Positions 1 through 64,000 of a stretch of 64,000 nt of DNA are shown here, piece after piece. Positions within the stretch are counted from its first letter, which is position 1; each line of letters starts with the position of its first letter. The stretch comes from a virus (taxonomy: Duplodnaviria > Caudoviricetes): the IMG/VR virus record IMGVR_UViG_2731957577_000001, positions 32,001 to 96,000 of that record; one strand, given 5' to 3'. Made by a program: the position numbers and the translations under genes. The notes beneath the pieces were generated by a model. It ran no database searches. It had not been told where the DNA came from and saw only the letters and a program-made list of their open reading frames with translations.

Positions 1-2
1 AG

Positions 3-1082
3 TATTGGTATTCGGCGCGTGCACAGATCATGGCGGATACTTTTCCAAGCTGGACATATATTCGGCAGTCCTCCAAAAGTATCGGCCAGCTTTTCTTGAA
101 CTTCTTTGGCCTCAAGCTCGAGGAAGTCGAAGAGCAGCTCAATTTGATTGAAAGCCAGAAATATATTGGCACGCTCCAAGTCGAGATGCTCGATTGGATT
201 TATATTTATGAGTTGCCCAGTGTTCAGCCGACCGATGACCTGACACTGTACAACGACGGCCGGCCCATTCCGATTCTGGATACCATCGAGCAGTTCTTCT
301 ACAACGACCTCGATGATGGCGGGATCATCGATTACGACAATCGACGATTTTACTCCCGATTCAAATACGACAAGTTCAGTGGACTCATCAATAACGTGAA
401 TCAGCGTGTTTCCTTTGAGTCCACACCCATTCCACAGCTGCTTTGGAACGCGTTTGACGAATTTGGTCTCCTCGTAGGACTCGCGCGCCTGCCTATGGAG
501 ACCAATGCTCAATTCAAGGAACGCATCCTCGATGTCTTCCGTTATCCGGCTAACTCCGGTGACGAAGGACTCACCAATGGGATTGCCCGCGAACTGGGCC
601 TTGTCCAACGCGTCACATGGGCCAATGATTCGAAGCATCTGTACCTCAAAGGCCGCAGCATTGACCCAAGAAGTCTCCGCGTAGATGGGCAGACGTTGCA
701 ACCCAATGAGTACAAGCAAGATGAGTTCGGCAACATCATCGTCTTGGCTAGAGGAAATGGCGGATCTCACGTGGTCTCGTTCATCGCCGGAATTGAGAAG
801 TATGAGCTACATGATCAAACGAATGAACAACTCTACCAGCTCATGTTTACCCCAGATGGACAGGCAACCCCATTGCTTCGGAATTGGGTGGCATACATTG
901 AGAAAGTGGCGCCGATCATGTGGGGACGGTTCACCTGGGATGAAGGCTCCTGGGACACGATTGACAAGGCGTTTACGGGCCTTGGTTATCTGCCAAACAT
1001 GTGGGACTCCGACATTGAAGTCTGGAAGAACTACACCTTTGATCCAAAGCGGTGGGAGAGTGAAAGTATATGGCGTTCGTGA
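3..1082 (+). CDS. Baseplate wedge/tail-associated structural protein (5' end probably outside window)
   Basis: Frame is open from base 3. Motif FDEFGLLVGLARLPMETNAQFKERILDV resembles the LD..G...G..R...E.D..YR.RI signature of baseplate wedge proteins. Heads a structural operon. Confidence 0.55.
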   Translation, partial: YWYSARAQIMADTFPSWTYIRQSSKSIGQLFLNFFGLKLEEVEEQLNLIESQKYIGTLQVEMLDWIYIYELPSVQPTDDLTLYNDGRPIPILDTIEQFFYNDLDDGGIIDYDNRRFYSRFKYDKFSGLINNVNQRVSFESTPIPQLLWNAFDEFGLLVGLARLPMETNAQFKERILDVFRYPANSGDEGLTNGIARELGLVQRVTWANDSKHLYLKGRSIDPRSLRVDGQTLQPNEYKQDEFGNIIVLARGNGGSHVVSFIAGIEKYELHDQTNEQLYQLMFTPDGQATPLLRNWVAYIEKVAPIMWGRFTWDEGSWDTIDKAFTGLGYLPNMWDSDIEVWKNYTFDPKRWESESIWRS

Positions 1083-4000
1083 CGTTTGACTATAAACTTC
1101 AGGCCTTGATCCAACCCATCCTGACTCGCTACTTCAACTATCAGATTTGGGCCAACTGCACCATCGATAACAATGGATCCACCCAGACGGTCACCGAACT
1201 GGTCTACACCGGTCGAGGTTGTGTCACCTCTCTCAATGACAGCCTGAACTCGGCCAATACCCTCGATGAACACACCGTCGAATATCTGGCGACCACGGGT
1301 GTGAACCAGTTACGAGACCAGTATGCCGGCATGACCGTCACGGTGGATTCGTATACCATCGTCTCGACGGATCCGCGGGTCTCTGTGATCTGTCCTCCAG
1401 ATGGAAGCGCACAGCCACTCGCTTGGTGCAGCGACCTGGTTCAAGACGAGGTGGAGGTCGAAACCACTTGGATTCAAGGGCCGACAATTGATACATCTCT
1501 GTACAACTCTCCAGACCAGATGATGCCGCTCTTGGAGACGAACATTAAGGTCCATCTGGCCCGTTTTGCCACGGCCCCACTTCCAGACAACTACAACATC
1601 ATCTCTCTGCTGGCCACTTCGGATAACGAAGCCGTCGTCATGGAGCTTCAAGATGACAACCTCTTTGTGTTTGCCCAAGATGCTGGAGACTTTCCGCCAG
1701 AATTGGTCGTGGACGAAGACACGGTGACGCTGGTACAGGGCATGACCGGGACTCTCAATATCCAGATGCTTGTCGGCGGTGAGAGCGTCGACCGCATGGA
1801 TGAACTGCAGGTTTACATCAATGATCCGTCCATTGTGTCCCTCGTCAGCGTGGATGACAACGGCGTCGTCTTGCAGGGCACCAATGTCGGTACCACGACG
1901 GTTTCTCTGTCCTTCCTCACCTCGAATGTCATTGTCACCGTTCAAGTGGTGGCACCCCAAGGACAATTGGACTTCAGTAAATCTGTTCAAACCTCGTATG
2001 TCGGGGACCCAACGGAGATTCATTTCCATGCCACTTACGAAAATGGCAGTCGGTTTGACATCGCCTCATCGATCCTGGCACTGGTGGATGGAGACGCAGA
2101 GATCCAAAAGATCGACGAATCCACGTATGCGGTGACGCCGCATGCCTCTGGGATCCTTACGATGTCGATTTCCGTGACCGGGGCAACGGGCGACCCGATC
2201 AACGCCACAATCAAAATGCCTGTAAAGGACAAGCAATTGAACCGATTCTTCATCACGCCACGAGAGCTCCAGGTGGTCAAGGGCCAGCCGTTTACGGTCA
2301 CGGCCAACTATGATGTGCCGGATCCGGAGATGACCGTGGATGAATCGTTGATTACCTGGACCGCTTCGGATGAATCCGGCCCGATTGGACTGGAGGTTCA
2401 GAGTGGGCGGAGCATCACCCTCACCCCTCAGAACACAGGTGAGTTGACGATTCAAGCCCGCTTGTACAATGGCGCGGACTCCGTTGTGGCGACCGTGTAT
2501 GGAGAAACCGAGCCTTTTATTACGGTCAGTGCGGAATCGGTTCTCCTAAAGCCGAATGACACCGTGACTCTGTTTGCTCAAGTCGTCAATGGTCAAAATC
2601 AGCCGATTGATTGGTCGGTGGAAGACAATGGGCTCATCAAAGTCCTGAACCAGAGCGACAACTCGATTGAGATTCAAGGGCTTATCGATGGCACCGCTGT
2701 GATTCATGCTCGTGCGCTCGGGATGCAGAAGGATATCACCATTAGTGTCAGCTCGGTGGAATTTCAGGCCAGCGATGACCCGGATCCCATTCAGATGGAT
2801 CCCGGTGATCAAAACACCTACTACTTCCCGACTGAAGATGCTCCTGAACAGTGGGGAGACCCAGGCACGCCCTCTTCCTATGTGGATGGTGGCGGCATTC
2901 TCACAGAGATCTACGGGAACGGAAGCGGAACAGAGGACCCGACCTATGCCTTTTACTCTGGCATCGGAGACAATGACGATCTGTTCGTCAAAAAACCACA
3001 GTTTGAAAACACGGTCCAGAAGTTCAACTATGCGGCTCGGATGCGCGGAAAGAAAAAGCATAGCGTGATGATCTATCCAGAGATCGACTTCCAGTATTCT
3101 ATTCAGTACAAAGGTGACTTCTTTACGGATTACAACGAGTCGCCATTCAAGTTCGAAGTAGACGCCTATCCGCAGCGGGACTTTCACTTTACCATCAATG
3201 AAACCCGCAAGCTGCAGTCCTTGCGCGACTACTCGGTGAAGATGACGATTGGCGGAACCGTCCCGAAAAAGACGCTGCAGTATGCGGTCGAGTGGACCGG
3301 TGCCTATGAAATTTCCAACACGATCGACATCCGTGCCTTGTTCGACAAGAATTCAGGGGAAGGCCATTTTGTGGGGGCTGGAAAAGATACCTGGGAACTT
3401 CTCTCCAATGGTCATGTCGTCGACCACAGTAACCAGAGCCGTTTCAGTGGGTCCATTGCCAGAAACACCCAATATTTCAATCCAACATGGGCCTATAATG
3501 ACTTTGAGGTTCACTTTACGCCTGTGATCGACTTAGTCACTGACTATCACGCTCCCCTCTGGGGCAATGACGACGATATTATCGGTGTGATTTTTAAGGC
3601 GCAGAACGACTGGAAGAACTTCTACTGCTTCATGTGGGAACGGGATGAACGGGTGCAGTATTCTTGGCGCGCCGGCAACAACCTGGATGGTCTTCCCCTT
3701 GGTTTCACAGACTCCGAGTGGGAAGCCCATTGCGTCACCGAGAAATATCAGGATCCGTGGAGTAACTATGTCCACAATCTCGGATGGGGAGACCGGCATT
3801 ATCGAGTGTACCGATGCAAAAATGGAAAGTTTTATCGGGTCAATACGCCTGACCTCTCCAATGGAGATGGATGGGTCTATGAAAAAAGCAATGGCATTCG
3901 GATTCACGCGGATGGCAATCACATTCAAATTTACATCCTGCCATCCGGAGCAAGCAACTGGAGGAAAGTCTTTGAGTTTGATACGGAATATGAAACCGGG

Positions 4001-7000
4001 AGCTTTGGTCTCTTTAACATCTCCCAGGCAGTCGAATTTACGTCTTGTACGATTACTCGTTGGCAGCCGATTTCCGGACGTGTACCGGATTCTCCGAACT
4101 GGGATAGCTGGGACGGCATTGGTACGAAGACACTTGCCTCTTCCGGCAGCGACTATGTCGATGCGGATGTGAAGAAAGCCGCGGGAGGAAAACCGTATGA
4201 AATCTTATCGGTGAAAGGTGTCGTCAAGGATTCTTCGGCCGGTAAGATCGACGCGAGTCTCAATGGTGCAGTGACCATTACCACGACCAACCCGCCGGAT
4301 GCCGGGAAGTCGGTTGACACGGAGTTCATTAAACAGGGCACGGTGACGATTACGCCCGATAACACGAGTGAATCAACCGCCGTTGTCGTATTCAGCGATC
4401 CATCCACCTTGTTTACCGATGAGATCAAGCAGTTTAAGGAAAACAACCCGACGTTGGTCAATGTCACGCCGACCTACACCTTGGAGGAGCCAACGTCATC
4501 CGATGAGGAGTTTAGTTTCGACGGGAAGACCCTCAAGATGTGGAAGAGTGACCCGCCCACCGAGACGTCGAGCAAGGACTTCACCTGCTCGGTCTATGCA
4601 TATGAGGGGTGGAAGACGGCGGCAACGCTGACCAGCTTTGAGGGCGGCCCGTGGGCCACCTACACGGTGACGATGAATGAGGCCGATTTTAACCCGGATT
4701 ATGACCAGGTCCGTTGGCATATCGCGGGTGACATCAAGAACCCGGCCAAGGACAATGACTATCTGGAGATCAAGACCACCGAATGGTATCACGGCATCTG
4801 GCCGGCCGACGTGAAAAACGAGGGAACGGTAAACAGTGAACAGCGGCTGTATATCGACATTCCGCCAATGCCTGAACACTATGTCGAGCCGCATACAGGA
4901 GAAGTCATGTACCACGGATACGACAAGGTGGACTTTCTCTTAACCAAGGATCCGGTCGGCAAAGACGCCGTGTGGATGTACTTTAAATCCAACCCGAATA
5001 TCACAACGAGAAATGCAGCGTCACTGTGTCCGATCAACCCGATCAATGGGTATCCGGTCATCAAGACGAATCTCATTAACGATCAAGTCGTGGTGGTCTG
5101 TGATCCCGACCCGAGGTACATCCCCTGGATCAGTGGTAAGTATATTGGCTATGGAAAGGTCAATGGGAAACGGCCCTTTTTCTCGGATAACACCGGGAAG
5201 GCCGATATGATCAATGTCCCGACGGATGTCGTATACCTGCCGCCAAATCTGGTGAATATCCAAGGGCCGTTTGTCGAAGTCGACGATCCGAGGGTGCAGG
5301 TATCGGTGAATCCAGACAAGACCGTGAACTTCAGCTCAGACTACATGGACGCCTACGTCTGGTACACCGACTGGTATACGGATTGGGTGAATGATCCGAA
5401 TAACTACTTTGCGACACTCGATCAGCCCACAGAAATCACCGATCCGGTGTACATTGACCCAACGCTCGCGCCGGACTACGACGAAAATGTCATCATCGAC
5501 CATGTAGAAGTGACGAGCAACAACCCCTTCGTGGCGACATGGGTGAATCCGGCGCCAACCGATACGCATGGCTTGCTCGGCACGTATTACAAGATGCCGA
5601 ATCGCATCGACCCAACTCGCGAAAAGTTCCAGGTCACTGGCGACTATCGCTTGCGCCAACAGGTCTTCACCGTCAATGAGCCGGTCGATGAATACCGAGA
5701 ACCCGGAACTCCGGTGTCCGAGGCCTTTTTGCCGGGTATTGCGCCCATTGTCGGTACCGTGCCTGACCGACAAGTCGTGGATGTCACCACCATCTTTGTG
5801 CCGGCCGGCCAACCCGTCTTGAAAATCTTAGGGGCATTCTTTGGGCCATCCGGTGACCACTATCCGGATCTCCAGGTGACAGCCCCGAATGGAGAACAGT
5901 TTGGAATCGCTGCGAACAATGGCACATGGAGTCAGACGGCCATCTCGATCACTCAGTTCGCCAATGGCACTTCGATCAAATCCTGCAGTCAGTACAGCTT
6001 TGCGGGAGAGAACGATCTGTATGACCTGATGACGTTCACCAATCCGATGACGGGTGTGTGGAAGATACAGGTCTACAACGGTGGCATTGAGTCGTCGGAA
6101 TACACGGTGACAACCAACATCGGTACTCTTCTTCAAAACGCATTCACGCTTCAGCACGTTCCCGATGCGTGGAATGTGAAGGTGAAAGTCAATGGCACAC
6201 CCATTCCCGGATTTACCGTCGATGGCAGCACGGTGACGATTACCGATCCACTGAACAAGGACGACGTGGTGGAGATTGACTACACCACAGGTGGCCTTCA
6301 GGTGGACGCCCTGCCCATGCAGTCGGAATTTGAATTCCAGGACTCGCCACCGTTCACGATCGTCAGCGTTCAACGCAATGGCGTGGACATCCCAGAAGAC
6401 CCAACCAATGGCTATACGGTGCAGGATGATAAGTTCTATCTGCATGGCAGCGCGCTGACACCCGGAGACGTCGTGGTCCAATACGCGATGGGTTCCGTGA
6501 ACAATGTCTTCACCTTGGCCAATCCCGTGGGAGAAGGCGTCGAGGTTTATCTCAATGGGGTCAAGCTCGATCCGTCTCAATACACGGTCTCAGGAACCAC
6601 GCTCGTCATCCAAAAGAGTCTCTTGCATCTGAATGACTGGGTTCATATTCAGTCGTATCAGTTGCTTCCGGGCTTTGATACCTCAAAGAACAATTACTTG
6701 GGCGAGTTCCAGTTCTCGCGGATTGACCCGGCGATCAACTTTGATTGGGGATACAGCTCTCCGTTTGCCGAAGAGACGTCCCCGGTACAGGCCAGTGAAT
6801 TCACGATCGAAGAAGTCATCCCGGATACCGCGGACTTCGATTTCATCCTGGATGCGACCGTCGTGTATCCGACGAATAGTCCCATCAGCATCGATAACTT
6901 TACAGGGACTTGGGTGGAGTTCGATACGGATCCCACCAGTAAAGGTAATTGGCATGGACCGCCGGAGGACGGTTATACGGACGTTACCAACTTGGAAAAT

Positions 7001-9544
7001 CAGAATGGTCAATCTGGATGGTACAATCCCGATCATGTGAACCTGACGGATTATGCGTTCTCCTTCAAGGTGCAGACCCGTGCGGGTGATGATGACGTGA
7101 TTGGCGCCTTGTTCCGCTTCGACCCCGATACGTTGAATTTCTACTCGTTTGAGTGGGATGCGGAAGCGCCAGAAACGCATTGGATCTTGCCCACAAAAGG
7201 GATGTATGTCTTCCGCAACATTTGCCTGAACCCGCAAGACTACGGGAAAGATAAATTGGTCTACGAGCGAGAGCAATTGGGGTACTTTAATCAAGCATGG
7301 GAACCTGGTCAGCACATTGTGCATGAGGTCCTCATCCAGGTATTTGGATCCACGATCATTGTCACGGTGGATGGAGAAGAAAAGATCCACGTCACCGATC
7401 CGGATTCGACAAAAGTGTTGACCAAAGGCGCATGGGGACCGCTGACGCAGTCGCAGCCCGAATCGCACTTTTGGGATTTCTTGTTCACCACCTATCAGCA
7501 GGTAGTCTTCAGCCATCACATTCAAAACTCAGTTCCCGTCCCCGTGTCAGATACCAACCGGACTGCAACATTACAGGTGATCGATCATACGGTTCGGGAA
7601 GAGTTCCAAGAAGACATCAATGAGCTTCTGGACAACAACGTGGGAGTGGATGAAGCCGATCTGATTGTCAGCTATCAGATTGTAGACGACCACAGCGATG
7701 TCGCCAGCGTGTATTTCGATGATCCGGCCCAGCCGACGACAAATATGCCGACTTCGACTTCAGACCAAAACGCATCCGTCTACGCCAAGATTCTCACCAA
7801 ACCGCAGACGGCGCCAGAGGTGCCAGACTATGGCGAAACGCGTCATACCACCCTGGACTACCCGCCGCCGGACGTGCCATCGGATGTGTATGTACCGAAT
7901 CAGCCAGAACCCTACATTCCGGACATGGTCCCGCCGCCGACCACCGATATGTCGGACGGCTTTGCGGTGAGCTGGCGCGGGCGGATCTATGCCCCCGTCA
8001 GTGGCGTGTACACATTCTATGCGACCGTCGATGATGGATTCCGTCTCTGGATCGATAACCGTCTCATCATCGACGCTTGGAAGGACAATCCCGGTGGCGT
8101 GACCTACACCGGCTCCATCGAACTGGAAGGTGGGAAGTGGTACACATTCTCCGCGAACTATTTCGAGGATACGGATCGGGCGATGGTTCGGCTGGAGTGG
8201 GAGTATCCAGGATCCCCAAGGCAAGTGATTGGTCCGGATTACTTCGTGCCGTATCTGGGCTACACCGTGATGGCACAGGTGCGTGAAGCCACGCCGCTGC
8301 CCTGGAGCCCGATGATTCATAACGGGTATTACTACTTCCAGGACAAAGAGTTTTACCTGTATGCCAACAAGGTGCATATCGTAACCACACCCGTGGACAA
8401 CACGGTCTTGTTACAGCCAAGACCCCAACAAGGTTCGCCCCTCATCGTTCGAGACAACGAGGGCAACATTCTCCGCAAGGTCACATTCTTTGATGACGAC
8501 TGGAATCTGACCCTTGAATATACGGACGAGATGACAGGGAATGGCGGCGCGCGGTACTTCCTGGCTTATCGAGACATCGATCCCAACACGCTCAAGGTGT
8601 ATGTGAACGGGGAACTTCTTGGGCCATCCCAATATGTTTTTGATCCCAAGAAATCTGTAGTGGAGTTCATGAAAAACCTCGGCTTCTCTGATATAATCGT
8701 CCTGAAGTACAAGCTGTTGTACAGCTACATGGTCGATTACAACTACGATGTCGAGAACGACGTCGCCAAGCTCACCCTGCATGATGCCTATGATCCAGCG
8801 CTCATGCGGGATATGGAGATCATTTATGAAGGCGCGACCGACACGCCGTTCTACCGGGCTTCCGATGAAGTGTCTTTCAACCCGATCCTGAATCACAATC
8901 ATCGAGGGTTCTTGTACATCACGAACAAGCTCGATGAGACGGCCAAGAGCATTGAACTGACGGTCTCTCCCGACAAACTTCCGGCCAGCGGAACCGGGAA
9001 GTGTCTCGTCACCGTCAAAGTTCTCGACAAGTACAACAACCCCATTCAGAGAAAAGACGTTCAGATCTTCCGAGATGGCGAGCTGGTCTTTAGCGGCAAG
9101 ACGAACCGCGCCGGTGAGGTCTATCTGTATGAACAGCCCGCGCCGACTCCCATTGGGGTATCCCAGTACCAGGCGGTATGTGATGGCCTCTACAATGTCG
9201 CTCTGCTGAATTTCTATCAGCCCAATGTGGCCAAACGGTACTTTGTCGAACTGAAAGCCTCGAAAGCCGCGATCCAAGCGGGTGTGGACGATACCGTCAC
9301 GATTACGGCCACGGTTCGGGATGAAAACTGGATGTCAGTTCCTGGCGTGAAACTGACGGTGACGTATAAAGACACCCTCGGCCGGACCCGCACCGTCATG
9401 CCGATCACCGATGCGTTTGGTCAAACGACCATCACCATTTCGGGTGAGGATCTCGCGCCTGGAGCGTTCCCCGTATACGCCATTTATGACATGGGTGTGG
9501 AAGAAGCCAGCAACTTCATTTTCATCAAGGTGATCGGGGGCTGA
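1070..9544 (+). CDS. Giant (2824 aa) virion appendage/adhesin-like protein: Ig-like repeats, two TSP_C-like lectin domains, split PA14 domain, C-terminal invasin-type Ig domains
   Basis: Ig-like segments (WTASD, IDWSVEDNGLIKV); DDDxIG motifs near 3569 and 7088; PA14 core GFAVSWRGRIYAPVSGVYTFYATVDDGFRLWID; C-terminal VTVKVLDKYNNP and TATVRDENW; no signal peptide. Confidence 0.7.
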   Translation: MAFVTFDYKLQALIQPILTRYFNYQIWANCTIDNNGSTQTVTELVYTGRGCVTSLNDSLNSANTLDEHTVEYLATTGVNQLRDQYAGMTVTVDSYTIVSTDPRVSVICPPDGSAQPLAWCSDLVQDEVEVETTWIQGPTIDTSLYNSPDQMMPLLETNIKVHLARFATAPLPDNYNIISLLATSDNEAVVMELQDDNLFVFAQDAGDFPPELVVDEDTVTLVQGMTGTLNIQMLVGGESVDRMDELQVYINDPSIVSLVSVDDNGVVLQGTNVGTTTVSLSFLTSNVIVTVQVVAPQGQLDFSKSVQTSYVGDPTEIHFHATYENGSRFDIASSILALVDGDAEIQKIDESTYAVTPHASGILTMSISVTGATGDPINATIKMPVKDKQLNRFFITPRELQVVKGQPFTVTANYDVPDPEMTVDESLITWTASDESGPIGLEVQSGRSITLTPQNTGELTIQARLYNGADSVVATVYGETEPFITVSAESVLLKPNDTVTLFAQVVNGQNQPIDWSVEDNGLIKVLNQSDNSIEIQGLIDGTAVIHARALGMQKDITISVSSVEFQASDDPDPIQMDPGDQNTYYFPTEDAPEQWGDPGTPSSYVDGGGILTEIYGNGSGTEDPTYAFYSGIGDNDDLFVKKPQFENTVQKFNYAARMRGKKKHSVMIYPEIDFQYSIQYKGDFFTDYNESPFKFEVDAYPQRDFHFTINETRKLQSLRDYSVKMTIGGTVPKKTLQYAVEWTGAYEISNTIDIRALFDKNSGEGHFVGAGKDTWELLSNGHVVDHSNQSRFSGSIARNTQYFNPTWAYNDFEVHFTPVIDLVTDYHAPLWGNDDDIIGVIFKAQNDWKNFYCFMWERDERVQYSWRAGNNLDGLPLGFTDSEWEAHCVTEKYQDPWSNYVHNLGWGDRHYRVYRCKNGKFYRVNTPDLSNGDGWVYEKSNGIRIHADGNHIQIYILPSGASNWRKVFEFDTEYETGSFGLFNISQAVEFTSCTITRWQPISGRVPDSPNWDSWDGIGTKTLASSGSDYVDADVKKAAGGKPYEILSVKGVVKDSSAGKIDASLNGAVTITTTNPPDAGKSVDTEFIKQGTVTITPDNTSESTAVVVFSDPSTLFTDEIKQFKENNPTLVNVTPTYTLEEPTSSDEEFSFDGKTLKMWKSDPPTETSSKDFTCSVYAYEGWKTAATLTSFEGGPWATYTVTMNEADFNPDYDQVRWHIAGDIKNPAKDNDYLEIKTTEWYHGIWPADVKNEGTVNSEQRLYIDIPPMPEHYVEPHTGEVMYHGYDKVDFLLTKDPVGKDAVWMYFKSNPNITTRNAASLCPINPINGYPVIKTNLINDQVVVVCDPDPRYIPWISGKYIGYGKVNGKRPFFSDNTGKADMINVPTDVVYLPPNLVNIQGPFVEVDDPRVQVSVNPDKTVNFSSDYMDAYVWYTDWYTDWVNDPNNYFATLDQPTEITDPVYIDPTLAPDYDENVIIDHVEVTSNNPFVATWVNPAPTDTHGLLGTYYKMPNRIDPTREKFQVTGDYRLRQQVFTVNEPVDEYREPGTPVSEAFLPGIAPIVGTVPDRQVVDVTTIFVPAGQPVLKILGAFFGPSGDHYPDLQVTAPNGEQFGIAANNGTWSQTAISITQFANGTSIKSCSQYSFAGENDLYDLMTFTNPMTGVWKIQVYNGGIESSEYTVTTNIGTLLQNAFTLQHVPDAWNVKVKVNGTPIPGFTVDGSTVTITDPLNKDDVVEIDYTTGGLQVDALPMQSEFEFQDSPPFTIVSVQRNGVDIPEDPTNGYTVQDDKFYLHGSALTPGDVVVQYAMGSVNNVFTLANPVGEGVEVYLNGVKLDPSQYTVSGTTLVIQKSLLHLNDWVHIQSYQLLPGFDTSKNNYLGEFQFSRIDPAINFDWGYSSPFAEETSPVQASEFTIEEVIPDTADFDFILDATVVYPTNSPISIDNFTGTWVEFDTDPTSKGNWHGPPEDGYTDVTNLENQNGQSGWYNPDHVNLTDYAFSFKVQTRAGDDDVIGALFRFDPDTLNFYSFEWDAEAPETHWILPTKGMYVFRNICLNPQDYGKDKLVYEREQLGYFNQAWEPGQHIVHEVLIQVFGSTIIVTVDGEEKIHVTDPDSTKVLTKGAWGPLTQSQPESHFWDFLFTTYQQVVFSHHIQNSVPVPVSDTNRTATLQVIDHTVREEFQEDINELLDNNVGVDEADLIVSYQIVDDHSDVASVYFDDPAQPTTNMPTSTSDQNASVYAKILTKPQTAPEVPDYGETRHTTLDYPPPDVPSDVYVPNQPEPYIPDMVPPPTTDMSDGFAVSWRGRIYAPVSGVYTFYATVDDGFRLWIDNRLIIDAWKDNPGGVTYTGSIELEGGKWYTFSANYFEDTDRAMVRLEWEYPGSPRQVIGPDYFVPYLGYTVMAQVREATPLPWSPMIHNGYYYFQDKEFYLYANKVHIVTTPVDNTVLLQPRPQQGSPLIVRDNEGNILRKVTFFDDDWNLTLEYTDEMTGNGGARYFLAYRDIDPNTLKVYVNGELLGPSQYVFDPKKSVVEFMKNLGFSDIIVLKYKLLYSYMVDYNYDVENDVAKLTLHDAYDPALMRDMEIIYEGATDTPFYRASDEVSFNPILNHNHRGFLYITNKLDETAKSIELTVSPDKLPASGTGKCLVTVKVLDKYNNPIQRKDVQIFRDGELVFSGKTNRAGEVYLYEQPAPTPIGVSQYQAVCDGLYNVALLNFYQPNVAKRYFVELKASKAAIQAGVDDTVTITATVRDENWMSVPGVKLTVTYKDTLGRTRTVMPITDAFGQTTITISGEDLAPGAFPVYAIYDMGVEEASNFIFIKVIGG

Positions 9545-9557
9545 GGCCCCCGTTTTT
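9535..9557 (+). terminator. Intrinsic terminator overlapping the stop of the 2824-aa gene
   Basis: CGGGGGC-TGAG-GCCCCCG followed by TTTTT. Confidence 0.65.
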
Positions 9558-9579
9558 GATCGATAGGAGGATGACCCAC

Positions 9580-9894
9580 ATGCCGCGGCCTTATGTCGTG
9601 GGTTGGTACTACGCATTTAAGACCCTGTATGACTGGAAGAAGAAACATGGATGGCGGGTTACACGGCGCCGAATGAAGCTGTGGAAACAGATGCTCCGGA
9701 AGAAATACTTCTGGAGGACTCCAAAAGAGCGGGCCGAAGAGATGCGAAAGTTTCTGGATGGGATTCGTGAAATGGGAAGGACCGTTCATGAAGAACTCCA
9801 TGTCGCCCGAGGGATCTCGGTGCCCTCTTGTGGATGGTGTAACCCGCGCGCCGGGGAAGAGGACGATGAGGAAGACTTGGAGGTGAGCTCATGA
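9580..9894 (+). CDS. Small Arg/Lys/Trp-rich protein with H-x3-H...CxxC and acidic tail
   Basis: AGGAGG RBS at 9565-9570, ATG 9580; stop overlaps next ATG (ATGA). Confidence 0.7.
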   Translation: MPRPYVVGWYYAFKTLYDWKKKHGWRVTRRRMKLWKQMLRKKYFWRTPKERAEEMRKFLDGIREMGRTVHEELHVARGISVPSCGWCNPRAGEEDDEEDLEVSS

Positions 9895-12800
9895 TCTCAT
9901 ACTCTTGCCGAGTCAGTTGTGTCATCTCCGTGCCCAAGCAAGAACTGCTGGCACACGCCTTCAATTTGGAGTTAGATGATCAATCCATCGCGGAGACGCG
10001 AGATAGCGAAGACGTCGCTGACCTGCTCTTTGAAGGAAAGACGCTGCAGGATTTGTTTGAGCCGATGATTCAGGATTATGCGCAGCAATACGGATTGCAA
10101 CGCTCGGACATTGTGGTCACCAAGTATCTGGCCGTATCCGGCAATAAAGACGTTATGGTGGCCTTCAAAGGCGCCAGCGGCACCGATCTATTCGAGACCC
10201 AAGATGACTCCAAGGTTGTCATCGCATATTACCGGCCCAGCGCGAATCTCGGCTATGGGCTGGAGTTACATGAGTACCTCAGCCAACTTCCCAACAACAA
10301 ATATGCCTTGCGGGTCGGTAATCAAGTCCCAAACGGCGATGTGAACCTGGCCTATGTCTACACGCCGGATCTGGATTCGGACGCGAATGTGGCCTTGATT
10401 GATACGTCCTCGGTCTCCGACAACGTGATTCCGTTGGATCAGATGGAATCCATCGTCGTCCCTGATTCGACCGGGAAGCTGCAGTATGCATCGATTGTGT
10501 CCGAGAATGAACCGGTTGTTGTGCGGCCGCCATATGACATGTTTCCCTCCAAAGACTTTGTCCTGACTCGCCGGTTTGCGAACCATACCAAGTCCGTGGA
10601 CAATGCGTTGTTCTACAAATTCGAACTCAAATACCACTACGACAGCAAAACCGGCACACCTGGGCAGGTGACTCGATATACGGGTAGCGAGATTCAGATC
10701 ACCGATGAGAACGGGAATCCTCTCGGTGACGGGTTCAACTACCTGATTTACGCGCGCTGCATGGAAGGGAACCCGCATATTTACTGGGTCAAAATCTACA
10801 CGGCGTTCAACACGAATGAAGAGCAGACCTTCAAGGTTCTGTACAACCACGTGGATCAGGTCCTGCCCGATGACCAACTGACCACGACCCGCCAATCCGT
10901 GTTGTATTCCAACCAGCAGGGGAAGGCAATTCAAGGTGGCAAGCTGCGGATCATCAATGGCATGAGCGCCTATGAAGAAACGACAATGGATACGGTGAAA
11001 TCGGCCGATGAGACCCAAGAGGTCTATGCCATTGACGATCAGCCCCAGTACGATGGCTATCGGATCTATGTTCCGCAAAAATCGGAGTCCGATCCGCGCG
11101 GGCCCCAGATCTTCAGCTACAAACTGTCGGCTACTTATACCACGGCGGAGGGGACGGAGGAAACCTTCACCCTTGGCTGGATCACCGACTGGGTCCTCAA
11201 CCCAGAGGCTTTGCTGGAACATGAGAAGCCCGTGTTTGATGGGCAGTGGAAGAACATCGGGATCCAGGATGGTTCCAGTTTCTTGTCTGCCCAAAGTCTC
11301 ATTGGGATGGTTCTTCCGCATGGCATCGATCGATTGCCGTCCAATGCGGTTTATAAGATCGAAGACGCCGCGGGAAATCTTTTGTATACCACCGAGACGG
11401 CGCCGGATAACCCGAATGTTCAAACGGACGTGGACTCCTCCGGAGACAATCCGCCGCGCGCGTCCTATACGGGAACCCCCAAGTCCCCGTGGACCGAAGG
11501 CGATGATCCGAATACACGTCTGAAAAGTAATCCCATTCCGCATCAATGCACGGTATTTGCAGAGCATCAGCGACAAGAACTGGACTTTACCTGGCAAGCC
11601 AGTGGGACGGGCCTTCTCACCAAAACCAGCTTGTTTGAATCGCAATGGCAGGCGGTCGCACGACTCGAGGTCGTCAATGAGACCACGGAGAAAATGATCA
11701 AGGTCTTTGATGACTGGGATTATCTTGGCCCCAACTCCGGTATGAAGCGGTCTGACTGGAAATACGATGCCTCGAAAGATCAGTTGTACTGCACGTCCGA
11801 TGCCGTGGATATCGGGGCGTTTTACGAGAATACCAGTGACGCCAAAAAGCTATCGAACTACGTATGGTCCGCTACGGTGACGGTCAACGACCCTGGGGAT
11901 GATGATGTCATCGGCCTGATCTTCCGACTCAAGGACGCGAACCATTACTATATGTTCGCGTGGGAAAAGCAGACCATGAACACCTCGTCCTATAAGTATC
12001 CCGATGGGTCAACCAACCCCGTGGGGCGCATTTTGGTTTCCAGTAAGGGCGTTTCCCAGCTTATCTATGACTCGAAAGGCGCGAGCCACTCTCCGTATCT
12101 GACGACTAAGAGCTGGAGCGACTACATGAATGGATACGCCGGTGAGTCCTTTGGCTCGAAAAAAAAGCGCATTTTCAAGGCAAAGCCGGCGAGCGGGTCA
12201 AAATACAGCGCAGATAAAACCGGGAACAGCTATGTGGATGTGACCATTTACGACAGTACCTACAAAGGAACGGGGTGGGAGAAGAACACGAAATACCAGA
12301 TCGAAGTTCACTGCATCGGCGATTTTTTCAAGGTCTACATTAACGGTTCGTTGGTCCTGACCGCCCGGGACGCCGATTACGATGCGGGTACCTATGGGGT
12401 CATGGACATCTCCCAAAAAAGTGTGTACTGGTCGAGCCTAAAACTCACCCTGATTGATACGGACGTGGTGGTGTCCGAAGCCTTCCCGGTATCCTTGCCA
12501 TCGAATGCCCAGTACAAGCTCTCGACGCAACCCGTGTCTGCGATTATGGCCCCATATATCCAAACCTTTATGAAGCAGAACTATGGGTCGGAGACCTATC
12601 CGTACGATATTCTGGGCTATTCCGTGAACCCCGGACAGGATCTCATTTGCACCATTAAGAGCGATGGCTACGTGTATGGATATACCAACAGCCCCAAAGC
12701 GGCTGGTTCTGTCACGGTACCCTGGAGCACATCTGACAATGGACTTGACGTCGAGGGAACCGGTAAGGCGTTCTTCCAGCCGGACGGGACGTTCCGGTAC

Positions 12801-15008
12801 GTGCTGGAACCCGCTGTCTTGCCCGTGGACTTTGTGCCGAAGAATGTCGTGAACTTCCAGTGGACCCGGATCTGGATTACAGGTGGAGACAACGTGGCGT
12901 TATCCATTGGCCCCGATAACGAAGTGATTGCAAACGCGAGCCCACCACCGATTGAACCCATCGGCCGGCCGTACACCCTGACGGATCAGATTCTCAAGAA
13001 CGATGGCATCAAGACGTTGGCCAATGTCTTTGGTGACGGTGGAATCTACGAGCAGCTTGCGATCCCAAAAGATATTCCACAGAATGAGATTCTTCTGCGG
13101 ATCGAGCGAGGGGATGCAAACGGAAACAATAAAGAGTTCCGTGTCAACTACCGCTTCATGAGTACCCTCGATAGTACACGACGCTTTTGCATCGACCAAG
13201 CCAGCCACGGCGTCAACCGAATGAATGTTGGGTATGTGCTCTCCCAACTGGGCGACAATCCCCAAGTGGATCTCGTGGCCTGGACGACGTTTGAGGATCT
13301 CGAGGCGGTTCCGATCCTCGCCATTCAGCTCACGGACAACAAGAAGATTGAAACGGAAAAGCCAAGGGTCGAAAAGGCGTCGATGGAGATTTCGAACTGG
13401 TATCTGCGGATCAAAAACGGCCGAGTCAAACGAAGGATTCTGCTTCCGTACTATGAGGCCGAAGAGCGTGTGCCTCAGATCTACGTCTCGTATCCGCAAC
13501 TGATGGCCTATGCGCCAAAGGATCCGTCCGATACCGTCGAAGTGATTCTGGACTACACGATCCCGGAATACACAAATCAGGACTTCTACGACCGGCCCGT
13601 GATGTTTGTCGAGAATGAGCGGCCGCTCATCATCGATGAGACGACGATTCAAACCCGCTATGCACCGATTGTCCTGAGTTCCGAGACCGGGATCAGCTAT
13701 CTTGAGGTCGAAGCGCTCCACATGAACTACGGACGCATCCTACGGATTTCCGACGTCGACGCAGAGAAGGGAATCATCTATCTGTATGACCGGATCCGGG
13801 ATAATGATGATGTCGTCGTGCGCTATGCCTATCGGGAGGAATGGTACACCTACCGCGGATTTGAGCGTCAGAATCCGTCCACGGGCGACACGGTATTGTT
13901 CCACCTGGATCTGAATCCAAGCCCAGGACACCGCATTACCTTGGCGCAGGACGGATTTCACGAGTGGATTCCAGGAGACGTCCCGTTGCGGGAAGTCTAC
14001 ACAGAGCAAGAGCGCGAGAGCAATCAGATGCTGGTGCGGCAGATTCATGTGTACCTGCGGCCGACGGCCATCTGGCTCCCGGGCGCCAGCTCACCGATTG
14101 AAGGTACAACGAGGACGCAAGCGGTCTTCCATACCACTGAGGCCAACTGGTTCGATCCAAACGACTATCTGTATGACCCGACCATGCTGCGTTTGGCGAA
14201 AGTATCCGTACAGGCCAACTCGCGGATCGACAAGGACATGATCGTTCTCGATACGCGTTCCCGTGGCGGTGGACTCGACGAGGCTCTCTCCAACGACATC
14301 ATCGCTGCCGTCAACAAAGAGTCACTGTATCACTGGGACATCGGATTCTTTGATGGGGAGGCGTATCAGGAAAATGGCGTCATGATTATCCGGTTGCCGC
14401 GTTCGATTCTCAAGACCGAATCGAACCCAAACGGGTTTACCGAGTCTCAAGTACAGGCGGTCGTTGCAAAACACAAGGCTTTCGGTGTGCTTCCGATTAT
14501 CGAGTTCTACAGTGACGCCGAAAACGATCTGAACGTGATTGGAAATCCTGAATTCTCCTATGGGGAACATGTAGACCAGTACAACAAAGACCTAAGTTAT
14601 GGCGTTTACCAGATTGAGCAATCCAGTGATGACGTGACATCTAACTGGGTGTTACGGATTATTGACGACGCTCGTTACGGAGTTTCCATTCCAGGGTACC
14701 GCCTTACCTATAGCACATACGACATCATCGTCCGCGCGCGCTTGGACAATGGTGCCCAACCTCGAAAGGCCGGCGTGCTGCAGATCACAAAGACGGATGG
14801 GTCCACCGAAACGGTGCTGATGCCAACCGTCAACAGCACGTCGTGGGACTCGTATGTCACAGTCATTCCGATCGATCAAGCCATCGATCGAGTGGACCTG
14901 ATCCTCGGTGGAGGTCAGGATGTCACCGAAGACCTCTTGATTGACTCCATTCGCGTCGAACCCGTGTACAACGTAGACGAGACCCAAATGGAGGTTCATG
15001 ATGTGTAG
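9891..15008 (+). CDS. Large (1705 aa) baseplate/appendage structural protein with TSP_C-like domain and C-terminal CBM-like beta domain
   Basis: GDDDVIGLIFRLKDANHYYMFAWE motif near 11898; beta-rich acidic composition; structural operon context. Confidence 0.6.
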   Translation: MISYSCRVSCVISVPKQELLAHAFNLELDDQSIAETRDSEDVADLLFEGKTLQDLFEPMIQDYAQQYGLQRSDIVVTKYLAVSGNKDVMVAFKGASGTDLFETQDDSKVVIAYYRPSANLGYGLELHEYLSQLPNNKYALRVGNQVPNGDVNLAYVYTPDLDSDANVALIDTSSVSDNVIPLDQMESIVVPDSTGKLQYASIVSENEPVVVRPPYDMFPSKDFVLTRRFANHTKSVDNALFYKFELKYHYDSKTGTPGQVTRYTGSEIQITDENGNPLGDGFNYLIYARCMEGNPHIYWVKIYTAFNTNEEQTFKVLYNHVDQVLPDDQLTTTRQSVLYSNQQGKAIQGGKLRIINGMSAYEETTMDTVKSADETQEVYAIDDQPQYDGYRIYVPQKSESDPRGPQIFSYKLSATYTTAEGTEETFTLGWITDWVLNPEALLEHEKPVFDGQWKNIGIQDGSSFLSAQSLIGMVLPHGIDRLPSNAVYKIEDAAGNLLYTTETAPDNPNVQTDVDSSGDNPPRASYTGTPKSPWTEGDDPNTRLKSNPIPHQCTVFAEHQRQELDFTWQASGTGLLTKTSLFESQWQAVARLEVVNETTEKMIKVFDDWDYLGPNSGMKRSDWKYDASKDQLYCTSDAVDIGAFYENTSDAKKLSNYVWSATVTVNDPGDDDVIGLIFRLKDANHYYMFAWEKQTMNTSSYKYPDGSTNPVGRILVSSKGVSQLIYDSKGASHSPYLTTKSWSDYMNGYAGESFGSKKKRIFKAKPASGSKYSADKTGNSYVDVTIYDSTYKGTGWEKNTKYQIEVHCIGDFFKVYINGSLVLTARDADYDAGTYGVMDISQKSVYWSSLKLTLIDTDVVVSEAFPVSLPSNAQYKLSTQPVSAIMAPYIQTFMKQNYGSETYPYDILGYSVNPGQDLICTIKSDGYVYGYTNSPKAAGSVTVPWSTSDNGLDVEGTGKAFFQPDGTFRYVLEPAVLPVDFVPKNVVNFQWTRIWITGGDNVALSIGPDNEVIANASPPPIEPIGRPYTLTDQILKNDGIKTLANVFGDGGIYEQLAIPKDIPQNEILLRIERGDANGNNKEFRVNYRFMSTLDSTRRFCIDQASHGVNRMNVGYVLSQLGDNPQVDLVAWTTFEDLEAVPILAIQLTDNKKIETEKPRVEKASMEISNWYLRIKNGRVKRRILLPYYEAEERVPQIYVSYPQLMAYAPKDPSDTVEVILDYTIPEYTNQDFYDRPVMFVENERPLIIDETTIQTRYAPIVLSSETGISYLEVEALHMNYGRILRISDVDAEKGIIYLYDRIRDNDDVVVRYAYREEWYTYRGFERQNPSTGDTVLFHLDLNPSPGHRITLAQDGFHEWIPGDVPLREVYTEQERESNQMLVRQIHVYLRPTAIWLPGASSPIEGTTRTQAVFHTTEANWFDPNDYLYDPTMLRLAKVSVQANSRIDKDMIVLDTRSRGGGLDEALSNDIIAAVNKESLYHWDIGFFDGEAYQENGVMIIRLPRSILKTESNPNGFTESQVQAVVAKHKAFGVLPIIEFYSDAENDLNVIGNPEFSYGEHVDQYNKDLSYGVYQIEQSSDDVTSNWVLRIIDDARYGVSIPGYRLTYSTYDIIVRARLDNGAQPRKAGVLQITKTDGSTETVLMPTVNSTSWDSYVTVIPIDQAIDRVDLILGGGQDVTEDLLIDSIRVEPVYNVDETQMEVHDV

Positions 15009-15017
15009 TTATTTATG

Positions 15018-15031
15018 TGTAATGCTTTTCA
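15018..15031. promoter_or_regulatory. Putative operator (degenerate TGTAATGCATTACA box) just upstream of extended -10 TGaTAGAAT
   Basis: TGTAATGCTTTTCA, 2 mismatches to the palindrome; -10-like element at 15035-15040. Confidence 0.45.
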
Positions 15032-15041
15032 TGATAGAATA

Positions 15042-15076
15042 GGCTCATGTCGAGACTGGCATGAGCCATTTTGTTT
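15042..15076 (+). terminator. Intrinsic terminator after the 1705-aa gene
   Basis: GGCTCATG...CATGAGCC stem then ATTTTGTTT. Confidence 0.6.
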
Positions 15077-15131
15077 CCATCGAGAACTCGGAATCTATAG
15101 ACCCCTGAATTCGTATAAGGAGGTGTAACCG

Positions 15132-16190
15132 ATGCCCGTCACGAGTTCCTCGCAACTGATTCCGTTTGTGAACAGCCTGGAATCTCGAATCAACACGATG
15201 CAAGATGCCTTTAATAGTTGGCAGCAGAATAAGTCCGCCATTCTGTCCGCATTACCTCAAATCGATGCCAATCGCGTCAGCTCGCTCAGCGCGCTGGTGA
15301 AAGCTGAGGATGCCTTGGCGGAAATCAACACGGCGACATTTAATGTGGCCGCGGCAAAGGGCCAGAAGCTCAAAAAGGTCATCGATGACCTAAAGCAACA
15401 GTGTATTGAGGCCGCCCAGAATGCCACCGGCAAGATCGATCCGAGGTTTGCCGATGAGATCGACAATGCGATCTCGGAAGTCGACAGTGTGGTGGCCGAT
15501 GGCCTCAAACTTGATTATCGACTTCGAAAGATTCAAGAACTCGGCCAGACCGCGCTGGATACCTCGAACTCGGTCTTTGCCAAGGAACTCATCGTCCCGC
15601 AGGTTTGGGATATCGGAACGCCCGTCACAGATACCACATTGAATGTACAGGGGGATCCCGGTGTCGAGTTTATCAGCGGCGATGTGACCGTTCTTGATGA
15701 AGACGGCAATGCGATGTTGGATGAATCCGGGCAGCTCATCACTGGCACCATTGACGAGTCCGGCACCATTATGCTTTCCGCGGCTCCAGGTGACACTTGC
15801 AAATTGTACTATCCCGTTCGACTTCATTTTAGCGACATTCCAGATGACTTTTTGTACTTGTTCATGCAGATGGTCGTCGCCAAGAACAGCCCACTCATGC
15901 AGCAGATTCTTCAGTTTGAAAAGACGCTGGACAGTATTGCGGCAGACATTCAGGCGATGAAGGGGCAAGATTGGACGATTGATCACTCCATCATGGACAA
16001 CTATCGAGACATCGTGAAGGAGAGCATTACCCCGAAAGGCCTCACCATCACAGTTCAAGATGGGATTGTCCATACAACCTTCTCGTACAATGACCATCCG
16101 CTCCTCGATCATTTCGTGTTACAACGCTGGAATGAAGACGCAAAAACCTGGGAGCCGTATGACGGCGCGGACGGTATTGTCAGCAAGTAA
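15132..16190 (+). CDS. Hypothetical structural protein (N-terminal coiled coil, beta-rich middle)
   Basis: AAGGAGGTG RBS; 352-aa ORF in structural operon. Confidence 0.6.
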   Translation: MPVTSSSQLIPFVNSLESRINTMQDAFNSWQQNKSAILSALPQIDANRVSSLSALVKAEDALAEINTATFNVAAAKGQKLKKVIDDLKQQCIEAAQNATGKIDPRFADEIDNAISEVDSVVADGLKLDYRLRKIQELGQTALDTSNSVFAKELIVPQVWDIGTPVTDTTLNVQGDPGVEFISGDVTVLDEDGNAMLDESGQLITGTIDESGTIMLSAAPGDTCKLYYPVRLHFSDIPDDFLYLFMQMVVAKNSPLMQQILQFEKTLDSIAADIQAMKGQDWTIDHSIMDNYRDIVKESITPKGLTITVQDGIVHTTFSYNDHPLLDHFVLQRWNEDAKTWEPYDGADGIVSK

Positions 16191-16229
16191 GACAGCCTCG
16201 TGCTGTCTTGGTACATAGGAGGGACGAAT

Positions 16230-18680
16230 ATGGCCAGTTACCTCGATCAATTCATGCTGACGATGCCCGCCACTCAGCGCCAAAAGCTGCTGGAACTGCT
16301 GCAACTCAAACAGCAATTGGGTTACATCAAGTCGGAGTACGAACTGCAACTGGAACTGGATAATCTTCTCAAGCAGCTGGACGCGCGCGACGGAAAGCCG
16401 ACGTTTCAAGCCAGAACCCAGTCTGGCATTACAAATTCGACAGCGTACAACCAGAACTTTGAGGAGATCGCCTTTGACCTCAATGTTCTCTTTGGGGCAT
16501 CGGATACCATTGACCGTCTCTTACGAGACAACCAGCTCCTCTCGCGAGCTGCCCTATCGGACATCCGCAAACAAATCTTTGCGATGCAATCGAAACTCGA
16601 GCAGCTCAAACTCACGATGAAAAACACCGATGGATTCGTCCAAGGTGTCCATGAACAATTCAACGTGCCGCAGTACACGGAGACCGACGAACAAACCCTG
16701 AGCCTCCTTCGACAAGACCGATTTGGCCAACCCGTGCCGGCGATCTATAACGCTCAGGTGGTCGGCGGCGCCCTGCAGCTGGCGTCTTCCGAGAGCTTTG
16801 ATGCCCTGCGAACAGCGTATGGCAGCAACATCGCGACGATTAAAGTCCGCAACCGCGTCGGCCCTGTGGCCACGGATAACAGTCATCCCGTGGAATACGC
16901 CATTGACGGCAGTACCGAAAGCTATTGGGCGGAAGCGGTATTGGTCGATGCGCCCATCCAACAGGACATCAGCAATCTATGGAGCCATGACTATCACGAC
17001 TATCCGAAGGACGGGGCACTCTGCGAACTGGAGATTGATCTTGGCGGCATTACGACCGTCTCGGAGATCACCTTTGATCCGTATTGCGCCTATCCGCTTG
17101 AGGTCGTTGCGATACACGGATATGAGTCGACGGATTATGATGGCCAGATGTACGAGCTCATTTCACCGACGCACCCGAATCCGTACCAGCGAAGCCAAAG
17201 CTCAACGACAGAGATGACCTTCCAGTTCCCATCCGTGGACATCTCCAAGATTCGGATTCTCCTTCGTCAGGAGAACTATGTGAAGGTCAACTACATCGTG
17301 AGCCAGGATCAGGTCAATGACATGCAACTCTGGAACCAGATTGCCCAGTCGGATGCGTCAACCACGATTCCGGACAAGGCAGCGCCGGGGCAGACGGTCG
17401 CAGAGTTTGATCAGGTCAACCAGATTACCGGTTGGAACACCTATCTGAATGCCCTCGAACAGTGGGCGTCTCAACAAGGAGACAAAGCCTCGAACCTGAT
17501 TCAGTCTGCGCGGACCGCGATGAATGTCATTCGAACGGGGAACTATCAGAACCCAATGGCCCTGACACTCCGCGCAGTGGATCCCAATGCGACCCTGCCT
17601 TCGGATCCCGAGCTCCAGAAGTCCTGGGTCCCCGTCTCAAAACTTGAGTATCTGTACGGCGCCTATGACATCAGTATCAACGGCCGGCAGTACGAAAGCA
17701 TGTCGGTCTACGTGTCAAAGCCGTTGCCGTTGCCTGGCAACATCAAGAACATCAGCATCGATACCCAGGAAAAGCATTACGACATTCCGATGGATCAAGG
17801 AGACCAGGCCCGAATTACGGACATTGAATACTACATTACGTACAAGAAGAATCCAGACGTGGAAGCCTGGAAACCGATTCTTCCGATCAGCAAAGAGTAC
17901 GTAGTCGGGGAGTTGTTACTCGGCCGAAGCAGTGATGTCGACTATCCAGAGCTTTCCGGAACCATGTGGTTTACTCTTCGGTTCCCGGCCATCTCGGCGG
18001 ACACCGTGGCTGTGCGTCGGAATGGCTCACCCATGGACAGCATGACCTACGTCTTGTCGGATGACGGCAAGGCGCTGGGAATCTACCCACAATATTATTC
18101 GGCCTCAAGTATCTATACCGTCGATTACAAACCCGCCGATTCGGCCTACGTCGTGAGCCTGGACGCGTCTTCAGGCGTTGAACCAGTCCAATTCATCAAC
18201 GACAACGGCGATACCGGGGAGTTCTTTGAGACGGTGGACGGAGACAACACGGTGACGCTCAAGCATGAGCCATTCATCTACCGCAGTGATCTCTTTACCT
18301 ACGACCAAGACGCGGCCTTATACACCCAGGATGATTCCAAGCTGAGTCCAGCGAACCCGTATTACTCGGTGCGCGTGATGGTCAACGGGGTGGAGTACGA
18401 GAACATCACCGACTACACCACCGGCACCTTTGACCGAGAAAAGCTGCAGACGGCCAATGGCGGCAAGTGTTTTGCGCAGATCGGAAACAAGATTTACTTC
18501 CCGACGGGCCAGCAACTCACCAACATCGTGGTGGACTACTTCTACTTGACCACAGACATCCGGCTCAAAGCGATTCTTCGACGCAATGCGGCCGGCTACG
18601 AAAGCGTCACGCCGGCACTGTATGAGTACAGTGTCCGCTGCCAGACCTATGACCAGGCCGTGAAGGACTTGTTGACGTAA
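16230..18680 (+). CDS. Virion appendage protein, paralog 1 (coiled coil plus discoidin-like domain)
   Basis: AGGAGGG RBS then ATG 16230; KPTFQAR...S.AYNQNFEEIAFDL motif; AIDGSTESYW motif. Confidence 0.6.
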   Translation: MASYLDQFMLTMPATQRQKLLELLQLKQQLGYIKSEYELQLELDNLLKQLDARDGKPTFQARTQSGITNSTAYNQNFEEIAFDLNVLFGASDTIDRLLRDNQLLSRAALSDIRKQIFAMQSKLEQLKLTMKNTDGFVQGVHEQFNVPQYTETDEQTLSLLRQDRFGQPVPAIYNAQVVGGALQLASSESFDALRTAYGSNIATIKVRNRVGPVATDNSHPVEYAIDGSTESYWAEAVLVDAPIQQDISNLWSHDYHDYPKDGALCELEIDLGGITTVSEITFDPYCAYPLEVVAIHGYESTDYDGQMYELISPTHPNPYQRSQSSTTEMTFQFPSVDISKIRILLRQENYVKVNYIVSQDQVNDMQLWNQIAQSDASTTIPDKAAPGQTVAEFDQVNQITGWNTYLNALEQWASQQGDKASNLIQSARTAMNVIRTGNYQNPMALTLRAVDPNATLPSDPELQKSWVPVSKLEYLYGAYDISINGRQYESMSVYVSKPLPLPGNIKNISIDTQEKHYDIPMDQGDQARITDIEYYITYKKNPDVEAWKPILPISKEYVVGELLLGRSSDVDYPELSGTMWFTLRFPAISADTVAVRRNGSPMDSMTYVLSDDGKALGIYPQYYSASSIYTVDYKPADSAYVVSLDASSGVEPVQFINDNGDTGEFFETVDGDNTVTLKHEPFIYRSDLFTYDQDAALYTQDDSKLSPANPYYSVRVMVNGVEYENITDYTTGTFDREKLQTANGGKCFAQIGNKIYFPTGQQLTNIVVDYFYLTTDIRLKAILRRNAAGYESVTPALYEYSVRCQTYDQAVKDLLT

Positions 18681-18694
18681 CGGGAGGTTTCATC

Positions 18695-21600
18695 ATGCCA
18701 CTGACGCAGCCGCTCCAAAACGATTCGCAGATGCTTTATCTGCAAGCCAAGTACCAGTTCGAGAAAGCCCAACAGGCCTTTCAGGACGGCACGATCAAAA
18801 CGGAAAAAGGACTGATTCAGGCTGTCTTCAAGGCCTTTCAGGATTTTTTCTTGAGTCTTGGAAAACCGATGTTGACTCCAAGGTACGCGGTTGATGGCGG
18901 ACCGCCCATCTCCGATGACTATAACCAAATGATGCAGGAGATCCTTCAAGACCTCACCCTTTTGTATCAAGAGGTCGATATCCTCGGCCGCGGCCTGTAT
19001 ACCGACTTTAACTACAACCAAGTACAGGCCGGACAGCTCAAGGCCAAGTTCGATGAGGTCAGCGACAAACTGAAGGATCTCGAACTCCTCAGTGGCACAT
19101 CGGCGGACGATGCAACCATTGTTCAGTTCCGGGAGAACTTCACGAACTCCAACGACATCGACTTCGACCGCATTATGACGGAGCCTGCGACCATTGAGAA
19201 TGGCACCGTCACGCTCAAGGCGGTCAATACGGAGAATCTGAGTCCCAATGCGACCGTCACGATCGTCGTGGGCGACGAAACCTACACCAACTTTATTATC
19301 GGCTCGGATTCCAATGGGTTTCCCGGCAACAACGCAGAAGTCACGGTTCAACCCGGAAGCTCCCTCACGGGGACCGACAATCAATACACGTTCCTGGGTG
19401 AGAAGGACAATCACGGAAACTACGGGGCCGTGCTCGATGGAAACTCGAACACCTGGTTTGAGTACGAACTGAATAACCTGCGCGACCAAGAAGCCATTCG
19501 GGTAGCCAAAAACCTAGGCTGGGATTACCAAGTGAGCGGCAACCAAACCATTCGCTGGGCCAGAGATCCCGACAATGGCGCGCTGCGGCTCCATTTGCAG
19601 ATCGTTCTCGATGAAGTGACACAGATCAACCACATCAACATCAACATGTACACACCGCCGAACTACGGCGCACAGCCGGCTATTGTGAAAAACATCCTGG
19701 TGTCCGATGGCGTCAGCGCCCCACAGTCGGTGCTGAGTCCCGACAAAAAGGATACGGACTACAGCTTTTACTTTGCGCCGATCAAAGCCAAAACGATCTC
19801 CATTCTCTTTGAGCAGCCGACAAAGTATTACACCGACCTGGGCCACATTTATTACCGGAAGAAAGATTCCAACCAGGACACGGTTCAATATGCCATTACC
19901 CAGGGCGGCCAGCCACCACAAGACATGATCCAGCGGGTGGATGGTCCGCTCATCTCCATCGAAGATCTCGGCGTCACGGTGACGGATACAGGAGCGTCTG
20001 TGTCGACGTACTATCCCATGAAAGGGCCGGAGTCCAATGGATATTCCATCGGGGACATCCTGACGGACCTGACAAGGCGCGTACAGGAAGAAGACATCGA
20101 CATTGGCGTGGAGCGATTCGAAGGATACCGCTACTGCATTGGCATTCGAGACATTGAGATTTACTCGTTCCAATACGAGCAGCAAGGCGAGATTGTCTCC
20201 AAACCATATTACTTTGAACAGCCGTTGCAAAAGGTGGCTCTCTCTGTGGACGAGGTGTTGCCCGATGCCTTTGGTGAGGATGCGGATTCGTATCTGCAAT
20301 ATTTCATCAGCATCGACGACGGCGCTACTTGGTATCCGATCACCCCTCTGGAACGGTCCATCACGGGTGTGACCGGGGGAGAGGAAGGACCGCCACCGAA
20401 AATCTATACGATTGAACAGGTCGATTCACCGGATCAAAGCATCACAAAACCTGGCTACATTGAGACCCAGTATCCGGTCTATAGTCTTCGTGTACGGTGT
20501 CTATTGTCTCGTCCGGGAGATGCAGCGTCGAGCAACTCGGTTCAGCAATTTGGCGATGGCTCGGATGACCTGACCTTTGCCACGCCGATTCTCAAAGGCT
20601 ATACCGTGAAGGGATATATCCAGGGACAGGTCAGCGACTCTGCGGCCTCTCACTTGATTGCCCAAGCTCCCGATCAAGTCGATCCATACCCAAGCGACGA
20701 TGACACGCCGTTTTTCCCGAGCGGCTCTGACAACAACAATGGTGGTAGTGACACAGGCGGTGGCGCAGGGGGAACGGGAGGCACAGGCGGTGTTGGAGGG
20801 ATCGGTGGCACGGGAGACACTGGCGATACCGGTGGCCCTGGAACCGGTGGGTCGGGAGGCAGCGGAAGCACCGGTGATTCTGGAGGAAGCGGTGGAAGCG
20901 GCGGCGACACCGGAGGAAACACGGGCAACAACGGAGATTCAGGCTCCGGTGGATCCGATGGATCAGGTGGATCGGGTGGATCCGGAAGTTCCGGGAGCGG
21001 AGAAGATACCGAGAATCCGACCCTGCGAGTGGTCATCGACAACAAAAACGAGCAGCAGTGCATCGAGGATCCACTAACGGTATCAGGAACAGTGGAAACG
21101 TCAAAGCCGCTGGACAAGATCGTCCTGATCATCAATGGATCCGTGGAGCAAACCAACGACAACCCAGATAGCGGGACGGAGGTGCCCTTCCAGTTTCAAT
21201 TTCCTTTGGATGACTTCTCGGCTGGCGATTCTATTGCGGTTGAAGTCAAAGCCTTTGATAACGTCGGGAATACTGCCGAAGATGACTACGTACTTACGCT
21301 GGAAGATTGCAGTCAGGATGGAGGCCAACAAGTCCGAGACTGCTTGCTCTACAGCGCGCTCGTCATTCATTACTTCAACCCCGTCACGGGGTCCATCGAA
21401 GTCGCCAATGTTCCGATGTCGTGGCTGCCGTATGAGATCGACAATGGCGCCGGCGTGAAAGCCACATTTGCCTTTAATCAGTCTCTCAACGGCATTGTGG
21501 CCATGATTACGGATGGATACGACACCACCGGCTATGCATTCCCCTTGTGGGCAGTCGGCGTCGAATACCTGGATGAATACAACGACCAAAAGACGTCTTG

Positions 21601-23647
21601 GGCCCAGACCATCCTCAATCAAACCGAAGGTGTGAAAAATGCGGAACTGATGCTGGGTGATCCCTCAACGAAAGACCCAAGCGGATGGATTGCCCAAATC
21701 ATGGACGGTAATCTGTACACGAATGCCCCGTGTATTGGGAGCATCAATGACTATGTCGTGTTTGGGTTCGACGAGGATCTTCAGAATCGGCATTGTACGG
21801 TGGATGGAGATTGGGATCCGGAGGCGCATAAGAAGGACATCAGCGATACGGATCCGCCGGTTGATCCATACGACCCGAACAAAAACCCGGTCAGAAACTG
21901 CTTGTCCGTCGAAAAGGTGTGCTTCCAGTATTACAGTGACGTCACCAATGAATTAGAAATGGTCATTGTCCCGATGTCCTTAATGGTGAACTACACCTAC
22001 ACCCTTGAAACGAAAGCGGGGAACGTTGACCTACTGATTGGATGGTCGGAGTATTTCAAGGGCATTTCCCTCTATGTGAAGGATGCGACCGGAGATACCA
22101 ATGTCCAACTGACCGGTGTCGGCGTCATGTTCCGGGACTACTATGACAACATTAAGACCGCATGGGCCAACGGGACCTCGTATTGGACCCGCGGGGTCAA
22201 GCATACCGAGTACATGATCGGTGGACCCAAAGAGCTTGGGGACTTAACCTGGGTGGCCGAAGTGGAGAGCGGTGATTTTTCGAACGCACCTTGCATTGGG
22301 GCGCCCCATGACTTCGTGGTCATGCATTTCTACGACGTGTTTACGGGGAATGTTTGTCCGATCGATCCGTCCCAGAACACAGACTCCACCATTGGCATCG
22401 ATCCCAACAACCCACCCGATGTGCCAACGGTCAAATTGGATGCTCTGCTTCCTGACTGGTGTCAGTCCACGGACCTTCCGATCACCGGCACCATTACCGA
22501 CTGGCAAGGGGTCACAAGTTATGTCGTATCGGTCAATGGTGTGAAACAAACGCCGATCAGTGGTCAGGGCCAAGCCTCGGTACCGATCAATCTCACGATT
22601 CCAACCGGTGACTATGAACCTGGCGAGACTCTCACGATTACGGTAACAGCCACCAATATCAACGGAAAAACGGGGAGCGCGAGTGTCAGCACGGTGATTA
22701 AGGACTGCTCACCGCCGCCTCAGATTGCCTTTGACCCGATCTCTGATCCGGTCTGCTATCGGACATTGGGTGACAGCCACCAGTTGACGATCGCTGGAAC
22801 GATTACCGACGATACCGCCGTCTCGCGTTGGCAGGTCGTCTATGGAGATGCCGTCATCGCAGATACAACATTGACGCCGATGCCCAAGTCGACGAGGTTC
22901 TCGGTACCGGTGACGATTACCTTCCCAGAGCCTACGATCACGACGACGGCTGGCAAAGCCGACATTGTCTTCTTAATCGACTACACCGGCAGCATGAGTG
23001 GACCGATTCAGAGCATCCGAAGCAACCTGCAGGCGTTCTGCAACTCGTTGACGAGCAACAAGATCGACTTCCGACTAGCCGTTGTATTCTATGGGGACAT
23101 CACAGGCATTGGCGGCAATATGCCATATATTCGCCATGATTGGACCTCGGACGTGACCCAGTTCCTGAACAACCTAGCCGTCACTGTCTCTGGAGGAGGA
23201 GATACGCCGGAATCCACGCTGGATGCGATCATGGACGCCAGCCAGGGTGGTATGTCCTTCTTACCCAGCGTACGAAGTGATGCTGTGCCGTTCTTTATTG
23301 TCGTGACGGACGCGCCGACACACGCCAAAGGGTACGATTCCCTGAGCATTTATGACCCTGACCAGGTAGCCAATACACTCAAGGATCAAGGGGTTGTGGC
23401 CTCGTTTGTCACCCAACTTACCGACCCCATCAAGACCCAATATAACCCGATTGTCTCTGAAACCGGAGGCCAGTTCTTCGACATCAGCTCGGGCACTTTT
23501 GGTGTTCAGATGCAGGCACTCACGAATCAGATCACCAAGCAATCCCTCTACTATCCAGACAGCACGGCGACCATTACCGTGAACGCTTGGGATGAGAAGA
23601 ACACGATGGCGACAAGTTCCATCACCGTAAACCTCAAGACCTGCTAG
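18695..23647 (+). CDS. Virion appendage protein, paralog 2 (1650 aa): Gly/Ser linker, Ig-like domains, duplicated Cys-containing domain, C-terminal vWA domain
   Basis: DIVFLIDYTGSMS (MIDAS-like), GGGDTPES and TDAP vWA motifs; N-terminal motif shared with neighbours. Confidence 0.7.
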   Translation: MPLTQPLQNDSQMLYLQAKYQFEKAQQAFQDGTIKTEKGLIQAVFKAFQDFFLSLGKPMLTPRYAVDGGPPISDDYNQMMQEILQDLTLLYQEVDILGRGLYTDFNYNQVQAGQLKAKFDEVSDKLKDLELLSGTSADDATIVQFRENFTNSNDIDFDRIMTEPATIENGTVTLKAVNTENLSPNATVTIVVGDETYTNFIIGSDSNGFPGNNAEVTVQPGSSLTGTDNQYTFLGEKDNHGNYGAVLDGNSNTWFEYELNNLRDQEAIRVAKNLGWDYQVSGNQTIRWARDPDNGALRLHLQIVLDEVTQINHININMYTPPNYGAQPAIVKNILVSDGVSAPQSVLSPDKKDTDYSFYFAPIKAKTISILFEQPTKYYTDLGHIYYRKKDSNQDTVQYAITQGGQPPQDMIQRVDGPLISIEDLGVTVTDTGASVSTYYPMKGPESNGYSIGDILTDLTRRVQEEDIDIGVERFEGYRYCIGIRDIEIYSFQYEQQGEIVSKPYYFEQPLQKVALSVDEVLPDAFGEDADSYLQYFISIDDGATWYPITPLERSITGVTGGEEGPPPKIYTIEQVDSPDQSITKPGYIETQYPVYSLRVRCLLSRPGDAASSNSVQQFGDGSDDLTFATPILKGYTVKGYIQGQVSDSAASHLIAQAPDQVDPYPSDDDTPFFPSGSDNNNGGSDTGGGAGGTGGTGGVGGIGGTGDTGDTGGPGTGGSGGSGSTGDSGGSGGSGGDTGGNTGNNGDSGSGGSDGSGGSGGSGSSGSGEDTENPTLRVVIDNKNEQQCIEDPLTVSGTVETSKPLDKIVLIINGSVEQTNDNPDSGTEVPFQFQFPLDDFSAGDSIAVEVKAFDNVGNTAEDDYVLTLEDCSQDGGQQVRDCLLYSALVIHYFNPVTGSIEVANVPMSWLPYEIDNGAGVKATFAFNQSLNGIVAMITDGYDTTGYAFPLWAVGVEYLDEYNDQKTSWAQTILNQTEGVKNAELMLGDPSTKDPSGWIAQIMDGNLYTNAPCIGSINDYVVFGFDEDLQNRHCTVDGDWDPEAHKKDISDTDPPVDPYDPNKNPVRNCLSVEKVCFQYYSDVTNELEMVIVPMSLMVNYTYTLETKAGNVDLLIGWSEYFKGISLYVKDATGDTNVQLTGVGVMFRDYYDNIKTAWANGTSYWTRGVKHTEYMIGGPKELGDLTWVAEVESGDFSNAPCIGAPHDFVVMHFYDVFTGNVCPIDPSQNTDSTIGIDPNNPPDVPTVKLDALLPDWCQSTDLPITGTITDWQGVTSYVVSVNGVKQTPISGQGQASVPINLTIPTGDYEPGETLTITVTATNINGKTGSASVSTVIKDCSPPPQIAFDPISDPVCYRTLGDSHQLTIAGTITDDTAVSRWQVVYGDAVIADTTLTPMPKSTRFSVPVTITFPEPTITTTAGKADIVFLIDYTGSMSGPIQSIRSNLQAFCNSLTSNKIDFRLAVVFYGDITGIGGNMPYIRHDWTSDVTQFLNNLAVTVSGGGDTPESTLDAIMDASQGGMSFLPSVRSDAVPFFIVVTDAPTHAKGYDSLSIYDPDQVANTLKDQGVVASFVTQLTDPIKTQYNPIVSETGGQFFDISSGTFGVQMQALTNQITKQSLYYPDSTATITVNAWDEKNTMATSSITVNLKTC
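20740..21000 (+). repeat. Low-complexity Gly/Ser/Thr/Asp linker coding region
   Basis: GGAGGTGGTGGVGGIGGTGDTGDTGGPGTGGSGGSGS... in the 1650-aa protein. Confidence 0.9.
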
Positions 23648-23659
23648 GGGTGGACGTGC

Positions 23660-25735
23660 ATGAACATCAAACAAATTCAAATACGCCGGGCCGTGGAGCA
23701 GATCGTCCGGTACTACCTGAAATACGGCCGGTATCCCACGTTCCAGACGATTACGTACCAACTGAGCCAATGGCTCCGGGACCATACCCCTGGGGCCCCG
23801 AGTTTCTCGCCGTACAAGGTGTTACGCAAGAGCCGGTCCGATGCCAATTTGTTCAATGAAAACATCGCTCAGATTGCCCAAGACCTCAGTGATGCCTACG
23901 CGGCGACGATTGACCAAACCACCAGCCTCATGACCAGCTTCAATTACATGGAGGCCGAGCGAAGAAAGCTCTGGCATGCGCTGGCTGAGCTGCAAAACGA
24001 GATTGAACAACTCATGCTGGTGGCTACAAACTCAAGTGGGTATGTCGACAGCCAAATCATCAGCTTCGAGGACATGTCTGATGTCGATAAGACCCGAAGC
24101 ACAGTCTTCATCGATCTCAATACCGGCCAAGTCACCTTGCCGCCGAATGACCGCAGCTCCGAGAAGATCAATATCCAAGGATCCAATACGACCTTCAATG
24201 TACTGACCCAAGCAGCCAAGACAGCGGCACTGGATACCATCAACAACGCCTTTGATGACAACGCCAATACGGCCTGGTGGCAGGTCGTCAAGATGCTGTC
24301 CCCAGGCGTCGTCAATGCCGAACTCATCGTCATGTTTGACCAACAGTACGTGATCAATCAGATCGACTACGTGAACCATGCCAACAGCCCCGTGACGATG
24401 CATGTGTCCTACACGGAAGATGGAACGAGCTTTAGTCCCATCCCGGGGGACAACCAGCAAGTTGTGTCGGATGCGGCGACATGGAAGTTCTCGGACGTGC
24501 CCGCCAAGGGAATCCGTTTTACGTACACGAAACAGACGCATGATGACAACTCGGCCGGCGTGTATCAATACTACTTCGGCGCCAAGAACATCTCGGTCTA
24601 CCGCAAGAGCTATCTGACAAGCGGTGTGCTGATCAGCAATCCCGTCCAGATGGAAGAGCTGCATGTATCGGGTGTCTCCATCAAGACCACAGATACCATT
24701 CCCTACAGCACCTCGATTGATTACGCGGTCGCCTTGTACGATCCGGATCAAAGTGTCGATGACGCCGTTTGGTACCCGATTAGTTCTCTCGATGACACGA
24801 ACCCGAAGTACCCAAAGGTCGTTCAGTTCAATGCCTCGACCACGAAGACCGTGGAGTTCCCAAAAGCAGAACCAACCACCGAAGTGATCAACGGGATGCC
24901 TGTGTTTCGACTGATTCGGGAGGACGGAGAGCCGGTACTGCCGGATGAAGATACGTTTGACAACATCAAAAACCCCAAGCTATTCCGTGGCATCAACCAG
25001 TGGAAACGTGAGCAGACCTATGTCCCGTTTACGGGCAACGTGCCTCTCAATAGCGCATGGGATGACATCTACACCAATCGGCCGAGTCTTGTGACCACCG
25101 ACTATTGGCCCATTGGAAATACCTTGAGTCTGCAACGGGTCAATGGCGGCGACAAAAACAACTTCTATCGGTTCACGACCTGTATCTATTCAGAGACGGA
25201 CCGGACAGTCCCCATGAGTCTTTCCGTGATTCAAACCGATGCGACCACTGGGATGAAAAAGCGCCTTGGCACGTTTGCCGTGTACGTCAATAATCAGCGG
25301 ATGGTCGCTTCGAACGACCAGGTGACCTTGCCACTTCAGGCTGGATGGAACCAGATTCAGATCCTGTATCACTGGGGCGACATGGCGAATCGCACCGACA
25401 TGGATCCCGCGAATCTTCCAACCACAACCTACCTGGGGATGTTCAATTTTTCAGCGGAGCCGAAAGTCCGGGCGGAGCTGGACAGCCTGACATTTGTCGA
25501 TGTGCATACGCTCTATCACAACATTTCGCCCAACGATCATGGCTACTGCGCCATCTACGATAACCAGATCGTCCTGAATTACCAGCCCAAGGACTGCATC
25601 TTTCAGCTGGTCTATGACGTGTCGTCGAACGACAACCCAACGAATCAAATCCTCGTCAAGGCGACTCTGTCTCGAGAAGCCGATACCGATGGTTTGACGC
25701 CGATAATTTCCAAGATTGAAGTCCGTGCCATGTGA
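23660..25735 (+). CDS. Virion appendage protein, paralog 3
   Basis: APSFSP...FNENIAQIAQDL motif; NAFDDNANTAWW discoidin-like motif. Confidence 0.6.
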   Translation: MNIKQIQIRRAVEQIVRYYLKYGRYPTFQTITYQLSQWLRDHTPGAPSFSPYKVLRKSRSDANLFNENIAQIAQDLSDAYAATIDQTTSLMTSFNYMEAERRKLWHALAELQNEIEQLMLVATNSSGYVDSQIISFEDMSDVDKTRSTVFIDLNTGQVTLPPNDRSSEKINIQGSNTTFNVLTQAAKTAALDTINNAFDDNANTAWWQVVKMLSPGVVNAELIVMFDQQYVINQIDYVNHANSPVTMHVSYTEDGTSFSPIPGDNQQVVSDAATWKFSDVPAKGIRFTYTKQTHDDNSAGVYQYYFGAKNISVYRKSYLTSGVLISNPVQMEELHVSGVSIKTTDTIPYSTSIDYAVALYDPDQSVDDAVWYPISSLDDTNPKYPKVVQFNASTTKTVEFPKAEPTTEVINGMPVFRLIREDGEPVLPDEDTFDNIKNPKLFRGINQWKREQTYVPFTGNVPLNSAWDDIYTNRPSLVTTDYWPIGNTLSLQRVNGGDKNNFYRFTTCIYSETDRTVPMSLSVIQTDATTGMKKRLGTFAVYVNNQRMVASNDQVTLPLQAGWNQIQILYHWGDMANRTDMDPANLPTTTYLGMFNFSAEPKVRAELDSLTFVDVHTLYHNISPNDHGYCAIYDNQIVLNYQPKDCIFQLVYDVSSNDNPTNQILVKATLSREADTDGLTPIISKIEVRAM

Positions 25736-25745
25736 GGTGATACCC

Positions 25746-27500
25746 TTGGCGTCCATCCAAAACTTCGAGTTTTACCTCGACGCTCCTGGCGACAGCTTTC
25801 CCGTCGTGGTGAGCTTCGACGATGTGCAGGGCGGCCGCGGCTTTAGTTTGTCTGATGGGGAGATTTTTGCCCTGCAGTGGGACGATACCAACCGATTGTT
25901 ACGCATCATCAACTTTACCAACATGGGCAATTCCGGGGCCAAAATGGGTTCGATCCTCGGCATTTGTGCGGTCTATGACGATAATGTGCGTTGCTGGGTC
26001 GATCGTATCACCGATCAATCTCCGAATGCTGTCAATCTGAATCTGGCCGTAGGAAACTGGGTCTTTGGCAAAACTTATGATCAAGCCGTCAGTGTACCGG
26101 GGTACCAAAAGCCGTACATTGGGTATGTGAATGATTCTGTCCAGGTCCACATCGAATCGTATTCGCCGCCGCCGGAGCCCATGAGCGTGACCCTGGATCA
26201 AGACTATGTCACGAAATACTTGGGCGACACCCTGACGGTGAATGCGACCATTGTTTCCAGCGCGCCGGTCACGGATTACGAGTGGAACATCAACAACCAG
26301 ATCGATGTCTTGTCCAAGGATCAAAATCAGGCCACGTTGAAATTCAACGTGCTGGGAACGTTTCAGATTGAGTACACAGCTACCAACCAGATCGGTCAAA
26401 CGGCGAGTGCTTCTTGTACGGTGGTCGTCGTTAATCCGCCGGCCAAAGTTCTTGATCTCTCGCTCTTCACAAAAACCAAAGATGGCACCGAAGTCCCGAT
26501 CGCGCCATCAATCACCTTGAACCAGTACGATATCGATCCAGCGAACATCCCGCTTTTGTTTCGAAACACCGGCGAGTCCACATGGGTGGGGGAAAACTTC
26601 AGCGTCGATGTGGGATCGATGGTGTTTCAGGATTCCTCCACACTCTGCGTCGATTCGCTGCCTAGAACCCCCAACAGTGACTATCAGCTGACTGGGGTCA
26701 TCACTCCGTTTGATCCGTCACGCGCCTATACGATTACGCTCAAGGCCACGGTGTTGGACGACCAGGGGAAGTCAGACACGAAGTTCTTTCAGATTCATTG
26801 GACGGCCCAGAGTGGTCCAGACATCAAGCTCAGTCTGGTTGGCCGGCCCAATGTGAACCTCAAGCTGCCGAACCGCATGAAGCGAAATGCCAGGTACCGG
26901 GGACCGAGGGAATCTGAGAAATACCTGTCTGACCATCAAGAAGAGATCTTTGAAATCCGCCAGAACTGGAGAGACATCGCCAGTCTGACGCAGCTTCAAG
27001 AGCAAACGATTCATTCATGGTTTGCGGGACAACATGAAGGAACATCAACCATCGTTACGTCTTCGGCAACAAAGACCTTGCAGACGACGCCAGATAAAGC
27101 ACGATATGCGCTGTTGCCCAAAGACAGCGAAGGAACGATTGATTATGCCGTGGTATCATTAAATGGAACATCCATTCCATTAGCTACGCCCTTGCAATCC
27201 AACTTCTCCGCTGGTGCGAGCATCACCGTCGGCGATCCCGTTTCCACAGAAGTTCCGATCACGATCACCCCGCAAAATGTTCTTGCCGACGATGGATTTA
27301 TCATCGACGGAGACGCCATCGTACTCGGGCGTCATGTCTTACAAGAAGGAACTCTGTCCGTCACGTATACCGCTACAGGTCCCATACAAGCGGACAGTGT
27401 CTACGGCTTGGATGAACTCAAACTTCAGCTCCGAGAGTTGGACGAACGGCTTGGCGAACTGGAAAGGAGATATGCCTCCTATGAGAATGCCTACAAGTAA
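25746..27500 (+). CDS. Virion appendage protein, paralog 4 (PKD/Ig-like domains; shared motif located internally)
   Basis: GAGGTGA RBS then TTG 25746; RNARYRGPRESEKY matches GARFRGPTSSHEY of the next gene. Confidence 0.6.
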   Translation: MASIQNFEFYLDAPGDSFPVVVSFDDVQGGRGFSLSDGEIFALQWDDTNRLLRIINFTNMGNSGAKMGSILGICAVYDDNVRCWVDRITDQSPNAVNLNLAVGNWVFGKTYDQAVSVPGYQKPYIGYVNDSVQVHIESYSPPPEPMSVTLDQDYVTKYLGDTLTVNATIVSSAPVTDYEWNINNQIDVLSKDQNQATLKFNVLGTFQIEYTATNQIGQTASASCTVVVVNPPAKVLDLSLFTKTKDGTEVPIAPSITLNQYDIDPANIPLLFRNTGESTWVGENFSVDVGSMVFQDSSTLCVDSLPRTPNSDYQLTGVITPFDPSRAYTITLKATVLDDQGKSDTKFFQIHWTAQSGPDIKLSLVGRPNVNLKLPNRMKRNARYRGPRESEKYLSDHQEEIFEIRQNWRDIASLTQLQEQTIHSWFAGQHEGTSTIVTSSATKTLQTTPDKARYALLPKDSEGTIDYAVVSLNGTSIPLATPLQSNFSAGASITVGDPVSTEVPITITPQNVLADDGFIIDGDAIVLGRHVLQEGTLSVTYTATGPIQADSVYGLDELKLQLRELDERLGELERRYASYENAYK

Positions 27501-28725
27501 GCCAGGCGGGGCCCGATTCCGCGGTCCCACCTCGTCTCATGAATATAACCAGAACGAAGACGATAAGTATCTGGAACTGGTTGAGTTATACCAGCAAAGC
27601 AACAAGAATCTCCAGGATCTTCAGGAAGCACACCGCATTGTGGTGGCAGAAAATGCGGCACTGCAGGCGTACATCCAGATGTTAACCGATCGGATTGGCA
27701 CGCTGGAACAAAAGATCACGGATATGCAGGGTGCGCTTCCGTATCCGCCAACATTCTTTCAAACCTCCTTTGTGCAACAGATGGCGACCCACTATCCGAA
27801 CATCTCGCAGGATAACTCCGATAGCACCCTGAGAGCCGACATGGACACAGAATATCGATACGCTACACTGCCGATGATCGCACAGATCCCGAAGACGTAC
27901 GTCAAGAACGACCTCACGGGAGAGATCATTGTTCCCGATGAACTGCAAGTCAGTCTCGGCCGCTCCAATAGTGGCGGCACAGTGGTGGATACGAATGTCT
28001 ATGAAGCGTTCAACGGCAGCGACGATACCTTCTGGGAGCGGGTTGTCACCTATGATTTCTCGAGTTGTCCTGACCAGGAAGATGTCATCATGGAAATTAC
28101 GCTGCCCTCACACCTAGTCAACAATCTCAATATCAACACCATCGTCATCAATCCGCATCCGGAGCGTGGCGTTCAGGTCGCCAATGTCGAGTATCTTTAC
28201 GAGGACGCTTGGCAGCAGATTCCCGGCTTCCAGCAAAACGACCTCGCCACGATTAGCACCGCACTCTATTCTCCACGCAAGAAGTGGTACTTTCCACAGG
28301 TTCCGGTGCAAAAGATCCGGATCACCCTGGTACAAAAGACCCCGATTGACTTGGGTGGGAAAAAGGCATTCATCCTTGGCGCCCAGGAGATCGGTGTGTA
28401 TTTGACCTTATTCGAGCAGGGAGGTGGAATGGTCCTCACCCCGTTTGAGATGACGGGTCTGTACAACATCGAGTCGGTCGAGCATGTATTTCTCAACCGC
28501 GGCGCGTTCAGCTTTGACCAGAAACTCGACAATCAGCTTGAGGGCAACATCTTTGACTATGAAATCCTCAAAGAGGAGATCGATGGCACTCTGACACCAC
28601 TGAGTGGCCGAGAGTGGTCTGGCCAATTTGCACAGCGCCTTTGGGTCCGAACGATGCTGTATCCGGATCCGTATAACGGCGTCAATCCCTGTCTGACGGC
28701 CGTACGCCTCAATTATTCTCGATAG
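27481..28725 (+). CDS. Virion appendage protein, paralog 5
   Basis: AAAGGAG RBS at 27463-27469; ARFRGPTSSHEYN plus coiled coil; EAFNGSDDTFWE motif. Confidence 0.6.
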   Translation: MRMPTSKPGGARFRGPTSSHEYNQNEDDKYLELVELYQQSNKNLQDLQEAHRIVVAENAALQAYIQMLTDRIGTLEQKITDMQGALPYPPTFFQTSFVQQMATHYPNISQDNSDSTLRADMDTEYRYATLPMIAQIPKTYVKNDLTGEIIVPDELQVSLGRSNSGGTVVDTNVYEAFNGSDDTFWERVVTYDFSSCPDQEDVIMEITLPSHLVNNLNINTIVINPHPERGVQVANVEYLYEDAWQQIPGFQQNDLATISTALYSPRKKWYFPQVPVQKIRITLVQKTPIDLGGKKAFILGAQEIGVYLTLFEQGGGMVLTPFEMTGLYNIESVEHVFLNRGAFSFDQKLDNQLEGNIFDYEILKEEIDGTLTPLSGREWSGQFAQRLWVRTMLYPDPYNGVNPCLTAVRLNYSR

Positions 28726-28740
28726 AAGGGTGGGTGAACG

Positions 28741-29136
28741 ATGGATGAAGCAATCTTCACGCAGAAAGACCTAGAAGAGCTGCGTACCGAGCATAAGCAA
28801 ATGTCCCAGACGATCAGCGACATCATCGCGCGGCTCACCATTGTGGAAACCAATCATGCCTCGATGGCCGATGATGTGAAGGAACAAAAAGGCCTCATTT
28901 CGGAGATTCGCAAACAGCTTGACTCCCTCACGAACTCCTCCACGGAGACCAAGGTTCAGATCAATATGATCTTCAGCACCCTACACGAGATCAAACAATC
29001 GGTAGCCGCACTGCAACGGGACGGTCAAGACACCCGAGACAAACATCACTCTGCATGGACCGAGTTCCTCAAGCAAGTCATCTACTTTTTCATCATGGGT
29101 GGGATCACCCTGATGGCCTCGCACATGGCTCATTAA
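28741..29136 (+). CDS. XhlA-like holin/hemolysin (coiled coil plus C-terminal TM helix)
   Basis: Long heptad region then QVIYFFIMGGITLMA; located right after the structural module. Confidence 0.55.
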   Translation: MDEAIFTQKDLEELRTEHKQMSQTISDIIARLTIVETNHASMADDVKEQKGLISEIRKQLDSLTNSSTETKVQINMIFSTLHEIKQSVAALQRDGQDTRDKHHSAWTEFLKQVIYFFIMGGITLMASHMAH

Positions 29137-29154
29137 CCAAGGAAGGTGAGAATC

Positions 29155-29655
29155 ATGCCACGTTTTCTACAAGCTCTCATTGCCACGCCGGCATTTGTGC
29201 AGCTGGTCCTCGCATCGATCAAACTCGTCGAGTCTCCGAAGAATGGCCAAGCCAAGAAGAAAGCCGTTCTGGACATCGTGAGTGCCGTGTATGATGAACT
29301 CGCGGCCAACTTCCGAATCCGGTTCGGAAAGACCTTCGTGCTTCGGGTTGCCGACTTGGTCATTGAAATCGGCGTTCGCTTCTACAATCTCATTGGCGAG
29401 TTCAAGCACAACCACGACAACAAGGATGAAGCGACGAGCGATGATTCGGCATCACAAGCTCCAAAAGCTGAAGCTCCAAAAGACGCTAAAGCTCCAGCGG
29501 AACCGACCACCGCACCCGCGGCTCCTGCGACATCGCCTGAACCAGCAGCTCCGGCAGAACCGGCTGACCAACCCGCGAATCCGGCGGAAGGCAATGCCGA
29601 GCCCAGTGAAAATCAGTCGGTTGCAGCCAATCCCACTCAGCCCGTTTCTCAATAA
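29155..29655 (+). CDS. Holin-like protein with Pro/Ala-rich disordered tail
   Basis: Hydrophobic N-terminus; GQAKKKAV...IEIGV pattern reminiscent of LL-H-type holins; AAGGAAGGTG RBS. Confidence 0.45.
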   Translation: MPRFLQALIATPAFVQLVLASIKLVESPKNGQAKKKAVLDIVSAVYDELAANFRIRFGKTFVLRVADLVIEIGVRFYNLIGEFKHNHDNKDEATSDDSASQAPKAEAPKDAKAPAEPTTAPAAPATSPEPAAPAEPADQPANPAEGNAEPSENQSVAANPTQPVSQ

Positions 29656-29666
29656 GGCTTCATCAG

Positions 29667-29713
29667 AATCCCGAGATGATTCGTGTGTTTCCTGTGAATC
29701 TCTCGGGATTTTT
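29667..29713 (+). terminator. Intrinsic terminator ending the structural/lysis operon
   Basis: AATCCCGAGA..GATTC / GAATC..TCTCGGGATT stem then T run. Confidence 0.7.
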
Positions 29714-29724
29714 CATGTTTTCTG

Positions 29725-29773
29725 TTGAAGATGCAGATCAGACGTGTTAAAATCATATGTGTAATGCACTACA
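29725..29773 (+). promoter_or_regulatory. SigA promoter with operator at +1
   Basis: TTGAAG-17-TAAAAT with TG extension; TGTAATGCACTACA at 29760-29773; second promoter TTGCGC-17-TATAAT at 29783-29811. Confidence 0.75.
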
Positions 29774-29839
29774 ATATATTTGTTGCGCGCAACCCAGTGG
29801 GAGTCTATAATGGGTCTGCATTGAAGGAGGCATCATGAC

Positions 29840-30886
29840 ATGCGGCCTGTCATTGAAAAGTACCTGCCGGATCTCGAGCAGGTCAACAAGATCAAAGAGA
29901 AGCTGAAGGTCTGCAAAGATGAATGGCTAGAGACCAAGCCCGGCCCCAAGGGTAGCTACAGCCAATACATGGGCGTGAACACCGTCCGACAGATTCTTGA
30001 TTATGCCGTGGATGGCATCACGTATTGGGATTTTGGCGTGGACGCACAGTGGCGAGAGGAAATCTACAAGTACAACAAGCAAGGTAACTCATGGGAATTC
30101 GACGGCTATGTCTATCATGTCCGTGGGTATCTGTTTATCCCTGGGCTCGGTCATCGCGAACAGTATGGCTGCAAGATCGCGGTTGGGGGTAGGGACAATC
30201 AAGACTCTGCCTACAAGGCTGCCGCATCAAACCTGTTGGTGAAATGCGCGTCACTGTTTGGCGTGGGCGAGTCCATTTACTCCAAGATCAAGGTCGAACT
30301 CGACGACGAGCATCAATATGAGCAGATGCAACAGTCGGGTCAATATCAATTCGCACCGGATGGATACGGCCAACAATGGCAACAAGCCCAGCAACCCCAG
30401 CAGTGGCAGGGACAGACAAATTGGCAACCCCAACAAGGCTGGAATGCGCAAGCCCAGCAGTGGCAACAGCCCCAGTCGTCCGACCTGGCGCCGCAAGAGC
30501 AGTGGCAGATGCAACAACAGTTTGGCTCGGCCGCGGGATACCAAGCACAGCCTAATCCGCAACAGGCCCAGCCGCAGGCCCAAGCACAACCACAAGCACA
30601 GGCTCAGCAACAGCAATATCAGGCGCAACCGATGACGTCCTATGGAGCGCCGGCCAACGCGCAACAGGAGCAAACGCAGTCAGCCTCCAGTGCGATTCCG
30701 CAACAGTGGGACCCGAACGAGATTCAGCGAATCCACATGCACAAAGCGCGGTTAGGCATCCAAAACGATGAGCAGCTGTATCCGTACATTCGTGACTTTA
30801 TGCGGGACGAAAACGCGACGTTGGCCAACATCAATCCCGATAACCTAAAAGCCTTCAATGACTACTTGGATCAAATCGCGGTGTGA
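29840..30886 (+). CDS. Rad52/Rad22-family (Sak-like) single-strand annealing protein with Gln-rich low-complexity region
   Basis: YMGVNTVRQIL...W.F...DSAYKAAASNLLVKCASLFGVGESIY matches the Rad52-family pattern. Confidence 0.8.
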   Translation: MRPVIEKYLPDLEQVNKIKEKLKVCKDEWLETKPGPKGSYSQYMGVNTVRQILDYAVDGITYWDFGVDAQWREEIYKYNKQGNSWEFDGYVYHVRGYLFIPGLGHREQYGCKIAVGGRDNQDSAYKAAASNLLVKCASLFGVGESIYSKIKVELDDEHQYEQMQQSGQYQFAPDGYGQQWQQAQQPQQWQGQTNWQPQQGWNAQAQQWQQPQSSDLAPQEQWQMQQQFGSAAGYQAQPNPQQAQPQAQAQPQAQAQQQQYQAQPMTSYGAPANAQQEQTQSASSAIPQQWDPNEIQRIHMHKARLGIQNDEQLYPYIRDFMRDENATLANINPDNLKAFNDYLDQIAV

Positions 30887-30893
30887 CGAGACG

Positions 30894-31568
30894 ATGAATC
30901 GAGAAGAGCTTGCCCAGTATTTCGTCTATGAACTTGTTCAGCCCAGTGGCAATGCAGAACGGCGGGTATCCACCGCGATACTCGCCCTCGAACGTCTTGA
31001 AGAACTGGGATGGACGCTGGAAGAGATCAAGCAAGAACTCGACACCTTTGCCAAGTCGTACCCGCAGATCATTCGGAATGTGTATCATCTCGAAGAGATC
31101 TTTGGCCAGAAAGAACCTCCGGGAAACCTCATGGAGCCGGATGTGTTCTATTATCACAACGAATTACGCGAAGTGCCGCCACCAACTCGGATCGTCAAAG
31201 ATCCCGTGACCGGACAGTTCATCCGAACAGATTCCGAGTTCTATCTAGAGATGAAGCGCCGATTCACCATGAATGATCTTTTAGCGTACTGGTATCGATC
31301 CAATGGCACAGTAGACCCCAAAGAACACACGCGGCGGCAAGACGAAGCGCGCTTTCGGTATCTGCTTGGGATCTACAACCTGGATGAGATCTTGTTTGCC
31401 ATTGATTGCGCCAAGTCCCTTCGAGAAGAACGGCAACAGTCACCGCTTCGGAATGTCTTTGAGCTGGAGCGGTACATCGAGGATGCGAGGCAAATGTTGT
31501 TGGAGAAGATCAACGTCCACAAGCTGGCCGGCATCAATCAGATCATCCCAAAGAAGGTTCAAGCATGA
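30894..31568 (+). CDS. Hypothetical protein in replication operon
   Basis: ORF coupled to the primase gene by ATGA overlap. Confidence 0.7.
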   Translation: MNREELAQYFVYELVQPSGNAERRVSTAILALERLEELGWTLEEIKQELDTFAKSYPQIIRNVYHLEEIFGQKEPPGNLMEPDVFYYHNELREVPPPTRIVKDPVTGQFIRTDSEFYLEMKRRFTMNDLLAYWYRSNGTVDPKEHTRRQDEARFRYLLGIYNLDEILFAIDCAKSLREERQQSPLRNVFELERYIEDARQMLLEKINVHKLAGINQIIPKKVQA

Positions 31569-32629
31569 ACACGTTCCCAGACGTATGGGTTGAATGTGGG
31601 GCGGACCTAGACAATCCCAAGTTTCCGTTCACGCGAAAACATTATTATCCAGCCGGCCAGACGGATGAATTTCGCCAGCAATACGGAAACTGCGGCGTCT
31701 ATGAGACCGTGATGAAGTACGTTTCACCGGTATGGGTTCAAGACTCCAAGGGCCGGATGATCATCAATACGCGCGAGTCCCTGAAGTACGGTGACTTCTA
31801 TATGGACTTTGACACCAAACTCGAAAGCGATGAGGATTTCGAGAAGGTACGCGCGGATGTCAAAAGTGCGCTCCGGTATCTGAAGGTCATCCTGTCCATT
31901 GATCCCAGCCAGGTGTCTTTGTACTTCTCCGGCCATAAGGGGATTCATCTGACGGTGGACGCGCGCGTTTTGGGGATTCAGCCCCACTTGGCGCTCAACC
32001 AGATTTACAAGGAGATTGCCTCAGACATCGCGCAGTATTGCAAGAACAATACCTTGGATCTCAAAGTCTATGACGACAAGCGGATGTTCCGCATGGTCAA
32101 CTCTTTACACAAGAAGAGCGGGCGCTATAAGGTGCCGATTTCCCATGCCGAATTCGAGCGCTTGAGCCTCTCGCAAATTCGGGATTTGGCGATACAACCG
32201 AGATACGTGTTACCGCCGATGCCGCAAGTCAATCCAAGGGTCAAACATTCCATCCAGCGGGTCATCGACAAGTGGACACAGCGAATCAATCAACGCAAGG
32301 AATTTGAAGGTCGCTTTAAAAAGCTGGAGCAGCTCCCGGTTTGTATCCAAACGATGCTGAGTGAGAAGAACTTCCGGGAGACCGTGGATGAACGAAACAA
32401 CAGCGCCACAGCGCTCACGAGCTTCTTTATGCAACAGGGGATTGAACGCGAAGAAACCTTGGCACGGATGAAGCAGTGGAGCGAGGAACGCTGTCTGCCG
32501 CCGCTTCCAGCCCGCGACATCGAGATCATTGTCAACTCGGTCTACAACGGTGGATATCGCTACGGATGCGAGAGTTTCCGGCGTTTGAGTGGCGTATGTG
32601 ATCGAGACCACTGTCCTCTCTTTGCATGA
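31565..32629 (+). CDS. Archaeo-eukaryotic primase (AEP) with C-terminal PriCT/PriL-like Cys domain
   Basis: MDFD (motif I), FSGHKGIH (motif II), D...RMFRMVNS; C-terminal ERNNSATAL and LPVC...YGC...VC...HCP. Confidence 0.85.
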   Translation: MNTFPDVWVECGADLDNPKFPFTRKHYYPAGQTDEFRQQYGNCGVYETVMKYVSPVWVQDSKGRMIINTRESLKYGDFYMDFDTKLESDEDFEKVRADVKSALRYLKVILSIDPSQVSLYFSGHKGIHLTVDARVLGIQPHLALNQIYKEIASDIAQYCKNNTLDLKVYDDKRMFRMVNSLHKKSGRYKVPISHAEFERLSLSQIRDLAIQPRYVLPPMPQVNPRVKHSIQRVIDKWTQRINQRKEFEGRFKKLEQLPVCIQTMLSEKNFRETVDERNNSATALTSFFMQQGIEREETLARMKQWSEERCLPPLPARDIEIIVNSVYNGGYRYGCESFRRLSGVCDRDHCPLFA

Positions 32630-32651
32630 GGAGAAAGGAGCCGACGAGTGC

Positions 32652-32939
32652 ATGTCATGGTTGTCTAAGATACTTTCGGCATTCCGTGGACCATCCAGTG
32701 AACCATCCAGGAGCCTTGTGATGGATGAAAAGCTGATTGAAGAGATTCGCAGCACTCCACCTCCGCCAATCAGGAGCGTGCCAATTGAGTTTTTTCAACG
32801 AGAGATCCGAATCGGCAATGACCGGTTTATCGCGCCCAAAGACGGTCAGGTTGTCGTGACATACGAAAACGGAGAAGTGCGCTCCGTTGAAACACGTGTA
32901 CGGGAGGTAGTATACAGATGGCCGTTAGTGAGAAGCTGA
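32652..32939 (+). CDS. Hypothetical protein
   Basis: AAGGAG RBS upstream; fills gap between primase and ferritin. Confidence 0.55.
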   Translation: MSWLSKILSAFRGPSSEPSRSLVMDEKLIEEIRSTPPPPIRSVPIEFFQREIRIGNDRFIAPKDGQVVVTYENGEVRSVETRVREVVYRWPLVRS

Positions 32940-33487
32940 TGGGCGAACTCATTCGCCAGATGAACGAGGAGTTTATGAACGAGAAGATCTATTTGGCGAT
33001 GTCCTGTTATGCAGCCAGCCAGCACCTTGAGGGCTTTACGAAGATGTTCATCTATCAAGCCAAGGAAGAACATAAGCACGCCATGCGCTTTTTCCACTAC
33101 ATCGTCATGCAAGGCGGACGGCCGCGGATCTACCCGACCGATGAGCCACAGAACTTCTTTGATAGCATCACCGATTGTCTCCGGACTGCTGTCACACATG
33201 AACAGCAGACCACCGAGCGCATTTATCATCTGACACAGCTTGCCGAAGAAGAAAAGGAGTATTCCACGCAGGAATTCTTATCCTGGTTCCATCGGGAACA
33301 AGTTGAAGAGGTACACACCTTCTCGGATCTGTTGGCCCAAGCCGCGGCATTGGATAGTGATCCCGCCACACTGATGGCGTGGGATCACCGGATCTTCCGT
33401 CAGTATGAAGATGAGCAGCGATTCGCTGATGACGATTTCATGGGATTCAAGGATTATGAGGGAAAACCGAAGAAACATCGAGATTAA
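32918..33487 (+). CDS. ftnA: Non-heme ferritin
   Basis: QMNEE...YLAMS...LEGF...QAKEEHKHAMRF...GGR...HEQ...FLSWF..EQVEE ferroxidase pattern. Confidence 0.88.
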   Translation: MAVSEKLMGELIRQMNEEFMNEKIYLAMSCYAASQHLEGFTKMFIYQAKEEHKHAMRFFHYIVMQGGRPRIYPTDEPQNFFDSITDCLRTAVTHEQQTTERIYHLTQLAEEEKEYSTQEFLSWFHREQVEEVHTFSDLLAQAAALDSDPATLMAWDHRIFRQYEDEQRFADDDFMGFKDYEGKPKKHRD

Positions 33488-33505
33488 GAAAAACGGATCT
33501 TATTA

Positions 33506-33534
33506 TTGAAGTGTATTACAACATCGTTTATACT
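33506..33534 (+). promoter_or_regulatory. SigA promoter of helicase operon with operator over the -35/spacer
   Basis: TTGAAG-17-TATACT; TGAAGTGTATTACA at 33507-33520. Confidence 0.65.
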
Positions 33535-33648
33535 CAGGGTGCGAGTGCGTTCCTCCTTTTTGTCGTGGCACGAGGGAATGCCGTCTCCCTTGTGCAAGAA
33601 TCGCTCAAGGCAGCGGCGCTTGCAGAATGGAGACAAGAGGTGAATTCA

Positions 33649-34755
33649 GTGGAAGGCCTCAGCTTTGAAGAAGCCTTGCGGCAAGTACAATGGATGGAGC
33701 AACCCGCTCAACCCCAGGTGCAACAAGAGCCGTTCTCGACGGATGATATAAATCCTCATCGTTTGCGCGTAACCAATCCGGATGGGCTGCTCGGCCGGCC
33801 GCTGAATAAGATTGAGGCCATGATGCTTCAGAACATCGAAGCGGTGGATGAATACGCGTGGTCGCGCGGATCCCGAGGCGGTCTGGATACCGGATGGGAG
33901 CTGTTCAATGACGCCATCGAAGGCGGCTTACAGCCCGGTCTGATTCTCTTTGCCGCGGCACCGAACGTCGGGAAATCGGCCATGATGTTGCAGATTGCAA
34001 AGACAGTCTCAGAGCGAAACGAAAACGTCTATGTATCCTATCACTCACTGGACGACAGTAACAACGAGCTGCTTCCGCGCTACATCGCCTGCGACCAACA
34101 GATCAAGATCGCACAGGCCAAGATGCCTGAAAAGTTCTCGGATCAACCGGAGATCATTGAGAAACGCAACGAAGGGCTTCGGAATCTGTACCGAAACATC
34201 TACCGCTTTGGCATGTATGACTCCGAGAATCTAGGCACCAGTGTGGAAGCGATTGAACAACACATCAAGGACATCCTGATGGAGTTGCCAGAAGGCGTCA
34301 AACTCGTCATCTGCATCGACAGTTTCAATGACCTGACCGTGGAGTCACAGAAGTTTAGCAACAACGATGCGCGCAACGAGTATGTCGCCAAGATGCTCAA
34401 AAGCTGGACGGTTCGATACAACGCCGTCGTCATGTGTACGGCACACCTTCGGAAGACCAATGGCAAACGGCCAACGGTCGACGATCTCAAAGACACGATT
34501 CGACTTCAATACGAAGCCAACCTGATTCTCCTTTTGTACAACGAGGTCGGCATCAAAGAAGAGAATGCCGCGGTGTACTGGATGGATGAAGAAGAAGAGA
34601 CGAAGATGCCCGTCATCGAGTGCAAATTTGCGAAGAACAAGTTCAGTTCCTTTAAGGGAACGCGATTCTATGAGTTCTTCCCAGACTTCTCGTTCATGAT
34701 TGAAGCGCCCATCGAGGCGTGCCGAAGATACGCTTCGCTGATTTATCAAGGCTAG
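33649..34755 (+). CDS. dnaB: DnaB-family (SF4) replicative helicase
   Basis: GLDTGW, Walker A AAAPNVGKS, ICIDS, AHLRK, RPTVDDLKDTIRLQYEAN, AKNK; GAGGTGA RBS then GTG 33649 (track start 33511 lies inside the promoter). Confidence 0.9.
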   Translation: MEGLSFEEALRQVQWMEQPAQPQVQQEPFSTDDINPHRLRVTNPDGLLGRPLNKIEAMMLQNIEAVDEYAWSRGSRGGLDTGWELFNDAIEGGLQPGLILFAAAPNVGKSAMMLQIAKTVSERNENVYVSYHSLDDSNNELLPRYIACDQQIKIAQAKMPEKFSDQPEIIEKRNEGLRNLYRNIYRFGMYDSENLGTSVEAIEQHIKDILMELPEGVKLVICIDSFNDLTVESQKFSNNDARNEYVAKMLKSWTVRYNAVVMCTAHLRKTNGKRPTVDDLKDTIRLQYEANLILLLYNEVGIKEENAAVYWMDEEEETKMPVIECKFAKNKFSSFKGTRFYEFFPDFSFMIEAPIEACRRYASLIYQG

Positions 34756-34766
34756 GAGGTGGTTTC

Positions 34767-35033
34767 ATGGAACTGCTAGACACCAAGAGTGCGCGGGTGG
34801 GATACATCCTTCAGACCTTTCCAGACGCGCGCAACAATGACAATCTGCTCTGCAAGCTCTATTGGGAACTCTTTGATGGCGCGACCGATTTGAATGACAT
34901 CATCTATGCGACGAAAGCCGAGGTCATTCGGCGCGCCCGACAGCTCTGGAATGCAAAAGGCATGTACATGCCCACCGACCAGAGAATCATCAACCGCCGG
35001 CTACGCGTCAAGCGGAGTCAGAAGACTACATAA
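34767..35033 (+). CDS. Hypothetical protein (basic, possible DNA binding)
   Basis: AGGAGGTG RBS, ATG 34767. Confidence 0.7.
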   Translation: MELLDTKSARVGYILQTFPDARNNDNLLCKLYWELFDGATDLNDIIYATKAEVIRRARQLWNAKGMYMPTDQRIINRRLRVKRSQKTT

Positions 35034-35045
35034 AGGAGGTTGACT

Positions 35046-35588
35046 ATGAGCGAGATGGTACATGTTGAATCCTCAGACAGCGCATTCGCCACGTTCCTAC
35101 AGGAGTATGTGCAGAGCAATATGACACAGCGAGTGCGCCTGGAAACCACGATTGAAGAGTACCAATCCCTTCGAGATTACGTGGCCGAGCGCATTGACGA
35201 TCAAATCAACCTGATTGAGCAGTGGCAAGAACAACTCAACACAGGGACAGGAATTGCCACGCCCGACATGCTCAACGTGGCCCAAGGTCGTCTCCAGCAA
35301 GACCGTGACTTGCAGGATGAGATCGACCGGATTCTTAACGATCTGAATGCCCACAAACATGAACTCAGCGATCGTGTCCACACCTATCTGATGGACCTAT
35401 CCAAGATTGAGATTCATAGTGGGGGATTCGTCGCACACATCTTTGGCTACAACCGGGATGTACAGTGGGATCCAGACAATTCGTCTTTGACGTTCACAGC
35501 CGCGGGAGCGCGCGCGGAAACCGCGGTTTCCGTCCCGCTGTCGAACTGGAGAGACTCCTCGAAGTTCACCATCATTCTCAAGAGTTAG
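35046..35588 (+). CDS. Hypothetical coiled-coil protein
   Basis: AAGGAGG RBS; uninterrupted ORF. Confidence 0.7.
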   Translation: MSEMVHVESSDSAFATFLQEYVQSNMTQRVRLETTIEEYQSLRDYVAERIDDQINLIEQWQEQLNTGTGIATPDMLNVAQGRLQQDRDLQDEIDRILNDLNAHKHELSDRVHTYLMDLSKIEIHSGGFVAHIFGYNRDVQWDPDNSSLTFTAAGARAETAVSVPLSNWRDSSKFTIILKS

Positions 35589-35601
35589 GAGGCCGCCACG
35601 G

Positions 35602-36600
35602 TTGATCTTTTCCTACTACTTGGACGTCGATAAGACCCATTTGATCAATATGAAGTTCAACGTCAAGCAGATCCTGGTCCAGAATTCCATGCTTCAAGTC
35701 ACGTTTGACGCAGTGGTCGAGGAAGTTCTGGATGGAACCGTGCTTCACTCGGAATCTCAAAGCGGTGCATTCACGCTCTCTTCCAGCCGCGTGGATGATC
35801 CCACATCTTCGGATGGATACGACATCAACTTCATCCGCACCCGATATGCGGATCAAAACAAGTGGATCTTTGAAATCCAGAACAACAGCCAACCCGATCA
35901 GGTTGTCCTCGTGGGGCTTTACAGCACAACGGCAACCGGAAACCCGCTGGGCGAGGACATCATTCAGGATGATGACTCCTACAACTTTATCCTGAAGGGC
36001 AACAACATCGGCCAACTCGAAGAAACGTATGTGCCGCCGGTGCTCACGCAGAATGTGGTCAACACGGACTTCTCACAGCTCGTGTTGCCGTACGGATTTA
36101 CCACGGTATCCGGCATATATGACTCTGCAGTGGGTAGGTTCTTGCTCAGTGACTTTTCGCATACGTTCCCGAACTCGATTGATCCGGATACAGCCTTTAC
36201 CCTGACGGCGAATCTCGCGCCGATGCAAACCGATTCCGTCAGTGACGAGATCTTTCATGTCACACTTCACGGCATTGGTCAGGTGACGTTGTACAAGACG
36301 TACTTGGCATACCTGCGGGAAGGTGACGACCCGAGCAACACGATAACGATCTTTTTCGGGGCATCGGCCGATCCAACTTGGTTCCTATCGCCTCCACCGT
36401 ACTTTACCGACAAATCAAAGTTCAGTGTCCAAGCGGACGGAGCCGGAGGCGTAACCGTCAAATACGCCGGAGTATCTTTGATTGGAAGTTATGACCCATC
36501 CAATCCATTTGCAGGCGTGGACCTGCAAGCCGCAGCGAGAGCAGACAAAAGTCTGGTGGTCTGCGCCTTTGACAACTACACCATTGAATTCTTCAAGTAA
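35602..36600 (+). CDS. Hypothetical beta-rich acidic protein
   Basis: AGGAGG RBS then TTG; 332 aa. Confidence 0.7.
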   Translation: MIFSYYLDVDKTHLINMKFNVKQILVQNSMLQVTFDAVVEEVLDGTVLHSESQSGAFTLSSSRVDDPTSSDGYDINFIRTRYADQNKWIFEIQNNSQPDQVVLVGLYSTTATGNPLGEDIIQDDDSYNFILKGNNIGQLEETYVPPVLTQNVVNTDFSQLVLPYGFTTVSGIYDSAVGRFLLSDFSHTFPNSIDPDTAFTLTANLAPMQTDSVSDEIFHVTLHGIGQVTLYKTYLAYLREGDDPSNTITIFFGASADPTWFLSPPPYFTDKSKFSVQADGAGGVTVKYAGVSLIGSYDPSNPFAGVDLQAAARADKSLVVCAFDNYTIEFFK

Positions 36601-36612
36601 GGAGCGAGATTC

Positions 36613-36945
36613 ATGCTGATTGGCTACACCAAGACCGTTGCCGAACTCCGGACACACATCAACAACCGAATCAATGACATCAAGATGCAGATCAACGAGA
36701 TGGAAAAGGAATTGCGGGATCTGGAGGCGGATATCCGATACAATCCACCCGAACGTGGGGTGCCGGATGACCGACTGAAGGACCGTATTCGTTTGAGCAC
36801 CGAGATTGACGATCTGCAAAATGATCTCGCCTGGCTTCAGGCCAAACTCGAAGAGGCCGAGAACTCCCAGGATCAAAACCAGTCGGTGTACCTGTCTCTG
36901 AATGACTGCATCCGGCTAGGGGTTACGGAAGACGAGGAGGCATAA
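36613..36945 (+). CDS. Hypothetical coiled-coil protein
   Basis: AAGGAG RBS; heptad pattern. Confidence 0.7.
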   Translation: MLIGYTKTVAELRTHINNRINDIKMQINEMEKELRDLEADIRYNPPERGVPDDRLKDRIRLSTEIDDLQNDLAWLQAKLEEAENSQDQNQSVYLSLNDCIRLGVTEDEEA

Positions 36946-36947
36946 GC

Positions 36948-37286
36948 ATGACAGAAGCCGAGCGCAGAGAACTGGTGGAGCGATACAAACAAGAACGAAT
37001 CCGGCAGGTCAACCTGACCGCCCCTAAGAGCGCCATCTATGGCAAGGAAGACATGCTGAATCTGCCGCGGCATCGCGTCTTGCATAAGTGTCACAACTTC
37101 GAGGAATGTCCGCTGTGCTACAAGTGCCGGGCCTACGACCCGAAATACGAATCCTGCCGGCGCTGTGTGCTGGCGAAAGAAGGTCTTTTGTGCGACACCT
37201 CCTATCATCGGACTGACATCATCAATCGCATGATCACCCGAGAAAGGATTGATCTGGATGCCAAAGAGCAACAGAGGGCCGTTTAA
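36948..37286 (+). CDS. Cys-rich putative zinc-binding protein
   Basis: HKC...CPLCYKC...CRRC...CD...H. Confidence 0.7.
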   Translation: MTEAERRELVERYKQERIRQVNLTAPKSAIYGKEDMLNLPRHRVLHKCHNFEECPLCYKCRAYDPKYESCRRCVLAKEGLLCDTSYHRTDIINRMITRERIDLDAKEQQRAV

Positions 37287-37539
37287 CGGCATGACGTGGG
37301 ACCAGGTCGCCCTCATCATGGCGTCCCAAGCGGCTTCCCGGCCTGTCTATTGTCGGTACTGTGGAATGGATATCACACGTCCATCCAGCAAACAGCCCAG
37401 CGGACCGAATGGCGCGTGGCGTGCGCATCTGGATTGGGAGATTCAAAACGAGGCTCACCTGAGTTGCCACGAGAAGTACGTCATCGAGCAACGCAAGCAA
37501 GCCATGCAACAGTTCCATCGAGGAGGAGCTATGTCATGA
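37258..37539 (+). CDS. Putative zinc-finger protein
   Basis: CRYC...HLSC; ATGA coupling to next gene. Confidence 0.6.
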   Translation: MPKSNRGPFNGMTWDQVALIMASQAASRPVYCRYCGMDITRPSSKQPSGPNGAWRAHLDWEIQNEAHLSCHEKYVIEQRKQAMQQFHRGGAMS

Positions 37540-38024
37540 CAGACATGGAGAAGAAGTTGATGTTCCGCAGTGAAATTGAGAGCGTAGAAACCACGGAGAT
37601 TCGGGAATTCCTCATGGAGGCTATTGAGAAAGCACCCGACAGCTTCTTTGAAGATGAAGAACTGGTCTCCAAGGCCAAGAAAGCATTCCGTGTTGTCCAA
37701 CACCTGTTGGATGAGGAAAAGACCAAAGGCGGGGTACGGGATATCATTCTCGCCGGCACATTGCTCTGTGACACGCTCTACAACGAGATGCCCGAGCCGT
37801 TCAAGGCGTTGCATCCTTGTGCCCCACGCATTTACTTTGCCGATCTGAAACATGAAGTGCATCAGGCAATTTGGGATGGTATCTTCCAGATCATCGAGTC
37901 GCATGAACATGACGTCAACACATCGCCGTTGCTCGAAGCCAAAGCCGGCACGCCAGGGTACTTCGTATTCTTGGCGTACTCGTTCATGAAGCCTGACTTC
38001 GTAAATGTAACGATAGGCGAATAA
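37536..38024 (+). CDS. Degenerate HD-domain-like protein
   Basis: APDSFF...RDIILAGTLLCD...HP...IIESH resembles phage HD proteins with HD replaced by CD. Confidence 0.45.
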   Translation: MTDMEKKLMFRSEIESVETTEIREFLMEAIEKAPDSFFEDEELVSKAKKAFRVVQHLLDEEKTKGGVRDIILAGTLLCDTLYNEMPEPFKALHPCAPRIYFADLKHEVHQAIWDGIFQIIESHEHDVNTSPLLEAKAGTPGYFVFLAYSFMKPDFVNVTIGE

Positions 38025-38130
38025 TCGATATGCCGCCGGCCCCAATCCTAGGTTGGTTGGGGCTGTTCCATCTATCCAAGCGTTGCCCCATAGCGTCTTT
38101 CAAAAGTAAAATGCGAATACAACCGCTGTA

Positions 38131-38144
38131 TGTAGTGCATTACA
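38131..38144. promoter_or_regulatory. Operator upstream of RNR gene
   Basis: TGTAGTGCATTACA, the exact reverse complement of the 29760 site; adjacent half site TGCATTGCA. Confidence 0.7.
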
Positions 38145-38195
38145 TAATGTGCATTGCATCGAGGTGACTATATACGACGTGGAGGCAAAGGAGCA

Positions 38196-40400
38196 ATGAG
38201 TGTACAGCTACGTGGTTTCCATAGGAAACTCTTTCAGACTCGATATGCTCAAAAGAGCCTGGATAAAGAAAGGTACATTGTACCGGGCGCCGATGTTGTG
38301 ACGTTGATTCGGGATGGGAAGTACCCGGTGCGTGAGACCGCCACCGTTACCCGTGTAGACGGCGAGACCGTTCACATGATCCTCACCAGCGGCGATATGG
38401 TAGGCCAAGAATTCAGCCAGAACATCGCTCATGTGGATGCGCTGGTGGAAACAGAATGGGAGCATGCATCGGAGCGCGTTTCAACCGCTGTGGCCGGGGT
38501 AGAGAAACCCGAAGTCCGCAAGTCCCATCAGAAGAAGTTCCATCATGCCATATCAAACTTTTTATTGATCCCAGCCGGCCGCATCCTCTCTGGCGCCGGA
38601 GATGACTCCTTCGTCACTCTGTTCAACTGCTATGTGACGGCAATCAAGCCACCAAAAGGCCAAGAACGGTATGGTCGCGACAGCCGTCAAGCGATCTTTC
38701 ACACGATGGGCTTCATCACGGAAATCATGGCGCGCGGTGGCGGGAATGGAACCTGTCTATCGGTTCTGCGACCGAAGTATGCGACGTTGTCTCAAACCAA
38801 GGGCAAGTCAGCGGGCGCGGTGCATACCGGCAACATGATCAGCTCCCTCACAGACTGGGTGGAGCAAGCCAACCGTCGTGGGGCCCAGATGCTGACCTTG
38901 CACGACTGGCACCCCGATGTATTCTATACCGCCGATGAAAACGACTCTCTCTATAATGAGGACTTCATTGGTGCCAAGAATAAGCCAGGCTTCATGGAAG
39001 GCAACAATTCCTCCGTTTTGGTGTCCGATGCCTTTATGCATGCGGTCGAACATGATTTGAATTGGGATCTTGTATTTCCGGACACCACGCATCCCGCCTA
39101 CAACCTTGAGTGGGATGGAGACCTCAACAAATGGAAAGCCAAGGGCTATCCGGTCAAAGTCTATCGCACGATCCGCGCGCGAGACATGTGGAAGAAGATC
39201 ATCCACTGCAATTGGCGTTCCGCCGAACCCGGCATCATCTTCATTGACACTTGCAATCGGATGCACAATGGCTGGTACCTCGGCACGATTATGGCCACGA
39301 ACCCATGCGGCGAGCAGCCGATTCTCGATGGCTCGACCTGCAACTTGGGCGCCATCAACTGGGGTCGCATGATTAAGCCGGTTGGAGAAGACGAGCTGGG
39401 AACCATCTATGACGTCGATTGGGATCTGCTGAAAAAGACCGTATGGGCAGGTGTCCGGTTCCTGGATAACGTCATTGACGTCAGCTTTTATTGGGACAAG
39501 GACCTTGAGCGTTGGCAAAAGGGGGAACGCCGTGTCGGCCTTGGCGGCATGGGCATCGCAGACTTCCTCATTGCCATGCGGAAGCGGTATGGCTCCAAAG
39601 AAGGCAACGAACTCATCGAGAAGGTCATGCGGTTCATTCGTGACGAGGCATACCGTTGCTCGATTGAATTGGCCAAGGAGAAAGGGCCATTCCCGTTCTT
39701 TGATCGCGACAAGTATCTGGAGAGTGGCTTCGTCAAGACCCTCCCCGAAGACATCCAGCAAGCGATCTATGAGCATGGCATTCGCAATTTGACCTTGCTG
39801 ACCTTTGCGCCGACCGGTACGACTGGCAGTGTCACGCCGTCCCTGCTCGATCCCGAAGGATCCGTGTCCACGGGTTGCGAACCCCACTTCGCCATGAAAT
39901 ATCACCGGCTTTCGCGGGTGGGTTCGACCATTCAATATGCAGGTGTCGCAAAAACATGGATAGATGAACATCCAGGACAGGAGCTTCCAGAGTGGTTTGT
40001 GGGTGCAATGGATCTCACCCCGGAAGAACACGTGGGTGTCCAAGCCGCGCTCCAGAAGTACGTCGACAGCTCCATTTCTAAGACCGTCAACTGTCCGGCC
40101 GATTACACGGAAGAACAAGTGGCCGAGGTCTACATGCTGTTATACAAGTCCGGCTGCAAAGGCGGGACCATCTATCGGGACGGTTCCCGTTATGAACAGA
40201 TCCTCAGCCTCACGGATGAAGAGGAAGCACCGGAGACGGCGGAAGAAAAGGCCGGGGAGACCAATGAGATGCCGGCGGTTCAAGACAAATATGCCAATTG
40301 GGAGTGCGTCGGTTGCGGCAGCAAATCCTTCGTACTTGTTGAGAATTGCCCGCAATGCACGGAGTGTGGTCTACAAGTGTGTTCCATTGGAGGACATTGA
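38196..40400 (+). CDS. nrdJ: Class II (adenosylcobalamin-dependent) ribonucleotide reductase
   Basis: PAGRIL, LFNCYV, RRGAQM, NPCGEQP, CNLGAIN, APTGT, SISKTVN, YRDGSR; C-terminal CxxC..CxxCxxC; no adjacent beta subunit. Confidence 0.9.
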   Translation: MSVQLRGFHRKLFQTRYAQKSLDKERYIVPGADVVTLIRDGKYPVRETATVTRVDGETVHMILTSGDMVGQEFSQNIAHVDALVETEWEHASERVSTAVAGVEKPEVRKSHQKKFHHAISNFLLIPAGRILSGAGDDSFVTLFNCYVTAIKPPKGQERYGRDSRQAIFHTMGFITEIMARGGGNGTCLSVLRPKYATLSQTKGKSAGAVHTGNMISSLTDWVEQANRRGAQMLTLHDWHPDVFYTADENDSLYNEDFIGAKNKPGFMEGNNSSVLVSDAFMHAVEHDLNWDLVFPDTTHPAYNLEWDGDLNKWKAKGYPVKVYRTIRARDMWKKIIHCNWRSAEPGIIFIDTCNRMHNGWYLGTIMATNPCGEQPILDGSTCNLGAINWGRMIKPVGEDELGTIYDVDWDLLKKTVWAGVRFLDNVIDVSFYWDKDLERWQKGERRVGLGGMGIADFLIAMRKRYGSKEGNELIEKVMRFIRDEAYRCSIELAKEKGPFPFFDRDKYLESGFVKTLPEDIQQAIYEHGIRNLTLLTFAPTGTTGSVTPSLLDPEGSVSTGCEPHFAMKYHRLSRVGSTIQYAGVAKTWIDEHPGQELPEWFVGAMDLTPEEHVGVQAALQKYVDSSISKTVNCPADYTEEQVAEVYMLLYKSGCKGGTIYRDGSRYEQILSLTDEEEAPETAEEKAGETNEMPAVQDKYANWECVGCGSKSFVLVENCPQCTECGLQVCSIGGH

Positions 40401-40442
40401 GTTTCATTGGAGGTGTGGCGAGCACCTCCGGTCCAGGAGGTG

Positions 40443-40652
40443 ATGCTTGTGAAGGGACTCGGTCTACGAGATGGAATCCGCCTCCTTCTTATGTCCGTCC
40501 TCATTCTCGGCGTCATGCTTTATCTCTCTTGGACCGTCAGTTTGGCGTTTGGGCTCTTCGTCTTGGTCTTTGGTGTGGTTGAAATCGGCACCGAACTGTT
40601 TTGGATCTGGCTTGTGCAAGGAGGTGAGGAACATGGACATCCGACAAGCTGA
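40443..40652 (+). CDS. Small membrane protein (2 TM)
   Basis: AGGAGGTG RBS; two hydrophobic stretches. Confidence 0.65.
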   Translation: MLVKGLGLRDGIRLLLMSVLILGVMLYLSWTVSLAFGLFVLVFGVVEIGTELFWIWLVQGGEEHGHPTS

Positions 40653-41109
40653 CCTCATTTTGGTGCGCGGCCATGGGCCAATTGAACGCATCATCGAACA
40701 CGTTACCGACAGCCCGTATTGTCATGTTGCAGGACTGGTCAAGGACAATGAACTCATTGAGGCCCAGGCTGGACACAAGATCGGATACCAAGCCCTGGAC
40801 TACTACGACGGTGTATCCGATGTCTTTACCTGCGACATGGCGACCGAGGAGCAACGGCAGCAGATCGTCGAATGGGTTGTCAACCGGCTGGGTGGTCATT
40901 ATGACTATCTGCTGATTGGTTGGGAGGCATTACACTACATTCTCCATGTCGACTTGCCTTACAACCCGGATCCGAACCGGTTTGACTGCTCCCAACTGTG
41001 GTCGGAAGCGTACCGCTCCGTCGGAATTGATTTGTGTCCAGGGATCAAGTTTCCCTCACCGGCAGACACCGCGAACTCTCCGGTACTCCGAAAGGTGGGC
41101 TCCTTTTAA
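40633..41109 (+). CDS. Permuted papain-like amidase/peptidase (YiiX/YaeF, C92 family)
   Basis: DLILVRG...SPYCHVAG...YDY...FDCSQLWSEAY...P.D (His before Cys). Confidence 0.85.
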   Translation: MDIRQADLILVRGHGPIERIIEHVTDSPYCHVAGLVKDNELIEAQAGHKIGYQALDYYDGVSDVFTCDMATEEQRQQIVEWVVNRLGGHYDYLLIGWEALHYILHVDLPYNPDPNRFDCSQLWSEAYRSVGIDLCPGIKFPSPADTANSPVLRKVGSF

Positions 41110-41144
41110 GGAGTCACCATACATAGCAGGGGGGAGGGGCTATC

Positions 41145-41591
41145 ATGGAACTGCTATCCGAGTATGTCAAACGCCAACGTAACAGACGTCGATGGGTCGT
41201 ATCCATCGATGAACTTGAACCGGACAGCTACCGCACGCCACTGACAGAACGACTGCGAGACTTTATCGGCCAGCCAATTACGCCAGATTTCCAGAATCGG
41301 TTACAGCGAACGTTCGATGAGTATTTTCAGGAGATGCAATATATCAACCCACTGTACCAACCGGAATATCTCTATGAGGATCACTTTGTGATCGTGCCGG
41401 GCGAACGCGAATTCAGGCTCTCACACATCCCTGAACCTTCATCGGTTCTCGTATGGATCAACGAGACTCTAGCCCATTTGTTTGATGACTATACCTTAGT
41501 CGGAGACACCATTGTGTTTTCCGAATCACCGAATCGGGGAGATCTGCGAGTCCAATATCTGGTTCGAGCGCGGAGGCCCGTATGGAACTGA
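41145..41591 (+). CDS. MEL-motif protein 1
   Basis: Starts MELLSEYV; C-terminal V.V.IN...DYT...I.F...P..GD..V.Y module. Confidence 0.8.
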   Translation: MELLSEYVKRQRNRRRWVVSIDELEPDSYRTPLTERLRDFIGQPITPDFQNRLQRTFDEYFQEMQYINPLYQPEYLYEDHFVIVPGEREFRLSHIPEPSSVLVWINETLAHLFDDYTLVGDTIVFSESPNRGDLRVQYLVRARRPVWN

Positions 41592-41881
41592 TTTCGGTCT
41601 ATATCGATCAACACCGGCCAACGGTTCACATTGACGATTTGGACATCGAGATTGACCTCGAAAAGTTGCAAATCACCGTGAGGTCGAGGGAATCCAGGAT
41701 GCTCTGTGTGGAGCAATTGCTCTATGAGCTTGGGATCTACAGCGCCGAGGAACTGCCGTGGATTGACATGCAACCGCCCGTCTATCTCGATGAAAAGACC
41801 ACGGTTCACATTGACGTGATGCCCAAGTACAGAAGACGTTTGTGGGAGGCCGTAAATTGGAACTCATTGCTGAATACATGA
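41582..41881 (+). CDS. MEL-motif protein 2
   Basis: GGAGG RBS; starts MELISVYI. Confidence 0.75.
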   Translation: MELISVYIDQHRPTVHIDDLDIEIDLEKLQITVRSRESRMLCVEQLLYELGIYSAEELPWIDMQPPVYLDEKTTVHIDVMPKYRRRLWEAVNWNSLLNT

Positions 41882-42075
41882 AAGCACAGGAAGAGCGAGA
41901 GGAAGCCATTCAGGAAACCATCAATCGATTCATCGAGGAAGTATGTAACCAAATGCGTCAGGCCCTTGATTTCGATTTACATTCAAACGATGAAGTTCGC
42001 AACTACTTTGGTGAAACTCCATCTCCTACGTACCAAGTGCTTCTCCACTATGGGGGTGAAGATGTATGGAACTGA
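41857..42075 (+). CDS. MEL-motif protein 3
   Basis: GGAGG RBS then TTG 41857; (M)ELIAEYM. Confidence 0.7.
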   Translation: MELIAEYMKAQEEREEAIQETINRFIEEVCNQMRQALDFDLHSNDEVRNYFGETPSPTYQVLLHYGGEDVWN

Positions 42076-42290
42076 TTTCTGCCTACCTTGAGAACCGTGA
42101 CAAGGCACGACTCGATGAGTTGACCGAAGCCTTCAACACGTTTCTAGACAGCTACAAGAAATTCATGGAGGACGCTGGAATCATTCCGTATTACGGGTTT
42201 CCCAATGACCAACCCACTTGGGTCACACCGATATGGCAAGAACCTCGAAGACCTGACTGGGAGGGCGCTGTACATTATGCAGCCTCTTGA
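42066..42290 (+). CDS. MEL-motif protein 4
   Basis: GGGGTGA RBS; starts MELISAYL. Confidence 0.75.
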   Translation: MELISAYLENRDKARLDELTEAFNTFLDSYKKFMEDAGIIPYYGFPNDQPTWVTPIWQEPRRPDWEGAVHYAAS

Positions 42291-43020
42291 GCTGACCGTA
42301 AACGATCTGTACGAATTCAAGGCTTGTCCCCTGCGGTTTAAGTTCATGCGTTTGGACAAGCAGCCCGTCAAGATGACGGAGAATGATGGCCTGCGGGAAG
42401 CCGTGAAATCCACCATTAGCTACTTCTATTTCAACTTGGCACAAGGCAAGTTGGTGGGCATGGAAGATCTGAAGCAGAAGTTTGGTTCCATCTGGTATGA
42501 GCGCAACAAGATCTACAACATCATGTATGACGACAAAGTCAAGCAGCGAAAGCGGGAGCTAGAAGCCATCTCGATGTTGGCCTCATTTCATCGCCAACAA
42601 AAGTTCCACCCCGACAAAGTGGTGGCCGTAAATCTGGACTTTCGGATCCCATTTGGAGATGACCTCTATATCTCCGGTCAAATCCCCTTGATCCGGGAAA
42701 GTCCACGGGGTCTTGAGATCGCGCACTTCAAGGTCGGCAACCACAAGCCGGATGAGTTTTGGACCAAGACCGACATGGGGCTAACCATCGAAGCCATTGC
42801 CTTTGAGTCGATCTTTAAACAGCAGGTGCCAAGCATCTGTCTACACTATCTCAAGGCCGGCACAACGGTCTATACCAAGCGGACACGAAAAGACTACCAG
42901 CGTCTCTACAAGACGATCCGCATGATCAAAAAGACGATGGAGGAAGGCTGGTATTATCCTCGAGAGTCCTATCACTGTGACAAATGTCCAGCCAAACAAC
43001 CCTGTATGGAGTGGACTTGA
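42277..43020 (+). CDS. PD-(D/E)XK (RecB/AddB-like) nuclease-fold protein, catalytic acids apparently lost
   Basis: FKACPLRFKF...CDKCPAKQPC four-Cys staple; ISGQIPLI and IAHFKVG where G.ID and IVDYKTG are expected. Confidence 0.75.
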   Translation: MQPLELTVNDLYEFKACPLRFKFMRLDKQPVKMTENDGLREAVKSTISYFYFNLAQGKLVGMEDLKQKFGSIWYERNKIYNIMYDDKVKQRKRELEAISMLASFHRQQKFHPDKVVAVNLDFRIPFGDDLYISGQIPLIRESPRGLEIAHFKVGNHKPDEFWTKTDMGLTIEAIAFESIFKQQVPSICLHYLKAGTTVYTKRTRKDYQRLYKTIRMIKKTMEEGWYYPRESYHCDKCPAKQPCMEWT

Positions 43021-43403
43021 TGGAACTCATTCAAGCCTACCTAAGCCGCTGTCCGGAGCCAAAGAGCAAGCCGATCCAACATCACGCACCCTGGGCTCGT
43101 GATGTCACATCGTTGTCTCGTCGCGCGAATGCACTCGAAGACCTCTTCCTCGAGCACGGTGTGGCACTGGCTCAATATCGGGCCCTGGAATTCGCAACCC
43201 GTATAGAACGCGAGCACCTAAATGACATCCATAATGTTGAGCGAGAATGGGAACAGGCTCTGCAGGAACTTCTTGAGGAAGAACACCGAAAACGACAAAG
43301 ACAAAAGAGACGATGGCACACAGTACCGTTGATATGGACATGTCTGTGTCTTCTGTTGATAGGACTGGACCTGATCATAGCGATCCTACACCGCACTCAT
43401 TGA
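43020..43403 (+). CDS. MEL-motif protein 5 (C-terminal TM helix)
   Basis: TGATG overlap; starts MELIQAYL; ends in a hydrophobic helix. Confidence 0.75.
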   Translation: MELIQAYLSRCPEPKSKPIQHHAPWARDVTSLSRRANALEDLFLEHGVALAQYRALEFATRIEREHLNDIHNVEREWEQALQELLEEEHRKRQRQKRRWHTVPLIWTCLCLLLIGLDLIIAILHRTH

Positions 43404-43419
43404 AAGGAGGTGAGAGGAT

Positions 43420-43614
43420 ATGAAATCCTTCAATGAACTCCAAGTCATCGTGGCCAATGAGATTAAGCAACACGGCGCCGTGACACCCCAGACTGCCGTA
43501 ACCCTCATCGGCCATATTCAAGCCTTGGAAGACAAGGTTCGCAAACTCGAACAAAAGCTCCAAGCCACCAAGCCAAGGGACGAAGGTACCAAAGAGAGCA
43601 GTGGGGAAGAATGA
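43420..43614 (+). CDS. Small coiled-coil hypothetical protein
   Basis: AAGGAGGTG RBS. Confidence 0.65.
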   Translation: MKSFNELQVIVANEIKQHGAVTPQTAVTLIGHIQALEDKVRKLEQKLQATKPRDEGTKESSGEE

Positions 43615-43656
43615 GCCAACATGGGACACAGGGGTGAAAAACCAAGGAGGATTCAT

Positions 43657-44565
43657 ATGCAAGAACGGTTTTTCACCACGGATGCACACGACTTGCAAAT
43701 GGTCAGGGCCGAACAGATCGGCGTGGACTATGTAGACTGGGGTCTACAGGTGATCATGGCACCCGAGGTCTGGAACAAAAGCATAGGCCAAGGCGTCAAA
43801 GTCGGCATCCTCGACACAGGCGTCGATTTCACGCACCCTGATCTCCGGGATAACATCGCCGCCTACATGGACTTCACGGGGTCTCCGGCCGGCCCACGAG
43901 ATGTAGAAGGACATGGCACGCATGTCGCCGGCATCATCGCCGCTGAATCGAACAATGTGGGCCTTGTCGGCGTCGCACCAGGAGCCAAGCTATATTGTGC
44001 CAAGGTCCTGGGCGATAACGGCAGTGGCGGGTTTGACGCCATCATCCGCGGCATTGATTGGTTGATTCAACAGGGCGTGGATGTCATCAATATGTCCCTG
44101 GGATGTTCCGTCGAGCCTCCGCAGGAAGTCCATCAAGCGATCCAACGCGCCGCGGCCGCCGGGATTGTCATCTGCGCAGCCTGTGGCAACGAGAATACCG
44201 ACGTCGGCTGGCCGGCCAAGTACGATGAAACGATTGCGGTATCCGCAATGGGTATGGACTACAACCGGGCGGAGTTTAGCAATCACGGCGTGAAAAACGA
44301 GATCATTGCGCCGGGTGTTGACATCCTATCTACATTCAAGGGAAGCACCTACGCACGTCTGTCCGGCACCAGTATGGCGACTCCAATTGTCACAGGTTCT
44401 GTCGCCTTGTACATCTCGATGATCAAGGCGCAGACCGGCAAACGTCCACCGGCGGAACAGATACATGCGGCGATTGACGCCTCCGCCGTTCACCTTGGCA
44501 AGGAAGGAAGAAACGAGGATTTCGGCGTAGGACTGATAAATCTCGTGAAACTCTTAGGAATTTGA
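43657..44565 (+). CDS. Subtilisin-family (S8) serine protease, intracellular type
   Basis: ILDTG, HGTHVAG, GTSMATP triad motifs; no signal peptide; AAGGAGG RBS. Confidence 0.95.
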   Translation: MQERFFTTDAHDLQMVRAEQIGVDYVDWGLQVIMAPEVWNKSIGQGVKVGILDTGVDFTHPDLRDNIAAYMDFTGSPAGPRDVEGHGTHVAGIIAAESNNVGLVGVAPGAKLYCAKVLGDNGSGGFDAIIRGIDWLIQQGVDVINMSLGCSVEPPQEVHQAIQRAAAAGIVICAACGNENTDVGWPAKYDETIAVSAMGMDYNRAEFSNHGVKNEIIAPGVDILSTFKGSTYARLSGTSMATPIVTGSVALYISMIKAQTGKRPPAEQIHAAIDASAVHLGKEGRNEDFGVGLINLVKLLGI

Positions 44566-44567
44566 AT

Positions 44568-44593
44568 AGGGGGCTATGTTCCCCCTGTTTTTT
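44568..44593 (+). terminator. Intrinsic terminator
   Basis: AGGGGG...CCCCCT then GTTTTTT. Confidence 0.6.
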
Positions 44594-44605
44594 CGCTTCA
44601 GCCTA

Positions 44606-44653
44606 TGCTATCATGTGTCTGTGCAATGCATTACACTGTTGCAACGCATTACA
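44606..44653 (+). promoter_or_regulatory. Extended -10 promoter followed by two tandem operators
   Basis: TGcTATCAT at 44606-44614; TGCAATGCATTACA 44622-44635; TGCAACGCATTACA 44640-44653. Confidence 0.7.
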
Positions 44654-44673
44654 TCAAATCGAAGGAGAGGAAA

Positions 44674-44829
44674 ATGATGGGCCACAAAGTCCAGATCATC
44701 GAAGATCTTGGCAAGGGCGTCCTCCGAGAGCAATTGGCCAAGAAGGGAGAGAAGTCGGATGCTCATCGGGAGCAAACGCAAGAAGAACTTCGTCCTGGAG
44801 AGTCAAACGCACGAGCTGAAGACGAATGA
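44674..44829 (+). CDS. Small hypothetical protein (51 aa)
   Basis: AAGGAGAGG RBS directly after the operators; overlaps next gene by 71 nt. Confidence 0.5.
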   Translation: MMGHKVQIIEDLGKGVLREQLAKKGEKSDAHREQTQEELRPGESNARAEDE

Positions 44830-45217
44830 TCAGGTGCTGATTGTCCAGCAGAAGTCCGATGGCGGAATCACCAACTATGACTTGATTCTCGAGCCGGACA
44901 AGTTTGATCAGCTTGGATCTGAGGTGCGCCTGTCTTTCGAGGAATACTGCGAAACCATCAACGATCTGGTCACGGAGGAAGAAGACGACTGGGATTCGCT
45001 CCGGATGAAAGACCAAATCAACATGACACGGGATGCGATCCTCGAGCGGACGATTCTCAAATACGCCAAGGAAAAGTACGGCCTCGATCCGGAGCAATTT
45101 AACGGACACGACATGAATTACATCAAGCGATATGGGTCGGACGGGAGTTTCCTCGGCGAAGCCGTCATCGTCACCTTGACGATGATCCCGACGATGAATG
45201 CGGCCGTGAAAGGGTGA
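44759..45217 (+). CDS. Hypothetical acidic protein
   Basis: GGGAG RBS; GTGA coupling to rusA. Confidence 0.65.
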   Translation: MLIGSKRKKNFVLESQTHELKTNDQVLIVQQKSDGGITNYDLILEPDKFDQLGSEVRLSFEEYCETINDLVTEEEDDWDSLRMKDQINMTRDAILERTILKYAKEKYGLDPEQFNGHDMNYIKRYGSDGSFLGEAVIVTLTMIPTMNAAVKG

Positions 45218-45777
45218 GACACATGTTGGTCCCCCTGGAGCTGCCGATGATGATGTATGGCAAGTACAAAACCAGCTGGTATGTCAACGACCCGTCCGGT
45301 GCCACGGATCCAAGGACCGGGAAGCCGAAGAAAGTGAAGAAGACAAAGATCGTAGAGCACTTAGAGGAACGCGGCGATCCCGGGTTTTATCCAAGTGTCA
45401 ACCACATCTATCAGAACATCCGTGGCGGCGGCAAAAAACTGACAAAAGCTGCAGAGCAACTACTAGCAAAGTGGCGCAGTCTGGCGAAAGCATGGGCGGA
45501 GGAAGTCGGTTGGGAATGCACGCACGGTGAAAAGGTCATCGTCGAAGTTACGGCCTTCTTCCCAGACAACCAAAAGAGAGACACGTCCAACGTATACAAG
45601 CTGATGATGGATGCTTTGGAGGGTGTCATCTACGATGACGACTACTACGCCCTTCCGCGAACGATGGACTTTCAAGTCTTGCCCAAGGATAGCGCAAAGC
45701 GACCGTATTTTCGGCTCCACATCTACAAGAAAACCGACGAAGATCTGCATGGGCGTCAGGTTGCAGGAGGTTTTTGA
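45214..45777 (+). CDS. rusA: RusA-family Holliday junction resolvase
   Basis: PSVNHIY; KRDTSNVYKLMMDALEGVIYDDD. Confidence 0.9.
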   Translation: MRHMLVPLELPMMMYGKYKTSWYVNDPSGATDPRTGKPKKVKKTKIVEHLEERGDPGFYPSVNHIYQNIRGGGKKLTKAAEQLLAKWRSLAKAWAEEVGWECTHGEKVIVEVTAFFPDNQKRDTSNVYKLMMDALEGVIYDDDYYALPRTMDFQVLPKDSAKRPYFRLHIYKKTDEDLHGRQVAGGF

Positions 45778-46532
45778 TGTCGGACGAGTTGGTCCTGCGC
45801 TATCAGCAAACTGGAGACTGCGCCGGCCTCATCGAGGCATACCGGCCATACATCGAGAAGTTTCAGCGCATGTTTCTCACTGGAGACATTGACTTTGGAA
45901 ACTACGACATCCGACGGTTCCTCGCCTGTTACATATCGGACAAAGAGACGGTACGAAGTCTATGCCGTGGAAAATACCACAGCAAGCAGGCCATTCAGGA
46001 AGCCTATCGGGTGCTCGAGAAAATACGCCGGGTCTTTGACGGCTATGAGTCTGACGAACTCTTTCATGAGTTGTTGATCCCGTTTCTCACATGCGCAAGG
46101 TGTTACGAGCCTTCCGGCAAGACGTTCAGTCAATATCTGTACAGCTGCTTTCGATACCGACTCAAGCGGCTCATCGATGAACGACTGTTGGATACCAATG
46201 GGGAAATGGCCTATTGGGACATGCACGAGCCCGCCAGTGAAGCCTTAGAGGACGAGTTGGACCTCGACCGCCCTGAGTACATGGATCCCAGCGAGCCCGT
46301 GGATTTGCACAGTCTACTCTGGCTCAACGGCACCCTCTGCGGAGACACGTTCCGGGATCTCACGTACACCGAGCGATACATCCTCGTCAAGGCCTATGAA
46401 GATGGTCTGGATGAACGAGCCATCGCACAACTGACAGGGTTACACCATCGCTCTGTATACCGAATCCGCAAACGATTGATTGAGCATTTCCGCAACCTGC
46501 GGGATAAAGGAGAATTGAAATGGATCAGGTAG
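45774..46532 (+). CDS. Phage sigma-70-like factor
   Basis: LVLRYQ..G, region-2-like ELLIPFLTCARCYEP..KTFSQYL, region-4 LTYTERYIL...IAQLTGLHHRSVYRIRKR. Confidence 0.7.
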   Translation: MMSDELVLRYQQTGDCAGLIEAYRPYIEKFQRMFLTGDIDFGNYDIRRFLACYISDKETVRSLCRGKYHSKQAIQEAYRVLEKIRRVFDGYESDELFHELLIPFLTCARCYEPSGKTFSQYLYSCFRYRLKRLIDERLLDTNGEMAYWDMHEPASEALEDELDLDRPEYMDPSEPVDLHSLLWLNGTLCGDTFRDLTYTERYILVKAYEDGLDERAIAQLTGLHHRSVYRIRKRLIEHFRNLRDKGELKWIR

Positions 46533-46780
46533 CCATCATCAACCCCGATGCGAAGGTCGCTGGAATGGCTTGCAAGACGAAACAAGACGAACACACGTTA
46601 ATTCCACTGGACTGCTACGGCCGTGACATCGAATTCCTCGAGGACCGAATTGTCATCAAAAATCTCATCGTCCCGCACGCATGGTTTGAAGCCGTCCAGT
46701 TTTTCGACGAGAAGCACTGGAACGATATTGTCGAAGCGATTCGTCGGAAAGAAGCCCTCGATCTCTCGTATGCTCAATAA
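46520..46780 (+). CDS. Hypothetical protein
   Basis: AAGGAG RBS. Confidence 0.65.
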   Translation: MDQVAIINPDAKVAGMACKTKQDEHTLIPLDCYGRDIEFLEDRIVIKNLIVPHAWFEAVQFFDEKHWNDIVEAIRRKEALDLSYAQ

Positions 46781-46785
46781 TTCTC

Positions 46786-46834
46786 TTGATTTCACACCTT
46801 CTTACGTTTATAATGATTGTGTAATGTATTACAC
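46786..46834 (+). promoter_or_regulatory. SigA promoter with operator at +1
   Basis: TTGATT-17-TATAAT; GTGTAATGTATTACAC at 46819-46834. Confidence 0.8.
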
Positions 46835-46849
46835 GAAGGTTGTGAAGAC

Positions 46850-47707
46850 ATGCCTGTGCTGCAACCGATGATCGATCGGTTCCTTCAACAGAAGCAACAG
46901 CAAAACGACCGCCCGATGCGGAACAAGTTGCATCCATCGACGATCGGCATGTGTCAACGCAAGATCGTCTTTGAGATGATGGTTGTGCCTCGGGCGCTGG
47001 ATCCGCCGCGATTGGCTCGGGTGTTCGACAATGGACACAAGGTTCATGAACGATATGAGCAACTGTTCATGGACATGGGCATCGGAGTGGCACGAGAAGT
47101 TAAACTGGAGAAGGGAGACATCTCAGGTCACACCGATGCCTTGATCAAGCTGTATAGCTTTGCGGCGCCACAGGGCGAATACTGGCTTGTGGAACTCAAA
47201 AGCGCCTCCTCGAAATCCTTTGAGTGGATGGTCAAGAACAACCAACCCAAGAAGGAACACAAAGCGCAACTGACGTTCTACATGCACCTAAGCGGGATCC
47301 ATAAAGGCGTCATCCTGGTGGAGAACAAAGACAACCAGGAGATCTGGGAGTACGAGATGGAGTACGATCCAGTCTTCGGCCAACAGCTTGAACAAAAGGC
47401 ACTGTGGCTGATTGATTTAGCCAAGCACCGCATCCTACCGCCGATCCCAAGGGGTTTTTCGCCGTCTCATTACAAATGCGCCTACTGTCCATTTGCGATG
47501 TATTGCCACTATGGATCCCGAACCGAAGATGGGCAAGAGCGTTACCCGATTCCGTTCATGCCGGGGACGGAAGCGTATCGGGATATACTCAAGATCATCG
47601 AAGCGATGGAGCAAGGCAAGTCGATTCCCAACGTCATTGAAGGGGATACCATCGGGGAATTGATCCAAGAAATGACAAGAAAAAGCCAGACGTATGTCGA
47701 CGCTTAA
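46850..47707 (+). CDS. Cas4-like PD-(D/E)XK exonuclease (solo, phage type)
   Basis: HPSTIGMCQRK, GHKVHE, SGHTD, VELKS, QLTFYM, CAYCPFAMYC. Confidence 0.85.
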   Translation: MPVLQPMIDRFLQQKQQQNDRPMRNKLHPSTIGMCQRKIVFEMMVVPRALDPPRLARVFDNGHKVHERYEQLFMDMGIGVAREVKLEKGDISGHTDALIKLYSFAAPQGEYWLVELKSASSKSFEWMVKNNQPKKEHKAQLTFYMHLSGIHKGVILVENKDNQEIWEYEMEYDPVFGQQLEQKALWLIDLAKHRILPPIPRGFSPSHYKCAYCPFAMYCHYGSRTEDGQERYPIPFMPGTEAYRDILKIIEAMEQGKSIPNVIEGDTIGELIQEMTRKSQTYVDA

Positions 47708-47730
47708 ATCCGATGGTAAGAGAGGTTGGG

Positions 47731-48051
47731 ATGAGCATGGTATTCGTCGATGTCGGTTTCAGCAACTTTATGGACGCGAGCAAGATCATTACGATCAGCC
47801 GGCCGGATTCGAGCCCGATCCGCCGGTTAGTCGGCCACGCCAAGGACAACAATCGGTACATCGACCTGACGCAAGGGAAGAAGACCCGTTCGATCATCGT
47901 GAGTGCCGGCGAACAAGGTCTGGTTGTCACCGCTTCTGCGGTCCAGACTTCCACGATTATCGGGCGGATTCGCAAGGCGTTCGAAGACTTGTTTGTCTCC
48001 CGCTTGGATCCCGCTGGCTTGGCGGTGATTGGAGAAGGTGGGTCCGAGTAA
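47731..48051 (+). CDS. remA: RemA (DUF370/YlzA) family matrix/biofilm regulator homolog
   Basis: VGFSNF...KIITI..PDSSPIRRL...AK.....IDLTQGKKTRSIIV...SAVQTSTI..RI. Confidence 0.85.
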   Translation: MSMVFVDVGFSNFMDASKIITISRPDSSPIRRLVGHAKDNNRYIDLTQGKKTRSIIVSAGEQGLVVTASAVQTSTIIGRIRKAFEDLFVSRLDPAGLAVIGEGGSE

Positions 48052-48076
48052 TCCCCAACAAAGGAGCGATGGACGC

Positions 48077-51000
48077 ATGTGCAACCTGGTTCACCTGCAC
48101 GTTCACTCCGAGTTTAGTGAGTTGGACGGGCTCTCCAAGGTGCAAGACCTGGTGGCGCGTGCGAAAGAGATCGGGAGTACCGCCCTGGCCCTAACAGATC
48201 ATGGCGTCATGGGTGGTATTCCCGATTTTATCACCGCATGCGAACAAGCAGGAATCAAACCCATCCCGGGCGTCGAAGCGTATATGACGCGCAACCGGCT
48301 GCTCAAGGGCGAGTTTCTCAAGGAACGCCGGCTGGAGTTGTGCGAGAAATACAAGATCAAGGAGAAGGTCCTCAAGACCTTTATCCGCACCATCGAAAAG
48401 CAGCCGGCCAGCTTCATGGATGAAGCGACGGAACTACTCAAGGACTATCTCATGGCTCCGCCATCGGGCGACCTCTTTCATCTGACGTCGGGCGAGCTAT
48501 CCAAAGACGACGTTCTGAAAGAATTCCATCGGGAGGTCTATGACTATCTCTCGTATGACAACTATCACATCGTCCTGCTGGCGATGAACAATCAAGGGTT
48601 GGAGGATTTGTATGCCATCATCAGCGACGCTCATCTTCATGGATTCTATAGCGATCCTCGCACTGATCTTGCTTTTATTCGCGATCATGGGCTCGGGAAG
48701 AATCTCATTGCGACTTCGGCGTGCCTCGGCTCTTGGTTCGCTCGGCTGTGCCTTGCTGGGCTTATTGATGACGCTGTTGCTTTTATAGAAGAGTGCAAGG
48801 AGACGTTTCATGCGTTTTACCTGGAGAAACAAGCGACCCATCTGCCAGAGCAGATTCAGCTCAACCAGATCATCGACGATTTAGCGGCGCGGACAAACAC
48901 ACCGAAGATCATCACAACCGATGCGCATTATGCCCGCCAAGAGGACATCGACACGCATGACATCCTCATCTCGGTCAACTTCGGCAAGTGCGTCTTGGAT
49001 CCAGATCGCCTCCGTTACGCACCGGAATTCTGGATGAAATCCGAAGAGGAAGTGCGCAGCATTTGCGACGATGAGGAAGCCATTCTCAATACGAAGCGCA
49101 TTGCCGAGATGGTCAATGTCGCGCTTCCGAAGGAGCCGCTATTTCCAAAGTTCATTGTCGAAGAGGGAGACAGCCCGGAAGAGATTTTACGCAAGACAGC
49201 CTGGGATGCGCTGTTCCACTACGTCATCAAGAAGCCAGTGGACCTCGAGCGCTACTGTCAGCAGCTGGCCTATGAACTTGATGTCATTACAAGTCTTGGC
49301 TTTGCCGACTACTTTCTTGTGGTTTCGGACTACATACGCTGGGCGAAACAAAATGGGTATGAAGTCGGGCCTGGACGCGGGTCGGCCGCGGGTTCTCTGG
49401 TCGCATTCATGCTCGACATTACGACACTTGACCCCATCAAAAACAACCTGATGTTCGAGCGGTTCTTGAACCCCGAAAGAGCGGGGTATCCGGACATAGA
49501 TGCAGATTTCAGCTATGAGGCCGCCAAAGCGGTTCAACAGTATCTTAAAGACAAGTATGGCCAGGATCGGGTTGCACAGATTGGCACCTACGGCACCTTC
49601 GCCGCGCGGAAGGTCTGTCGTGCAGTGGGGAAGGCCCTTGGGTATAGCGATCAGGATCAGGACAAGTTTGCCAAGGCCATTCCGGCCAGACCCAACATCA
49701 CCCTCGAGGAAGCCTACAACGAAGAGCCGTTGGTCCAGGCCTACGCTCGCCAGCATCCTGACTGGTGGAACGCCATGAAGAAACTCGAAGGACACATCAG
49801 TCATCATGGTGTGCATGCTGGAGGCGTCGTCCTTTCTCCAGTCCCGTTAACGAAAGTGGTACCGCTTCGTCTGGATAGCGAAGGCCTTGCGACCACGCAA
49901 TACGATATGGAGTGGATTGAGAAGTTCCTGGTCAAGTTCGACATCTTGAAACTCGATACGCTGGATCTCATCAAGTACACCATGCAATACGCGGGCATCT
50001 ATGGGAAAGTCGATCTGAATGAAATTGATCTCAATGACCCGAAGGTGTACGAGGAGATCTACAACAAGCTGAATTTGGCCGGCATCTTTCAGTGCGAGTC
50101 GAAACTTTACCATGACATCATCTCCGCGATGAAGCCGAACTGCTTTGAGGATATCTCGGTCATCGTGGCGCTCGGCCGCCCAGGACCATTGGACCTCATC
50201 CCGGACTACATCGATCGGAAGTGGGGCCGAAAGAAAGTCGAGTACCCATTGCCTGAACTGGAGCCGATTCTCAAAGACACCTATGGAGTCTGGGTGTATC
50301 AAGAACAAATGATGCAGGCCAGCGTCATTCTCGGCGGACTCACACGCGGTCAGTCCGACATGATCCGAAAGGGTGTCGCCAAGAAAAAGCATGACCTCAT
50401 GCACAAGTGGATCGACCTGATGATCTACGGGTCTGAGCGGTACAAAGAGATGCGCCGCGAACACAATGCCATCGTCAATGCGATGAAAGCACGCGGGGAA
50501 GAGGTCCCGAAAGAGATGATGGACAAATACGATCCAGACCTGGATAAGGTTCCGTATGTGGAAGGTGCCATCAACCGGGGTTTTGATGAAGCCACCTTGC
50601 TCAAGATCAAAGAGGACTGGATCAAGTTCGGTAACTACTGCTTCAACCGCGCACACTCGGCTGCATACGCCAAGTTGTCGGTTCAAACGGCATGGCTCAA
50701 GACGTACTATCCTGTCGAGTTCATGGCGGCACTCCTGACCATTGCTGGTGACAAGAAGGCCAAGGATGGCACGCCAAAGACGGTCCTGTATATGCAGGAA
50801 TGCGAGAAGATGGGCATCAAGATTCTGCCGCCGGATATCAATGAATCCAACGCATCTTGGACACCCGTTGTCCATCCGGAAACGTACCAGAATCACCTCA
50901 AGGTCCACGTGGATCTGGGAACGAAGCCGGAAGAAGTGCAACTCAAGCCCGATGCCATTCGCTTTGGTCTGGGCGCCATTGCAGGGATCTCCAAAGAATC

Positions 51001-51547
51001 GGTCGATGAGATCATCAAATATCGTCCGTATACCTCGGTCGATGATGTCGTCGAACGGGTCAGCAGCCGCAAGATCAACAAGAGCAAGATTGTGGCTTTG
51101 ATCAAATCGGGCGCCTTTGACTCGATCAACCCAAACCGAAATCTCTTATGGCGCAATTACATCAAGAGTCGCGGGGAGGACTACGAGGCGATTCCAGCCC
51201 GCACCACCAAGAAAGACATCATGAGCTATGAGCGGGAGTATCTTGGCACCCTCATTACCGTACAGACCCGCTGGGACACGATTCCCAACGGGAAGGAAGA
51301 CGTACAGATCACGGGCTATGTCCTGAAGGTTGAGCCCTTTACGGCCAAGAAAACCGGTAAAGAACATTGCCGAGTCCTCGTGGAGACGCAAGAGGACGAG
51401 CGAAATGTCCTCGTATTCGGGACCAAATGGCAGCAACATAAAGGCCGCTTGGCACCCGGGCTGAAGGTCATTATCAAAGGCAAGAAGTCTGGCGAGGACC
51501 TTTTGGCAGATTCCATTCACTATGTCATGGCTGGGGTGAGCGCATGA
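48077..51547 (+). CDS. dnaE: DNA polymerase III alpha subunit (DnaE type)
   Basis: HLHVHSEFS.LDG, TDHG, GPGRGSAAGSLV, FERFLNPER..PDIDADF, KFDIL, YCFNRAHS, OB-fold end. Confidence 0.97.
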   Translation: MCNLVHLHVHSEFSELDGLSKVQDLVARAKEIGSTALALTDHGVMGGIPDFITACEQAGIKPIPGVEAYMTRNRLLKGEFLKERRLELCEKYKIKEKVLKTFIRTIEKQPASFMDEATELLKDYLMAPPSGDLFHLTSGELSKDDVLKEFHREVYDYLSYDNYHIVLLAMNNQGLEDLYAIISDAHLHGFYSDPRTDLAFIRDHGLGKNLIATSACLGSWFARLCLAGLIDDAVAFIEECKETFHAFYLEKQATHLPEQIQLNQIIDDLAARTNTPKIITTDAHYARQEDIDTHDILISVNFGKCVLDPDRLRYAPEFWMKSEEEVRSICDDEEAILNTKRIAEMVNVALPKEPLFPKFIVEEGDSPEEILRKTAWDALFHYVIKKPVDLERYCQQLAYELDVITSLGFADYFLVVSDYIRWAKQNGYEVGPGRGSAAGSLVAFMLDITTLDPIKNNLMFERFLNPERAGYPDIDADFSYEAAKAVQQYLKDKYGQDRVAQIGTYGTFAARKVCRAVGKALGYSDQDQDKFAKAIPARPNITLEEAYNEEPLVQAYARQHPDWWNAMKKLEGHISHHGVHAGGVVLSPVPLTKVVPLRLDSEGLATTQYDMEWIEKFLVKFDILKLDTLDLIKYTMQYAGIYGKVDLNEIDLNDPKVYEEIYNKLNLAGIFQCESKLYHDIISAMKPNCFEDISVIVALGRPGPLDLIPDYIDRKWGRKKVEYPLPELEPILKDTYGVWVYQEQMMQASVILGGLTRGQSDMIRKGVAKKKHDLMHKWIDLMIYGSERYKEMRREHNAIVNAMKARGEEVPKEMMDKYDPDLDKVPYVEGAINRGFDEATLLKIKEDWIKFGNYCFNRAHSAAYAKLSVQTAWLKTYYPVEFMAALLTIAGDKKAKDGTPKTVLYMQECEKMGIKILPPDINESNASWTPVVHPETYQNHLKVHVDLGTKPEEVQLKPDAIRFGLGAIAGISKESVDEIIKYRPYTSVDDVVERVSSRKINKSKIVALIKSGAFDSINPNRNLLWRNYIKSRGEDYEAIPARTTKKDIMSYEREYLGTLITVQTRWDTIPNGKEDVQITGYVLKVEPFTAKKTGKEHCRVLVETQEDERNVLVFGTKWQQHKGRLAPGLKVIIKGKKSGEDLLADSIHYVMAGVSA

Positions 51548-51723
51548 TTCGACGATTCAAGTGCTGGCTCTTTGGACACGACTGGCGCTTCTCTCATTAT
51601 GGGAATCTGTATCATCGTTTCGAGCGGTGCGCGAGATGTGATACCATCCGCGATTTAGGGTGGGATGACGACTATGCAAGGTCTGTGGAGATGTGGGTAT
51701 GGAACTCATCGAGGCTTATCTGA
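51544..51723 (+). CDS. DUF1660-like small phage Zn-binding protein (59 aa, absent from ORF track)
   Basis: ATGA overlap with dnaE stop; MIRRFKCWLFGHDW...CARC. Confidence 0.7.
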   Translation: MIRRFKCWLFGHDWRFSHYGNLYHRFERCARCDTIRDLGWDDDYARSVEMWVWNSSRLI

Positions 51724-52061
51724 GAACAACCATTGATAGCTGTCAGTTTTGGATCTCGGATCGAAGCTATGCGCCTTGGGAAATTAACTGTGAATACATT
51801 GAAATCAACTACCATCCCACAGACCCACTTGATTGTTCCGGTATCATCTGCATCCAAAAAGACGTAATGCAAGAAGTAGTTCAATACGCAGAGGGATGGC
51901 AGGTGAGGCCTTCTACATTGATCCTGTGTTATGAAAACGGGGATATGGTGCCCTATGAAGTCATGTCCCTCAACATTGAAGAGTACCAAGGCGACTCTGT
52001 CCAGTTCCGGTTCACGGCCAAACGAGGAGAGGACACATGGAACTTATCACAAGATATCTGA
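51699..52061 (+). CDS. MEL-motif protein 6
   Basis: GGAG RBS; starts MELIEAYL. Confidence 0.75.
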   Translation: MELIEAYLRTTIDSCQFWISDRSYAPWEINCEYIEINYHPTDPLDCSGIICIQKDVMQEVVQYAEGWQVRPSTLILCYENGDMVPYEVMSLNIEEYQGDSVQFRFTAKRGEDTWNLSQDI

Positions 52062-52489
52062 GGGCCCGCCAACCTCATTATCAACCATTCCTTGCTGCGG
52101 GATACCAGCGATGTGTGGCGCGAAGAGGCGACCATGCGATCGACGTATTCATCAATCCAGCTTCTTTTTTAGCCACGTGTGAAGAGAGGAGGCTTATGTT
52201 CGATCGAGAGGGTTATCGCATCCATCCCGGAACCCTCCTGGGAGGCAGCGCCTCCTTCTCGATGGGCTTTGAATCGCGCGAGGATCTAGACTTGTGGTTT
52301 GGCCTTATAAATGGTCATACCTTTGATCTGGAACTCTGGCACGCGACATTGACGGGATGCTACGTCATCAGCTATTCCACGAGTCACGAAGTCATCCCTC
52401 AAAATCACACCGACAATCGCGTGATGGAGTACCAGGTTTGCGTATGTTTTCAGCATCTCGCTTTGAAACCAAACAAATTTGTGTCATAA
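52037..52489 (+). CDS. MEL-motif protein 7
   Basis: GAGGAGAGG RBS; starts MELITRYL. Confidence 0.75.
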   Translation: MELITRYLRARQPHYQPFLAAGYQRCVARRGDHAIDVFINPASFLATCEERRLMFDREGYRIHPGTLLGGSASFSMGFESREDLDLWFGLINGHTFDLELWHATLTGCYVISYSTSHEVIPQNHTDNRVMEYQVCVCFQHLALKPNKFVS

Positions 52490-52507
52490 TGTATGCAATG
52501 TATTACA
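52463..52507 (+). promoter_or_regulatory. Promoter with operator at +1
   Basis: TTGAAA-16-CATAAT with TG extension; TGCAATGTATTACA at 52494-52507. Confidence 0.65.
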
Positions 52508-52527
52508 TGAAAGGGAGGCGTCCTTTT

Positions 52528-52854
52528 TTGGAACTGAATGAGTATCAAGAGCTGGCATCACGAACCGCGAGGACGGACCGCCCCTTCTTACAGACGGTGG
52601 CCAACTTTGCACTCGGCGTAGCCGGTGAAGCAGGAGAAGTGGTCGATGAGGTCAAGAAGCTCATCTATCATGGCCATCCTCTGGATAAAGACAAGATGAA
52701 GAAGGAACTGGGCGATGTCCTATGGTACACATCCCAACTGGCCCGAGCCTTCGGGATTGAGTTGGATGACATCGCCATCACAAACCTTGAAAAACTGAAA
52801 GCCCGATATCCAGACGGGTTCTCAGAGGAAAGGAGCCTTCATCGAACTGTATGA
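52528..52854 (+). CDS. MazG-like NTP pyrophosphohydrolase
   Basis: GGGAGG RBS then TTG; LGVAGEAGEVVDEVKK...ELGDVLWY...NLEKLKARYPDGF. Confidence 0.92.
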   Translation: MELNEYQELASRTARTDRPFLQTVANFALGVAGEAGEVVDEVKKLIYHGHPLDKDKMKKELGDVLWYTSQLARAFGIELDDIAITNLEKLKARYPDGFSEERSLHRTV

Positions 52855-52936
52855 GCAAGCCAGGTTTTCGCTGTGGATAGAGCGAGGATGAAGATGGGAA
52901 GCGGGAGGACGACCAGGGATTTATGAGGTGAGACTC

Positions 52937-53248
52937 ATGAATCCAAAGGAACTGATCTGGTATGACAAAGGGGACACCGTGATCGTCATCGATCCACTCT
53001 CTCCTTATGATGGATGGATCGGGACCATTGAAGTCGCCAATCCCAAGAAGATGCGATATCTGGTTGCCTTTGAACACAAGAGGGTCAAGGACACCTTCTG
53101 GTATAACCAGATCCGACCCTACCGCTCTAAGGAAGATTTATTGGCCATGATTGATCTGGCCCTGGCTTTAGGGCCGGCTGCAGAATGGATGTTCCATGAC
53201 TGGGTAATCGAGTTGCACACCCGATTTCCAGAAACCCGAGGGAACTAG
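52937..53248 (+). CDS. SH3/KOW-like plus IDEAL-domain protein
   Basis: KGDTV...GWIGTI; LLAMIDLALALG..EWMF. Confidence 0.6.
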   Translation: MNPKELIWYDKGDTVIVIDPLSPYDGWIGTIEVANPKKMRYLVAFEHKRVKDTFWYNQIRPYRSKEDLLAMIDLALALGPAAEWMFHDWVIELHTRFPETRGN

Positions 53249-53288
53249 CAAAGGGGATGCAGGGGTTGTGACTTCGGGAGGGTAATAG

Positions 53289-54548
53289 ATGAGCTGGACT
53301 TGGACATCAGAAGAAGGACGCAGGGCACTTCAAAAAGCCATTGAGCTACGCGAAGATGGACTTTCTTACAATCAGGTAGCCACCATCATCAACTCGAGTT
53401 TCGATGCTCGAGTCACAGGAGAAGCGGTACGGCGCGCACTTCACCGCCACGGACACTTGTTGGAGCCAAGCCTGAACCCAGAAGAAGATGACGAAGAAGC
53501 TATCCGACGCATGATTGAAGACGCCAAAGAAAAGGCACGGGAAGAGCGGGACAAGAAACTCGTCAGTCAGCTCTTGCGCGAAAGAGGACGAACCGAACTG
53601 ATTCTGGAGACGTTCCGAAACTGTATTGAAGCGTTCCCAAAGGTGAAACTTCAGCCGCCCAAACCTGTGGCGCTTCGCAAAGATCCGGAAGAAGCTCTGT
53701 TGCTATTCAGTGACGCGCAGATTGGCGAGAAGATCACCTTGGAAGAGACCAATGGTCTTGGCGCCTACAACATTGACATCTTCCAACACCGCATGCGTCA
53801 TCTCACAAATGAAGTCCGACGCATCGCCCGGGAACAGAGCCTGGCACACCCGATCCGGAAACTCAACATCGCGATGCTGGGCGATAACGTCGATGGAATC
53901 AACGTCTACCGCGGCCAGGTGCATCACCTCGATGTCATGATCGTCGACCAGTTCCTCATTGGAACCTGGGAAATCGCCAAGTCTTTGGTCGCCTTGCTCG
54001 ACACGTTTGACGAGATCGAGATCTGGGGCATCGTTGGGAATCACGGGCGCATCGGAAAGAAGGGTGAGAACCCGAGCCATATCAACTGGGACTACATCAT
54101 GTACAAGATTATGAAGAGGTTGCTCGATGAGAACTACGGAGACCGGATTAAGTGGAACATTCCCGTATCCAACTGGACCCTGGCCGAGATTAACGGGCAT
54201 AACTTCTTGTTCTTGCACGGCGATACGATCAAGGGATGGAATGGCCTTCCGTACTACGGCATCGACCGCGCAGACTCTCGGTTGACGAAGATGTTGGCGG
54301 CACATGGACGGTTCTTCCGGTACCTGTGCCTGGGCCATCACCATAACCCGGCGGAGATTGACAGCCCCGGCGGCGAGAAGATTCTCAATGGCACAATGGT
54401 CGGTGGCTCCGAGTTTTCCATCAACCAGCTTCATACCTCGAGTCTGCCGAGCCAGTGGTTCTTTGGCGTCAGCCAAGAGCAAGGCATTACGTGGCGCCAT
54501 AAGATTCTCCTGAATGTGTTTCCCGACGCCAGGGAGGAAAGTGCATGA
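53289..54548 (+). CDS. Calcineurin-like metallophosphoesterase with N-terminal HTH
   Basis: FSDAQIG, LGDNVDG, GNHGR, HGD, GHHH motifs; GLSYNQVA HTH-like start. Confidence 0.88.
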   Translation: MSWTWTSEEGRRALQKAIELREDGLSYNQVATIINSSFDARVTGEAVRRALHRHGHLLEPSLNPEEDDEEAIRRMIEDAKEKAREERDKKLVSQLLRERGRTELILETFRNCIEAFPKVKLQPPKPVALRKDPEEALLLFSDAQIGEKITLEETNGLGAYNIDIFQHRMRHLTNEVRRIAREQSLAHPIRKLNIAMLGDNVDGINVYRGQVHHLDVMIVDQFLIGTWEIAKSLVALLDTFDEIEIWGIVGNHGRIGKKGENPSHINWDYIMYKIMKRLLDENYGDRIKWNIPVSNWTLAEINGHNFLFLHGDTIKGWNGLPYYGIDRADSRLTKMLAAHGRFFRYLCLGHHHNPAEIDSPGGEKILNGTMVGGSEFSINQLHTSSLPSQWFFGVSQEQGITWRHKILLNVFPDAREESA

Positions 54549-54766
54549 AGCGATATTTACCGACGCTCATCCGCCAAGGACGGATTCTGATTCTACTGGC
54601 CATCGCGATTTTCATTGCAAAGATGTGGGGACAGACCTATGCATTTCTGTTCCTGGCCTACTGGATCCTGTGTGATCTCTCGGATATTGAGACCGAGCTC
54701 ATCGAACAAAAAGAAAGGCGTGAACAGTTGTGGAACAATATCTTTCCTACTCGAAAGCCTTTTTAG
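54545..54766 (+). CDS. Small membrane protein
   Basis: GGAGG RBS; ATGA overlap; two hydrophobic segments. Confidence 0.65.
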   Translation: MKRYLPTLIRQGRILILLAIAIFIAKMWGQTYAFLFLAYWILCDLSDIETELIEQKERREQLWNNIFPTRKPF

Positions 54767-54966
54767 CCGCCTTGCAGTCCGCCATGACCAAAGAGGAACT
54801 CGACAACTGCATGGCCTGTGCAGAGGAGATTTATCAAGCGATAACGCCAATCATTGAGAAGCACAATCTCAATATCCGAGAGGCGCTGAACACCGTGGTG
54901 GCTGTCAACACAACCGTCGTGGAACTGGCAAAGGAACAGATGGAAGAACGGAGGAATGTCCAATGA
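54730..54966 (+). CDS. Hypothetical protein
   Basis: Fits overlapping gene chain. Confidence 0.55.
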   Translation: MEQYLSYSKAFLAALQSAMTKEELDNCMACAEEIYQAITPIIEKHNLNIREALNTVVAVNTTVVELAKEQMEERRNVQ

Positions 54967-55259
54967 TGAAAGAACTGATTGTCGGAGAGATTCTCACGCA
55001 GTTGGCCGCGGCCAATGCTCAACTCACCGAGATCGCCAGGGCAATCGAACAAAACTGCGAGTCGATGCGGGATGTGATAGATGTCGTCTTGGCTGAAGAG
55101 GAAGACGAGGCTGACCTGTCTCCCGAAGACGAAGCTACAGAGAGTGTTCTCCATGAACTGTTTCAGTCCCTGCCTCCGGGAACTCAAGTGATCGCTGTCG
55201 ATCCAGATGACTTTCTGGATTTCATTCGGAAAAACAACTTCGACGTATCGGAGGATTGA
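54963..55259 (+). CDS. Hypothetical acidic protein
   Basis: GGAGG RBS; ATGA overlap. Confidence 0.65.
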   Translation: MMKELIVGEILTQLAAANAQLTEIARAIEQNCESMRDVIDVVLAEEEDEADLSPEDEATESVLHELFQSLPPGTQVIAVDPDDFLDFIRKNNFDVSED

Positions 55260-55261
55260 AT

Positions 55262-55864
55262 ATGTACCTGATTGCCTTAGAGGGACTGGACAAAAGCGGG
55301 AAGGCCACACAGGTACAGCTGCTTCAGGATCGACTCGAGAAGGGCGGCAAGAAGGTCACCACGATGGACTTTCATCGCTACGATACGCCAACCGGACAAC
55401 TCATCATGAAATGGCTCAGAAGGGAATGGGAGGTCTCCCAGGAGACCATTGAGTTAATCATGACGGCCGATAAGCAGGCCCAACAGGAGAACTTCCAGCG
55501 ACTCGAACAAGAAGGATATGACTTTCTCGTCTTAGACCGGTATACCCTGAGTCAAATCGTTTACTCTCAAGCCGCAGGCATTGAATGGCTATGGACACTG
55601 GCATTGCAAAGCCACCTACGTCAACCGGATCTCGACATCTATATCGACATCACACCCGAAGAGTCCATGCGGCGCAAGGGCAAATGGGGCGAGAATGACC
55701 GTTACGAAAGCGACTTAGCCTTCCTGAAGAGAGTACGCGAGAATTACCTGAGTTACGTCGATAAAATTCACTCTACCAGTGTCGCCATTGTCGATGGGAT
55801 GGCCAGTATCAAACAGGTCCATGAAGCCATTTGGTCCTATGTATCCAACGAATTCCTTCATTAA
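55262..55864 (+). CDS. tmk: Thymidylate (dTMP) kinase
   Basis: EGLDKSGKATQ P-loop, VLDRY, PDLDIYIDI, DRYE. Confidence 0.93.
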   Translation: MYLIALEGLDKSGKATQVQLLQDRLEKGGKKVTTMDFHRYDTPTGQLIMKWLRREWEVSQETIELIMTADKQAQQENFQRLEQEGYDFLVLDRYTLSQIVYSQAAGIEWLWTLALQSHLRQPDLDIYIDITPEESMRRKGKWGENDRYESDLAFLKRVRENYLSYVDKIHSTSVAIVDGMASIKQVHEAIWSYVSNEFLH

Positions 55865-55877
55865 ATATCAAATATCG

Positions 55878-55899
55878 ACCCTCCTCGAGAGGGTTTTTT
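55878..55899 (+). terminator. Intrinsic terminator
   Basis: ACCCTC-CTCGA-GAGGGT then T run. Confidence 0.7.
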
Positions 55900-55952
55900 C
55901 TTGATTTTGTCGAAGAAGAAAAACATGGTGATCATTCCTCGGAGGTGCCAGT

Positions 55953-56708
55953 ATGAAGAAAGTTGTTGGGTATGGATTGGCCTTCATCCTTGGTCTCGTC
56001 ATGAGCGGTAGTACGGCTCTTGCCGCAACAAAGACGGCAAATGATACTTATCCTACAGTCGTCAAGTTGCCACCGAAGAACGTCAAATTCAACAAACCAC
56101 CCTATATAATTCCTTGGGGTCCCGACCATAACTCTAAGGGTGTCATCAACACGTTCTACTATAGGTCCTATTACGAAGTGATGGGGAATCCGACCTCAGC
56201 CATGATAAAGGCTGCTCAAACCGGCTTCACGTATGCTCGCACCCATGACAAGAGCCTCACGGTCGGAAAAGACACCATTAATTTTCACTGGGTGGGCGTC
56301 GGAGACTGGGACGGCTACCTTTGGGATGGTGATGGGTGGTGTACTTTCTATGTGAAGATCGACGACAATGACTGGGGACACTTAACCCATATGTTCAAGA
56401 CCTATAAGAAGAAACAGATCATTGCCGCATGGGACAAAATCTGTAAGGACGTGTACAACCATTCCGTGGCTATCAAGAACGGACTGGAGGGCGTCGGAGT
56501 CGAATTCGACTACAATGGCATCCTTCACTCCAACCCGACCCCGTACTTAAACCCAAATACCACGAGCGAGGGGAATCAGTATCACAAGTTCGCAAAAAAT
56601 AGCTGGCGCATGAACTTGAATGTGGTCAATTACATCGGAAGTCGGGATAGCAAACAATCCGAAGTGGCTCCTCCAGTCATTGTTGGGGACATCAGAAGTC
56701 ACAACTAA
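55953..56708 (+). CDS. Secreted protein of unknown function
   Basis: Sec-type signal MKKVVGYGLAFILGLVMSGSTALA; GGAGGTG RBS. Confidence 0.75.
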   Translation: MKKVVGYGLAFILGLVMSGSTALAATKTANDTYPTVVKLPPKNVKFNKPPYIIPWGPDHNSKGVINTFYYRSYYEVMGNPTSAMIKAAQTGFTYARTHDKSLTVGKDTINFHWVGVGDWDGYLWDGDGWCTFYVKIDDNDWGHLTHMFKTYKKKQIIAAWDKICKDVYNHSVAIKNGLEGVGVEFDYNGILHSNPTPYLNPNTTSEGNQYHKFAKNSWRMNLNVVNYIGSRDSKQSEVAPPVIVGDIRSHN

Positions 56709-56776
56709 TCCGGCCAGGAAACATCCTCAGACGAAACCGAGGAGTAACCAAACCGGTTACGCGCTGATACTGTTGA

Positions 56777-56800
56777 CCCGCTTCGGCGGGGTTTTCTTTT
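56777..56800 (+). terminator. Intrinsic terminator
   Basis: CCCGC-TTCG-GCGGG then GTTTTCTTTT. Confidence 0.85.
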
Positions 56801-56962
56801 GTCGTAACGAAAAACCCGTCCATTAACGGTACTCGAACAAAATAAGTTTACATAAGCTTTCTTATCGGACGTTCAAAAAATGGAAAGGAGGAAGTGTTTC
56901 CACTCCCCATCGGATTGCAGTCCGAGCCCCAGACTCTCGGGGAACCGGATGCCGCATGATGA

Positions 56963-57808
56963 TTAGTACAGGTTGGTGCCACCCTCAACGGGCAACTCCT
57001 TTTTATCGCTGTCCTTCAAATTCTTCCACATGCCAGGATGGAAGTAGTAATAATCCGCGATCTGATACGCCTTCTTGAAGTCCATATCTACCATATCACG
57101 GAAATTATCCCAAGCGATCTTCTTGGCGGTCGCCCGGCTCCACTCAATCTTCACAGCCGGTTGCGTGGATTGTTTGCCATATTGATCCGTAAAGTCGGCC
57201 ATGCCCCACAAGCGGACCATGGTGACCTTCGGGTTCTCGAACAGCTTCTGCGACCACGCCGTCATGGTCTGAGCCAGGATCTGTGCATAGTCAGTCTCAT
57301 TCCAGACGGCATCTGGCTTCACTTTGACCCAGACAATCTTGTCGCCCTGGGTCTTTGTCCCGGCATTATCCAGCACCTGCACGCTGGTAATCTCCGAGGT
57401 AGATGCCGTTTTTGTCATCTTTTCTGCCTCACCGATGGCCAACTGCACGTTCTCCACCGATACTGTTTCGTTCTTCCATTCTGGTGCTGGTTTTGATGTG
57501 GCTGGCTTGGCTTCCGGCTTCTCGGTCTTGCTGTTCGTCGTTTTCGTGTTCGACGTATCTTTAGATGCGGTCTGTGTTTTCTTCCCGGCAGTCTGGGATG
57601 TTGCGCTGCCGTTGTCCCCGCTATTTCCGCCGAAATTGGTCGCCGGTCCGATTATGATCCAGGCAATCGCCCACGCCGTCACCAGCCAGCGGGCCGCTTT
57701 CGTGCCACGCTTTCCTGCCCACATCCAGATGGCGGCAATCGGTGGCACAAAGATCCCCAACACCCACAGATACCAACTCTTGCGCTTCTTCTCTTCGGTT
57801 TCCGACAC
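56963..57808 (-). CDS. Membrane-anchored extracytoplasmic protein
   Basis: GGGGAG RBS then GTG 57808; two N-terminal TM helices, S/T/K linker, globular C-domain. Confidence 0.75.
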   Translation of the reverse strand: MSETEEKKRKSWYLWVLGIFVPPIAAIWMWAGKRGTKAARWLVTAWAIAWIIIGPATNFGGNSGDNGSATSQTAGKKTQTASKDTSNTKTTNSKTEKPEAKPATSKPAPEWKNETVSVENVQLAIGEAEKMTKTASTSEITSVQVLDNAGTKTQGDKIVWVKVKPDAVWNETDYAQILAQTMTAWSQKLFENPKVTMVRLWGMADFTDQYGKQSTQPAVKIEWSRATAKKIAWDNFRDMVDMDFKKAYQIADYYYFHPGMWKNLKDSDKKELPVEGGTNLY

Positions 57809-57931
57809 GAGCGCTTCTCCCCCTTGCAAGTGTTTATAAATCGATTATACCTGACGAATTTTGTTTAGTCAGAAGCCTCCTTCTAATTTGTCCTCGAATT
57901 GCCGATGGATCACCTCCTTATAAGGTTGGGA

Positions 57932-57986
57932 TTGTCGAACCCCCATGATCGACGTATAATCAGATCATCAATCGAACACATGTTCG
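57932..57986 (+). promoter_or_regulatory. SigA promoter with LexA/DinR (Cheo) SOS box
   Basis: TTGTCG-17-TATAAT; CGAACACATGTTCG at 57973-57986 fits the Bacillus consensus CGAACRNRYGTTCG. Confidence 0.85.
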
Positions 57987-58003
57987 CATATGGGGGTAAG
58001 GAT

Positions 58004-58129
58004 ATGACACAGACAAAGACACCGATCGACGAGGCGATTCATCAGATTTGGCTTGAATTACGCAAGACACTCCAAGAGTTTGAGGAACTGTTGGAACAAG
58101 CAGAGGGTTCGTCGGATCAGCGTACATAA
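58004..58129 (+). CDS. Small helical protein (41 aa) behind the SOS box
   Basis: GGGGGT/AAGG RBS, ATG 58004. Confidence 0.55.
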   Translation: MTQTKTPIDEAIHQIWLELRKTLQEFEELLEQAEGSSDQRT

Positions 58130-58230
58130 ATCTCCTTGGTGGGATGTTATCATTTTCCACGGCCAAGGAAATGATTGTTCTTGTATCATATAGAGGATGC
58201 CGATCTTCGCTGGACTGAGGTGGCGGAGTA

Positions 58231-58893
58231 ATGTGCGGACGCTTCACTCAAGCCTTTGAGAACTGGGGAGACGTCTTGAGAACCTTCGGGGTGGTGGACG
58301 ATGGATTCCGCGTGCCGCCCAGATACAACATTGCTCCCTCTCAAGACGTTCCCATCATTATCTCGGATGGGCAAGCCAGACGTATTGGACAGGTCCAATG
58401 GGGGCTGATCCATCCATGGTCTCAGTCATCCAGAAGTCGCATCCGTCCGATCAACACTCGGGCGGAGACACTGTTGGCCAATCGGTGGTTTCGATCCTTG
58501 GTTCCCAAAAAGAGATGCATCGTACCCGTGGACTCTTTCTACGAGTGGCGCCGAAACACCAAACAGCCCTTGCGCATCCAGCTCGAGCGCCGGCCCGTAT
58601 TTGCGCTGGCAGGTATTTATGACGTTTGGCACAGCAAAGACGGCCAAAAGGTCAGTTCCTTTGCCATTGTGACCTGTTCCCCCAATGTTTTTATGCTCGG
58701 GATCCATGACCGCATGCCCGTGATCCTAGATGAAGATGGCGTCAACTTGTGGCTGGATCGTTCCGTGACCGACCCGGAAGTCGTAACCTCCGTCCTCACC
58801 CCCACCACGGAACCTATGAAGGCTTATCCGGTCCACCCGAAAGTCGGAAATGTACGAAATGACGATCCTTCGTGCATCGAACCGTATGAGTGA
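58231..58893 (+). CDS. SOS-response-associated peptidase (SRAP/HMCES/YedK family)
   Basis: N-terminal MCGRF, RYNIAPSQ, INTRAET, FYEW, IHDRMPVIL. Confidence 0.95.
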   Translation: MCGRFTQAFENWGDVLRTFGVVDDGFRVPPRYNIAPSQDVPIIISDGQARRIGQVQWGLIHPWSQSSRSRIRPINTRAETLLANRWFRSLVPKKRCIVPVDSFYEWRRNTKQPLRIQLERRPVFALAGIYDVWHSKDGQKVSSFAIVTCSPNVFMLGIHDRMPVILDEDGVNLWLDRSVTDPEVVTSVLTPTTEPMKAYPVHPKVGNVRNDDPSCIEPYE

Positions 58894-58907
58894 TTTATGA
58901 TAGAATC

Positions 58908-59258
58908 CTACCGACCGAATGATTCACTTCCACCGTACTCTCCGATGGCACACAATGCCTCGGAGAGTCCTTTTTGTCTCGCCTGAACCCTGCGGATCAT
59001 AAAGACTAAATCTTCAATCACCTCTTGATACACTTGGGCTCGGATCGGATCTACATTTGGAAGACGTTCCGTGTAAGCATCAATGAGTTCTTGGAGATCG
59101 TTTTGCTCCTGAGTTGCAGCGTCGATCCACATTTGGACACGCTGACGATCCGCATGTCGTTGCCGTGCTTGTTCCGTCGTGACAACGATATGGCGGATTG
59201 TGTGTTCTTGTGGCAACGGAAATCCGGATGGAATCGAGGGAGAAATCAGAGCATCCAT
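58908..59258 (-). CDS. Hypothetical coiled-coil protein
   Basis: AAGGAGGGGAG RBS on minus strand. Confidence 0.6.
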   Translation of the reverse strand: MDALISPSIPSGFPLPQEHTIRHIVVTTEQARQRHADRQRVQMWIDAATQEQNDLQELIDAYTERLPNVDPIRAQVYQEVIEDLVFMIRRVQARQKGLSEALCAIGEYGGSESFGR

Positions 59259-59331
59259 CCTACATCTCCCCTCCTTGCATTGTTTTCGAGAAAGATAAAA
59301 AAGCCGCCCATACGAAGACGGCTATCGTTTA

Positions 59332-60219
59332 CTACTGCAGATTTTGAACCTCCTTACTTGCACGTTTGTAGAATTGAAGATATTGCCGTTCGTCCTCTTT
59401 CGTATTTTCACTGTTTCCTGTTCCGTCGATCCGTTCATTGTAATCTTGATAAAGCGAGGTCAAGAATACCCATGCTTGAGCAGTGTCGGAGCGTGCCTGA
59501 TAGACTTTAGGATCTTCTTCTGGTGAATATCGATACGAGATTTTGTGATAAACATTCCACCCTTCCCGATTGTGTTCTGAAACATAACTACTCCAATCAG
59601 TTGGATCGGGCACGCCTGCCATTTGTAGTTTCATCCACTGGTAATATTGATTCATGAAGGACAGATAACTTTTTAGATATGCTGCTGAAACACGGGACTT
59701 TATGGGATGAATGTTGAGTTTGAGATTGACCACCTTGCGAGCCTCTAGTTCTTTTTCTCCGTATTCTTTTTTCGCAAGTCGGCCTGTTAAACGCTCTCCA
59801 TTTTGTCCCACTAATTTTAGGATGCCTTTCGACTGGTTTTCGGAATTCGCAAAGAAATCTACGGTGATGACATAAGGCCCCTTCTGCAGTTCTTTCCAGT
59901 TATGCGGTGTGATGGATGCTTGATAATGTCCATTCTGTACCTGCACTGTCTGACTGCTACCGTAGTATTTTTGTGTATTGGCCAAATCAAAATCCACATC
60001 GACGTTTGCACCGTCCGGAAGGTCGGTACTGCCTCTCACGACAATATTACTGCCTTTCGTATAAACAGAATCGATGGTTAACATTGAATACGATTTGTGT
60101 GTAACGACAGTGTTTTTGTGTGTAACCACAGTGTTTTTGGTGGAACTCGATGGTTGGTTACACGCGGTAAGTAATAGCATCGGAATACAAGCCAGGACCC
60201 GATATGCGCGATGAGACAC
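59332..60219 (-). CDS. Lipoprotein of unknown function (AT-richer than flanks)
   Basis: Lipobox LLLTAC; GGGAGG RBS. Confidence 0.8.
   Translation of the reverse strand: MSHRAYRVLACIPMLLLTACNQPSSSTKNTVVTHKNTVVTHKSYSMLTIDSVYTKGSNIVVRGSTDLPDGANVDVDFDLANTQKYYGSSQTVQVQNGHYQASITPHNWKELQKGPYVITVDFFANSENQSKGILKLVGQNGERLTGRLAKKEYGEKELEARKVVNLKLNIHPIKSRVSAAYLKSYLSFMNQYYQWMKLQMAGVPDPTDWSSYVSEHNREGWNVYHKISYRYSPEEDPKVYQARSDTAQAWVFLTSLYQDYNERIDGTGNSENTKEDERQYLQFYKRASKEVQNLQ
60094..60138. repeat. 21-bp tandem duplication (KNTVVTH x2) in lipoprotein linker
   Basis: TTTGTGTGTAAC[G/C]ACAGTGTT twice. Confidence 0.9.
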
Positions 60220-60260
60220 TTTTAATCCTCCCAGACAAAAATTCCATATTTGATGATATC

Positions 60261-60560
60261 CTAACCGATATGCCTTTGGAATACATATTGGATCTGAATC
60301 CCAATGGACTTGATCCCCTGAATCAATATGGGATCATGGGATAGACAACTCGGAGACACACAAACAATCGTCGATACGGTTCCATCCTGAATATCATTCA
60401 AGAGAGCTTGGAATCCTGGACAATCTAGAGTATCACCAGAAGCCCCACAGTCGACGTACTCTTGATAAACAGCGCGTCCGACATGGTCCCGACACGCCTT
60501 CAGTTGGCGTTCGATCTCTGCCATATCCATGAGATCGGTCCGGGCATAGATACCAATCAA
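60261..60560 (-). CDS. Stand-alone serine-recombinase N-terminal-domain protein, probably inactive
   Basis: IGIYARTD (vs YARVS), RQLKACR, YVDCGASG..LDCPGFQALL; catalytic Ser and DRLxR absent. Confidence 0.65.
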   Translation of the reverse strand: MIGIYARTDLMDMAEIERQLKACRDHVGRAVYQEYVDCGASGDTLDCPGFQALLNDIQDGTVSTIVCVSPSCLSHDPILIQGIKSIGIQIQYVFQRHIG

Positions 60561-60578
60561 GCATCGAACCTCCTATGT

Positions 60579-61274
60579 TTAGGCTGGCACAGGAGCCTGG
60601 AGCATCCCGGCTTGGATGAATGCATTCTGCAAATCTACCATCATTTCCTGCATGGCCGGCCAGCCGTCCTGCTTCTTTCGCAACACATAGCTGGGGTGAT
60701 ACGTATGGAGCATCGGGATGCCATTGAACTCTCTCCAGATCCCACGCTCTCGGCTGATCTTCAACCGGCTCCCTTCGGATCGCATGGCCCACATGGCCGG
60801 ATTCCCCAGGGTCACTATGACCTTTGGCTGAACAATCGCGATCTCATTAAACAAGTGCGCGTTGGAACAGCACCGTATCTCATCCATCGTGGGTTGGCGA
60901 TTGTTCACATCCGTCCGGCACTTGACGACGTTCGTGATATACAACCGCCGCCGGTCCACGCCAAGTCTCAACAACGCCCAGGTCAGGAGCTGCCCCGCCG
61001 CGCCGATCAGCGGTAGATCATAGGCCTCCTCTTGTGCGGCCGGCGCCTCCCCAATCAACATGACATCCGCTTGCCAACTCCCTGTACCACGGACTGGGCC
61101 CTGACATCCCAACGCTAACGGACAACGCCGGCATTCACGGATATTAGTGTCCATATAAAATTGCTCATCCACCAGGTGCTGAGTATATTGGTTGACATAC
61201 TGGATCTCCTGGAGCGGATATCCCGCGTTGACCAATTGACGTTCAATCTCAGACCAGTCACGGACGTCCGCCAA
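60579..61274 (-). CDS. Uracil-DNA glycosylase, family 4
   Basis: CRRCPLALGC, IGEAP, YITNVVKCR, NRQP, TYHPSY. Confidence 0.92.
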   Translation of the reverse strand: MADVRDWSEIERQLVNAGYPLQEIQYVNQYTQHLVDEQFYMDTNIRECRRCPLALGCQGPVRGTGSWQADVMLIGEAPAAQEEAYDLPLIGAAGQLLTWALLRLGVDRRRLYITNVVKCRTDVNNRQPTMDEIRCCSNAHLFNEIAIVQPKVIVTLGNPAMWAMRSEGSRLKISRERGIWREFNGIPMLHTYHPSYVLRKKQDGWPAMQEMMVDLQNAFIQAGMLQAPVPA

Positions 61275-61297
61275 GATCCTCCACCTCCATGTTTAAC

Positions 61298-61326
61298 TTG
61301 TCAGCAACTTGTGTCAGACTTATAAT
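61298..61326 (+). promoter_or_regulatory. SigA promoter of putative antitoxin RNA A
   Basis: TTGTCA-17-TATAAT. Confidence 0.75.
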
Positions 61327-61332
61327 GAGTGT

Positions 61333-61473
61333 TGAAGACGGCAATCATAAAAAAAGGCCCCACCAGCAGCCACTGGTGAGGCCTGGCGGGCCGACAAGGC
61401 CTACCCATTGCGCCGAGAGCAAAGCAATCTGTCAGCGGATGGTCGACTGGCCCGAGTCGACCATCATTCATTT
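61333..61473 (+). ncRNA. Putative antisense (antitoxin) RNA A, ~140 nt
   Basis: Lies between the promoter above and the 11-bp hairpin GATGGTCGACT/AGTCGACCATC (61438-61465) plus ATTCATTT; complementary to the 3' UTR of peptide A mRNA. Confidence 0.55.
61349..61383 (-). terminator. Terminator of peptide A mRNA
   Basis: Minus strand GGCCTCACCAG-TGGCTG-CTGGTGGGGCC-TTTTTTT. Confidence 0.8.
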
Positions 61474-61559
61474 ATGATGAACTCAAAGCTGACAGCCAGG
61501 AGCCAGAGGTGTCCAGCTATAGGTACTGGGACGACTCTGATCCGAAGCACTCGCTTCAT
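61464..61559 (-). CDS. Putative type I toxin peptide A (31 aa, MKRVLRIRVVPVPIAGHLWLLAVSFEFIINE)
   Basis: GAGGAGGTG RBS sequestered by a leader stem; own extended -10 (TGCTATACT, 61689-61697 minus) and terminator; paralog at 62134. Confidence 0.7.
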   Translation of the reverse strand: MKRVLRIRVVPVPIAGHLWLLAVSFEFIINE

Positions 61560-61733
61560 CGGCACCACCTCCTCGGCTCACACCTAACGCAACAGGTAGA
61601 GCCGAGTCGGCCCACATCTGTGTGAGCCATAGGAGGTGGCTGGGCCTACAACGGATAGATTCATCTTACGATGAGTCCCGCCACTTCAAGTATAGCATCT
61701 ATATAACCCCATTTCCTAGAAGGAATTCTCAAT

Positions 61734-61979
61734 ATGAGCCGGATTGTCGAACGACCCATTCAATCCATCCAAACCAATGACCGAGGCGAACCGGTGGCAT
61801 GGCTGGATCGCGGTGTGACCCACCGAGTTGTTGAGATTCTCGATGCCTGGAGAGAGGCTGGAAATTGGTGGGAAGACGAACCGAATCGAGCCATGTATCG
61901 TGTGCTTACATCGGAGAACTACGTGTATGATCTCGAAGAATCCGAAGGCAAATGGAAGGTCTATAAAGTGTGGGATTAG
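61734..61979 (+). CDS. DUF6504-like protein
   Basis: P.AW...G..HRV.EILD.W.E.G.WW......YRV......YDL.....W.V.KVWD pattern. Confidence 0.65.
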   Translation: MSRIVERPIQSIQTNDRGEPVAWLDRGVTHRVVEILDAWREAGNWWEDEPNRAMYRVLTSENYVYDLEESEGKWKVYKVWD

Positions 61980-62133
61980 GCCGCCCATTTGATTTCTATT
62001 CTAGATCATGGGCGTGCTATACTAGAAATGACCCATCTCTATAGATGGCCAACGTCTTGTTGTTGGCTGACACCCCCTCGGCTGCTGTGGGACGGTGCGG
62101 CGCCTTGTCGGAGGGCCGAGGGGGTGAGAGTTG

Positions 62134-62226
62134 ATGCGGTGGTTTCGCATTCGCGTGACGCTTTTACCGACCGGCCATGCGTTTCTGCCTTGGATCGTTC
62201 GTGTAGAGCTTACCATAAAGAAGTGA
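62134..62226 (+). CDS. Putative type I toxin peptide B (30 aa, MRWFRIRVTLLPTGHAFLPWIVRVELTIKK)
   Basis: GAGGGGGTG RBS paired with CACCCCCTCGGC (62071-62082); extended -10 TGCTATACT at 62015-62023; paralog of peptide A. Confidence 0.7.
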   Translation: MRWFRIRVTLLPTGHAFLPWIVRVELTIKK

Positions 62227-62331
62227 CGACCGGTTCTCAGCCAACCGGTCGTCGTTAGCGACTCACCATCAACTCCGACAAGCGTTGCACCGTCCGTCGG
62301 GACCCTGCCAGTCAGCCTCTGGCGGGGTCTC
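62216..62331 (-). ncRNA. Putative antisense (antitoxin) RNA B, ~115 nt
   Basis: Minus-strand TTGTTA-18-TATAAT at 62367-62338; ends at 11-bp hairpin 62225-62253 followed by ACTTCTTT on minus. Confidence 0.55.
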
Positions 62332-62340
62332 ATTCTTATT
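62299..62340 (+). terminator. Terminator of peptide B mRNA
   Basis: GGGACCCTGCCAG-loop-CTGGCGGGGTCTC then ATTCTTATT. Confidence 0.65.
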
Positions 62341-62452
62341 ATAGTCAATGTGCGTCTCATGTAACAACATGCTGAAACGAATCCAAAGGTCAATGAACTT
62401 ACTCTCCCAGAGGTCGACCTCTCTAAAAAGCATGATTCATAAAATCATGATT

Positions 62453-63067
62453 CTATGAAATCGCTTCTCCCTCCCGCTCGGGATGCGGACGCAGATCTAC
62501 CTGGGGCGGCTCCTGTGCCTTGCAGTAGAGTTCAATCGGCATGCCCTGGCTCAGCCACTGCGTGAGCTCTTCGATATAGCGGCCGCGCTCAATATATTGT
62601 GCCGCCTGTTTTCGGATCGCAGCTCTGGCCAGTTCTTCTGTCTCCCCAAATGCCTTAAACAAGCAATTCCCGTTAGGTAGCCGCAGCATATAGACGTCGC
62701 CTTTTGGCCACTCGTCGATGGCAATGGCATCATGCCAGCCTTCGTGATAGGCGGCTTGGACAAACTTCAGAGTTCGTAGGCCACTCAAAATCTGCTCTGG
62801 GGTACTTCCCCAATGGGTTTGGAGCTTTTTCAGAAGCTGAGAAGCCCATTGAAAATGAGTATACCGATCCGCCTGGACTTCCGCATGGAACCCATACCAC
62901 TCGTCATACTCCGGGTCCGTTTGCCATTCAAACCGTACTCTATAGTCCGAATACCCTTTGTGTTCCCGGACGACAACCGACAAGTGTTCGTACCGATTAC
63001 CATAGGAATGGCTCGGCGGCAGACGATAAATCAAGAAGTATTTATTGGGACGACGAATCTGCGTCAT
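62453..63067 (-). CDS. Hypothetical protein
   Basis: 204-aa ORF, AAAGGA RBS. Confidence 0.7.
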   Translation of the reverse strand: MTQIRRPNKYFLIYRLPPSHSYGNRYEHLSVVVREHKGYSDYRVRFEWQTDPEYDEWYGFHAEVQADRYTHFQWASQLLKKLQTHWGSTPEQILSGLRTLKFVQAAYHEGWHDAIAIDEWPKGDVYMLRLPNGNCLFKAFGETEELARAAIRKQAAQYIERGRYIEELTQWLSQGMPIELYCKAQEPPQVDLRPHPEREGEAIS

Positions 63068-63089
63068 GAAGGATCATCCTTTCTTGGCA

Positions 63090-63154
63090 TAAAAGGAAGA
63101 CCCCTGTGATTGACTCACAGGGGTCTTGCGCTAAACGGAACTATGAAGTTTGTC
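63090..63154 (-). ncRNA. Putative ~65-nt small RNA / attenuated leader
   Basis: Minus promoter TTGTCA-18-TATTAT with TG extension (63190-63161); 13-bp perfect hairpin 63097-63127 plus CCTTTT. Confidence 0.5.
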
Positions 63155-63174
63155 ACCGACATAATAGCATAGAA

Positions 63175-63188
63175 GTCATAGCTATGAC
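63175..63188. promoter_or_regulatory. Perfect 14-bp palindrome GTCATAGCTATGAC over the -35/spacer of the minus-strand promoter
   Basis: Direct sequence inspection. Confidence 0.5.
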
Positions 63189-63369
63189 AACTGAAAAATA
63201 TCGACTTGGTTCGGCAGGAAATCTTTTCGCCTTAGCGAATATATGCTATGATTCTGTTGCGCTAAACGGAACAGGATGCCTGTACCCTATACAGGTTATC
63301 TACGTCTGTTTTGGCGCACCCATTAACGGTGCGCCTCGATTTTTATAGAGAAAGGAGTGCGGGGATCGA

Positions 63370-63996
63370 GTGCTCGACCACAAAGACACGGGCAAGTATA
63401 CATACTGGATGAAGCACTTTGAGAACGGAGAACTGATCGAGGTCCCTGAGTCGAAGATAGAAAACATCTCCCTTGACACGCTCGACAACGGACCGGTCAT
63501 CCCCTTGCATCAGGGTGGATTCGCACAGATCCCTGCCTATTGGCTCTACTTCTGGTGTCCCTTTCTCTCGGTTCACGCTCAGTCTATATTTACGCACTTG
63601 ATCGCCCATACATACATAGACAAGAACTGGTGCCAGATCAAGCGTGAAACGCTCGCTGCAGAATGCAACATGAGCCTGTCCGCCTTCAACAAACACTTCG
63701 AGCAACTTGAACGATACAAGCTGGCTTGGCGCATCGAGGTGAGAACCCCGGATGGAAGCAACCTGCCGAACATTTACATCACGAGGAGGCAAATGCCCCT
63801 CATCCCGCAGGAACTTTACGATCAATTATCGGACCGGCTCAAGGACATGCATGATCAGTACATCGAGCGCATGGCCAAAAGCGGCATGCTGTACCTGGAT
63901 GTGGAGTATGAACGTCCACTTCCCGAACCCAGCCCACCGCCGAAAAGACGCGGCAGACCAAAAGGCTCAAAGAACAAACCCAAGGCGTCTGAATAG
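63370..63996 (+). CDS. Winged-HTH replication-initiator-like protein with C-terminal AT-hook
   Basis: GFAQIP...LSVHAQSIFTHL...CQIKRETLAAECNMS...LERYKL...PNIY; tail PPKRRGRPKGSKNKPK. Confidence 0.65.
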   Translation: MLDHKDTGKYTYWMKHFENGELIEVPESKIENISLDTLDNGPVIPLHQGGFAQIPAYWLYFWCPFLSVHAQSIFTHLIAHTYIDKNWCQIKRETLAAECNMSLSAFNKHFEQLERYKLAWRIEVRTPDGSNLPNIYITRRQMPLIPQELYDQLSDRLKDMHDQYIERMAKSGMLYLDVEYERPLPEPSPPPKRRGRPKGSKNKPKASE

Positions 63997-64000
63997 GCGC

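Follow-up and report, generated by a model that had tools for sequence, protein, structure and literature searches.

A short N-terminal tag shared by otherwise differing proteins of a large phage-like element and its relatives in Bacilli

The window analysed here, a stretch of DNA of 64,000 nucleotides, belongs to a ~200-kb phage-like element contained in a 198-kb contig (C7), a large myovirus-like genome with portal, MCP and sheath. Seven phage proteins of the window share an N-terminal tag of 7-8 aa with the consensus M-E-L-hydrophobic-x-x-Y-hydrophobic, which heads otherwise differing proteins. Each of the seven tagged starts reported in a preliminary description was recovered, including the TTG start at 41857, and all seven are preceded by a Shine-Dalgarno (SD)-like site 7-10 nt upstream. 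The tagged genes and their neighbours are the following:

41145..41591, + strand: tagged gene 1, MELLSEYV, 148 aa; start confirmed, GGAGG SD
41582..41881, + strand: tagged gene 2, MELISVYI, 99 aa; overlaps gene 1 by 10 nt
41857..42075, + strand: tagged gene 3, MELIAEYM, 72 aa; TTG start, GGGAGG SD; 25-nt overlap with gene 2
42066..42290, + strand: tagged gene 4, MELISAYL, 74 aa, acidic; 10-nt overlap with gene 3
42277..43020, + strand: untagged PD-(D/E)XK (Cas4-like) nuclease; Pfam PDDEXK_1, E 1.7e-8
43020..43403, + strand: tagged gene 5, MELIQAYL, 127 aa; start and upstream stop share one base (TGATG)
43657..44565, + strand: S8 subtilisin-family serine protease; PF00082
48029..51547, + strand: DnaE-type DNA polymerase III alpha, anchor between the two tagged clusters
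51544..51723, + strand: small untagged ORF, 59 aa, DUF1660-like; Pfam DUF1660, E 1.7e-4
51699..52061, + strand: tagged gene 6, MELIEAYL, 120 aa; predicted tag helix, then tail-tube/Hcp-like beta barrel
52037..52489, + strand: tagged gene 7, MELITRYL, 150 aa; predicted tail-tube/Hcp-like body

In gene 1, the tag is followed by a unique region and a C-terminal beta domain of ~55 aa; residues 85-145 match a repeated domain of 41 other proteins (E 1e-10 to 1e-3), and this DUF4183-like or tail-fibre-like domain is also found untagged in virion-module proteins of C7, of the relatives G001 and G004, and of Moorella phage MTATph1. No Pfam or PHROG family was found for genes 2, 3 and 4; the ESM-Atlas model of the gene 2 product (pLDDT 0.76) resembles a DUF3244-type Ig-like beta sandwich (TM 0.61), and the gene 3 product is strongly acidic (net charge -11). 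The PD-(D/E)XK nuclease is a conserved anchor within the tagged array, its position being kept in all related elements and in MTATph1. The gene 5 product, with an unbroken hydrophobic stretch within its last ~30 residues (...VPLIWTCLCLLLIGLDLIIAIL...), looks by eye like a putative tail-anchored membrane protein.

The S8 protease, itself devoid of the tag, is embedded in the tagged array and occupies the same slot at 9/9 tagged loci. It has neither signal peptide nor I9 prodomain, its Asp, His and Ser motifs are all readable in the translation, and 5,807 homologues were recovered at E<=1e-20 among 8,000 candidates scored. The PF00082 match and the best PDB matches, subtilisins and intracellular subtilisin proteases (E 7e-57 to 3e-45), bear out the S8 assignment of the preliminary description, whereas the C92 peptidase that it had placed beside the array was not confirmed, its only support being a sub-threshold NlpC/P60 match (E 0.0065).

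In the second cluster, the DUF1660-like ORF overlaps gene 6 with its 3' end, which reads ...VWNSSRLI. The AF2 model of gene 6 (pLDDT 75.5) comprises a helix at residues 3-10, the tag helix (pLDDT 63), and seven strands, with Foldseek matches to 4qxz, Hcp1 and phage tail-tip or tube chains (E 1.7e-4 to 1e-3); orthologues (z 4.6-47) occur in G003 (MELLQQYT), G004 (MNLMEVYL) and a B. cereus-group element (MEGK-ELVTCY). For gene 7, the sole match in 5.8 billion proteins was a 97-residue fragment, 100% identical, probably the record of the gene 7 product itself. Residues 20-150 of its ESM-Atlas model resemble Hcp/TssD (TM 0.61), CIS tube and Dit-like proteins. Six relatives have tagged genes of 134-160 aa in the gene 7 slot, and sequence similarity among their products was detectable for the G003-G004 pair only.

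The motif is almost confined to the beginning of proteins. Across the six frames of the window, EL[IL]xxY[LVIM] matches 10 times, in seven cases immediately after a start codon. Counts of ORF starts that fit the core motif M-E-[LM]-hydrophobic-x-x-Y gave 15 on C7 versus one in the remaining 3.43 Mb of the assembly, a spurious GTG start without SD within a longer frame; the motif is thus enriched relative to the host. In the predicted proteome, the motif begins at residue 2 in 14 proteins and is internal in 9 (shuffling expects 4.5 anywhere), and across proteomes it occurs at residue 2 in 14-18 proteins each, with internal counts close to chance. Among 64 genomes of the host's order, the DNA pattern was in excess only in the source genome (12 versus 0 in the control), with all 12 matches on C7, and the tag was not found in the 63 others.

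Relatives were retrieved through their DnaE gene and carry 17 (G001), 19 (G004), 7 (G003), 3 (G002) and 4 (G005) core-motif starts. In two complete relatives, of 229 and 206 kb, the tag heads 15-19 genes, and overall about 1 in 15 genes (about 6-8%) is tagged in the element and its Bacillus-type relatives. Six partial relatives from Paenibacillus, the Bacillus cereus group, B. velezensis and Virgibacillus also carry the tag, and the tagged elements of the last three have the same backbone. In contrast, MTATph1 has no core-motif start, and the tag was absent from 72 distant DnaE-phage loci (1.25 Mb; one spurious core-motif match). On balance, the carriers seem to form a Bacilli-associated clade of tailed phages or phage-plasmids, ~200-230 kb in size, of which C7 is one member, and the tag, written per position as M-E-L-[I/V/L/M]-x-x-Y-[L/I/...], is somewhat more probably than not a lineage-specific, portable N-terminal short linear motif.

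What follows the tag is diverse. BLAST sorts the 44 strictly tagged proteins into 34 clusters, and the tagged bodies include tube/Hcp-like barrels, an Ig-like sandwich, a DUF4183-like domain, a PRA-PH/MazG-like enzyme whose PRA-PH domain begins at residue 21-23, a dUTPase whose domain begins at residue 37, a TerL-like P-loop ATPase and an alpha+beta fold without PDB match. This supports an N-terminal module set in front of different folds. Orthologous families retain the tag across genomes, and a tagged gene is always present in the slot 3' of DnaE, though the bodies are unalignable. Nevertheless, to speak of seven unrelated genes, as originally proposed, was an overstatement: the dissimilarity beyond residue ~8 holds by BLAST, but genes 6 and 7 have a common tail-tube-like fold, and tandem paralogues (a trio on C7 and a pair on G001) occur elsewhere in the arrays. 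Common descent therefore accounts for some of the sharing. In the predicted structures, which support a helical tag, the tag forms a helix of two turns outside the folded core, short and of low confidence in AlphaFold; in family A, a helix at residues 2-8 (mean pLDDT 43 over residues 1-10) is followed by a coil at 9-18 and then by the core at pLDDT 75-89. The tagged products are mostly acidic (median pI 5.5), resembling other small proteins of the element.

Conservation resides in the peptide. M1, E2 and Y7 are invariant in an alignment of 46 sequences, and the carriers of the tag range from 33 to 52% GC and use all Leu, Ile, Val and Tyr codons, indicating that selection acts on the peptide rather than on the DNA; the synonymous variation at the L3, I4 and Y7 codons on which this claim was first based is real. 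The invariance of TGGAACT holds for the seven copies of the window but not elsewhere on C7, where GAG, TTA, TTG and CTA are used. Six of the seven genes do overlap their upstream neighbour, always in phase +1, and the ...WN... in five upstream products is a mechanical outcome of the reading A-TGG-AAC-T; in that phase, L3-I4 encoded as CTG-AT yields TGA. The Glu2 codon of tagged genes is genome-specific (GAA in 12/14 in C7, GAG in 12/14 in G001), being homogenised within genomes in tagged genes but not in untagged ME- genes. Residue 4 is also genome-specific (permutation p = 5e-4), even within orthologues; inside a genome, this residue and the Glu2 codon shift in concert. The suggested role of micro-homology in cassette exchange thus gains indirect support from the homogenised Glu2 codon and from one slot holding unrelated tagged bodies, whereas the claimed invariance of TGGAACT holds only locally.

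Taken together, the tag behaves as a portable signal, and by analogy with the T4 capsid-targeting sequence (CTS) we lean, with slightly better than even confidence, towards the view that the tag is a portable handle at the N-terminus, recognised by a single partner common to all carriers; the interpretation given in the preliminary description is partly supported as a whole. Two observations could be turned against the handle: homogenisation of the Glu2 codon at the DNA level might alone keep the tags alike for a while, and the same process could explain the concerted shift of residue 4 without any reader.

The main alternative, which we consider doubtful, is that there is no common reader, and that a few ancestors underwent tandem duplication and very fast divergence, the start module (the first helix, or the RBS and first codons) being the slowest-changing or a recopied part with a local role in translation start, folding or stability. 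Such a history would agree with tandem arrays linked by overlapping stops and starts, with the true paralogue groups, with the tube-like fold common to genes 6 and 7, with the Glu2 codon homogenised in tagged but not in untagged ME- genes, and with the similar length (134-160 aa) of the genes in the slot after DnaE. It is harder to reconcile with unrelated folds that have wide families of their own (PRA-PH, dUTPase, P-loop ATPase, DUF4183-like), in which the Pfam domain starts 20-36 residues past the tag, and with the untagged occurrence of the DUF4183-like domain in the same genomes. Moreover, the bodies have diverged past detection over 33-52% GC while the peptide is unchanged and Tyr is never replaced by Phe. 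An effect on translation start would have no need of Tyr7. Constancy of the peptide while every synonymous site varies implies purifying selection on the tag residues in particular.

Of the two versions of a common handle that can be stated most concretely, loading into the prohead, with the tag acting as a CTS-like signal that would direct small proteins (e.g., anti-defence proteins) into the virion for injection with the DNA, is unlikely. In phage T4, packaging requires no more than the first 10 residues of the CTS, targeting depends on residues 4 and 7, which are hydrophobic or aromatic as in the tag, and among T-even internal proteins this peptide is the only shared part (PMC9026906, PMC3012670). 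It is the closest published analogue, also in its critical residues 4 and 7 (PMC9026906), and the T4 logic fits: as in IPI, IPII, IPIII and Alt, a peptide of ~10 residues at the extreme N-terminus is all that small proteins, otherwise unrelated and fast-evolving but from one phage lineage, have in common, in several copies per genome. A packaging signal also lies at the N-terminus of P1 DarB (PMC9024508), several tagged bodies resemble virion parts, and the element has the portal, MCP and sheath of a large myovirus-like genome. However, the T4 CTS differs in sequence (MKTYQEFIAE) and ends in a prohead-protease site (residues 8-10), whereas the logo shows neither an L/I-x-E nor any other conserved cleavage site behind the tag, and C7 yielded no prohead protease of the T4 (S77), HK97 (S78) or ClpP type. 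Unlike CTS genes, the 15-19 carriers per genome include known enzymes and are dispersed on both strands among replication genes and early-looking blocks; their products are mostly acidic, as are other small proteins of the element, and neither enzymes of nucleotide metabolism nor a membrane protein with a predicted tail anchor would be likely head cargo. Microcompartment encapsulation peptides are N-terminal amphipathic helices that direct unrelated proteins into a protein shell. Like the tag, these peptides and the DarB signal (PMC9024508) are N-terminal, and they route proteins into a shell, but they span 15-30 residues followed by a linker and are not similar in sequence; the only known shell of the element is the capsid.

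Recognition or removal of the tag by the subtilisin-type protease of the array, as a recognition or pro-peptide site with residue 4 in P4 and Tyr7 in P1, is a quite improbable version, in which a timed cut behind Tyr7 would serve to activate, release or destabilise all tagged proteins together. Subtilisins favour an aromatic or large hydrophobic P1 and a hydrophobic P4. Residues 4 and 7 of the tag suit this textbook preference, the S8 gene lies within the array at 9/9 tagged loci and encodes an intracellular-type subtilase with intact triad, the search recognised no other head-maturation protease, and shifted tags (MS-ELVGAY, MSK-ELVQAY, MEGK-ELVTCY) indicate that a free Met1 is dispensable. 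In intracellular subtilisins, the active site is spanned by a bound N-terminal peptide of the form [LVI]-[IFLV]-P-[YFH] (PMC6220982), and this LIPY/F pro-peptide, in which a hydrophobic pair and Tyr/Phe dock onto a subtilase without prodomain, recalls the tag. That motif is, however, contiguous and Pro-containing and is part of the protease, whereas the tag has two spacer residues and no Pro and is borne by other proteins. Furthermore, MTATph1 and four other element types encode S8 homologues (47-53% identity) with no tag within 10 kb, subtilase substrates bind extended whereas the tag is modelled as a helix, and the strict Tyr is unaccounted for, as subtilase S1 pockets usually also take Phe, Leu and Met.

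Finally, a nucleic-acid signal for translation, coupling or recombination (ATGGAACT...), with the peptide as by-product, is very improbable and already contradicted as the main cause of the tag: despite the constant TGGAACT in the seven window copies, the stereotyped +1 overlap yielding TGA 10 nt past the start in two cases and the genome-specific Glu2 codon, every tag codon varies synonymously across the clade (GAA/GAG, six Leu codons, TAT/TAC), residue 4 uses ATT/ATC/GTN/CTN/TTR/ATG, and the tag outlives a drop from 52% to 33% GC, the pattern of fixed codon positions 1 and 2 being protein-type.

For the common handle, clamp-binding peptides (QL[SD]LF; PIP box Qxx[LIM]xx[FY][FY]) may offer a further parallel, as a short motif with which many unrelated clients address one hub, and the hydrophobic residues 4, 7 and 8 of the tag have the spacing of the PIP box. 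A DnaN clamp is among the element's own gene products; it is of the bacterial beta type, for which the ligands known so far are extended peptides resembling QLxLF, and a tail of beta-type appearance (WEVDIA, FQVEFS...) closes the element's DnaE. The tag, in contrast, lacks Gln and never replaces Tyr7 by Phe. New tagged genes seem to originate locally, with tandem duplication or recombination placing them behind a start module that the genome already has, which would account for the arrays and the genome-specific Glu2 codon. One conserved partner, most likely element-encoded, would read the tag and sort, dock or process mostly fast-evolving accessory proteins; the tag looks like an apparently undescribed address or docking label.

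A six-frame scan recovered all seven starts carrying the N-terminal tag M-E-L-hydrophobic-x-x-Y-hydrophobic (MEL tag) exactly where the preliminary description had placed them in the window (genes 1 to 7, starting at 41145, 41582, 41857, 42066, 43020, 51699 and 52037), each with a Shine-Dalgarno-like site. The window belongs to C7, a 198-kb contig of a 3.6-Mb assembly, and tag frequency was found to be above background on this contig: 15 open reading frames on C7 begin with M-E-[LM]-hydrophobic-x-x-Y, the core motif, against a single, spurious one in the other 3.43 Mb. The predicted proteins of C7 include 14 with the motif at residue 2 and 9 with it internally, the shuffling expectation being 4.5 anywhere. 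When 64 genomes from the order of the host were compared, the DNA pattern was in excess in this one only, with 12 occurrences against none for the reversed control; all 12 lie on C7. Two tag-like starts were set aside. The MELISTY start of a host gene in a sister genus lies at a Met inside a membrane protein and lacks a Shine-Dalgarno site, and MMSD-ELVLRYQQTGD begins a sigma-like factor (window 45774-46532; weak Sigma70_r2 and r4 matches plus an HTH_23 match), in which MMSD-ELVLRY is presumably just how sigma region 2 ordinarily begins.

The element in C7 is large and myovirus-like, with genes for TerL, the portal and the MCP, sheath-like genes, and genes for a ribonucleotide reductase, DnaE and DnaN, a primase and an RNA polymerase of YonO/RdRP-like type. 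Tagged genes 1-5 lie between the reductase and an S8 (subtilisin-family) protease, interrupted by a PD-(D/E)XK nuclease, and genes 6-7 directly follow DnaE, which is thus flanked by the two tagged clusters. The product of window 40633-41106, formerly described as a C92 peptidase, gave only a sub-threshold NlpC/P60 match (E 0.0065), and that assignment was not confirmed; its family occurs in the related genomes G003 and G004 and is absent from G001. Other features of C7 considered here are as follows.

G000:C7:98613-99971 (-), outside the window: DnaN sliding clamp, 452 aa, with a ~30-aa N-terminal and a ~60-aa acidic C-terminal extension
G000:C7:121773-123362 (-): classical AAA ATPase (PF00004 and AAA_lid_3, phrog_8638), with an N-domain of 250 aa
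G000:C7:162589-163209: tagged TerL-like P-loop ATPase domain, among replication genes
C7 171953-173716: TerL proper
G000:C7:175485-181520: head module, with portal (733 aa), MCP (361 aa) and, between them, proteins of 262 and 441 aa that have no Pfam or PHROG family

Relatives were collected by DnaE searches of IMG/VR. The close relatives (DnaE 55-68% identical) comprised the complete G001 (229 kb) and G004 (206 kb), with 17 and 19 tagged starts, and the partial contigs G002, G003, G005 and L023, with 3, 7, 4 and 1, respectively; tag density was about 7-9 per 100 kb on contigs of at least 30 kb. Three further loci with the same gene backbone showed 6, 4 and 2 tags, among them the variants MNLVEKY, MNMVEEY and MELTQPY, as well as MEGK-ELVTCY, in which the tag is shifted. 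Moorella phage MTATph1, the nearest phage with a name (DnaE 38-43% identical), has the same backbone with untagged small genes, and the tag was also absent from 72 distant DnaE-phage loci (1.25 Mb in total) and from four other element types that have a homologous S8 protease. A search with this protease brought up some 30 full-length elements and revealed 197-250-kb contigs of the same element type in Paenibacillus, the B. cereus group, B. velezensis, Virgibacillus and Priestia. NCBI lists the G001 protease on a plasmid of Paenibacillus rhizovicinus (contig of 228,841 bp), and the match to G004 is a contig of 206,307 bp from Paenibacillus sp. TCA20; the element type is widespread and is probably a phage-plasmid. 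No cultured phage of this clade was present in the phage collection searched, and literature searches on the phage group, on shared N-terminal motifs and on YonO-type jumbo phages of Paenibacillus yielded no account of the motif. The tag is a real clade-wide feature for which no published description was found.

As a separate observation, DnaE is intact in C7, G001 and G004, and is encoded in two pieces in G002 and L023 (705 + 418 aa, ~275-nt gap; L004 7337-10979 and L023 1-2953) and in G003 (503 + 654 aa, ~1.2-kb gap with a 278-aa ORF; L005 9983-14637). These splits are probably intron insertions.

The 44 strictly tagged proteins of the clade fell into 34 BLAST clusters with several folds. 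Pfam and PHROGs searches of the seven window proteins yielded nothing above threshold, and the following features were assigned to tagged proteins.

Gene 1: beta domain at the C-terminus, DUF4183-like or fibre-like; the same genomes have it in virion-module proteins without the tag
Gene 2: Ig-like sandwich (Atlas model)
Gene 5: C-terminal hydrophobic anchor
Gene 6: tail-tube/Hcp-like barrel (AF2, pLDDT 75.5)
Gene 7: tail-tube/Hcp-like barrel (Atlas model, TM 0.61 to Hcp)
Outside the window: PRA-PH/MazG-like enzyme, Pfam domain from residue 21-23
Outside the window: dUTPase/DCD enzyme, domain from residue 37
Outside the window: TerL-like P-loop ATPase, kept in all three complete genomes
Outside the window: trio on C7, one member with a weak SH3-like Pfam match
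Outside the window: conserved alpha+beta protein without a PDB match

Since genes 1, 2, 5 and 6/7, the window genes that were compared, have different bodies, the window set does not represent one domain family; the products of genes 3 and 4 are 72-74 aa long. The earlier view that the bodies are unrelated thus holds for most of them, with the exception of genes 6 and 7, whose shared tube-like barrel in the models suggests that they may be old paralogues. In the model of the conserved family A, the tag is helical from residue 2 to 8 (mean pLDDT 43 over residues 1-10), followed by coil at 9-18 and a core with pLDDT 75-89; in that of gene 6, the helix spans residues 3-10 (pLDDT 63) and immediately precedes the first strand. 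A docking peptide would have this appearance in a monomer model, although low confidence is in itself no proof.

The models also place virion-type folds (the two tail-tube/Hcp-like proteins, window 51699-52489, and the TerL-like ATPase domain) in the midst of replication genes, a long way from the genuine tail and packaging genes. Such proteins could be decoys or assembly regulators.

Orthologous families retain the tag in every genome, at times moved by 1-3 residues (MS-ELVGAY, MSK-ELVQAY) or with E2 replaced by N. The slot after DnaE is always occupied by a tagged gene, of 134-160 aa, whose bodies could not be aligned pairwise (z about 0-2) except between G003 and G004 (z 7.3); an alignment of seven proteins from this slot was likewise essentially unalignable. 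The only match to gene 7 among 5.8 billion proteins was a 100%-identical fragment of 97 residues, probably its own record. We lean, with modest confidence, towards the tag being a portable N-terminal handle for one common partner. Residue 4 follows lineage, being M in G003 and G004, V/I in G001 and G005, L in G002 and I/V/L in C7 (permutation p = 5e-4), and this specificity was also observed within orthologous families. The Glu2 codon is uniform as well: C7 has GAA in 12 of its 14 tags, and G001 has GAG in 12 of its 14, whereas genome-wide GAA use is 46% in both and untagged ME- genes lack such a bias. Within-genome uniformity at a synonymous site speaks for gene conversion, or for tagged genes having been born recently in each genome, a reading of codon patterns that lends indirect support to the previously proposed exchange of cassettes, and it means that the residue-4 pattern is no proof of a co-evolving reader of the tag. 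That no reader exists, the tag having arisen through duplication and start-module copying, is considered rather unlikely.

In a 46-sequence alignment, M1, E2 and Y7 were invariant and L3 nearly so, residue 4 was I, V, L or M, and residue 8 was mostly L or I. As the tag is kept although every synonymous codon is in use and the carriers range over 33-52% GC, selection acts on the peptide, as had been proposed. The TGGAACT core, reported as invariant, is so among the seven window copies and not elsewhere. The W-N reading of upstream proteins was likewise observed; it is a mere mechanical outcome of the +1 overlap, and the same phase in G001, where Glu2 is GAG, would give W-S. A nucleic-acid signal in place of a peptide is therefore very improbable.

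Regarding what might read the handle, the closest published parallel is the capsid-targeting sequence (CTS) of T4 internal proteins (PMC9026906, PMC3012670), which, like the tag, is a short peptide at the extreme N-terminus common to otherwise unrelated proteins of one phage. However, the CTS ends in a prohead-protease site (L/I-x-E), whereas the sequence logo of the MEL tag has no conserved residue at positions 9-14. No S77, S78 or ClpP-type match to a prohead protease was found on C7, the S77 search being uninformative because it also matched none of 14 control genomes. The tagged products match the element's other small proteins in acidity. Capsid loading, as one form of handle reading, appears improbable.

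Processing of the tag by the S8 protease, another form, is judged slightly less probable still. Subtilases prefer a large hydrophobic or aromatic residue at P1 and a hydrophobic one at P4. The spacing of residue 4 and Tyr7 would fit P4 and P1, with Tyr7 invariant and residue 4 hydrophobic (I, V, L, M), as would be expected of a subtilase substrate. Intracellular subtilisins bind N-terminal hydrophobic-Tyr peptides (PMC6220982), and the protease lies inside the array in all nine tagged loci. Nevertheless, homologous proteases exist without tags in five loci, MTATph1, L125, L129, L130 and L131.

Other candidate readers were rejected. DnaN is present on the element and had no tblastn match in MTATph1; however, beta-clamp motifs are of the extended QL[SD]LF/QLxLxL type, whereas the MEL tag lacks Gln and has a helical 3-4-7-8 spacing, and the DnaE C-termini of the clade (WEVDIA, WNVEMT, FNVVFS, FQVEFS) resemble ordinary beta-clamp tails. 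Within DnaE, a TELLKDYL segment was not conserved. The AAA ATPase was discarded because its phrog_8638 homologues are frequent in unrelated phages that lack the tag, such as Corndog-like mycobacteriophages and phages of Vibrio and Pseudomonas; a streptococcal satellite has a homologue too. In addition, fam16, a family adjoining the protease, proved not to be clade-specific, since an MTATph1 homologue was found. Phyletic profiling against MTATph1 left 52 clade-specific families, too many to pick one.

More tentatively, the handle may belong to a new sorting system of large Bacilli phages and phage-plasmids, a possible rather than likely proposal, in which one element-encoded reader would recognise M-E-L-x-x-x-Y, including the Tyr hydroxyl, and would treat 15-19 proteins per genome as one group (nucleotide enzymes, together with tube, TerL-like ATPase and fibre-like copies that are maybe decoys), its pocket co-evolving with residue 4.

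The T4 CTS has served as a tool for routing proteins in E. coli. If the MEL tag is a loading or docking signal, it would, at only eight residues, be short enough to route foreign proteins to that same destination in Gram-positive hosts. Residue 4 and a synonymous codon change in concert, which makes a clean case for studying tag spread and co-evolution. The tag marks a functional class in phage 'dark matter', amounting to some 6-8% of the genes of widespread, uncharacterised ~200-kb elements of Paenibacillus, Bacillus, Virgibacillus and relatives, and could open these genes to study as one set by means of a single bait peptide.

Follow-up and report, generated by a model that had tools for sequence, protein, structure and literature searches.

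We analysed a window of 64,000 nucleotides from a virus record (IMGVR_UViG_2731957577_000001, positions 32,001 to 96,000), and all coordinates refer to this window. It holds two unannotated cassettes of about 330 nt each, unit A on the minus strand and unit B on the plus strand, on foreign low-GC DNA of an Alicyclobacillus-family genome. The gene between them gives a Pfam match to DUF6504 (E = 3e-7). A previous reading of the sequence alone (the sequence-only reading) had described this gene as flanked by two divergent units. Its position is as described. DUF6504 is nevertheless not a component of the cassette, because homologous cassettes elsewhere have different, unrelated neighbours. The gene for uracil-DNA glycosylase (UDG) begins 75 nt after unit A on the same strand, and the genes downstream of unit B and of the homologues are convergent or unrelated. 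In a consensus scan of 61100-62600, we found five promoter-like sites (1.3 ± 1.1 in shuffles) and nine terminator-like sites (0.9 ± 0.8 in shuffles).

Unit A would be read from an extended -10 promoter (TGCTATACT, 61689-61697, minus strand) recognized by its sequence, with a predicted transcription start near 61682. The MFE fold places a stem-loop at the 5' end of the mRNA (61661-61674), and unit B and homologues have an equivalent one. It is followed by a leader hairpin (61563-61640), in which the anti-SD arm (approximately 61620-61640) pairs with the SD arm (61563-61584). The ribosome-binding region is largely paired, with a mean P(unpaired) of 0.09-0.23. The small ORF for the A-type peptide (61464-61559) consists of 31 codons and a stop codon at good SD-start spacing, and homologous peptides occur in A. 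fodiniaquatilis and two more genomes. An 11-bp perfect hairpin detected by the repeat finder starts from the stop codon (61438-61448/61455-61465). Read on the plus strand, it is terminator-like in the consensus scan and is predicted to terminate antisense RNA A. The mRNA ends in a GC-rich terminator of 13 pairs with a U7 tract (61348-61384, stem 61355-61384). Just upstream of it, CCGCC at 61385-61389 is the pairing partner of GGCGG at the 5' terminus of the mRNA. Beyond the terminator lies a convergent promoter on the plus strand (61298-61326; TTGTCA-17-TATAAT, 11/12 matches). From this promoter and the hairpin terminator, we infer an antisense RNA A of about 145 nt (61333-61477, plus strand; fold z = -5.2), which would be complementary to the 3'UTR of unit A, its stop codon, and the final codons of ORF A. 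The predicted unit A transcript itself folds far better than shuffles (z = -8.8).

Unit B has the same elements in the same order on the plus strand. Its extended -10 promoter (TGCTATACT, 62015-62023), again recognized by sequence, predicts a transcription start near 62030. The helix of the 5'-terminal stem-loop (62033-62048) is invariant in five homologues. The anti-SD/SD hairpin (62071-62126) is closed by a perfect 12-bp helix between 62071-62082 and 62115-62126, and its loop contains the leader arm (62089-62113) of a long-range helix. The ORF of the B-type peptide (62131-62226) starts with ATG at 62134 or TTG at 62131, which gives 30-31 codons plus stop, with good SD-start spacing. The 11-bp perfect stop-codon hairpin (62225-62235/62243-62253) shows two compensatory pairs among homologues and is predicted to terminate antisense RNA B on the minus strand. 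The 3'UTR arm of the long-range helix (62268-62298) is the most conserved segment of the cassette, with 86% identity between lineages compared with 31% in the adjoining spacer. The mRNA terminator and its tail follow (62299-62340, stem 62299-62331), again GC-rich and with 13 pairs. The convergent promoter on the minus strand (62338-62367; TTGTTA-18-TATAAT, 10/12 matches) would give an antisense RNA B of about 119 nt with three stem-loops (62213-62331; fold z = -3.0). The fold of the predicted unit B transcript is far better than that of shuffles (z = -6.9).

The elements listed by the sequence-only reading are thus all present at the positions that it gave. The shared extended -10 is returned by the repeat finder as a 16-nt inverted repeat with 88% complementarity. 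The leader stems that bury the SD lie where they had been placed in both units, and the short ORFs, the GC-rich terminators, and the near-consensus convergent promoters beyond them were all recovered in A and B. The architecture is confirmed, and homologues from at least five Alicyclobacillus species share it.

The consensus fold of the mRNA comprises 98 pairs. In this fold, 95.3% of the cells are paired, compared with 33-49% for slid partners. Compensatory changes occur at nine pairs, a covariation that is based on five sequences, three of them close relatives. The long-range helix between leader and 3'UTR accounts for 24 pairs (96.6% of the cells paired, two compensatory pairs). Between lineages, the UTR arms are 79-86% identical, the ORF 73%, and the spacer 31%. 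The SD-sequestering hairpin and the leader/3'UTR helix recur in all subtypes, and anti-SD/SD helices are found in all intact copies. The predicted folds persist at 55-65 °C. The ribosome-binding site is mostly paired, and the SD is exposed in none of the modelled states. As modelled, translation of the mRNA is intrinsically repressed by SD sequestration combined with long-range folding. A cmscan of 60500-63200 on both strands (E ≤ 10) gave three sub-threshold, chance-level matches, none of which was to a TA system.

Such strong RNA structure could also be expected of a non-coding element, either a structured or mobile RNA or a leader-peptide attenuator of a downstream gene, and for the latter unit A is suitably placed ahead of UDG. 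We regard this explanation as very improbable. The pattern of codon positions and the conservation of the peptide between subtypes indicate a coding sequence. A common downstream target is absent, as unit B and the homologues precede convergent or unrelated genes, and the attenuator reading was ruled out for this reason. An IS or MITE was likewise ruled out, since terminal inverted repeats, an Rfam match, and a transposase signal are all absent.

From sequence comparison, the ORF of 27-34 codons is protein-coding and under purifying selection. Among the four full-length B-type homologues, the variable columns are distributed over the codon positions as 11/5/17, and synonymous and non-synonymous codon changes occur at about 1:1. 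The subtypes resemble each other as peptides and not as DNA. Conservation of the ORF in homologues had been named as a check by the sequence-only reading, and both the frame and the SD are kept in every intact copy. Gene callers miss the ORFs of the cassettes.

The peptides are cationic and basic at the N-terminus. A central Gly-His and a Glu close to the C-terminus are invariant. Their hydrophobicity is moderate (best 19-residue Kyte-Doolittle window 1.06-1.61), and the core contains two or three prolines. AlphaFold2 predicts two-stranded amphipathic beta-hairpins with the Gly-His at the turn (pLDDT 83.5 for A and 70.3 for B). All known membrane type I toxins possess an alpha-helical transmembrane domain (PMC8309996). 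Such a hydrophobic helix is absent from the predictions for the A and B peptides. Searches with the peptides gave no family in Pfam-A (E ≤ 1) or NCBIfam (E ≤ 10), nothing in the PDB with Foldseek and the hairpin model (E ≤ 0.001), and no usable match in a feature search of the ESM Atlas. Among 1.84 billion representative proteins, the single match is to an unnamed ORF of the same cassette family, and about 15 billion predicted proteins likewise gave only one such ORF. The family had been called unrecognized, and matches of the units to Pfam, NCBIfam, and Rfam are indeed all absent.

On the opposite strand, an exact TATAAT is located within 45 nt past the terminator in six of seven lineages. 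The same hexamer occurs in 0.3% of all 45-nt windows and in 2.2% of the AT-rich ones. As the flanks cannot otherwise be aligned, its presence at the same spot in 6/7 of them is very unlikely to be due to chance. In five of the seven loci scanned, the stop-codon hairpin scores as a terminator on the opposite strand. In both units of the window, the convergent promoters match 10-11 of 12 positions and are accompanied by such terminators. The BLAST homology between unit B and A. cellulosilyticus runs through the antisense promoter and ends there.

A stand-alone peptide gene with a structured mRNA and no antisense RNA would explain part of these data, with TATAAT and the hairpin tail arising incidentally from AT-rich terminator flanks and A-rich lysine or aspartate codons. 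In its favour, a two-hexamer scan for full -35/-10 convergent promoters found none in the homologues and only those in the window units. In the homologues, the antisense -10 is conserved and the -35 regions vary between lineages, and the chromosomal lineage (C61, A. herbarius, and A. kakegawensis) has only near-matches to this -10. The U-tracts of the antisense terminators are also short. The T-rich tail on the opposite strand, which the sequence-only reading had ascribed to the stop-codon hairpins, shrinks to 3-4 U here, although the 11-bp perfect hairpins and the terminator call stand. We consider this explanation improbable in view of the fixed position of TATAAT, the near-complete promoter matches in both window copies, and the homology with A. 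cellulosilyticus that spans the promoter and then stops. It also leaves open why 3' modules outlive the ORF, as described below.

A and B are members of one cassette family, and a chance resemblance is excluded. By sequence searches, this family is previously undescribed and found only in Alicyclobacillaceae. It comprises about ten intact copies, several decayed ones, and at least three subtypes. With a peptide HMM and a covariance model, matches of the A type and of further subtypes were obtained in 12 of 44 other Alicyclobacillaceae genomes, and the same models found no convincing member elsewhere in a class-level genome sample. Peptide-HMM matches outside the family (G104, G078, G404, G069, and G098) were weak and judged to be chance, as were three weak matches within larger ORFs (L154, L156, and L158). 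Scanning genome contigs with a 16-base pattern gave chance matches only, and scans with longer patterns gave Alicyclobacillus records only, plus two likely chance matches. Full-length homologues of unit B (72-85% identity) are present in A. cellulosilyticus, A. kakegawensis, and A. herbarius, and contig C61 of the source genome carries a third copy that is homologous to unit B. The TGn-TAnnnT element of the sense promoters recurs in homologues with the same spacing to the ORF.

The sequence-only reading had regarded A and B as a diverged duplicate pair, which is overstated. Their peptides are about 38% identical, a likeness that is visible in the multiple alignment and the HMM. BLAST aligned A and B neither as DNA nor, with BLASTP, as peptides, and the closest relatives of each are in other species. 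Judged by these sequence relationships, A and B are separate subtypes of one family rather than the result of a recent duplication.

The source genome contains three intact copies and at least two remnants, and its low-GC contigs hold all the intact ones. Cassette-bearing contigs have 47-52% GC compared with about 60.5% for chromosomal contigs. Contig C7 has phage-like replication genes, and the foreign DNA that carries copies in the source genome includes a 198-kb contig with these genes. The location of intact copies on such foreign DNA fits the likeness to the prophage-borne systems of Bacillus. Phage and plasmid collections yielded no blastn match to the 1.1-kb region. A LexA-type box, which would point to SOS control, is absent upstream of A, B, and most homologues and is present only in the G042/G050 subtype. 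The distribution of the family is patchy and multi-copy, often on mobile DNA, as in the type I class. In several decayed copies, the 3' (antisense) module survives and the ORF, or the 5' portion of it, is gone. These copies are in G041, G002 contig C15, G046, and contig C60 of the source genome.

The cassette may instead be an antisense-regulated gene for a small protein that is not a toxin. Such a protein would have a physiological or element-specific role, for example as a regulator or a beta-strand-addition partner, and the RNA layers would only tune its level. The purifying selection on the ORF is compatible with this, and the low hydrophobicity and predicted beta-hairpin of the peptide are atypical for type I toxins. 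One lineage also occupies a syntenic locus in three species, as expected of a maintained function. On the other hand, the patchiness, the several subtypes per genome, the frequent decay, and the low-GC location suit selfish modules better. Triple-layer repression of a 30-residue peptide is a hallmark of toxin mRNAs, and orphan 3' modules are kept after the ORF is lost. We judge a non-toxin role unlikely, though well above the two alternatives considered so far.

The layout of the cassettes is that of Gram-positive type I systems, because the predicted antisense RNA is 3'-sided and overlaps the mRNA, as is general in those families (PMC8594479). In TxpA/RatA, BsrG/SR4, BsrE/SR5, BsrH/as-BsrH, and YonT/SR6 of B. 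subtilis, a convergent antisense RNA of about 100-200 nt, like the one predicted here, overlaps the small-ORF mRNA at its 3' end and reaches into the last part of the ORF (PMC8594479, PMC5848175). The prophage and prophage-like systems of B. subtilis also share the location on foreign elements, a structured mRNA, and limited access to the SD. Dependence on double-strand cleavage is expected as a further shared trait, in agreement with PMC3531473. The B. subtilis toxins have a transmembrane helix and a lysine-rich C-terminus, whereas the cassette peptides are basic at the N-terminus, only moderately hydrophobic, and predicted to form a beta-hairpin. Neither the peptides nor the RNAs are similar in sequence, and the extensive fold-back between leader and 3'UTR sets the cassettes apart. 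Thus, the proposed likeness to Bacillus prophage systems holds for layout and foreign-DNA location and fails for the peptides, which are unlike TxpA, BsrG, and BsrE.

Fold-back closure is a principle known from hok mRNA. The Gram-negative systems Hok/Sok, AapA1/IsoA1, DinQ, and ZorO have the same 5'-3' long-distance closure and SD sequestration (PMC6733600, PMC5066626). Hence, the primary transcript of the cassettes is expected to stay inactive until it has been processed or refolded. Only this principle is common to both, as peptides and RNAs are unrelated, the phylum differs, and there is no Pfam match. In Hok/Sok-type systems, the antisense RNA is 5'-sided or internal to the mRNA, whereas it is predicted at the 3' end in the cassettes, which also lack an overlapping leader ORF such as mok of Hok/Sok. 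Fst/RNAII (par of pAD1) and SprA1/SprA1as share with the cassettes the Gram-positive convergent transcription (predicted for the cassettes), a peptide of about 30 residues, and a 5' structure that limits translation. The par RNAs have a common bidirectional terminator and make contact via 5' direct repeats outside the overlap (PMC8594479). In contrast, each cassette RNA has its own terminator, and pairing is predicted over more than 100 nt of overlap. The A-P-x3-G helix motif of the Fst type (PMC8309996) is absent from the cassette peptides. Rfam covariance models of antitoxin RNAs (TxpA/RatA, Fst/RNAII, SprA1as, and others) did not match the antisense region. In the literature, we found no paper that ties Alicyclobacillus to type I TA systems and none that mentions DUF6504.

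We favour, with slightly more confidence than doubt, the reading of A and B as subtypes of a new type I toxin-antitoxin-like family that is restricted to Alicyclobacillaceae, resides on foreign DNA, and has a predicted 3'-overlapping antisense RNA. It builds on the observed sequence elements and their conservation, on the selection for coding and the covariation of the RNA, and on how the copies are distributed, decay, and reside on foreign DNA. That the antisense RNA is transcribed, that it acts on the mRNA, and that the peptide is toxic are predictions from the sequence, and the role in element maintenance or abortive infection proposed by the sequence-only reading is likewise hypothetical. 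In each unit, the extended -10 promoter would give an mRNA of approximately 310-335 nt, in which a protective 5' stem-loop, the SD-burying leader hairpin, the ORF, the stop-codon hairpin, a 3'UTR folding onto the leader, and the GC-rich terminator follow one another. The convergent promoter past the terminator would produce an antisense RNA of 115-145 nt ending at the stop-codon hairpin, with its U-tail as the other strand of the A-rich final ORF codons. The full-length mRNA would be translationally inert because its SD is paired in every modelled state. The antisense RNA would pair with the 3' end of the mRNA over more than 100 bp. This duplex would expose the mRNA to double-strand-specific cleavage and displace the leader arm, whereupon the local anti-SD hairpin would close. 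Upon loss of the short-lived antisense RNA, e.g., by loss of the element or under stress, some mRNA would be processed or refolded and translated. The peptide would then harm the cell, with the membrane as the probable site.

A more specific version of this mechanism can be put forward tentatively, and we hold it to be rather unlikely. The toxin would be a cationic amphipathic beta-hairpin of about 30 residues instead of a transmembrane helix and would act by a mechanism new to the class, for example as an oligomeric beta-sheet pore or on a non-membrane target. In its mRNA, a 5'-3' fold-back like that of hok would be joined to the control by a 3'-overlapping antisense RNA that is typical of Gram-positive bacteria. 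Part of the action of this RNA would be to mimic the leader arm and compete for the 3'UTR.

To our knowledge, the annotation of type I systems is incomplete, and nearly all those described come from Proteobacteria and a few Firmicutes models. The known type I repertoire would be widened by a family of the thermo-acidophilic Alicyclobacillaceae with at least three subtypes and many decay intermediates. It would also provide a natural series for the gain, divergence, and death of such modules, from the intact pair via the orphan antisense module to hairpin remnants. The leader arm and the antisense RNA, as alternative partners of one 3'UTR segment, would be a compact example of an RNA conformational switch with a structure predicted to be stable at 55-65 °C. 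If the peptides truly fold as beta-hairpins, they would be the first small toxins of the type I class other than helical membrane peptides.

All elements that the sequence-only reading had listed for units A and B are present, as found by reading positions 60900-62800 and using the ORF list, a consensus scan, and a repeat finder. Unit A, on the minus strand, starts with an extended -10 element (TGCTATACT, 61689-61697). In its leader of ~120 nt, an anti-SD arm (~61620-61640) is paired with the SD arm (61563-61584). This is followed by an ORF of 31 codons (61559..61464), an 11-bp perfect hairpin that begins at the stop codon (61438-61465), and a terminator whose 13 pairs are followed by a U7 tract (61348-61384). 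In unit B, which is on the plus strand, the extended -10 element has the same nine letters (62015-62023), and the anti-SD and SD arms form a perfect helix of 12 bp (62071-62082 with 62115-62126). Its ORF has 30-31 codons (62131/62134..62226), its stop codon lies at a perfect 11-bp hairpin (62225-62253), and its terminator has 13 pairs (62299-62331). Just past each terminator, a promoter is found on the opposite strand: TTGTCA-17-TATAAT for unit A (61298-61326, 11/12 matches) and TTGTTA-18-TATAAT for unit B (62367-62338, 10/12 matches). The consensus scan gave 5 promoter-like sites in the 1.5-kb stretch around the units vs 1.3 in shuffles, and 9 terminator-like sites vs 0.9. The gene between the units encodes a DUF6504 protein.

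TxpA/RatA, BsrE-G-H, YonT/SR6, and SprG/SprF consist of a small ORF and a convergent antisense RNA that overlaps the 3' end together with the last part of the ORF (PMC8594479). The cassettes have the same predicted layout. We read them as a new type I toxin-antitoxin (TA) family with a 3'-overlapping antisense RNA, and we give this reading slightly better than even chances. Neither the peptide profiles nor Rfam gave a match that would place the cassettes in one of the compared toxin families, and the literature search turned up no paper that describes type I systems in Alicyclobacillus.

Homologues that span the full length of unit B (~330 nt, 72-85% identity) are found in A. cellulosilyticus, A. 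kakegawensis, and A. herbarius, and on contig C61, which carries the third copy of the window's own genome. The copies on C61 and in A. herbarius and A. kakegawensis have common flanks and are orthologous. For unit A, BLAST detected no relative. A peptide HMM, applied to translations in all six frames, picked up an A-type cassette in A. fodiniaquatilis, which shares the promoter, 5' hairpin, anti-SD/SD hairpin, stop-codon hairpin, terminator, and opposite-strand TATAAT with unit A. It also found copies that have diverged more, in three additional genomes from the family Alicyclobacillaceae. The 3' (antisense) module, searched as a covariance model, matched in 12 of 44 other family genomes, including a third peptide subtype (genome G020) and several decayed copies; one weak match was in the sister family. 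Outside the family, a 400-genome sample of the class gave no convincing match. Cassette neighbours are unrelated between genomes; therefore, DUF6504 does not belong to the module. The twin-cassette finding is real, and its support is better than a single-window reading could give.

The G020 copy (locus L176, ~1270-1500, minus) has an SD and anti-SD, a 3' module, and an opposite-strand TATAAT; its usual stop codon is lost, which extends the ORF to ~41 codons. In genomes G011 and G059 (loci L006, ~1500-1575, and L013), the B-type remnant is the anti-SD/SD leader hairpin only, and the ORF has shrunk to 8 codons. The remnant immediately follows the stop codon that ends an ABC-transporter gene. This hairpin may now serve as a terminator. 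In the G042/G050 copies (L153, ~1345-1360, and L155), a 14-nt palindrome overlaps the -35 region of the sense promoter and agrees at 13/14 positions with the Bacillus LexA-box consensus. The palindrome is limited to this subtype and absent from all other copies, including A and B. By analogy with tisB or dinQ, the subtype might be SOS-inducible.

The window lies on contig C7 (198 kb), which has a GC content of 52.4%; the chromosomal contigs have ~60.5%, C60 52.9%, and C61 46.6%. Encoded in the window are a DnaE-like polymerase (48029-51547), a Cas4-type exonuclease (46817-47707), a second exonuclease, a DnaB-like helicase (33511-34755), a ribonucleotide reductase (38154-40400), a thymidylate kinase, a replication initiator (63370-), and giant PA14/VWA surface proteins (1070-9544, 18695-23647). 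An HK97-capsid match at C7:180651 is borderline. C7 is probably a large phage-like or plasmid-like element. Given the low GC of C7 and C61 and the phage-like genes on C7, the intact copies in this genome are thus all on foreign DNA. Phage and plasmid collections contained no DNA similar to the cassette region. Around the cassettes is a DNA-damage-related gene cluster (58231-61979) with genes for SRAP, an SOS response-associated peptidase (58231-58893), a family-4-like uracil-DNA glycosylase (60579-61274, minus), and DUF6504 (61734-61979), and a truncated N-terminal fragment of a serine recombinase (60261-60560, minus). Just outside unit B, a 14-nt perfect palindrome (62409-62422) adjoins a 13-nt direct repeat pair (92% identical) that forms overlapping palindromes (62426-62459). 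These repeats sit between the unit B antisense promoter and the end of a minus-strand gene of 204 residues, and may be an operator or a terminator.

The predicted mRNAs fold with z = -6.9 (B) and -8.8 (A) vs dinucleotide shuffles, and both folds are kept at 55-65 °C, the growth range of the family. For five B-type transcripts, RNAalifold gave 98 pairs, among them a 24-pair helix of the leader (62089-62113) with the 3'UTR (62268-62298). Standard pairs fill 95.3% of the cells of this structure vs 33-49% with the partners slid by 1-3 columns. Compensatory changes occur at nine pairs; the long-range helix and the stop-codon hairpin have two such pairs each. As the sample is five sequences, three of them closely related, covariation is supportive rather than conclusive of selection on the B-type RNA structure. 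Between the two B lineages, identity is 86% in the 3'UTR arm of the long-range helix, 79% from anti-SD to SD, 73% in the ORF, and 31% in the spacer adjoining the 3'UTR arm. The leader/3'UTR closing helix is also in the MFE folds of the A-type and the G042 subtype. We modelled the full-length mRNA, the mRNA with a blocked 3'UTR, and the nascent transcript. The ribosome-binding region is mostly paired in all three (mean P(unpaired) 0.06-0.39); therefore, the primary transcript is predicted to be poorly translatable. In hok, aapA1, and dinQ, a 5'-3' fold-back comes with SD sequestration, a principle common to the predicted folds of the cassettes.

For the antisense gene, an exact TATAAT lies on the opposite strand ≤45 nt past the terminator in 6 of 7 lineages whose flanks are otherwise unalignable. 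Across the window's genome, 0.3% of all 45-nt windows contain this motif, and 2.2% of the AT-rich ones do. By BLAST, unit B is homologous to the A. cellulosilyticus copy through the predicted antisense promoter and no further. The chromosomal lineage (C61, A. herbarius, A. kakegawensis) has near-matches to the antisense -10 only, and a two-hexamer scan found a complete convergent promoter in the window only, not in the scanned homologous loci. The stop-codon hairpin was called an opposite-strand terminator in 5 of 7 loci by the consensus scan, with a short U-tail that comes from the A-rich last ORF codons. The predicted antisense RNAs (~119 nt for B, 145 nt for A) form stem-loop folds with z = -3.0 (B) and -5.2 (A). 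If the weak antisense terminators are read through, plus-strand transcription from the antisense A promoter would continue into DUF6504 and from there into unit B. On the minus strand, transcription from the antisense B promoter would cross DUF6504 in the antisense direction and reach unit A. Such read-through could couple the two cassettes transcriptionally. In G041, G002 (contig C15), G046, G044, and on C60 of the window's genome, the 3' module is kept and the ORF, its 5' half, or the promoter and leader are lost.

In five B-type copies, variable columns are distributed 11/5/17 over codon positions 1/2/3, with about as many synonymous as non-synonymous codon differences. In every intact copy, the start codon still follows a strong SD, and the ORF has 27-34 codons. 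The A and B peptides have ~38% of residues in common, with an invariant Gly-His mid-peptide and an invariant Glu near the C-terminus; their DNA gave no BLAST alignment. Judged from these sequences, the cassette ORF is coding. No Pfam or NCBIfam model matches any cassette peptide, and when 1.84 billion representative proteins were searched with a profile, the only match was an unnamed ORF of 31 residues. It comes from a sequencing-run assembly and has the context of the A. cellulosilyticus copy. Therefore, the family is essentially unannotated.

The peptides are cationic (net charge +1 to +5), their best 19-residue hydropathy window reaches only 1.06-1.61, and the core contains two or three prolines. 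Given an alignment of nine sequences, AlphaFold2 models the A-type peptide as a beta-hairpin of two strands (2-15 and 18-30, mean pLDDT 83.5) with the invariant Gly-His at the turn; its model of the B-type peptide is a similar hairpin of lower confidence (pLDDT 70.3). By eye, polar and hydrophobic residues alternate in both strands. Fold and embedding searches with the peptide gave no match. According to a recent review (PMC8309996), the transmembrane domain is alpha-helical in every known membrane type I toxin, which makes the classical membrane-toxin reading less confident. The main rival is that the cassettes encode an antisense-regulated small protein and not a toxin, which we consider rather unlikely; retention of an orphan antitoxin, for which the 3' modules kept in decayed copies are candidates, is what TA decay would predict. 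For the type I TA reading, the peptide's departure from the helical toxins would mean greater novelty if its toxicity is confirmed.

Follow-up and report, generated by a model that had tools for sequence, protein, structure and literature searches.

Paralogous small peptides with a predicted beta-hairpin fold in type I toxin-antitoxin-like cassettes of Alicyclobacillaceae

We examined two adjacent small open reading frames (ORFs), copies A and B, in a stretch of DNA of 64,000 nucleotides (the window). The best explanation for these loci, to which we give a probability of about 0.4, was a type I toxin-antitoxin-like cassette encoding a predicted beta-hairpin peptide that is most likely membrane-directed. 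The toxin family would be new and its predicted fold unusual, with support that is computational. Copy A (61464..61559, minus strand) is a toxin-like ORF for an A-subfamily peptide of 31 aa and copy B (62134..62226, plus strand) is a toxin-like ORF for a B-subfamily peptide of 30 aa, with the stop codon included in both sets of coordinates. Both ORFs were re-read, and the coordinates and translations in the original prediction were correct. The Shine-Dalgarno (SD) site lay 8-9 nt upstream of the ATG in both copies. The setting of both copies is an Alicyclobacillus genome, in which neither gene carried an annotation. To compare the subfamilies, we ran a profile-profile comparison of five B-type peptides against three A-type peptides, and the proposed paralogy was borne out (P = 1.5e-4 over 27 columns, 41% identity). 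The whole RNA layout described below was also common to the copy A and copy B loci.

A regex scan showed a third paralog on a separate contig of the same genome (G000:C61:10429-10530, minus strand). Six-frame HMM searches showed intact copies in seven further Alicyclobacillaceae genomes, namely orthologs of copy B in the three named species (A. herbarius, A. kakegawensis, and A. cellulosilyticus) and homologs of copy A in G066, G062, G027, and G031. The family alignment comprised ten rows (loci) with seven distinct peptides, 27-33 residues long, from one bacterial family. None of the 10 loci had a named product. A search of 1.84 billion protein representatives gave a single match, a 31-aa protein without a name, which was the A. 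cellulosilyticus peptide plus one additional Met at the N-terminus. Gene callers reported spurious long antisense ORFs over the cassettes instead of the peptides.

No additional family members were found in the metagenome contigs, the viral contigs, or the PLSDB plasmids (tblastn) that were searched. A sample of 400 other genomes across the class added G062 within Alicyclobacillaceae and none outside, and 400 more genomes across the phylum held no family member. The family peptides had no match among PDB sequences, and the ESM Atlas, searched by features and by shape, gave no further members. Searches of Pfam-A, NCBIfam, PHROGs, and PADLOC gave zero matches for the family peptides; four peptides had no match in Pfam even at E <= 10, and PF13955 (Fst_toxin) matched neither the peptides nor the whole genome at E <= 10. 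Weak peptide-profile matches in G315, G323, G228, G130, G017, G054, G041, G022, G018, and G020 were discarded because they lay within a larger gene, ran antisense to one, or lacked the RNA layout. By homology, copies A and B are real paralogous genes of a peptide family that appears not to have been described before. Within the databases and genomes searched, the family so far appears confined to Alicyclobacillaceae.

The Gly-His pair and one Glu were invariant in all ten loci, and the near-turn Pro was almost invariant, with one Pro position being H or N in G066 and G062. Of the shared motif originally described, GH and E were retained in this way but RIRV varied, reading RIRV, RIRL, RINV, KISV, or KLQV, so that [RK]-[IL]-x-[VL], a basic-aliphatic-polar-aliphatic order, was the sole pattern kept at this position. 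Gly-His sat at the centre of every peptide, between arms of 12-15 and 13-16 residues despite the variation in total length, and indels fell at the termini or next to the turn. It was flanked by hydrophobic, aromatic, and Pro-rich residues. Hydrophobic and aromatic residues made up ~60% of the peptides, with Trp or Phe next to the turn and a basic N-terminus, and no member contained Cys. B-type peptides had PxG as their Pro-Gly spacing, copy A, G066, and G062 had PxxG or PxxxxG, and PxxxG was found only in G027/G031 (P-V-P-V-G). Net charge was not conserved across the family (+1 to +5); the description of the peptides as cationic fitted the B-type (net +5) but not the A-type, which had +1 to +3 and acidic C-termini.

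The peptide frame was compared with alternative frames to assess coding status. Between B-type pairs, the sense frame showed 70 synonymous and 64 replacement changes with a mean BLOSUM62 of +0.39, and the best alternative frame showed 43 and 85 with a mean of -1.29. Nine of the 10 loci kept the sense frame open and supplied it with both an SD site and a start codon. Codon-level conservation, on which the original prediction depended, was present among the homologs: Gly-His was encoded by GGA, GGC, GGG, or GGT followed by CAC or CAT, while the amino acids G-H and the Glu were invariant. These substitution patterns show purifying selection on the peptide frame, with conservative replacements. 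Decayed copies of the cassette were seen in three genomes. Type I toxin genes are small and protein-coding, usually under 60 aa, and the ORFs of 27-33 aa were within this size.

The predicted mRNA promoter of each copy has an extended -10 element (TGCTATACT) located in a conserved block of the A/B DNA alignment, at 61689..61697 on the minus strand for copy A and at 62015..62023 on the plus strand for copy B. Most loci had a comparable TGnTAnAnT element in the same place, which was CGTATAAT in G027/G031. Each 5'UTR was predicted to form a hairpin in which an anti-SD segment pairs with the SD. For copy A (61565..61639, minus strand), the anti-SD at 61632-61639 pairs with the SD at 61565-61572, and for copy B (62071..62127, plus strand), the anti-SD at 62071-62082 pairs with the SD at 62116-62127. 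The consensus fold showed compensatory changes in this helix (GGAGG:CCTCC vs GGGGG:CCCCC). The fold z-score of the full mRNA was -7.98 for copy A, with the SD/anti-SD hairpin present in the minimum free energy (MFE) structure, and -6.88 for copy B. The compensatory changes and z-scores together predict a sequestered ribosome binding site.

The top of each hairpin was complementary to 22-25 nt of the 3'UTR of its own mRNA, and the pairing was cognate-specific. The apical 5'UTR segment of copy A (61588..61613, minus strand) is complementary to the 3'UTR segment at 61388..61412 (minus strand), and that of copy B (62087..62112, plus strand) to the 3'UTR segment at 62274..62295 (plus strand; TCCGACAAGCGTTGCACCGTCC). 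RNAduplex gave -66.4 kcal/mol for the cognate 5'-3' duplex of copy A, -56.9 kcal/mol for that of copy B, and -32 to -40 kcal/mol for the non-cognate pairs. The copy B 5'-3' helix was present in both the MFE and the centroid structure of the full mRNA, and the motif TCCGACAAGCGTTGCACCGTCC was conserved among the B-type loci. Intrinsic terminators of the mRNAs were identified at 61347..61384 for copy A (minus strand; 13-pair stem, then TTTTTTT) and at 62299..62340 for copy B (plus strand; 13-pair stem, then a T-rich tail). No downstream gene shares either predicted transcript, because these terminators follow the ORF.

A promoter-like site and a terminator-like hairpin for an antisense RNA were present at both window copies. 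The promoter of the putative antitoxin RNA facing copy A is at 61298..61326 on the plus strand (TTGTCA-17-TATAAT, 11/12 matches), and that facing copy B is at 62338..62367 on the minus strand (TTGTTA-18-TATAAT). The predicted antisense RNAs run from about 61333 to 61470 (plus strand) for copy A and from about 62331 to 62222 (minus strand) for copy B. Their predicted ends are at hairpins that abut the stop codons, a plus-strand terminator at 61438..61465 for copy A (11-pair stem, then ATTCATTTAT) and a minus-strand terminator at 62225..62253 for copy B (11-pair stem, then ACTTCTTTAT). The antisense -10 was found 111-137 nt past the stop codon in 10 of the 10 loci. There were 9 terminator-like sites, compared with 0.7 expected from shuffles, and promoters were likewise far above expectation, on both strands. 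A convergent promoter and terminator for a putative antisense RNA of ~105-135 nt over the 3'UTR appear conserved in the ten loci, and the RNA context as a whole has the predicted layout of a full type I toxin-antitoxin-like system.

The window cassettes lie ~1 kb from a rep initiator gene (63370-63996; phrog_26369, E = 1e-22). The GC content of their contig (C7) was 52.4%, compared with about 60% in the other large contigs. The window cassettes are carried, judging by composition and neighbourhood, on low-GC, plasmid-like DNA beside a replication initiator gene. Cassettes on C61 and in G027 had no nearby rep gene. Neighbours of the cassettes included DUF6504, a UDG-family gene, the rep gene, and Y-family polymerases. 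The only Rfam match was to ctRNA_pGA1 at 61343-61400 (minus strand), which at 22.7 bits (E = 0.15) was under the gathering score of 45 and covered the terminator hairpin only.

AlphaFold2 predicted a hairpin for both subfamilies. The A-type model had strands at residues 2-15 and 18-30, with a best pLDDT of 82.7 and all five models between 74 and 83. The B-type model had strands at 3-12 and 20-29, with a best pLDDT of 71.5 and the other four models between 55 and 61. A helical prediction, which would have spoken against the hairpin originally proposed, was not obtained. For a peptide of 30 residues and an alignment of 10 rows, AlphaFold2 can be wrong, and these hairpins are suggestive rather than proof. 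The alternation of polar and hydrophobic residues was seen in part: the family-averaged hydrophobicity had a period of 2 on both arms (p = 0.018), but this covered only ~5 residues per arm, near the termini. The helical moment was not significant (p = 0.86). For single peptides, the beta moment was significant in the B-type (p = 0.012-0.027) and not in the A-type (p = 0.17-0.55). The AlphaFold2 hairpin, the period-2 pattern, and the central Gly-His together support the proposed strand-turn-strand core at the level of a model. In several of the possible hairpin registers, the invariant Glu faced a basic residue that is conserved. With the hairpin model as query, Foldseek (E >= 6) and VIA-align (Z <= 2.3) found generic two-stranded ribbons only.

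The same type I module could instead encode a kinked transmembrane or interfacial alpha-helix like Fst, SprA1, and Lpt, with the hairpin arising as an artefact of the shallow alignment and the Val/Ile/Phe-rich composition. Membrane helices tolerate beta-branched residues, the P-V-P-V-G of G027/G031 is a PxxxG motif, the AlphaFold2 confidence for the B-type was modest, and V9-I29 of copy A forms a 21-residue stretch with a borderline Kyte-Doolittle mean of 1.61. Furthermore, characterised membrane-associated type I toxins are all alpha-helical, and several of them hold a Pro and a Gly within the helix, as PxxxG(C) or APxxxG (PMC8309996). However, the hydrophobic stretch was 15-16 residues in most members, included two Pro, a Gly, and the invariant His, and was followed by R/N-x-E. 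The original observation that the peptides lack an uninterrupted hydrophobic helix agreed with the best 19-residue Kyte-Doolittle means (1.06-1.61) and the best Hessa 19-mers (+5.8 to +10.9 kcal/mol). The alpha-helical transmembrane domain by which membrane-associated type I toxins are defined (PMC8309996) was absent from the predictions. PxxxG spacing was also not kept in the B-type or copy A, helical amphipathicity was lacking, no Pfam or NCBIfam model, including Fst_toxin, matched at E <= 10, and the best AlphaFold2 model of both runs consisted of strands. We consider the helix unlikely. Alternatively, a soluble beta-hairpin may poison a cytoplasmic protein by adding a strand to an exposed sheet edge, leaving the membrane alone. 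Both the predicted hairpin and the period-2 conservation suit this reading, a purely lipid-directed peptide would not usually require an invariant His and Glu, and in the A-type the Pro residues at i and i+2 of one strand would close off one edge of the sheet but not the other. There are precedents in the 40-aa inhibitor MciZ, which takes up beta structure on its target (PMC10730256), and in the cytosolic type I toxins RalR and SymE (PMC8309996). In contrast, the high hydrophobicity and Trp/Phe content of the peptides favours lipid or aggregation, their gene neighbourhood (DUF6504, UDG-family, rep, Y-family polymerases) points to no target, and they showed no sequence similarity to MciZ or any solved chain. 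A soluble target is decidedly less probable than the membrane.

Two further readings take toxicity away from the peptide. It might be translated but inactive, with translation only remodelling the RNA, or the locus might act in plasmid copy control or as a countertranscript element, as the ~1 kb distance to the rep gene and the weak ctRNA_pGA1 match could suggest. This is very unlikely: the amino acids were kept through synonymous change with conservative replacements, neither of which a mere ribosome track needs, the C61 and G027 cassettes are away from any rep gene, terminators after the ORF leave no downstream gene co-transcribed, and the Rfam match was far under threshold and confined to the terminator hairpin. 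We regard it as extremely improbable that the ORFs are chance frames in a structured non-coding RNA, or that the real gene is the antisense ORF at 62022-62393 (minus strand, 123 aa). Long antisense ORFs do overlap B-type cassettes in several genomes, and the antisense frame had a synonymous/replacement count of 43/85, but this frame inherits some synonymous-looking change because third codon positions are shared with the sense frame. Moreover, it extended for just 25 aa in G027/G031 and for 59-78 aa in copy A, had no conserved start, would have to encode protein through terminators and hairpins, and carried radical replacements (mean BLOSUM62 -1.29), while the SD site, start, and stop of the sense frame were at conserved places. 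Other candidates were tried and rejected. A leaderless bacteriocin was set aside since a transporter or immunity gene was absent and the antisense layout speaks against it, a leader peptide of a downstream gene because terminators follow the ORF, and a plasmid countertranscript because of the peptide conservation and the existence of cassettes with no rep gene.

In type I systems of Bacillota, the toxin mRNA and the antisense RNA are convergent and overlap at their 3' ends. Convergent 3'-overlapping transcripts and a proposed role in element maintenance are common to these systems and, by prediction, to our family. Unlike in our family, where it is predicted, extensive 5'-3' pairing within the mRNA has to our knowledge not been described for them. 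The Bacillota toxins, listed on mobile elements including prophages, are also small ORFs of 30-59 aa (PMC10730256). However, they are hydrophobic peptides of the membrane whose transmembrane helix has been predicted or shown (PMC8309996), while our family had no predicted helix and no Pfam or NCBIfam match. The predicted SD sequestration and 5'-3' pairing of the family resemble those of hok/sok and aapA1/IsoA1. In the hok/sok system of plasmid R1 and the Helicobacter pylori aapA1/IsoA1 system, the toxin mRNA is produced inactive, with a sequestered SD and a long-distance 5'-3' interaction. The plasmid addiction function of hok/sok is a further likeness, to the plasmid-like context of the family. 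In contrast, the antisense RNA of both systems pairs with the 5' leader and the predicted antisense RNA of the family covers the 3'UTR, and Hok and AapA1 are helical membrane peptides with no sequence similarity to the family. Cis-encoded elements that sequester the ribosome binding site have been noted in type I systems (PMC8309996).

Among the toxins themselves, Fst/RNAII (par, pAD1) and the Fst/Ldr peptides including SprA1 and Lpt resemble the family in a length of ~30 aa, a Pro and a Gly close to the middle of the hydrophobic part, and charged termini. The Fst-type RNA layout is plasmid-borne, with convergent transcripts and a common bidirectional terminator. [quoted passage not shown] Unlike in Fst/Ldr, our family did not conserve the PxxxG spacing, its Gly is followed by an invariant His, and its hydrophobic run was too short and too polar. 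The predicted hairpin shape resembles that of protegrin, tachyplesin, arenicin, and thanatin. These peptides are two-stranded antiparallel hairpins with a basic and a hydrophobic surface, and they act as membrane oligomers or, for thanatin, by strand addition. However, they are secreted animal peptides of 17-21 residues locked by disulfides, whereas our family would be intracellular and has no Cys, and only the B subfamily (+5, with a significant beta moment) is strongly cationic as hairpin antimicrobial peptides are. MciZ of Bacillus subtilis is an intracellular peptide of 40 aa that adopts beta structure upon binding FtsZ (PMC10730256). As a small intracellular peptide of a spore-forming member of the Bacillota it provides a precedent for strand addition, but it has no toxin/antisense cassette, is far less hydrophobic, and showed no sequence similarity to the family.

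For the membrane-directed beta-hairpin toxin that we prefer, the full-length mRNA would be translationally silent, and the antisense RNA would keep it silent or destroy it. If the element or the antisense RNA were lost, the peptide could then be made. The peptide would form a beta-hairpin around the Gly-His turn, with a charged open end (Arg/Lys, Glu) and a hydrophobic closed tip (Pro/Trp/Phe/Leu/Val). From the hydrophobic and aromatic content, the Trp/Phe beside the turn, and the basic N-terminus, we infer that the cytoplasmic membrane is the most likely target. The tip may insert from the inside while the basic end binds the head groups of anionic lipids, and hairpins associating edge to edge may disturb or permeabilise the bilayer, leading to growth arrest or post-segregational killing. 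Such membrane action would need oligomers, because a lone hairpin in the bilayer leaves backbone hydrogen bonds unsatisfied. More speculatively, the family would be the first among type I toxins to act as a membrane beta-hairpin, with ~30-residue hairpins inserting tip-first from the cytoplasm and forming a small edge-to-edge beta-sheet pore. The apical invariant His would be protonated at the acidic outer face of the acidophile, which maintains a steep pH gradient, and lock the hairpin across the membrane, and the invariant Glu would pair with the conserved Arg/Lys at the cytoplasmic end. In this detailed form the proposal is a long shot.

Characterised membrane-associated type I toxins are single hydrophobic alpha-helices, and toxin searches, including hydrophobicity-based ones, were built on that property (PMC8309996, PMC2887945). 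If true, a beta-hairpin toxin with a complete type I layout would mean that the RNA scaffold is not limited to one kind of toxin, and that helix-based screens miss such genes. The adjacent copies A and B, at 41% identity, offer a ready-made comparison. As a predicted minimal, disulfide-free natural beta-hairpin from thermoacidophiles, the family may serve as a simple model for studies of peptide-membrane and peptide-target interactions.

The two micro-peptide ORFs were found at the positions and with the translations originally predicted: copy A (31 aa) at 61464-61559 on the minus strand and copy B (30 aa) at 62134-62226 on the plus strand, with the ATG of each following a strong Shine-Dalgarno (SD) sequence at a distance of 8-9 nt. 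Locus B was not retrieved when locus A was run by BLAST against the genome that carries both. A motif scan with six-frame translation showed a third paralog, copy C, on another contig of the same genome (C61:10429-10530, minus) with the same RNA layout, and six-frame profile searches of relatives added seven further Alicyclobacillaceae genomes with intact copies (Alicyclobacillus cellulosilyticus, A. herbarius, A. kakegawensis, and the genomes G027, G031, G066, and G062). Copy A and the copies of G066, G062, G027, and G031 form an A-type subfamily; copies B and C and those of the three named Alicyclobacillus species form a B-type. The two subfamilies matched profile against profile with P = 1.5e-4 over 27 columns, and by these comparisons the peptides are real genes of one family rather than a chance pair.

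Searching with a 5'UTR covariance model returned every intact locus but that of G062, together with three decayed copies. Two of these kept the 5'UTR hairpin with an ORF shortened to 8 aa (L066, G011:C1:3203321-3203439; L067, G029:C46:70835-70949), and the third kept the hairpin but had a frameshift and a deletion of most of the ORF and 3'UTR (L069, G002:C22:27426-27530). Among the decayed copies, an identical remnant occupied the identical place in two species of one genus. In the G062 copy (A-type locus L053, G062:C1:51205-51300) the body of the ORF was intact and the 3'UTR, terminator, and antisense -10 were present, but its 5'UTR had neither SD nor anti-SD and the start codon was ambiguous (ATT, or an ATG lying three codons 5' of it); the copy may have been silenced.

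We found no member of the family outside Alicyclobacillaceae in a class-wide sample of 400 other genomes or in a phylum-wide sample of 400 more, and none in JGI metagenome contigs, IMG/VR viral contigs, PLSDB plasmids, or PDB sequences. The single match among 1.84 billion protein representatives was a 31-aa product without a name, which is the A. cellulosilyticus peptide with one additional N-terminal Met. Pfam, NCBIfam, PHROGs, and PADLOC gave zero matches to the peptides, permissive thresholds included; the family is unannotated and lies outside every one of these curated models.

Codon changes in B-type pairs indicated that the peptide frame is the frame under selection. The sense frame showed 70 synonymous and 64 replacement changes, the replacements averaging +0.39 in BLOSUM62, while the sole competing frame, an antisense frame that has its third codon positions in common with the sense frame, showed a poorer pattern (43/85, mean BLOSUM62 -1.29). 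A 123-aa antisense ORF (62022-62393, minus) spans all of cassette B, and orthologous loci had comparable antisense ORFs of 103-343 aa whose third codon positions coincide with those of the peptide frame. We rejected these ORFs as genes: with that substitution pattern, a frame shut after 25 aa in G027 and G031, and no conserved start, they are therefore probably artefacts, which gene callers could annotate instead of the real peptide gene. A lack of codon-level conservation of RIRV, Gly-His, and Glu had been named as grounds for refutation; conservation held for the latter two. Gly-His was invariant in 10/10 loci with varying codons (GGA, GGC, GGG, or GGT with CAC or CAT), and one Glu was invariant, its codon always GAG. 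RIRV was conserved in part only, reading RIRV, RIRL, RINV, KISV, or KLQV.

Alignment with MAFFT showed an identical order of parts in loci A and B: the extended -10 box reads TGCTATACT in each and is followed by a small 5' stem-loop, a long anti-SD:SD hairpin, the ORF with a hairpin directly at its stop codon, the 3'UTR, and a strong intrinsic terminator. Scanning 1.3 kb for promoters and terminators gave nine terminator-like sites versus 0.7 expected from shuffles, and the folds of the two full-length mRNAs far exceeded shuffles (z = -6.9 and z = -8.0). The SD paired with the upstream anti-SD and the pair covaried between subfamilies (GGAGG:CCTCC versus GGGGG:CCCCC). The top of this hairpin was complementary to 22-25 nt of the 3'UTR of its own mRNA (copy A, 61588-61613 with 61388-61412, minus; copy B, 62087-62112 with 62274-62295, plus). 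The duplex was cognate-specific across loci, with energies of -66 (copy A) and -57 (copy B) kcal/mol versus -28 to -40 across subfamilies, and that of copy B was present in the minimum-energy fold.

An opposite-strand -10 element lay 111-137 nt past the stop codon in 10/10 loci, with complete putative antisense promoters at 61298-61326 (plus, TTGTCA-17-TATAAT) for copy A and 62367-62338 (minus, TTGTTA-18-TATAAT) for copy B. In both window copies the stop-abutting hairpin was terminator-like on the antisense strand, and these elements together predict antisense RNAs ~105-135 nt long whose complementarity to the toxin 3'UTR would be complete. Since the 5' apex is itself complementary to the 3'UTR, the predicted antisense RNA would be almost identical in sequence to the 5' segment. 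Presumably both RNAs are transcribed, and the antisense RNA would then compete with the 5' segment for the 3'UTR.

The family bore out the alternation of polar and hydrophobic residues noted on both sides of the turn: column by column, both arms read h-p-h-p-h, and the family-averaged profile had a period-2 moment reached by 1.8% of within-arm shuffles. In single sequences the beta moment was significant in the B-type (p = 0.012-0.027) and not in the A-type. Gly-His was central in every member (arms of 12-15 and 13-16 residues, total length 27 to 33), within a block rich in hydrophobic, aromatic, and Pro residues, and indels were confined to the termini or to positions adjoining the turn. Gly at the first loop position is compatible with a tight beta-turn. 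AlphaFold2, run with the family alignment, which is shallow, gave strands in its best models rather than the helical prediction that would have counted against a hairpin: strands 2-15 and 18-30 with Gly-His as a two-residue turn in the A-type (best pLDDT 82.7, all five 74-83), and strands 3-12 and 20-29 with a seven-residue loop in the B-type (best 71.5, other four 55-61). The original observation is solid, and the fold is a prediction at this alignment depth.

Structure searches with the hairpin model returned generic two-stranded ribbons only (Foldseek E >= 6, VIA-align Z <= 2.3), as expected for a bare hairpin and uninformative on function, and the ESM Atlas gave no match. Read tentatively, the peptide would have a charged open end, made up of N-terminal Arg/Lys, the invariant Glu, and the C-termini (acidic in the A-type, basic in the B-type), and a closed tip that would be hydrophobic, span about seven residue pairs, and carry Pro, Trp, or Phe, with the invariant His forming its apex. 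The description of the peptides as cationic suits the B-type (net charge +5); the A-type carries only +1 to +3, so the term does not fit the family as a whole.

Our preferred reading, at a probability of roughly 0.4, is a type I toxin-antitoxin cassette encoding a beta-hairpin toxin that would act on the cytoplasmic membrane by self-associating; toxicity, membrane target, and oligomerisation are each conjectural steps. The main rival, a kinked helical membrane peptide like Fst/Ldr, we consider rather unlikely. Pro and Gly are essential within Fst/Ldr helices (PMC8309996), and PxxxG is read in G027. No member had a convincing transmembrane helix by the best 19-residue Kyte-Doolittle mean (1.06-1.61) or by the Hessa biological scale (best 19-mer sums +5.8 to +10.9 kcal/mol), which agrees with the lack of an uninterrupted hydrophobic helix noted originally, and the helical moment of the family-averaged profile was unremarkable (p = 0.86).

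Less likely again is strand addition to a protein target by a soluble hairpin, for which MciZ on FtsZ is the precedent (PMC10730256), a reading that shares the predicted strands with the membrane-acting toxin. An intrinsically inactive peptide seems improbable beside the selection on its frame, and a non-coding or antisense-coding reading, given the inferior antisense frame, more improbable still.

The RNA logic of the cassettes is of a known kind. By analogy, the layout joins two known patterns, the 3'-overlapping arrangement of Bacillus subtilis prophage systems and a closed mRNA like that of hok or aapA1 (PMC10730256 and PMC8309996). Characterised membrane type I toxins are alpha-helical without exception according to reviews (PMC8309996), whereas the family here is a beta-hairpin by prediction.

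The pair of cassettes has a UDG-family gene on one side and, on the other, a replication initiator gene (63370-63996, plus; phrog_26369, E = 1e-22) located 1.1 kb from copy B. A DUF6504 gene (61734-61979, plus; 81-aa protein, Pfam E = 3e-7) lies exactly between the two cassettes, facing away from copy A and 5' of copy B. A 99-aa ORF at 60261-60560 (minus) matched the resolvase domain (Pfam PF00239, E = 3.5e-8) in its N-terminal part only and is probably a truncated serine recombinase. The contig of the window (C7, 198 kb) has a uniform GC of 52.4% versus about 60% for other large contigs, which, with its initiator homolog, makes a large plasmid or similar element probable; the contig of copy C has a GC of 46.6%. 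A Y-family polymerase gene adjoins the cassette, just downstream, in G027 and A. kakegawensis, and likewise in G031. In G027 and G031 only (loci L018 and L025), a near-perfect LexA (Cheo) box, CAAACATATGTTCG, overlaps the toxin promoter at its -35 region, about 138 nt 5' of the toxin start codon, and SOS control of some copies is possible. The cassette DNA appears from its setting to be mobile and plasmid-like, and by analogy with hok/sok and par the natural guess is that the cassettes would serve in stabilisation by post-segregational killing.
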